A DNA stretch of 20,000 nucleotides from an uncultured virus (IMG/VR IMGVR_UViG_3300033165_000106) (lineage: Duplodnaviria > Heunggongvirae > Uroviricota > Caudoviricetes): the IMG/VR virus record IMGVR_UViG_3300033165_000106. One strand, given 5' to 3'. The position numbers were made by a program, and so were the translations under genes. Each line of letters opens with the position of its first letter. Within the stretch, counting starts at the first letter, position 1. Shown here piece by piece: positions 1-20,000 of this stretch. Under the pieces are notes generated by a model. It was not told where the DNA came from and searched no databases. It was given only the letters and a program-made list of their open reading frames with translations.

Positions 1-1
1 G

Positions 2-376
2 TTAATGGTATCGCAATCTACCTACGGAAATAATCGGGGGAAATATTATATTGCCGGGTTGAACGGACTCCGCTGGAGTCGCGGCGCAACAATGGCGGCA
101 AATATTATCGTGGAAGTGATCAATTATCCCGCGATGGAAGCCAACGGGGTAGATTTCAACACGCCCGAAGAAATGGATCCCTATCACGCCTGGATTCAGA
201 TTCAGAAATATCGGGGTGGACAAACTGGACAATTTCCGTTAAAATGGGAAGGTAACTATACACGCTATTTCGACCCTGAGTTATTCACTAAAAAGGAAGA
301 CAGTCTGGTTTTCGAGCACCTTTTAGAGTTGCCGGAAGCCAAACGGTTAGTAGAAAAGTGGCGCTATGTTCGCTGA
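2..376 (+). CDS. C-terminal part of a DnaB-like (SF4) replicative helicase, truncated by the window start
   Basis: Frame is open from the window edge. VSQ resembles H3 (LSQL), GLRWSRGATMAANIIVEV resembles H4 (DLRESGSIEQDADVVIFL), and IQIQKYRGGQTGQFPLKWEGNYTRY resembles the arginine-finger segment IIAKNRNGPTGTVKLAFxxEYTRF. It lies upstream of the DNA polymerase. Confidence 0.7.
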   Translation, partial: LMVSQSTYGNNRGKYYIAGLNGLRWSRGATMAANIIVEVINYPAMEANGVDFNTPEEMDPYHAWIQIQKYRGGQTGQFPLKWEGNYTRYFDPELFTKKEDSLVFEHLLELPEAKRLVEKWRYVR

Positions 377-593
377 TCCTGCTCCCGAAATCTATAACCA
401 ACCGCCCCAATATGCTGTTCCTATAAGTGTGATGGAACGACTCGTGATCCTGCAGAAGGGGATTAATGCTGATATGTTTGATACGTATGTAAGTATCATT
501 TGTCAGGATTTTAGAACCAACCGACTGTATCATTTCTACTTTTCTATTCACGACATGGGCGCGAGTGTGTGGTATAAGGAGTGTTGGAATTGA
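366..593 (+). CDS. Hypothetical phage protein (75 aa)
   Basis: ATG-started ORF overlapping both neighbours in a tightly packed operon; no recognisable motif. Confidence 0.6.
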   Translation: MFADPAPEIYNQPPQYAVPISVMERLVILQKGINADMFDTYVSIICQDFRTNRLYHFYFSIHDMGASVWYKECWN

Positions 594-1450
594 TTATCTG
601 TTCGATGGGAGGGGGATTTTCTTCTACAGCATGGTTGCCGCGTGTTCTTTTAAGTCAGTATCCAAAAGAGCAGATACATTTTGTTACATCGGTGTTACCA
701 AACGAACATCCCTCTATGTGGCAGTTATATGATGCAGTTGAAAAGGGGCTAGACATTCAGGTTACGTATATAGCATATGATAAAGAAAATAAATGGCAAT
801 ACATAAATAAACAAGACAGGATAAATAAGGAAAAGTTATGGACACCCTTTGATATATTTGATGATGTAAAGATGTTAGGTAATAGTCGATTTGATCCTTG
901 CTCTCGTATTTTAAAACGAGAAACACTATTAAATTATATTAAGGATAATTTTAATTCGTGTACTTTAGCAGTGGGTATTCATGCGGATGAAATAGATCGT
1001 ATGTTATCGATTAAAACTAATTGGAGGAATAACGGATTTGATGTTGTGTTTCCTTTGATTGATTTGCCACGATACTCAGACACAGAACAACAGCAGAAAC
1101 TACAAGAGTGGTATGGGGTACAACTTGATCTTTACCAATTAGGCTTTGAGCACAATAATTGTCACGGTGCTTGTGTCAAGGCAGGACAAAGACAGTGGGC
1201 TTTGTTGTGGTATTACTATCCAGAGATTTATCAAGAGTGGGAAGATAGAGAAAACGAGTGGCGTTTAGAGAACGGGGATTATACTATATTGAAAAAGAAA
1301 ATAAAGGGAGAAACTGTTTATATAACCCTTAAAGAGTTTAGGGTGTTATTTCTTGAACCTGCCTTATCAGTGGACAAAGATACATTTTTAACTCGATACA
1401 TTAAAGAGTTATCTACTAATCCGCCATGCTATTTTTGTTCGGCAATATAA
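581..1450 (+). CDS. PAPS-reductase-like / adenine nucleotide alpha-hydrolase (PP-loop) family phage protein
   Basis: N-terminal PP-loop-like SMGGGFSS, then DPCSRILKRE, GIHADEIDR, FPLID, LYQLGFEHNNCHGACVKAG and a C-terminal CYFC. This motif order matches phage PAPS-reductase-like proteins. Confidence 0.75.
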   Translation: MLELIICSMGGGFSSTAWLPRVLLSQYPKEQIHFVTSVLPNEHPSMWQLYDAVEKGLDIQVTYIAYDKENKWQYINKQDRINKEKLWTPFDIFDDVKMLGNSRFDPCSRILKRETLLNYIKDNFNSCTLAVGIHADEIDRMLSIKTNWRNNGFDVVFPLIDLPRYSDTEQQQKLQEWYGVQLDLYQLGFEHNNCHGACVKAGQRQWALLWYYYPEIYQEWEDRENEWRLENGDYTILKKKIKGETVYITLKEFRVLFLEPALSVDKDTFLTRYIKELSTNPPCYFCSAI

Positions 1451-1452
1451 TC

Positions 1453-3186
1453 ATGAACATCAACATGCTGCCTTTATTTCCGTCTGTTTTGGGACTGGAT
1501 ATCGAAACAGATGGGCTGGATCGTTTTTCGGCTCAGATTACCGCTGTTGGTCTATCCGATGGAGAAGACACTTGGGTACTGACTGAGGGTTATGAGAGAT
1601 TGATTTCTTTACTTGAAGATCCGTCTGTTCTAAAAGTTATTCATAACGCGGACTTCGATCTCACCGTCCTGTGTTTCAGGATGAAAGTTGATCATAATAT
1701 CGAAGTCAAGCCTCAGAATATTTATGACACCCTTCTAGTCGAGAGAGTGCTGAATAACGGCCTATCCATTTCTAATAAACTAGAAGACGCTCTCGCTCGC
1801 AGATTAGGGATCTTAGTTGATAAATCTTTGCAGGAATCATTCACGGGAGGGGGGTTAAGTGAAGATCAACTGAGTTATATCGAGAACGACTGCAAACATT
1901 TAATTAAACTCCGCGACGAGCAGATGAGAGAAGTTAGTCTTTGCGGTATGGAGTGGGTGGTTGATCTCGAAAACAAAGACGTACTGGTAACTTTAGATAA
2001 GACTTTAACAGGTATCGGCATCGATCTCGAACAGTTTGAGGCTATTCGGGCGCAAATTCCCGCTGTGTTGGATCAGATTCTATCTCAGATTAAAGACATT
2101 TTAGGCGAAGACTTTGTTATCGAGGTCGAACGCACCAAAAAGGGCGAGAAATACACCGAAGAAATTCCCGTTAACGAGATTAAGTGGAATGCCTGGCAGC
2201 AGTTAAAGCCTGCTTTACATAAAGTTGGCGTCAAAGTTAATAACACGCAGCGCGGTACTTTAGAAGAGAGACAAGATCAGCATCCCCTTATTCCTCTGGT
2301 TTTGGAATATAAAACGTGGTTCAAGATGTTGGGCTGGCATTGGGACGAGTTTATTAATCCCATTACAGGTCGAATTCACCCTAACTGGAACCAATTAGGA
2401 CCAATTACTGCACGGTTTTCGTGTTCGGATCCGAACATGCAGCAGATTCCACGACCGGACGGTGTAAGACCGAATTTTAGATCGCTGTTTTTGCCGCTTC
2501 CCGGTCATAAGTTGTTAGTAGCCGACTGGTCACAACAGGAGCCTCGAATTCTAGCGCATGTCTCTCAGGACGAGAAGATGATCGCCGCTGCTAATTCAAG
2601 TGATATTTACTCTGCCTTCGGTAAAGACGTGTGGGGCGAAGAGATTACCAAAAAAGATCCGCGCCGCCAGATTATGAAGATCGGAGTGCTCGCCTCTTTC
2701 TATGGGGTATGGCACGTTAATCTCGCTTCGCGCATGGGGTTGTCTGAAAAGGAAGCCGAGAAACTACAAAAGAAAATTTTCAATACCTATCGTAAAGCCA
2801 AACAGTGGGGCGATTATCAAATTAAAGGAGTTATGCAACACGGTTATACGCAGTCGGTCATGGGGCGCAGGATTTACTTTGAGGACACCAGCCCGCGTAT
2901 GCAGTGGCGTCTCAAGAAAGAATCTCGAAACTACCCCATTCAAACAACCGGCGCGGACATGGCAAAGTTAGCCGAAGTTAAAATTTATGATATAATTCAG
3001 AAGAAGAATTACGATGCTCACTTTATCATTGGATTACACGACGAATTAGTTCTATCCTGCCACGAATCACAGGCTAAAGATTGTTTTGCCGATATGAAAC
3101 AGGCCATGATGGAAGCGGGGTCTGAGATCTGTCCGTCCGTACAGTTTCCGGTCGAAGGGGTGGTATCTGATAAATGGGAACATTAA
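1453..3186 (+). CDS. polA: DNA polymerase family A (3'-5' exonuclease plus polymerase, no 5'-3' exonuclease)
   Basis: ExoI LDIETDGL, ExoII HNADFDL, ExoIII YIENDC; TARFSCSDPNMQQIP; motif A ADWSQQEPRILAH; motif B RQIMKIGVLASFYG; NYPIQTTGAD; motif C LHDELV. ATG at 1453 follows the upstream stop at 1450. Confidence 0.95.
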   Translation: MNINMLPLFPSVLGLDIETDGLDRFSAQITAVGLSDGEDTWVLTEGYERLISLLEDPSVLKVIHNADFDLTVLCFRMKVDHNIEVKPQNIYDTLLVERVLNNGLSISNKLEDALARRLGILVDKSLQESFTGGGLSEDQLSYIENDCKHLIKLRDEQMREVSLCGMEWVVDLENKDVLVTLDKTLTGIGIDLEQFEAIRAQIPAVLDQILSQIKDILGEDFVIEVERTKKGEKYTEEIPVNEIKWNAWQQLKPALHKVGVKVNNTQRGTLEERQDQHPLIPLVLEYKTWFKMLGWHWDEFINPITGRIHPNWNQLGPITARFSCSDPNMQQIPRPDGVRPNFRSLFLPLPGHKLLVADWSQQEPRILAHVSQDEKMIAAANSSDIYSAFGKDVWGEEITKKDPRRQIMKIGVLASFYGVWHVNLASRMGLSEKEAEKLQKKIFNTYRKAKQWGDYQIKGVMQHGYTQSVMGRRIYFEDTSPRMQWRLKKESRNYPIQTTGADMAKLAEVKIYDIIQKKNYDAHFIIGLHDELVLSCHESQAKDCFADMKQAMMEAGSEICPSVQFPVEGVVSDKWEH

Positions 3187-3971
3187 CTGTTCAGTCTGAA
3201 AATCTGGGGCAACTCACGGGTGAGGCAATTGTCCACAAAGCCCTGGAAGAAGTCAAAAAATATCAAGCCCAAGAAGACGTAGATGAAAGATTTTCGCTGC
3301 TGAATAACGCCGCACAGATGAGCGATGCTCTCTCCGAAGGCTTTAAATTAGTGAGGGCAACAGCTTTGTGCATGATCGAGGATATCTGGGATCATCTTGG
3401 GTTTGAAGTGCGTAAAAGTTATGATTACCAGTTTCGTCTTTATGCGGAAAAGAGATGTCCTGATCTGACCTGGACCACCATTCAAAATCACATGCGAGCG
3501 GCAAGGACATTTGTATTGGGAAATGTCAAGCCGCCCGTTGTCGAAGGTAAAATTATTGAGTTTAACCCTCTGGAAACACCTATTTCTAAACTCGTTTTGG
3601 CGAGATCGGTAGCCGAATCAGGGCAGATCAACGACAACCCTAAAATCTGGGAGATACTGACCGATCCCGCTTCGGACGTATCCGAACTCAGGAAAGAGTT
3701 ATTCTCTGAGACAAGTAAAAAGGCAGGCATCGATCCTGAGATTCATTACGAAGTGGTTGGTCCCTATCTGATTGCCAAAAATAATGGAGATGAAGTTATT
3801 CTGGCGGAATTTAATTGGGAGCCTTATTACGATAAGAATGAAATTGCGGTTAGAGCGGTAGATCGGCTGATGAAGTTTCTCGGTGTAACGCTGGACGAAG
3901 AAATTATTTACCGTCAGATGAAAGAGAAATTTGATGCTCGCCAGAAAGCAGAAGAAAGGCGGATCTCGTGA
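3174..3971 (+). CDS. Hypothetical phage protein, possibly DNA-binding (HTH-like segment)
   Basis: 265-aa ORF coupled to its neighbours. FRLYAEKRCPDLTWTTIQNHMRAAR resembles the helical 'F..Y.E.....S..TA.NYMR.A' segments of phage DNA-binding proteins (weak). Confidence 0.6.
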   Translation: MGTLTVQSENLGQLTGEAIVHKALEEVKKYQAQEDVDERFSLLNNAAQMSDALSEGFKLVRATALCMIEDIWDHLGFEVRKSYDYQFRLYAEKRCPDLTWTTIQNHMRAARTFVLGNVKPPVVEGKIIEFNPLETPISKLVLARSVAESGQINDNPKIWEILTDPASDVSELRKELFSETSKKAGIDPEIHYEVVGPYLIAKNNGDEVILAEFNWEPYYDKNEIAVRAVDRLMKFLGVTLDEEIIYRQMKEKFDARQKAEERRIS

Positions 3972-4540
3972 AGCCTAAGACAAACAGAAAAGGCGACATT
4001 CATAAATCGCATAAGATGGATCAGTGTCAAACACCCCCCTATGCGCTGAATCCTTTGCGCCCTTTCCTGTCTCGGTTTTCTCGTGTGTGGGAGTCAGCGG
4101 CGGGTGAGGGGTATCTGGTCAGAGCGCTTGAAGGGGGGGGTTTTGAGGTTACAGGGACCGATCTCCTGACAGGCGATAATTTCTTCACGATGTCAATACC
4201 AAAGGGGTGTGAGGTTCAGATTACCAACCCACCCTTCTCCGCGAAATACGACTGGCTGAGACGAAGTTACGAATTAGAGTTGCCGTTTGCTCTGCTGCTT
4301 CCGATTGAGGTACTGGGTGCTGCCGCTGGACAGAATTTAATTCGGGAATATGGTGCAGAGATTATTTTTTACGATCAGAGGGTGGATTTTAAAATGCCCG
4401 AAAAGGGGTGGAACGGAGGCGGCGCGCAGTTTCCTACTATGTGGCTGACCTGGGGGTTGAATATCGGTCAACAGATGACGTTCGCTCGACTCAACAAACC
4501 CGGCAAAGCCGAGAGAGATAAACTCGATGAAAATACGTGA
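3968..4540 (+). CDS. Phage DNA amino-methyltransferase (probably N6-adenine)
   Basis: DQCQTPPYA, SAM-binding-like VWESAAGEG, NFF and catalytic ITNPPFS. The GTG start overlaps the upstream TGA. Confidence 0.8.
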   Translation: MKPKTNRKGDIHKSHKMDQCQTPPYALNPLRPFLSRFSRVWESAAGEGYLVRALEGGGFEVTGTDLLTGDNFFTMSIPKGCEVQITNPPFSAKYDWLRRSYELELPFALLLPIEVLGAAAGQNLIREYGAEIIFYDQRVDFKMPEKGWNGGGAQFPTMWLTWGLNIGQQMTFARLNKPGKAERDKLDENT

Positions 4541-4853
4541 TGTAAGCATGGTCGAAGAATTTTACGATGATTATGCCGGAGCACCTAATCATGTCAAGAA
4601 ACGGGTAGACAACAAAATTCGGATCATGGGGGAAGCCATTCAAACGAATGGTTGGTGTCATTTGCCTAATTCTTTCAATGCCCATAAGGTCGATAATGTA
4701 CCTGACCTGTGGATCGGCTATATCACGGTGGGCAATCAGGGCTGGCGGGTGCTGTTCGATGTAGACGTTAAAGGTACTCTACGATTTTTGCACTTGCTAT
4801 CTCACGACAACATGGACTTTTTGTTAATGCAACTTCAACGTTGGGAGACTTGA
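4527..4853 (+). CDS. RelE/ParE-superfamily toxin-like protein (putative mRNA interferase)
   Basis: 108 aa with a RelE-like pattern: FYDDY..AP..VKKRVDNKI helix, P.S.NAHKV, LW..YIT...WRVLF.V, and C-terminal LRFLHLLSHD (compare YafQ/HigB-type termini). Confidence 0.55.
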   Translation: MKIRDVSMVEEFYDDYAGAPNHVKKRVDNKIRIMGEAIQTNGWCHLPNSFNAHKVDNVPDLWIGYITVGNQGWRVLFDVDVKGTLRFLHLLSHDNMDFLLMQLQRWET

Positions 4854-4878
4854 CAGCGAGAATCTTTCCTGATATAAT
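4850..4878 (+). promoter_or_regulatory. Consensus sigma70 promoter for the recombinase and cassette operon
   Basis: TTGACA (4850-4855), 17-bp spacer, TATAAT (4873-4878), with extended -10 TG at 4870-4871. RBS AAGGAAGGA (4888-4896) precedes ATG 4901. Confidence 0.9.
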
Positions 4879-4900
4879 GATGTTAGAAAGGAAGGATGAG

Positions 4901-5758
4901 ATGCTAACCCTATACGAGCGGAATGTAGTCGAAGAGATCTTGAACGCTTTGCTGGAGAACTTATCTCCGCTGTCGCGTGAATCTTACCGCGCTTCGATTG
5001 TCAGTTTCTTGCGGTTTTCGATTGCACGTAAGCAGGCCAACCCGTTTCAATCGCCCGTATCAGTTTTCACGGCGTATAAGACGGAACTCAAGAAAGAATA
5101 CGCACCTGCAACCGTCAATAAGAAACTGTCGGCAGTGCGTGAGTTTTTTCGTTACGCCTACATTCACGAGTTGATCACGCACGAGATGTATGAAGGTATC
5201 CGTCTCGTCTCGAATGTTCGCCAGTCGGGTGAGACGTGGCGTGAGTGGTTGGGTGAAGACGAAGCTCATGCTCTATTGGAAAAAGCCGATTTGCTGAGAG
5301 ACAAGGTTGCAATTGTCTTGATGATGATCGTCGGTCTGCGCCGAGAAGAAGCGGTATCAGTTAAATGGGATCAACTCATCCAGCAAAACGGGGTGTGGCT
5401 GTTGGCGAATGTCATCGGTAAGGGCAATAAGATCCGCCACCCTGAAATTCCAGATCGGTATATCCCATTGTTTCAGTTGTGGCGCGAAGACAACTACAAG
5501 GATTATATTCTGGTGTCGATTGACCGGCACGGTAATCTGGGAAATAGGCTGAACAAGACCTCACTCAATAAGATTATGAAAAAGTACGATGTACGACCGC
5601 ACGATCTTCGCCGCACTTCGGCTAAACTGGCAGATGAAGGTGGTGCTCCTATTCGCGCCATTCAGAAGCAGTTAGGACACTCGTCCGTCAAAACAACTGA
5701 GATTTATATGGAGCCTATGCGTGTAGGTGAGAGCGCGGTACACTACATTAAAATATGA
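4901..5758 (+). CDS. Tyrosine recombinase / integrase (XerC/D-like, with core-binding domain)
   Basis: N-terminal LSPLSRESY...APATVNKKLSAVREFFRY; catalytic residues R (GLRREE), K (GKGNK), HxxR (HDLRR), H (LGHSS) and Y (TTEIY). The start at 4901 is chosen from the promoter and RBS. Confidence 0.93.
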   Translation: MLTLYERNVVEEILNALLENLSPLSRESYRASIVSFLRFSIARKQANPFQSPVSVFTAYKTELKKEYAPATVNKKLSAVREFFRYAYIHELITHEMYEGIRLVSNVRQSGETWREWLGEDEAHALLEKADLLRDKVAIVLMMIVGLRREEAVSVKWDQLIQQNGVWLLANVIGKGNKIRHPEIPDRYIPLFQLWREDNYKDYILVSIDRHGNLGNRLNKTSLNKIMKKYDVRPHDLRRTSAKLADEGGAPIRAIQKQLGHSSVKTTEIYMEPMRVGESAVHYIKI

Positions 5759-5792
5759 GGCGCGCCAAGCGCCCTACTCCGAGAGGTGTGAG
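5759..5792 (+). repeat. Intergenic cassette repeat, copy 1
   Basis: GGCGCGCCAAGCGCCCTACTCCGAGAGGTGTGAG begins at the base after the recombinase stop and ends at the base before ATG 5793. Confidence 0.9.
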
Positions 5793-6221
5793 ATGGACGA
5801 TTTATCCGATGGACTGTACGACATACTGTACGACGCCGCCAGGAATGGACACTATATCTCCCCAGCCAACGGCCCGGAGCGTCCGGAATTAAAAACGGTG
5901 CTTGCTTTGGGGCTGTTAACTCCGGGATTGAAGCACGTCTACTGGCATCGTTATGAACTGACAGCGAAGGGTGTTGCCCAACTGAAGCAGAAGAAGGTGC
6001 GCGCCATCCAGGTAGACTTTCCAGGCCAGCCGCCGCTGATACTGCGCAGCCAAGATGAGTTCGAGAGGGACGTTCTGGCGGGCATCGTCAACGATACGTT
6101 GGATTGCCAGATGGACGAACGCAATGGGTTTTCCGACGATGGCACCGAACTGTTCCGTGTGTCCGTCAAAGTCATTGACCTGTATACGCTGGCGACCTTG
6201 CCCGATTGGGAGCCAGTATAG
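5793..6221 (+). CDS. Cassette ORF 1, hypothetical (142 aa) with possible N-terminal winged helix
   Basis: ATG follows GAGAGG within repeat 1. YELTAKGVAQLK resembles a wHTH wing motif. Confidence 0.7.
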   Translation: MDDLSDGLYDILYDAARNGHYISPANGPERPELKTVLALGLLTPGLKHVYWHRYELTAKGVAQLKQKKVRAIQVDFPGQPPLILRSQDEFERDVLAGIVNDTLDCQMDERNGFSDDGTELFRVSVKVIDLYTLATLPDWEPV

Positions 6222-6223
6222 CA

Positions 6224-6257
6224 GGCGCGCACAGCGCCCTACCCTGGGAGGTGTGAG
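6224..6257 (+). repeat. Intergenic cassette repeat, copy 2
   Basis: GGCGCGCACAGCGCCCTACCCTGGGAGGTGTGAG, 29/34 identical to copy 1, between TAG 6219-6221 and ATG 6260. Confidence 0.9.
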
Positions 6258-6259
6258 AC

Positions 6260-6469
6260 ATGAACAAACAACAAGCAAAACAACATATCTGTAGCATCGC
6301 GGCGGATATTGTAAGCTGCTTGGATGAACCGCTACTTTTTGCAGATACCGGAGAACCTCATACCGATGAGGACACTGCCCGCTTACGACAAGCGCGTGAT
6401 GAGCTGGTGCGCGAACTCAAACGACGCAGTAAGCCAGTGCAAAAGAAGACCCACGAAGACGAAGACTAG
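6260..6469 (+). CDS. Cassette ORF 2, hypothetical (69 aa)
   Basis: ATG follows GGGAGG of repeat 2; its stop abuts repeat 3. Confidence 0.75.
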   Translation: MNKQQAKQHICSIAADIVSCLDEPLLFADTGEPHTDEDTARLRQARDELVRELKRRSKPVQKKTHEDED

Positions 6470-6501
6470 CGGGCGCACAGCGCCCTACCCCGGAGGAGGG
6501 G
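6470..6501 (+). repeat. Intergenic cassette repeat, copy 3
   Basis: CGGGCGCACAGCGCCCTACCCCGGAGGAGGGG shares the 18-nt core GCGCACAGCGCCCTACCC with copy 2 and contains the perfect dyad GGGCGC-ACA-GCGCCC. Confidence 0.85.
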
Positions 6502-6756
6502 ATGATGGAACCATACGTGTATTTCAACATTGACGGCCACATAAAAAACGCCGGCCCAGGCTGGGTTGGCGGACGCTGGCAAGTCGGAAAAACTGAACCG
6601 CTCCCACTCGCCGTCATGCTGGCTAAGCTGACCAAAATCGTGCTGGACCACTACATGCAGTTTGAGGACACCGACACGCTCAACAACAATCTGGACAAGT
6701 TCCGACAGGTTATCAACGACGTGCGCATTATTGAGGAGGCCCCCGACCATGACTGA
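6502..6756 (+). CDS. Cassette ORF 3, hypothetical (84 aa)
   Basis: ATG follows GGAGGAGG of repeat 3. Confidence 0.75.
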   Translation: MMEPYVYFNIDGHIKNAGPGWVGGRWQVGKTEPLPLAVMLAKLTKIVLDHYMQFEDTDTLNNNLDKFRQVINDVRIIEEAPDHD

Positions 6757-7099
6757 CCAACTGCTGCCCCCCGACGACTTGCGCGCAATCGAGGCGCGGG
6801 CGGAGAACTGGCAAGACCTGAACCTGGATTTTTTAGCCTTTCAAGACATCCCCGCGCTGCTGGCGCACATCCGCGCCCAGGACGCGGCGCTGGCGCGGCT
6901 GCGGGACGCGCTGGCGGCGCTTGTGGACGCTGAGGCGCACGGCACACCTGGTGGGTATATCGGCGTAGACACAGGCGGAGAGACACATGACCGCCACTGC
7001 ACTTACTGCTATACATTCTGGCGCATGGGCGAACCCGAACGCCACGACGACGACTGCCCGGTAGCCGTCGCCCGCGCGCTGCTGGACGGGAGCGAATGA
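6749..7099 (+). CDS. Hypothetical phage protein (Ead/Ea22-like N-terminus, C-terminal CxxC...HxxxC putative Zn site)
   Basis: GAGGAGG RBS precedes ATG 6749. DLRAIEARAE...DIPALLAHIR is typical of small phage accessory proteins; HCTYC...HDDDCP. Very GC-rich. Confidence 0.7.
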   Translation: MTDQLLPPDDLRAIEARAENWQDLNLDFLAFQDIPALLAHIRAQDAALARLRDALAALVDAEAHGTPGGYIGVDTGGETHDRHCTYCYTFWRMGEPERHDDDCPVAVARALLDGSE

Positions 7100-7383
7100 T
7101 GCTTAAAAGACGTGTAGAATTTATTGGTTTGCAAAATGGAGAAACTGTCTCTGGGCACATCTACGCTCGTAATTGGGACGAAGTAACTGATTATTTAAAC
7201 TCAGAGAATGTAGAAAAGGCGCTCATGGGCTATGCGGGATTTGTGCCTGAGAATCTTATTCTGCCCCACTCTATTGTAATGTTAATTGTCAATAAGTTTG
7301 GTAGGGATGCAGGTCAAATGCTTGAAGAGACAAACAACTGGTTTTTAGGGTTATTGGAGAAAACAGTTAATGAGGACTTTTAA
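7096..7383 (+). CDS. Hypothetical phage protein (95 aa)
   Basis: ATGA overlap with the upstream stop; part of a coupled ORF chain. Confidence 0.65.
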   Translation: MMLKRRVEFIGLQNGETVSGHIYARNWDEVTDYLNSENVEKALMGYAGFVPENLILPHSIVMLIVNKFGRDAGQMLEETNNWFLGLLEKTVNEDF

Positions 7384-7651
7384 GATAGACAGGCTGACAG
7401 ATGAGCAAGTCGAATCTCTTCTGCAGGAATATAAAGAGAGATACGAAAAAGAGGTTGACAATATTCTCGAAACACGCTCTCCTAACGATTATGTGTTGGA
7501 TGAGATTTATCAGATCATTTGCGTGTTATCTGAGATTCAAGATACACGAAATGCACTCAGAAAAATTGCTTATCGGTTTTATTTGACAGATCCAGTTGAT
7601 ACGGTTACTATTTTACGAGATACTGCTGTAGAGGCTTTAGAAGATGAATGA
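7370..7651 (+). CDS. Hypothetical phage protein (93 aa)
   Basis: GGAG upstream; overlaps both neighbours. Confidence 0.65.
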   Translation: MRTFKIDRLTDEQVESLLQEYKERYEKEVDNILETRSPNDYVLDEIYQIICVLSEIQDTRNALRKIAYRFYLTDPVDTVTILRDTAVEALEDE

Positions 7652-7868
7652 TATTGATGATATAGCGTATCTTGTTTATGATTTGCTAAGTTGTGATGAG
7701 AGCTTGAGTTGGACTATAGGTGATTTATATTGGGCATTAAGTGCAACAGAACCTGACAAGGATATTACACTGAATGAAGTTAGATATGCTGTATGGTATT
7801 TGATTGACGAAGTAAAAGCCGATTTAACATCTGACAGAAAGGTTATATTTCACAATGATAACGTTTAA
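7644..7868 (+). CDS. Hypothetical acidic protein (74 aa), possibly winged-helix-like
   Basis: GAGG upstream. WTIGDLY...ITLNEVRYAVWYLIDE helical pattern (weak). Confidence 0.6.
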   Translation: MNDIDDIAYLVYDLLSCDESLSWTIGDLYWALSATEPDKDITLNEVRYAVWYLIDEVKADLTSDRKVIFHNDNV

Positions 7869-7995
7869 GTGGGGCCAATTCACGATTAGGGTGAACATTT
7901 TACTTCTGTTGTGTGTTCCACTTATGTTATTTGGTCAGTATGAGATAGCAATCTGGTTAGTGTTGTGCGGTATATACGGAGTGTTGGCGCAATGA
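7855..7995 (+). CDS. Small hydrophobic membrane protein (46 aa), absent from the supplied ORF track
   Basis: Manual translation gives MITFKWGQFTIRVNILLLLCVPLMLFGQYEIAIWLVLCGIYGVLAQ*. AGAAAGG lies upstream, the ORF fills the gap, and it ends in an ATGA overlap with the next gene. Confidence 0.65.
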   Translation: MITFKWGQFTIRVNILLLLCVPLMLFGQYEIAIWLVLCGIYGVLAQ

Positions 7996-8357
7996 AACCT
8001 AAGCGAGGCGTGTTTTCTTTGCGGGGTTGGTTGTACTGGCAATTGCGCGTGTTGCCAGATAAAGATGATGTTAAAGATGTGTTTAAGTCACTTTTAGATT
8101 TTTTGGATGAGATGACATCTGATACAGAATCGAGTATAGGAATTAGTTCTATACTGTTTGGTATTTGTTTTATGGTTGTTTCTCTAACCCTGATAGTTGT
8201 TGGAGAAGTATTATCTATATCAGTAGATGATTACGCGGGATATATAATTTTACTCTCTCTTCTGTTATCTTTTTTAAGTATTTCTCTCATGCACTATCTT
8301 TTGTATGTATATAAAGCAGAACTCAAGGAGAAAAATGATGAAACCCAATCGCGGTGA
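7992..8357 (+). CDS. Membrane protein with two predicted TM segments
   Basis: ATG 7992 overlaps the upstream TGA. Hydrophobic stretches ISSILFGICFMVVSLTLIVVG and YIILLSLLLSFLSISLMHYLLYV. Confidence 0.7.
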   Translation: MKPKRGVFSLRGWLYWQLRVLPDKDDVKDVFKSLLDFLDEMTSDTESSIGISSILFGICFMVVSLTLIVVGEVLSISVDDYAGYIILLSLLLSFLSISLMHYLLYVYKAELKEKNDETQSR

Positions 8358-8562
8358 TGTGGTCTATATCGTAGATCGAAACGGAAAGAAGACTCACAAT
8401 AAAACCCATGTAATGCACGTGTGGGAAAATTACGACGACTGCTGGCATATTCATGATGAGTTTGTCGTGCCCATGAAAGTTAGGTGGGACGGCGAAAGTT
8501 GGATACAGTGTATAGAAAGGCCAAGCGAGACAAAAACGAAAAGCGACTCGTGGATTTTTTAA
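8335..8562 (+). CDS. Hypothetical phage protein (SH3-like beta pattern)
   Basis: AAGGAG at 8325-8330 precedes ATG 8335; starts KPNRGDVVYIVD. Confidence 0.65.
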   Translation: MMKPNRGDVVYIVDRNGKKTHNKTHVMHVWENYDDCWHIHDEFVVPMKVRWDGESWIQCIERPSETKTKSDSWIF

Positions 8563-8843
8563 GGCGATGCGGAGCGTCAATAGCCTATCTGGACGATCCT
8601 GGTGTACCGGATCTTCTGGTGGGCTATTGTGGTTTAAATCTGTTATTAGAAGTCAAAGGGCAGAAAGGTAGACTTACCAGTGCTCAAAAATCTTTTATCC
8701 AGAATTGGAGCGGCACCGTTTATGTGGTCAGAACCATCCGAGATGTCAAACTTGCCCTTAGATCCGAGCGCCTACGGCATAACGGATGTTTACACCTGGC
8801 GGCAGTATCTCAAAAAGGAACTGCTCAAGAAGCGGGGGTATAA
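8508..8843 (+). CDS. VRR-NUC-type PD-(D/E)XK nuclease (putative Holliday junction resolvase)
   Basis: KRDKNE..LVDFLR..GA, GVPDLLVGY, LLEVK, GRLTSAQ..F...W.G..YVVRT. Start uncertain (GTG 8508 or 8484). Confidence 0.85.
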   Translation: MYRKAKRDKNEKRLVDFLRRCGASIAYLDDPGVPDLLVGYCGLNLLLEVKGQKGRLTSAQKSFIQNWSGTVYVVRTIRDVKLALRSERLRHNGCLHLAAVSQKGTAQEAGV

Positions 8844-9108
8844 GTCAGATTGGTCGGGCGAGAAACTTAAAGGGTGTCACATGCACGAGGGTATTCTGAC
8901 TCGCGCTAATGTCCCTAAAAGTATTTCGTGGCATATTCTGATCTACCACGAATATAACTGCTTTCTTCTTTCGGTAGACGAGCATACACCCGCTCCACCG
9001 TCAAGGGAATGGTGTATTGAGAAGTCCTACGAACTCTATGGCAGAGACAAAGTAAGATTCTGGTACTATCACTTACCTTTCAAGGTATTTCCGTTTCAAC
9101 TCCCTTGA
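8743..9108 (+). CDS. Degenerate HNH/NinG-like protein
   Basis: KRGYKSDWSG....CHMHE...YNCFLLSVDEH follows HNH spacing (R..C..CG..H.HH..N...LC..CH) but with the Zn-ligand cysteines replaced. Start uncertain. Confidence 0.5.
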   Translation: MSNLPLDPSAYGITDVYTWRQYLKKELLKKRGYKSDWSGEKLKGCHMHEGILTRANVPKSISWHILIYHEYNCFLLSVDEHTPAPPSREWCIEKSYELYGRDKVRFWYYHLPFKVFPFQLP

Positions 9109-9133
9109 CAAACATTAAATCCCGTGTTACACT
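9105..9133 (+). promoter_or_regulatory. sigma70 promoter (with RBS AAGGAG at 9141-9146) originally driving the gene at 10832
   Basis: TTGACA (9105-9110), 17-bp spacer, TACACT (9128-9133), with extended -10 TG at 9125-9126. Confidence 0.75.
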
Positions 9134-10351
9134 CTACTCAAAGGAGAGCGTACGTGACGACTCTCCCCGCTTTAGCGGGGAGCTTCCCAGAGCACGCTCG
9201 CCGCAACCGGCCACGTTACGCTCTGGCGGCCCCGTCCGGGCCGAGTTGACCGCTAAAAACAAGATATTCCGAGCGGCGTTCACGTCGCGGTCAGCCATGT
9301 AGCCGCAGTGAGGACAACGGTGTACACGAACGCTCAAATCCTTTTCGACCATCGCCCCACAGGCCGAGCACACCTGCGATGTGTAGGCGGGGTTCACAGT
9401 CACCACTTCAGTACCAGCACTCTCAGCCTTGTACTGAAGCAGTTGTCGGAACTCCGCCAGCCCCGCATCGTATGCGCTCAGGGCCAGGCGGCGGTTGGCG
9501 GTCAGAAAAGTGAGCGTGAGGTCTTCGAGGGCAATCAGCCCGTAGGCATCGACAAGCTGGCGGGTGAGCTTGTGCCAGAAATCGCGACGCTGGTTGGCGA
9601 CGCGTTCGTGCAGCCGGGCGACCTGCGCGGCGGCTTCCCGCCAGCCACGGCTGCCCTTCCTGCGCCGCGCCATGCGCCGCTGAGCGACACGCAGTTTCGC
9701 CAGCGAACGGCGCAGCCAGCGCGGGTTATCGACCGTGACGCCATCCGACAGCGCCAGCAGGCTATGCAATCCCATGTCGATGCCAACCGCCGGGCCGGTG
9801 TGTGGGACCACAATTGGCTCAGGCAGGTCGAGCATCAAGCACACGTACCACTTGCGGTTGCGACGCTTCAAGATGACGTGCTTGATCGTCGCGTCGTTAG
9901 GAACCGAACGGTGATACTTGACTTTGACTTCACCCACGTTCTGAACGTAGAACAGCGCCCGTTCGCGGTCGTCAAAGCGCAGCTTACAGCCATCGCCGTA
10001 GCGGTATTCCAGGCTGTTGAAGTGGTGACGCCCCTTGAAGCGCGGAAAGCCCGCCTTCTCGCCCGCTTCCAGGCGGCGGAAGAACGCGCGAAAGGCTTTG
10101 TCCAGGCGGCGCAGCATCTGCTGTACGCTGGTCGCGTTCAACTGGCCGAGCGTGTCGGGATTGGCGCGGCGCTGGTCACGAAAGTGCGCACACTGCTGGG
10201 TGTAGCTCACGCCCTTGCCAGTCTCTTTGTAGACGGTGATGCGCTGTTCCAGCGCGGCATTGTAGAGCAGGCGAGCTTGCCACAGCAGGAAGTCGAGCGC
10301 CTTCTCTTGCGCGTTCGTGGGATACAGCCGGTACTTGTAGGTGCGGATCAT
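9134..10351 (-). CDS. tnpB: TnpB RNA-guided endonuclease (IS605 OrfB)
   Basis: N-terminal RTYKYRLYPT HTH, FPRFK, RuvC-I GIDMG, RuvC-II IALEDL, Zn finger CSACG...CPHCG, RuvC-III DRDVNAARNI. All three catalytic acidic residues are intact. Confidence 0.96.
   Translation of the reverse strand: MIRTYKYRLYPTNAQEKALDFLLWQARLLYNAALEQRITVYKETGKGVSYTQQCAHFRDQRRANPDTLGQLNATSVQQMLRRLDKAFRAFFRRLEAGEKAGFPRFKGRHHFNSLEYRYGDGCKLRFDDRERALFYVQNVGEVKVKYHRSVPNDATIKHVILKRRNRKWYVCLMLDLPEPIVVPHTGPAVGIDMGLHSLLALSDGVTVDNPRWLRRSLAKLRVAQRRMARRRKGSRGWREAAAQVARLHERVANQRRDFWHKLTRQLVDAYGLIALEDLTLTFLTANRRLALSAYDAGLAEFRQLLQYKAESAGTEVVTVNPAYTSQVCSACGAMVEKDLSVRVHRCPHCGYMADRDVNAARNILFLAVNSARTGPPERNVAGCGERALGSSPLKRGESSRTLSFE
9138..9330 (-). 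ncRNA. Predicted TnpB omegaRNA (reRNA) overlapping the tnpB 3' end and RE, with guide from the flank
   Basis: Inferred from known IS605 biology (e.g. ISDra2): the scaffold ends at the RE (9154) and the guide is the adjacent flank GTACGCTCTCCTTTGA. The 5' boundary is a guess. Confidence 0.5.
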
Positions 10352-10354
10352 GCG

Positions 10355-10744
10355 CTATTGCCCCCTTTGTTCATCAATGTACCGCTTGATTATCTCTGCG
10401 CTGACGTGCCCGGCTGTTCCAACATAGTACGAACGTGTCCAAAGCGAAGGCAAGCGACTCCTGAGATGCGGAAATTCTTTTCGCAGTTGATAGCTGGTCT
10501 CACCTTTCAGTCGGTACATGATCTGGCTAATCGCCAAAGTTGGCGGGAATGAAGCGAACAGGTGCACGTGGTCTGGCATCACAACCAGATCAAGCACCTC
10601 ACCACCAAGCTCCCGGACGTAATCGGGCAGCAACTTGGTAAGGCGCACGCCAACAGCACCATCCAAAACTGGACGCCGATATTTCGGACACCAGATGAGG
10701 TGGTAGTTGATGTTGTAGGTTGCGTGTCGAGTTTGTTTGCTCAT
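10355..10744 (-). CDS. tnpA: IS200/IS605 HUH (Y1) transposase TnpA
   Basis: YHLIWCPKYRR, HUH motif MPDHVHLF, KG.TS, LWTRSYYVGTAG, catalytic YIDEQ. Confidence 0.96.
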   Translation of the reverse strand: MSKQTRHATYNINYHLIWCPKYRRPVLDGAVGVRLTKLLPDYVRELGGEVLDLVVMPDHVHLFASFPPTLAISQIMYRLKGETSYQLRKEFPHLRSRLPSLWTRSYYVGTAGHVSAEIIKRYIDEQRGQ

Positions 10745-10753
10745 AGCAATTTA

Positions 10754-10782
10754 ATTATATCACGGGAGAGGAAAGGAGGCAA
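10754..10782 (-). promoter_or_regulatory. IS-internal sigma70 promoter for tnpA-tnpB (near-leaderless transcript)
   Basis: On the - strand: TTGCCT (10782-10777), 17 bp, TATAAT (10759-10754) with extended TG. Only 9 nt separate the -10 from the tnpA ATG and there is no SD. Confidence 0.7.
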
Positions 10783-10831
10783 GCGCCATTTCCCACCGAG
10801 CTAAAGCCCGGTGTCCCTCGGCGCAATTTCT

Positions 10832-11065
10832 ATGGGATTCTGGAATTTTCCTCGAAGCTCCAAGTTAGACATCTTAGACGACCGCAGACACGTTCACATT
10901 TACCTGTCTGCTTTTCGTGATCCAGAAACTCAGATTGAAACAGTAGACCGTGAATCGTATTGTCTTTACGGGTTGGACGAGGCTTTGTTAGCTGAGCCGC
11001 GTCACCCCTTCTTGAAGTTGGCTTTTGCTATTTATTGTATGGTTTATGCTTGCTTTAAAGTTTAA
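10832..11065 (+). CDS. Hypothetical phage protein (77 aa) separated from its promoter and RBS by the IS
   Basis: ATG 10832 abuts the IS left end. Removing 9154-10831 gives AAGGAG-agcgtac-ATG. Confidence 0.7.
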   Translation: MGFWNFPRSSKLDILDDRRHVHIYLSAFRDPETQIETVDRESYCLYGLDEALLAEPRHPFLKLAFAIYCMVYACFKV

Positions 11066-11457
11066 GCCATACCCGCTATACCGTACCAGTCAAATCCGTC
11101 GCAGATGATCAGCATTTTATTGAACTGTGTTGTGGCTGTTTTAGTGAGAGATCCGTTGATTAATTCTGTTCCGTCTCCGTCAACTGTAACAGTGTTTGCT
11201 GATGCGTCTATTTTGACGAATCCCAATATACGACCCGGATCGTTGGCGGCGGCGGGGAGATTAATAGTAATGTTTCCGCCAGATGCGTCGGCTAAAATAA
11301 TCGTTTCTCGTTCGGGAGAGTAAGGCGAATCGGCGGCAGTGATAGATACAAATCTCCAATAAACCAAAGGCTCTTGCGCCTCCAGATTATTGACGCGACT
11401 ATCTAGATCGCGGAATTGAGAAACAAAATCTCGATAAACTCTACGCAGATCTTCCAT
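11062..11457 (-). CDS. Small tail fibre / tail-tip accessory protein
   Basis: N-terminal coiled coil (LDSRVNNLEAQE), then IILADASGGNITINLPAA...FVKIDASANTVTVDG.GTELING, a beta-rich domain common in phage fibre proteins. Last gene of the tail operon. Confidence 0.7.
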   Translation of the reverse strand: MEDLRRVYRDFVSQFRDLDSRVNNLEAQEPLVYWRFVSITAADSPYSPERETIILADASGGNITINLPAAANDPGRILGFVKIDASANTVTVDGDGTELINGSLTKTATTQFNKMLIICDGFDWYGIAGMA

Positions 11458-11458
11458 A

Positions 11459-13846
11459 TTAACCGCCGCAAATTCCTATGAATTCGTTATTGGTGTCTGA
11501 GTAAAAGTCAGATAAGTTTCCGGCTTTTGATTGAATAGTTGCGCCAAAGTCGTTTGAATAGGCTATTGAGTATTGAGTACCCCATAAATAAAGCGATGTA
11601 GTTGTATCTCCCGCAATAGCAACCCTGCGATAGCCTGTATTTGGTCCCTGTCTTAGTGTCCACGTAGATCCTGCATCTTCGCTGGTGTAAAAGTACCAGC
11701 GATCTATTGTCCAACTACCTTGACCACAAAAGGCCATGTAATTTCTATTTTGAAAAGAGCTTACAATTCCCCAACGAGTTCTCCACGGAGAAACACGGCG
11801 CGTTCCTATGATGCCGCCCGGCTGTGGGGAGATTTCTCCGCTTGATCCGTCAGCCAGTGTCCGATATAAGCGGGTATCATCTGCGTTGTCGGTACTGGTT
11901 ACGTTGTAATAGGCTATATTCTCATTGTCGTTGTCGTGATAAGGAATGTGCAGATCCCAACCGCCATGTTTAGACAAAAGCATCAGGGGCGACTGTGGTC
12001 CGTGAGTTGTAATTTTAGACCACGTTGCTCCATAATCTGTACTTTTATACCCTTTACCGGCCTTTGTGCCTGTTTCGCCTCCAGTAATAATAACTAACCC
12101 CGCTGTTTTAGATGACACATAGCACCCACATATAGGATAAACATCCGCAGTACCTGCAACTTCAACTTCGGTCCACGTTGTTCCGCTGTTGGTTGTATAT
12201 GCCACACGTGTAGATCTAGATGGAAGCGGACTACCCCAAACCAATACAACATGACCCTGAATACCAAAACTAGCATCTGCCATTGATCTATTTTGGTGTG
12301 ATCCATATGTCGGATCAGTGTAGGGGGGTGCAAAAGTGTGTTCGCTCAGTGTATGTTGTTCGGTGAATATAGGAATGCCAAAAATATCAGTAACGCGGTA
12401 GATTTTTGTGGTAGTAAATAGCCACCCATTAACCGCCGTTCCGCCCCCTACATATCCCGGCGAAAAGGCGTCCACTACAAAATTAGCGGGAAGTCCGTCA
12501 ACTCCCATGTCTGTTTGATTCCATGTAGGATTTGCGGCAGTAAAATTAGATGTTCGATATAAATATCCGTCTGTTCTAAAGGCGGCAATTTTTTGTGTTC
12601 CACTCAGTAACGCCCACGGACCAACTTCGACAACTGGCTCGAACGGATATGGATCTTCATAGTCGATAGTCCATTCTGCCAGATATTCGACCATTGCATC
12701 CGATAAACCGTCCATTTCTACGTCAATGCGCTCGATGAAGGTTGTATCTTTGGACGTATTGACTGTGACGTGAATTTCTTTAATTTCTTTTGATTCGAGA
12801 TGGTCAAAATATTTAGCCGTGACGATATCGCCCAGATTAAAGTCGCGCATCCAACGAGTAGATTCGTTCTGTCTTAAATTAAAAGTGACACTTTTCTTGG
12901 CGGCATTTTTTTCTAGATAAGAGCGACCGACTGTGAGCATCTCAGCATTTGATTCAGCACCGCGACTGTCAATGTAAGCCTCTTTTCGAATGCGGGGTGA
13001 CTCAGCCAAAGCCGTGAGATTGGAAAGCTCCAATAACTTACGCTTGATACCTACCCCCGTACCGGCGACGTAAACAACGGTCTTCTGTTCCGAATAGTTT
13101 TTGGATAAAATAGGGATGTCCATGTTCTTTTTCATGAAATCAAAGAGCATGGGATCGCCCTTGTCGGGATTGGTGGAGTTGATACGTCGATCTAATCCCC
13201 AAATTTCGCGGGTGTATAGTGCAAAGGTGACGGGCGGATCGTCCGCTCCGACAATGCCAAATTTTACGTTTCCATCTTCAGCCAGCGTCTGACAGGCAGT
13301 TAAAAGGTTGGTATAACGGGGTGAGTAAGTAACCGTATTGCCCCCATCGGGAGCGGCGGCAATCGCAAAACCGGGCATAGCGCGGTCGGCGTCGGGTACC
13401 GATCCCGTGAGCATATTAAAAGCCACGTACTCTTTGATGGCTGTGCCTGCGGCAGCAGTAACTTCATGCACTTCCCAGTCCGCCACGGGGGGAATAATGA
13501 CTCTACGATTCAGCCATTCAGTATAACCCTGACCGTAAAGAGTTAAAATAATATCGCCGTTTTTTCTCGCCTGATCAACAGTTGTCTGGTGAAAGCCTTC
13601 CCAGACTTTATCTTTATCCAATGTCACAGGATCTGTTCTGTAAATTAAATAAAACCAGTCTGGACCGATTGATCTCAAAGTTTCGAGACGGGGATCATCA
13701 TAGGAAAGATCGTAACGAATGGTATGGTTCCACGGCGCGTTAAGCCGTTGCCAGTATTCCAGGACCGACCAGCCCTGTAGAATAGTGACGAAATTTGAAT
13801 CTTCATCGTAGAGACGAACTTCATACAAATCTGAGGGATAAGTCAT
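11459..13846 (-). CDS. Tail-tip hub protein (siphovirus ReqiPepy6 Gp37-like) fused to a C-terminal Asp-box/BNR beta-propeller
   Basis: Position after Dit. VYVAGTGVGIKR...RKEAYIDSR...YLEKN...DFNLGDIVT is typical of Gp37-like hubs. The C-terminal half has Asp-boxes YTTNSGTTW, KSTDYGATW, TSEDAGSTW and YSNDFGATI. Confidence 0.8.
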   Translation of the reverse strand: MTYPSDLYEVRLYDEDSNFVTILQGWSVLEYWQRLNAPWNHTIRYDLSYDDPRLETLRSIGPDWFYLIYRTDPVTLDKDKVWEGFHQTTVDQARKNGDIILTLYGQGYTEWLNRRVIIPPVADWEVHEVTAAAGTAIKEYVAFNMLTGSVPDADRAMPGFAIAAAPDGGNTVTYSPRYTNLLTACQTLAEDGNVKFGIVGADDPPVTFALYTREIWGLDRRINSTNPDKGDPMLFDFMKKNMDIPILSKNYSEQKTVVYVAGTGVGIKRKLLELSNLTALAESPRIRKEAYIDSRGAESNAEMLTVGRSYLEKNAAKKSVTFNLRQNESTRWMRDFNLGDIVTAKYFDHLESKEIKEIHVTVNTSKDTTFIERIDVEMDGLSDAMVEYLAEWTIDYEDPYPFEPVVEVGPWALLSGTQKIAAFRTDGYLYRTSNFTAANPTWNQTDMGVDGLPANFVVDAFSPGYVGGGTAVNGWLFTTTKIYRVTDIFGIPIFTEQHTLSEHTFAPPYTDPTYGSHQNRSMADASFGIQGHVVLVWGSPLPSRSTRVAYTTNSGTTWTEVEVAGTADVYPICGCYVSSKTAGLVIITGGETGTKAGKGYKSTDYGATWSKITTHGPQSPLMLLSKHGGWDLHIPYHDNDNENIAYYNVTSTDNADDTRLYRTLADGSSGEISPQPGGIIGTRRVSPWRTRWGIVSSFQNRNYMAFCGQGSWTIDRWYFYTSEDAGSTWTLRQGPNTGYRRVAIAGDTTTSLYLWGTQYSIAYSNDFGATIQSKAGNLSDFYSDTNNEFIGICGG

Positions 13847-14718
13847 AAGGACAGATACCGATTATAATAAGTCATCGTAATAGTTGGAGTTCCAGAATCG
13901 AGTGTAACCTGTAAGACGTTCTCTCCGTCTGTAACAACGGGATGAGGTTGAAGGTTGAAGTTGATGAGATTAGAACTCAGAGTAAGATAACTGAGCAGGG
14001 AATCTCCGGAGTCGTTGTAGACATCTTTGATACCATAACTTAAATCAAAAGTCATAATTTCTGCTGCACCAGATGTATACTGCAAATCCATATAATACAG
14101 CGTATCTGTATTTTGAATAGCGAAGTTTTGAACAGCACCATCTACAACAATTGTCGGATATTCTTCCCAGTTGCCTTCGTAAGTAATGGTATTGTTACCT
14201 ACATTAAGCTCGACCTCAACAGGCGTGGGATCGTAAAAGAGAGGATTATAAGCTGTAAATGTCAAATCTTCCTGAATAGCATAAATATCGTCTGAATCCC
14301 GATAGGTCACGCCTCCATTCAGGTAAACATCGATGGCTCGAACAACAAGCTGTCCATCTTGAAGATAAAAGAATTTAAGCTGGCCCGGCTCTGGGTTGTT
14401 AAAGGGAGCGTAAGTGTCTGGATCGCTGGGGCGGTTAATGCGTAAGATGTCAGTTAAAGTATCCCGATTGCCCCACAACTCCGAGCGCGAGAATCCGTTA
14501 TGCCGGAACGAAAAGGAAATTGTGCGAGGATCTAAGGCGGCGCTGATGACTCGCTCCCCGTGTTGGTAGGGACCAGCCACCGAACGATACGTTCGAGGCG
14601 GCAAGCCAACTCCATCGAGATTATATACGCCTTTATTGGGGGGATCGTGTAGGTTAAACTTAATCCCGTCAGGCGTGATGTATTGAATTTTCTCTCGAAC
14701 TGGTTTACGAATCATCAA
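13843..14718 (-). CDS. Distal tail protein (Dit, Sipho_tail-like)
   Basis: Directly after the tape measure. GVGLPP...GPYQHGE...DPRTISF, FTAYNPLFYD, YEGNWEEYPTIVVDG, GENVLQV, YYNRYL. Confidence 0.85.
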   Translation of the reverse strand: MMIRKPVREKIQYITPDGIKFNLHDPPNKGVYNLDGVGLPPRTYRSVAGPYQHGERVISAALDPRTISFSFRHNGFSRSELWGNRDTLTDILRINRPSDPDTYAPFNNPEPGQLKFFYLQDGQLVVRAIDVYLNGGVTYRDSDDIYAIQEDLTFTAYNPLFYDPTPVEVELNVGNNTITYEGNWEEYPTIVVDGAVQNFAIQNTDTLYYMDLQYTSGAAEIMTFDLSYGIKDVYNDSGDSLLSYLTLSSNLINFNLQPHPVVTDGENVLQVTLDSGTPTITMTYYNRYLSL

Positions 14719-17700
14719 CCTACCGCCTGTTGTGCCAAAAGATATTGCGAATACATTTGCTGGTTCTGCATATAGGTTGAAGAAGGCTGAGGACCAACAA
14801 ACTGGGGTGAGTAGGTGTTATAGTTGACGTTGCTTTCAGACGATCCTACCGCCGGAGCGGTGCCTGTCAGAAAGGAAAAAGCCGACGAAACCGCACCGCT
14901 GATGAGCGTCAGAAGTGTAGACGCTGTGTTATAGAAGTTTATCAACTGTGTTGTAACCGATGTAGTTGAGTTGGTAATCCCCATCGAGAAAATGTCAAAC
15001 TGATACAGGATCGAGTTGAGAACGGACTGCAGGTAGGTTTGATACGACTGCATACCGTAAATCAGACCCAGCATCACATCCTGACCGATTGTCATGAAAA
15101 GCTGAGATGGGGATCCTATCTGCCAGGCACGTTTAATAAACTCAGTTGCTCCGTCTGTTACTTTCTTGATAAACCGTAACCAACTCCACAGTGCTCCATC
15201 CACTCCATATCCGAGTGATTTAATAATGGCATCTCCTAAAGGAATCATCGACTGTTCAATGTTATCTGACATAGCCTTTTGAGTTTGTGGTGAGATAGGA
15301 GAAACTTTAGCCATCTCTTCATCAATAATCTCTTGGTAGGGTTTGTTGAGTCCCAACAACTCTTCGTACCCGCCCTTTAAGGCTTCTCCTATGCCAAACA
15401 CATCAAACAAATCTCGGAATGGACCTAATGTAGCGAGATCGACCAGCGTTTTAACAAACTGATTGAAAATAAATCGGGCAGATCCCTTAGTCATAGGTAC
15501 TAAATACGACTGCACCCAGGCACCAAACATATCCCAAACCGATTGAAGCCCCGGTTTAAGGATTGGATCCCACACTTGAGTTTCAATAAAGGAGCCAACA
15601 GCGCTAAAGAGCACGTTAAAGCCCTCTTCGATACGCCCCTTGACTTCTTCGCTGGTGATATGAGCATAAAGCTGATCAATTAAACTCCTTACGGATTCAA
15701 TTAGACCGCCTTCGCGCACGAGATCAGACGACAAATCGAAACCGGCTTGTTTCAGTCCTTTTCTGCGCTGCGCATCTCCGTAGTCGGGTATTTCTCGTGT
15801 CACTCCCGCAGGAGTAGTCATGAAGAATTTACGTTGTTCTTTACCGAATAGAGCGTCCTCGAAAGCGTCTTTGACTACGCTTCCGATACTGGATATACCT
15901 GCGGCAAGCAAGTTCATTCCATCCGTTTGCAACCACGACACAGCACTGTTTACAAACGATTCAAGACTGGGTTTGACGGCATCCCAAAGCGTACCTGCCG
16001 CTAGAATAATTCCGTCCCAGATTGTCTTAAGAGTCGGACCTAACTCTTCAAAGACACCTTTAAGACCGCCCTCTTTGTAAGCGTTAACCAGGCTGGTAAA
16101 AGCGTCTACGACAACCGTTACGATATTAGCAATGAGCGCGAAACCTTGCAGACTGAAGGATACAATCTGCCCTAAGATCTCGCCCGCTGTTTTGCCAATG
16201 TTCGATGCGGTACTCTCGAAATCTGGCTCAAGCTGGCTGATAAACTCATCCTGTGTCTTTTGGGCGCTGCCAAAAATAGCGGTGAACAGTGCCCCGAAAG
16301 AAGAGAAAGCATCTTTAACAGCGCGAATGAACGTATCAAACGCCGCCGCCATGTCGCCAAAACTTTCGGTCCACCCAATGAAAAATCCGCCCAAAAACTG
16401 AGCAATTGCTGTAGTCAGAGCAATAATCCGGTCGCTGGTTGAGCCAACTGACTTTTCTAGCTTTAGAGAGTTGGTAACGCCGTTGATCAAGAACTTGACA
16501 AAAGCAGCCGTTGCTTTGTAAATCTGAATAGCGTGAGCAGTTGCCGTACCCAAAGCGTAAGAGAATTTGCGTGCGTTTTCTTCGCTGGCACCCAAAGCCT
16601 TAGCAATGCCGAGAATACCCCCCTGACGACCAGATCCTAAACTACCGCCCGACACAAACAAAAGTAAAGCTCGCTCGATGCCTTCTCGTTTAATGTCTTC
16701 GGTAAAATTTGTGAAAGACAGCTTGAACTCAGCTAACAACTTATCCCAGTTCTTCACCGCTTGTGTGATAACTTTTGGCGCAAACAATAGTGTAAAACCC
16801 GCCGCTGCTATCGCAATCAGGGACGGAATAGCCTTGAGAGGTTTCAGAATGAAGCTGACGAGAGACGCGCCAAAGACAGGAATACGTTTGGCGGTGCCTG
16901 TAATGAGAGTCCCAAAAATACCGAAGGTGCTTTTAATGGCCCCACCTAAAGATCCAAAAATCGTATTAACCAGTTTTTGAATAGGAGAAGTTATGACATC
17001 AAACGCCCGTCCAATGCCAAACCCTAAGCCTGGAGTAATAAAACTGAATAACAAAGACAGGAAGTTAGTCCCAAATCCGCGCAAGACTCCAACAATAGAT
17101 CCTGGCACACGAGTTAGAACACTAAATCCCCCTACGAGAACGGTGTTAACAAATCCAGACACCAGTTTAGTGACGGGTGAAATAGCCGCGCTTAAAATAG
17201 ACGTGAAAATACCCACAAAGCCTTTAATGTCTTTAGCGAAGGATTGGGGCTTCGGGATCAGTCGAGTGAGTCCGCTCAGCAACCCGCCTTTCTTGTCTTT
17301 ACCTTTTCCGCTCCCAAAGAATAACCCAAAAATGCCCAATAGAGGAGTGAAGGGTAGGGTTAGCAAGCCACGAAACGCCCCGCTGAGCTTGGTCAAACCG
17401 ATAACTGCGTTACCTGCCAACTGCGTCAGTGTACCAATAGCTAGCAGCGCTGGTCCAAAGGTAGCAATTAACAACCCAAAGCGGAGAATAGTCTGCCTGA
17501 GAGCCGGATCCATGTCGATAAAGCGTTGGATCAGGCTCCTCATTCCTGTGATCAGCCCCTCAATGTCCGCTCGCAGATCTTTGAGGACTTCGACGCCCAA
17601 AGCCATGAACGAGTTTTTGAGCAGTTGGAGTTGATTTCTAATCGTCTTGGATTGCTTTACGAACTCTTCCTGCAGGGCAATTTGTTCCTGCCACTGCATA

Positions 17701-18839
17701 TTCGCAAGAGCGACATTCTCTCGCACCAATTCAATGTTAGGGCCGAGCAGATTCAGAACTTCTCGAACGCGGATACCCGACAATCCCAACTCTAAAAGAG
17801 TATCTTTGGTGATCTTTCCGGCGTCTTGCGCGTCAGCCAGTCGGGTTAAAAATAACTCTAATGTTCCTAAAGCGTCTGTCTTAAAGCGAGTGGCAAATTC
17901 TTGGGCGCTCAACCCGGCAATCTGCGCAAATGTGTCCAGAGCATCGCCACCATCTGAAATAGCGAAGATCATCTCGTAAATGACGCGGGAAACGGCTGTA
18001 CCGCCCCGTTCCGCTCTTACGCCCATCTCTGCCAGAGACGTAGAAAGCCCTAAAATATCGGGGGTTGTCAGTCCTGCTACTCTACCCGCCGCTGCCAAAC
18101 GTAGAGTCAAATTGACAATTTCAGGCTCGGTTGCAGCGGCATTATTACCGAGAGCTACGATAGAGGCACCAAACCGCTGTGCAAATTCAGCCATCTTTTC
18201 GGATTCGACGCCCATGATGTTTGCCACACGAGCGATAGCGAAAGCGGCGGCTTCGCTAGAAAGATCGGTTGTGACCGACAGCATAGCGATTGTTTCAGTA
18301 AATTCTTCAATCTGAGAGGCTGAAACACCTAACTGACCGGATACCTGACCGATTCGTGCTAACTCAGTAGCAGCAATGGGAATGTTGAGCGATAGATCGA
18401 TAAACTGATCGCTCAATTTCTCACCAAAATCCGTTAACTTGCCAAACTCTTCGTTGGTAAATACCGCTTGCTTTTGTAGATCATTCAAACCAGTAGTTGT
18501 GCCGTACATCTCGGTGGCAATTTCGTTAAAGCCTTTGGCTACGCCGTCTACTGTCTTAGCGACTCCAACGAAAGCCTGTTCAAAATCGATACCGGCTTTG
18601 ACCAATGTACCTGTTAAAGCTAAGATGGGAGCAGTCACGCCAAAGGTCAGAGTACGACCAAAGGACACCATTGCATCGCCAGCGCGAACCAGACTGCGAC
18701 CGAAAGCGGCGGATCCCGCGCTGGCAGCGTCCATTGTGGCGGCGAATCGGGTGAGGTCGTTGCGGAGAGCGCCAACCTGACGGTGCGCCTCTGCCGCTCC
18801 CAAAACCACGATCCTAATGCCGACATTTGTGTTAGCCAT
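14715..18839 (-). CDS. Tail tape measure protein (TP901-like core)
   Basis: 1374 aa, Ala/Gly-rich and helical. LTFGVTAPILAL...AGIDFEQAFVGVAKTVD, ELARIGQVSGQLGV, LGNNAAATEPEI, AERGGTAVSR; C-terminal IGSPSQLFMTIG. Confidence 0.95.
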   Translation of the reverse strand: MANTNVGIRIVVLGAAEAHRQVGALRNDLTRFAATMDAASAGSAAFGRSLVRAGDAMVSFGRTLTFGVTAPILALTGTLVKAGIDFEQAFVGVAKTVDGVAKGFNEIATEMYGTTTGLNDLQKQAVFTNEEFGKLTDFGEKLSDQFIDLSLNIPIAATELARIGQVSGQLGVSASQIEEFTETIAMLSVTTDLSSEAAAFAIARVANIMGVESEKMAEFAQRFGASIVALGNNAAATEPEIVNLTLRLAAAGRVAGLTTPDILGLSTSLAEMGVRAERGGTAVSRVIYEMIFAISDGGDALDTFAQIAGLSAQEFATRFKTDALGTLELFLTRLADAQDAGKITKDTLLELGLSGIRVREVLNLLGPNIELVRENVALANMQWQEQIALQEEFVKQSKTIRNQLQLLKNSFMALGVEVLKDLRADIEGLITGMRSLIQRFIDMDPALRQTILRFGLLIATFGPALLAIGTLTQLAGNAVIGLTKLSGAFRGLLTLPFTPLLGIFGLFFGSGKGKDKKGGLLSGLTRLIPKPQSFAKDIKGFVGIFTSILSAAISPVTKLVSGFVNTVLVGGFSVLTRVPGSIVGVLRGFGTNFLSLLFSFITPGLGFGIGRAFDVITSPIQKLVNTIFGSLGGAIKSTFGIFGTLITGTAKRIPVFGASLVSFILKPLKAIPSLIAIAAAGFTLLFAPKVITQAVKNWDKLLAEFKLSFTNFTEDIKREGIERALLLFVSGGSLGSGRQGGILGIAKALGASEENARKFSYALGTATAHAIQIYKATAAFVKFLINGVTNSLKLEKSVGSTSDRIIALTTAIAQFLGGFFIGWTESFGDMAAAFDTFIRAVKDAFSSFGALFTAIFGSAQKTQDEFISQLEPDFESTASNIGKTAGEILGQIVSFSLQGFALIANIVTVVVDAFTSLVNAYKEGGLKGVFEELGPTLKTIWDGIILAAGTLWDAVKPSLESFVNSAVSWLQTDGMNLLAAGISSIGSVVKDAFEDALFGKEQRKFFMTTPAGVTREIPDYGDAQRRKGLKQAGFDLSSDLVREGGLIESVRSLIDQLYAHITSEEVKGRIEEGFNVLFSAVGSFIETQVWDPILKPGLQSVWDMFGAWVQSYLVPMTKGSARFIFNQFVKTLVDLATLGPFRDLFDVFGIGEALKGGYEELLGLNKPYQEIIDEEMAKVSPISPQTQKAMSDNIEQSMIPLGDAIIKSLGYGVDGALWSWLRFIKKVTDGATEFIKRAWQIGSPSQLFMTIGQDVMLGLIYGMQSYQTYLQSVLNSILYQFDIFSMGITNSTTSVTTQLINFYNTASTLLTLISGAVSSAFSFLTGTAPAVGSSESNVNYNTYSPQFVGPQPSSTYMQNQQMYSQYLLAQQAVG

Positions 18840-19115
18840 TTACTTACGTTTCCTGTTTTGCCGCTCCATCTCGTCTTGTTGGGCGTCATGAACGTGTGAC
18901 TCGATGAGCTTGTCTAGGAGATAATGCGCTACGATTTCGGCTTGCTGTTCATACGTCAGATCAAGCCAGGTGGTGTGATAACAGTAATTCGCAGCATTAC
19001 AGGCGGATATCACGTAAATATCGGGGATTAAACCGGGGATATGTCGGATATCAATCCCCGTCTCCATCCGGTGGCGCAGGTTCAGACGGTGGATCGGCTT
19101 CCCCGCTCTCGTCAC
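18840..19115 (-). CDS. Tail assembly chaperone, downstream (gpT-like) part
   Basis: Lies between the chaperone and the tape measure, overlapping the upstream ORF by 65 nt in the +1 frame. WLDLTYEQQAEIVAHY. Confidence 0.65.
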   Translation of the reverse strand: MTRAGKPIHRLNLRHRMETGIDIRHIPGLIPDIYVISACNAANYCYHTTWLDLTYEQQAEIVAHYLLDKLIESHVHDAQQDEMERQNRKRK

Positions 19116-19650
19116 TCCGAAATTTGCTCATCTCGGTTTCAACCGCCCCTTCAGTGATACCCAGGAGCTTGCCCACCTGTTCGGACAGAAGCAGTTGATC
19201 GGAGTCTTCGGGAGCCGCGACATACGTCACCCAGGCCAGATAGCGCAGGGCAGGCGACTTAGGGACGATCACGCCAAAGTGCTCGCGTTCTTCAACCCAG
19301 GAGTTATCCTCAATCGACGGAAGGTGTTCTGGCTTTTCAATCAGATACGTGCCCTTCATGATCCCGAAATCCGATACCGCGAAAACGAGATCCATCTCCC
19401 ACTGTTGAGTTTTTTCAAGGTAAGTGGGATCAGCCGGATTCAGTTCTTCCCGATCTTTCTGGTCGTTCCACACCATCGGCACTTGAGGTTTGCGCTTCTC
19501 AAAAAGATCATACAGATCTCGAATGAAGCGTTTAGGGATGGGCTGAGTCCCTAGCACAACTCCCGTGCTAAACCGGATCAACCCATCCTCTGTTTTTTCT
19601 TCGTGGCTCGCCGCCTGAGCCAAAACTTCGTTATAGTCCTGACGATCCAT
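19051..19650 (-). CDS. Tail assembly chaperone (gpG-like)
   Basis: 199-aa acidic ORF in the canonical position upstream of the tape measure. Confidence 0.7.
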   Translation of the reverse strand: MDRQDYNEVLAQAASHEEKTEDGLIRFSTGVVLGTQPIPKRFIRDLYDLFEKRKPQVPMVWNDQKDREELNPADPTYLEKTQQWEMDLVFAVSDFGIMKGTYLIEKPEHLPSIEDNSWVEEREHFGVIVPKSPALRYLAWVTYVAAPEDSDQLLLSEQVGKLLGITEGAVETEMSKFRSDESGEADPPSEPAPPDGDGD

Positions 19651-19655
19651 TTTTA

Positions 19656-20000
19656 CTACGATCCTTTCAGAATAATCCCGTCCGCACCGTTATCCGCCAA
19701 TCCGCCCGCAAAGACCACATTCGCCTCATGCCAGCAGGTTGCCAGGGCATTGATTTGGTCGTTCGCCGGAATCGAGCCGGAGCCTTCGGGAAGCACGTAC
19801 CACGAGTGTCCACCGTCCAACGAACGGAGGATACGACCGGCAGTTGCCGAAGTCTTGTGCGCGAGATAGAGCACGTTACGGGTAGCCGCCACGATAGCGC
19901 GAACTTCACCCGTGCCGCCACCCCCGGTTGTATCGCCAGCGAAGCGCATTTGCGTCCAGCTTGTTCCAGAGTTCTCAGTGTACCAGGCCGCGTTATCGGC
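19656..20000 (-). CDS. C-terminus of an Asp-box/BNR-repeat virion protein, truncated by the window end
   Basis: The frame stays open past the annotated ATG to 20000 (ADNAAWYTENSGTSWTQMRF...). Asp-boxes YTENSGTSW and RSLDGGHSW. Confidence 0.75.
   Translation of the reverse strand, partial: ADNAAWYTENSGTSWTQMRFAGDTTGGGGTGEVRAIVAATRNVLYLAHKTSATAGRILRSLDGGHSWYVLPEGSGSIPANDQINALATCWHEANVVFAGGLADNGADGIILKGS

Follow-up and report, generated by a model that had tools for sequence, protein, structure and literature searches.

A short hairpin linker at a site of small-gene turnover beside a phage tyrosine recombinase gene

Introduction

Do the repeats that separate small, promoterless genes downstream of a phage tyrosine recombinase make up a recombinase-driven, integron-like capture system, or are they start-associated regulatory motifs that aid the swapping of genes by homologous recombination? 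The question is raised by a siphovirus-type phage from sludge metagenomes, of which a stretch of 20,000 nucleotides (the window) was analysed. The original prediction favoured the integron-like system and named the regulatory motif as its alternative. Linker-mediated shuffling of small accessory genes is documented mainly in T4-type myoviruses, while start-associated motifs, with no known function, have been described from a single actinophage cluster. The present locus is a compact, well-delimited case of shuffling in an uncultured siphovirus-type phage, and is a good natural system in which to study how foreign genes are fitted by phages into an operon with ready-made signals for expression.

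Results

The features of the locus are listed in Table 1. The promoter that had been described as perfect is indeed so, and no terminator-like site was found on the + strand from the promoter (4850–4878) to position 7100. The encoded recombinase matches the Pfam Phage_integrase family (E=5.5e-22) and an N-terminal SAM-like domain. Its R, K, HxxR, H and Y positions align with those of XerD and of a XerC-like structure, and R148, K174, H234, R237, H260 and Y269 are invariant in all seven members of the recombinase family, so the full catalytic set first reported is present. The top NCBIfam matches were XerA, XerC and XerD. Since each score lay under the equivalog cut-off of its own model, the protein is classed by sequence as a relative of these three recombinases and an orthologue of none. 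The integron-integrase models failed: TIGR02249 gave 46.3 bits against a cut-off of 265, over residues 225–280 only (the C-terminal 56 residues), and NF011946 gave 23.6 bits against 435. The alignment with IntI4 was likewise limited to residues 230–280. These results agree with the original remark that the recombinase has no obvious IntI-specific insertion, and its co-orientation with the array was confirmed. Homologues P0002–P0007 were 76–38% identical. In viral contigs, the family profile matched only G001, the nearest virus record, and L144, which is 30% identical and clipped by the contig end. A tblastn search of GenBank phages with the recombinase matched 124 records, of which the 12 listed were just 25–27% identical, indicating no cultured relative, and blastn of positions 4500–9000 gave no match in GenBank phages.

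Table 1. Positions of the features of the locus within the window.
Feature	Positions	Strand	Description
Sigma-70-type promoter	4850..4878	+	TTGACA-17 nt-TATAAT, extended TG; 12/12 matches; upstream of recombinase and entire array
Xer-like tyrosine recombinase, 285 aa	4901..5758	+	Assigned from domain matches, catalytic residues, alignments
GC-rich variable block	5759..7099	+	Homology to 81-kb relative ends at 5795, resumes at 7356
Linker 1	5759..5792	+	Hairpin GGCGC-GCCAA-GCGCC (5759-5773), tract CCTACTCC, SD GAGAGG, ATG at 5793
Cassette ORF, 142 aa, 55% GC	5793..6221	+	No known family
Linker 2	6219..6259	+	Stop TAG (6219-6221), CA, hairpin GGCGC-GCACA-GCGCC (6224-6238), CCTACCCTG, SD GGGAGG, ATG at 6260
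Cassette ORF, 69 aa	6260..6469	+	No known family
Linker 3	6467..6501	+	Stop TAG (6467-6469), C, hairpin GGGCGC-ACA-GCGCCC (6471-6485), TACCCC, SD GGAGGAGGGG, ATG at 6502
Cassette ORF, 84 aa, ends ...EAPDHD*	6502..6756	+	Tail comes from junction J
Second junction type (J), GAGGAGGCCCCCGACCATGACTGA	6734..6757	+	Encodes EAPDHD and stop, then SD and ATG (MTD...) of next ORF
ORF, 116 aa, 66% GC	6749..7099	+	Mosaic 'MTD...' paralogue family, common to high-GC phages

Three + strand copies of the repeat core, GCGCNNNGCGCCCTAC, are present in the 20-kb window (5762, 6227 and 6473), confirming the copies placed earlier at 5759, 6224 and 6470. When up to two mismatches were allowed, 200 shuffled sequences contained a mean of 0.32 matches and three matches were reached in none of them (0/200). 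A separate repeat search of the window recovered the identical three, 465 and 246 apart, the unit lengths (in bp) originally given, and a profile search of the window found no fourth copy, in agreement with the claim that the repeat is absent elsewhere in it. Each copy belongs to a linker of about 35–45 nt, consisting of a stop codon, 0–2 nt, a GC hairpin, a pyrimidine tract, a Shine–Dalgarno (SD) site and an ATG. The hairpin is 15–17 nt long, with a stem of 5–6 bp and mostly a G-N-N-N-A pentaloop, and the pyrimidine tract, CCCTACCCY, is able to pair with the SD site. The first hairpin begins at 5759, one base past the recombinase TGA (5756–5758), while linkers 2 and 3 take in the upstream TAG stops and extend to the next ATG (6260 and 6502). 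Because the linkers reach from stop to next ATG, each spans the entire intergenic gap (32–38 nt), as had been noticed at the outset. Most adjacent genes elsewhere on the + arm overlap by a few bases, which also bears out the earlier description.

No promoter-like site was found inside the three linkers, the nearest being a 9/12 site at 5727–5754 within the recombinase gene, and no T-run follows the linker stems on the + strand. The strong promoter at 4850 lies upstream of the cassettes, which carry none themselves; with neither promoter nor T-run terminator in the linker, the cassettes depend on this one upstream promoter. The TACCCT within the linker was considered as an actinobacterial-type −10 site and rejected, its final T being C in several copies.

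Seventeen cassette ORFs were compared with Pfam, and none reached a cut-off; the only match below E=0.01 was to the CSL zinc ribbon (E=0.00057, 20 bits, cut-off 29.2). PHROG held no family for the four cassette ORFs of the window, and every Atlas look-alike of the 142-aa ORF scored below 0.9, with TM below 0.5. The dN/dS ratios of orfA (0.145) and orfC (0.083) indicate that the cassettes are real genes. At junction J, the upstream stop overlaps the downstream start, and the EAPDHD ending was seen in seven ORFs of six families. A point absent from the original prediction is that the genes of block 5759–7099 have 50–66% GC, against 33–48% in the flanking genes.

Gene content was compared between close relatives, among them the complete 81-kb G001 (102 ORFs). 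Across four close relatives with flanks 85–97% identical there are 1, 2, 3 or 3 linker-preceded ORFs, of differing families. The window (and L129) carries ORFs of 142, 69 and 84 aa, then junction J and the 116-aa ORF; G001 carries A76, B68 and C94, then D113 and E130; L126 carries 121 and C94, then 97; and L140 carries 83, then 178. Counted over all the sequences, 15 linkers stand before 12 ORF families, between which there is no mutual blastp match at E≤1e-3. The claim that the units hold unrelated, cassette-like ORFs is therefore borne out by these relatives, and cassette-like turnover of ORFs between linkers is, on the alignments, genuine. Comparison of the phages places the changes in gene content exactly at the linkers, and shows that genes with no other relation to each other, from several phage lineages, have only the linker sequence in common. 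In all four low-GC-lineage variants the recombinase stop is directly followed by the first linker, behind which stand differing ORFs in differing numbers; these four share one ancestry and are not independent. In the complete G001 the linker occurs at this locus only (three matches at E≤2.4e-6), the next match (E=0.15) lying inside a coding region. OrfA directly follows the recombinase in G001 and stands behind another ORF in L130, and a rare linker variant, CCCTGYCC, precedes it in both contexts, the hairpin travelling with the ORF behind it as its leader.

The linker is not the only joint. In the high-GC locus L128, a 191-aa ORF matches G001 orfE at 90% identity across its first 95 aa, and the 116-aa ORF of the window, also at 90% identity, across aa 72–152; junction J and conserved intragenic stretches are mosaic joints also. 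With several joint types (linker, J and within genes), one site-specific enzyme would not explain all. In contigs of four sequencing runs, which cannot show rare circles, no joint skipped exactly one unit. The five joints listed from these runs fell within 6734–7787, a region that covers the MTD-family mosaic and sequence downstream of it. At loose contig ends on linker edges (5758, 5788, 5795, 6234 and 6510), the linker continued into other ORFs present in the same communities, and the letters of contig X8 match the L130 arrangement.

A search for the linker across phage genomes, as originally proposed, found it in further contigs, high-GC ones among them: two copies in L125 and one each in L128, G002 and L124. 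L125 and L128 have 62–65% GC, compared with 45% in the low-GC lineage. Six-frame tblastn and the family HMM found no recombinase homologue at E≤1 in L125, L128, G002, L124 or L130, within loci of 9–12 kb each (the records behind L125 and L128 are about 57 kb); the positive controls L126 and L140 gave 1e-110 and 1e-108. Neither the selected ORFs that were scanned nor G002, searched with PF00589, yielded a recombinase. An endolysin-like protein, 59–63% identical, is common to the low-GC and high-GC phages, suggesting that a single host may bring them together. Apart from the MTD family, the only further items in common between the loci of the two lineages are this lysin and a few unrelated ORFs.

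An 18-nt pattern matched 95 stretches in viral contigs and was linker-like only in the G001 and G002 records, the other matches not being linkers since they are without SD/ATG context. With longer patterns, non-linker loci made up 5/7 of the viral, 5/11 of the metagenome and 3/4 of the genome matches; one of these non-linker loci, L141, stands ahead of a host oxidoreductase gene. In one genome each of 185,579 species, the full linker pattern gave one true match out of four, namely L140, a contig of 5.5 kb with homology to this phage.

Complementarity between the stem arms is kept throughout, while loops differ both in sequence and in length (3, 4 or 5 nt), and shorter loops go with longer stems. 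That the arms stay complementary despite loop changes points to a folded strand and not a double-stranded operator; covariation is not seen because the stem never varies. Eleven of 14 aligned linkers have a G...A pentaloop (GCCAA, GCACA, GACAA or GCAAA) on a 5-bp GC stem (6 bp in G3), three have loops of 3 or 4 nt and one loop is AACGA. CTAC follows the hairpin in 12 of the 14. Minimum-energy RNA folds contain the canonical hairpin in 12/14 linkers and a second hairpin, in which the pyrimidine tract is paired with the SD site, also in 12/14. The fold z-scores (−1.28, +0.13, −2.55, −1.85, −2.26 and −1.83) lend modest thermodynamic support. Linker positions were conserved more often than neighbouring third codon positions (39/41 against 72/95, and 28/34 against 56/77). 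An Rfam search of the linker gave no family, with one chance match at E=4.3, and a tRNA search found none.

Discussion

We consider it probable that the linker is a portable RNA-level expression element which doubles as a site of homologous exchange, and that the hyperplastic block is bordered on its left by the conserved recombinase gene but not driven by it. One polycistronic mRNA from the strong promoter would cover the promoterless small genes, and the linker would provide each with a standard translation-start or mRNA-stability signal, perhaps also serving as a site for an RNA-binding protein. General homologous recombination or gene conversion between linkers would then add, delete and replace genes. 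The exchange partners may include co-infecting high-GC phages, with junction J and the conserved intragenic stretches as further possible crossover points. This is the alternative named in the original prediction, and it is favoured by the linkers found in loci of 9–12 kb with no recombinase homologue and by the several joint types. The GC-rich block (50–66%) in its 33–48% GC backbone counts for it too, next to the 62–65% GC of L125 and L128. Counting against it are the confinement of linkers to the recombinase-adjacent locus in the 81-kb G001, as expected of a recombinase-linked array, the modest thermodynamic support for the fold, the absence of any observed recombination intermediate, and the finding that no Rad52/RecT/Erf-type annealing protein was recognised in the 78 of 102 G001 ORFs scanned. 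On present evidence, the locus reveals no new recombination machine. It does combine two kinds of precise gene-boundary sequence and places 12 unrelated ORF families behind one leader, and lineages of very different base composition have this linker in common and appear to swap genes there. The linker could also be a source of a short portable translation-start element.

The recombinase-driven system first proposed was not borne out. Under that reading, the adjacent Xer-like enzyme would recognise the hairpin linkers as folded single strands or short palindromes, and would capture, excise and reorder cassettes expressed from the strong promoter. The resemblance to integrons is real: a tyrosine recombinase gene, here with intact catalytic residues, adjoins a co-oriented, promoterless ORF array with structured repeats behind one promoter, cassette number and order vary between near-identical phages, and in 4/4 related variants the recombinase stop is followed at the very next base by the first linker, with no linkers elsewhere in G001. 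However, the recombinase falls far short of the integron-integrase models (46 against 265 bits and 23.6 against 435), and its gene is co-oriented with the array, with the promoter upstream of it, whereas integron intI is divergent, with attI and Pc at the junction. The linker hairpin is a 15–17 nt leader 5' of its ORF, whereas integron attC is 57–141 bp and lies 3' of the ORF. Sites such as attC, dif and lox hold two recombinase monomers, for which a stem of 5–6 bp is too short. The linker sequence is also free of the GTTRRRY/RYYYAAC ends, as had been recognised, and of a GTT/AAC core. Furthermore, the linker is present in high-GC loci with no recombinase homologue within 9–12 kb, an unrelated second junction type and intragenic joints are equally mosaic, and no single-unit-skipping joint appeared in the four runs, a weak point as it comes from contigs only. 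Capture by this recombinase is very improbable, and we regard as very improbable too the fuller proposal that its use of hairpin linkers would constitute a phage gene-capture platform evolved independently of IntI/attC, in which the high-GC linkers would be the donor pool of cassettes and would not count against the enzyme.

Three further readings concern the hairpin itself. It could chiefly be the operator of a specific RNA-binding protein, boxB-like or a translational repressor, giving coordinated control of the cassettes with swapping as a by-product. The G...A pentaloop on a GC stem in most linkers, the position of the hairpin against the SD site and the conservation of the linker would fit. 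On the other hand, no candidate binding protein emerged, as the loci of the lineages have in common only the MTD family, a lysin and a few unrelated ORFs; the 3- and 4-nt loops and AACGA depart from the motif; and Rfam gave no match. The linker also precedes each gene, directly against the SD site, unlike nut sites, which occur once or twice per operon, and neither boxA nor an N-like protein was noticed. The likeness to P22 boxB (PDB 1A4T), which as outlined in PMC12550061 has a 5-bp GC stem and a pentaloop bound by N peptide as a GNRA-like fold, extends to the GACAA loop of two G001 linkers, which equals that of P22 boxB, and is a resemblance only. We rate this operator as unlikely. A double-stranded DNA operator, at which a dimeric repressor blocks read-through between genes as at Cluster A mycobacteriophage stoperators (a comparison mentioned in PMC3203893), would agree with inverted half-sites GGCGC/GCGCC in short intergenic gaps and in a single orientation. 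It is extremely improbable, as the half-site spacing is 3, 4 or 5 nt with complementarity kept, not the fixed geometry of a dimer site, and the conserved unit is asymmetric, continuing through the pyrimidine tract and SD site to the ATG. The least probable reading takes hairpin and CTAC as a REP-like host repeat from imported GC-rich DNA, or as the target of a Y1 (IS200/RAYT-type) transposase. The REP architecture is GTAG plus a palindrome, here on the other strand, CTAC follows the hairpin in most linkers, and 2.4 kb further downstream the window contains an IS200/IS605 element. However, the end hairpins of that element bear no relation to the linker, G001 and L140 retain linkers but have no copy of the IS, and the 185,579-species search gave a single true match. 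REP stems, moreover, are much longer than the 5–6 bp of the linker.

For the favoured reading, a portable expression linker at which genes are exchanged, the closest known systems are the PeSL cassettes of T4-type phages and the SAS/ESAS motifs of Cluster K mycobacteriophages. PeSL cassettes, as outlined by Arbiol et al. 2010 (PMC2839356) and Comeau et al. 2014 (PMC4122927), consist of stop, promoter, stem-loop, SD and start, precede ORFans and mediate shuffling through homologous recombination. In both systems a composite intergenic unit runs from the upstream stop through a GC stem-loop to the SD and next start, stands before small ORFans in a hyperplastic region, and bounds the insertions, deletions and replacements by which close relatives differ, attributed in those accounts to homologous recombination. 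Unlike PeSL, the linker has no internal sigma-70 promoter and no T-run terminator, is only about 40 nt long and GC-rich, and is present in three copies in one block, compared with about 50 PeSL over several regions in the same outlines. It belongs to a siphovirus-type phage and is common to lineages of 45% and 62–65% GC. The mini-circles that form between PeSL units, whose stem-loop acts as a terminator or attenuator, did not show here in the contigs of four runs, in which rare circles cannot appear.

According to Pope et al. 2011 (PMC3203893), SAS/ESAS combine a conserved motif that bears the SD site with an inverted repeat whose spacer varies, and they stand before genes from different families; the 13-bp SAS consensus, GGGATAGGAGCCC, lies 3–7 bp from the start codon, and sequence comparison found it absent from the linkers. 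In that account, as here, the SD motif stands a few bases from the start behind a variable-spacer inverted repeat, the motifs have a single orientation on the non-structural arm before genes of different families, the upstream stop codon is sometimes within the motif, and the function is thought to be translational. The inverted-repeat arms are 5–6 bp in the linker but 17 bp in ESAS, and the linker has three copies in one block, compared with roughly 15–20 SAS per genome by the same account. Unlike SAS/ESAS, the linker is tied to gene turnover through the comparison of near-identical phages.

A GC-rich cassette block behind an Xer-like recombinase

The sequence of the window belongs to a siphovirus-type phage, with the tail genes carried on the minus strand. 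Its nearest record, G001, is a complete virus genome of 81,155 bp with direct terminal repeats, and aligns with most of the window at 90–96% identity. The original prediction had placed a perfect sigma-70 promoter before a tyrosine recombinase with all catalytic residues intact, and three copies of a repeat behind it, and each of these observations was upheld. The promoter agrees with the consensus at 12 of 12 positions; its spacer is 17 nt long and a TG lies upstream. Aligned to XerD and an XerC-like structure, the recombinase retains R148, K174, H234, R237, H260 and Y269, all six of which are invariant in 7/7 family members. Homologues P0002–P0007 of the enzyme have 76–38% identity. The repeat core, GCGCNNNGCGCCCTAC, lies at 5762, 6227 and 6473 (spacings of 465 and 246), while shuffled sequence gave a mean of 0.32 matches with up to 2 mismatches, and 0 of 200 shuffles reached three.

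The repeat exceeds the ~28-nt consensus first described and fills all of the space between the preceding stop codon and the following ATG. This linker begins with a stop codon, either the TGA of the recombinase or a TAG that belongs to the repeat itself; after 0–2 nt come a GC hairpin, then CCCTACYCY, and finally a purine-rich Shine-Dalgarno sequence with its ATG. The block it occupies (5759–7099) is a GC-rich island, its genes being 50–66% GC versus 33–48% in their neighbours. A second junction type, J (GAGGAGGCCCCCGACCATGACTGA), closes one ORF as ...EAPDHD-stop and gives the next ORF (MTD...) its Shine-Dalgarno sequence and ATG, the stop codon overlapping the start. The EAPDHD ending recurs across the collected sequences, in seven ORFs from six families. 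On the minus strand, the first linker hairpin followed by a T-rich run scores as terminator-like; this applies to the first copy only, where the AT-rich end of the recombinase gene supplies the T-run.

Features of the window
Feature	Coordinates	Strand
PAPS-reductase-like gene	581-1450	
Family A DNA polymerase	1426-3186	+
DNA methyltransferase-like protein	3968-4540	+
Sigma-70 promoter	4850-4878	
Tyrosine recombinase, 285 aa	4901-5758	+
Terminator-like site	5758-5774	-
J junction	6734-6757	
MTD-family ORF (orf116)	6749-7099	
First low-GC gene past the block (MMLKRR...)	7096-7383	
IS200/IS605 element	9154-10831	
TnpB of IS200/IS605	9134-10351	-
TnpA of IS200/IS605	10355-10744	-
Tape measure protein, 1374 aa, among tail genes	14715-18839	-

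Cassette turnover at the linkers

The linker pattern was searched for in viral contigs, metagenome contigs and one genome per species. Among the viral contigs a short pattern matched 95 stretches and a longer pattern 7 loci, true linkers being present only in G001 and a second record, G002. True linkers were found at 6 of 11 loci in the metagenome contigs (L124, L125, L126, L128, L129, L130) and at one of four in the species genomes (L140). Locus L141 was rejected, its pattern match standing before a host oxidoreductase gene. L140 is a 5.5-kb contig homologous to the window phage but filed in a MAG titled as a Bathyarchaeia archaeon, a placement that probably reflects a binning artefact and is no evidence of the host.

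L129 carries the same three units as the window at identical spacing. The arrays of G001, L126 and L140 differ from it in content and number between flanks that are 85–97% identical, and the earlier impression of exchangeable ORF cassettes was therefore correct: cassette-like turnover at the linkers is confirmed. Homology between the window and G001 continues through the first linker to 5795 and restarts at 7356. In the fragment L130, another ORF stands before the linker of orfA, which means that orfA, the first cassette in G001, is not the first there. In total, 12 ORF families stand behind 15 linkers, with no mutual blastp match at E<=1e-3. No known family was found for any cassette ORF. The cassettes are real genes, with dN/dS values of 0.145 (orfA) and 0.083 (orfC). 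The first low-GC gene past the block is 62–63% identical in amino acids in its L126 and L140 copies and has no copy in G001, and the variable region thus reaches ~7356 in that comparison.

Cassette arrays in the window and its relatives (A76 to E130, G001 ORFs with length in aa)
Locus	After the recombinase	After J
Window / L129	linker + 142 aa, linker + 69 aa, linker + 84 aa	116 aa
G001	linker + A76, linker + B68, linker + C94	D113, E130
L126	linker + 121 aa, linker + C94	97 aa
L140	linker + 83 aa	178 aa

Parts of the window are contained in 24 sequencing runs from 22 studies, none recorded as RNA. The window phage occurs in runs labelled sludge metagenome, a lead only. Contigs of four of the runs have loose ends at 5758, 5788, 5795, 6234 and 6510, where the linker is fused to other ORFs present in these communities; in X8 the letters agree with the L130 arrangement.

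Source of the mosaic joints

An integron-like mechanism, in which the recombinase beside the array drives cassette capture, is very improbable. It would account for the recombinase stop codon being abutted by the first linker in 4/4 variants, and for the complete G001 genome, where a linker profile finds its three copies at this locus only (the next match, at E=0.15, is within a coding region) and there is one PF00589 gene. The enzyme, however, is Xer-like: among NCBIfam models it fits XerA, XerC and XerD best, each below cut-off, whereas the integron-integrase model reaches 46 bits, its cut-off being 265, and matches only residues 225–280. The linker hairpin has a stem of only 5–6 bp, and attC-type ends are absent. 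Furthermore, the same linker stands in phage contigs of 62–65% GC (two copies in L125 and one each in L128, G002 and L124), where the gene before it encodes an HNH endonuclease or a C5 methyltransferase. Six-frame tblastn and the family HMM (E<=1) found no recombinase homologue in these four or in L130, with 9–12 kb examined per high-GC record; the same search recovered the positive controls L126 (1e-110) and L140 (1e-108). An integron-like system run by the recombinase is not supported.

Mosaic joints are also not confined to the linker, but occur at the J junction and inside the MTD family of small ORFs, which are chimeras. In a 191-aa ORF of L128, the first 95 aa match orfE of G001 at 90% and aa 72–152 match orf116 of the window at 90%, and conserved DNA of window 6845–6914 is found three times in G002. 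In the contigs of four runs, which cannot reveal rare circles or hybrid junctions, no joint skipped exactly one unit. On sequence comparison, linker, J and intragenic joints form the pattern expected of general homologous recombination wherever sequence is shared; a single site-specific enzyme would not give rise to it.

The linker as a probable leader

We consider it probable that the linker is a portable expression linker that doubles as a site of homologous exchange. Minimum-energy RNA folding gave the canonical GC hairpin in 12/14 linkers and, again in 12/14, a second small hairpin in which CCCY pairs with RGGG of the Shine-Dalgarno sequence, although z-scores versus shuffles were modest (−2.55 to +0.13). 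The stem arms are complementary in every linker, while loop sequence and length vary, a shorter loop going with a longer stem. Such kept complementarity with a variable loop is better explained by folding of one strand than by an operator in double-stranded form. The loop is a pentaloop starting with G and ending with A in 11 of 14 aligned linkers. One form, GACAA, is the loop of P22 boxB, a resemblance only; that loop is described as adopting a GNRA-like fold when bound by the N peptide (PMC12550061). Where linkers precede the same ORF, their conservation exceeds that of the adjacent third codon positions, at 39/41 versus 72/95 and, in a second comparison, 28/34 versus 56/77. There was no sigma-70-like promoter inside any linker and no plus-strand terminator-like site between 4878 and 7100, and the linker matched no Rfam family. 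Folding, conservation and the lack of an internal promoter or plus-strand terminator lead us to read the linker as a leader: the promoter at 4850 would give one transcript, in which the linker would supply each promoterless gene with a standard translation-start or stability signal.

The position of a GC-rich block within a low-GC backbone, together with the linker-bearing high-GC phages, suggests that the block was imported from a high-GC phage gene pool. An endolysin-like (SH3-domain lysin-like) protein of G001 (1600–3108), a 45% GC phage, has 59–63% amino acid identity to those of the 62–65% GC phages L125 (8265–9407) and L128 (2819–4354). With this protein shared, the two lineages may infect related hosts, a lead only. 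Going by the relatives of the TnpB on the IS element, Anaerolineae/Chloroflexota are candidate hosts, likewise no more than a lead.

Comparison with known systems

The window locus differs from integrons on all three features tested. Closer are the PeSL cassettes of T4-type phages, in which stop codon, promoter, stem-loop, Shine-Dalgarno sequence and start codon follow in order before ORFans in hyperplastic regions, with shuffling through homologous recombination (PMC2839356; PMC4122927). On that description, layout and evolutionary behaviour match, but the window linker is without the PeSL promoter. The SAS/ESAS elements of Cluster K mycobacteriophages likewise set a variable-spacer inverted repeat beside a conserved Shine-Dalgarno motif before genes of different families, but differ in sequence, size and copy number (PMC3203893).

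Other observations

MTD-family ORFs (window, L125, L128, L130, L140, G001) have conserved N-terminal, middle (LLAHIRAQDAELARLR) and C-terminal (ALLDG) motifs flanking variable inserts, and matched no Pfam family. Paralogues stand in tandem in G002 and L125, in 2–4 copies. In L125, the linker/J cassette region lies between two HNH endonuclease genes (4468–4956 and 7503–8255) whose products are 51% identical over the C-terminal 73 aa.

The PAPS-reductase-like gene (36% GC; region 594–1466) is not in G001, where the flanks lie ~10 bp apart; a distant homologue adjoins the linker in L128. At 3660–12264 and elsewhere (loci L134–L137), G001 also carries a polysaccharide-biosynthesis cluster with epimerases, a formyltransferase and several glycosyltransferases (one of 920 aa), as well as genes for a Fic/DOC protein, a radical SAM protein, a pyrimidine-dimer glycosylase and several DNA methyltransferases.

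The IS200/IS605 element is absent from G001 and L140, and the hairpins at its ends bear no relation to the linker. It is 52–66% GC in 400-nt windows and is inserted after ...GAGCGTAC, between the Shine-Dalgarno sequence and the ATG (10832) of the next plus-strand gene. The best named relatives of its TnpB, 84–85% identical, are in Anaerolineae MAGs, again a lead only.
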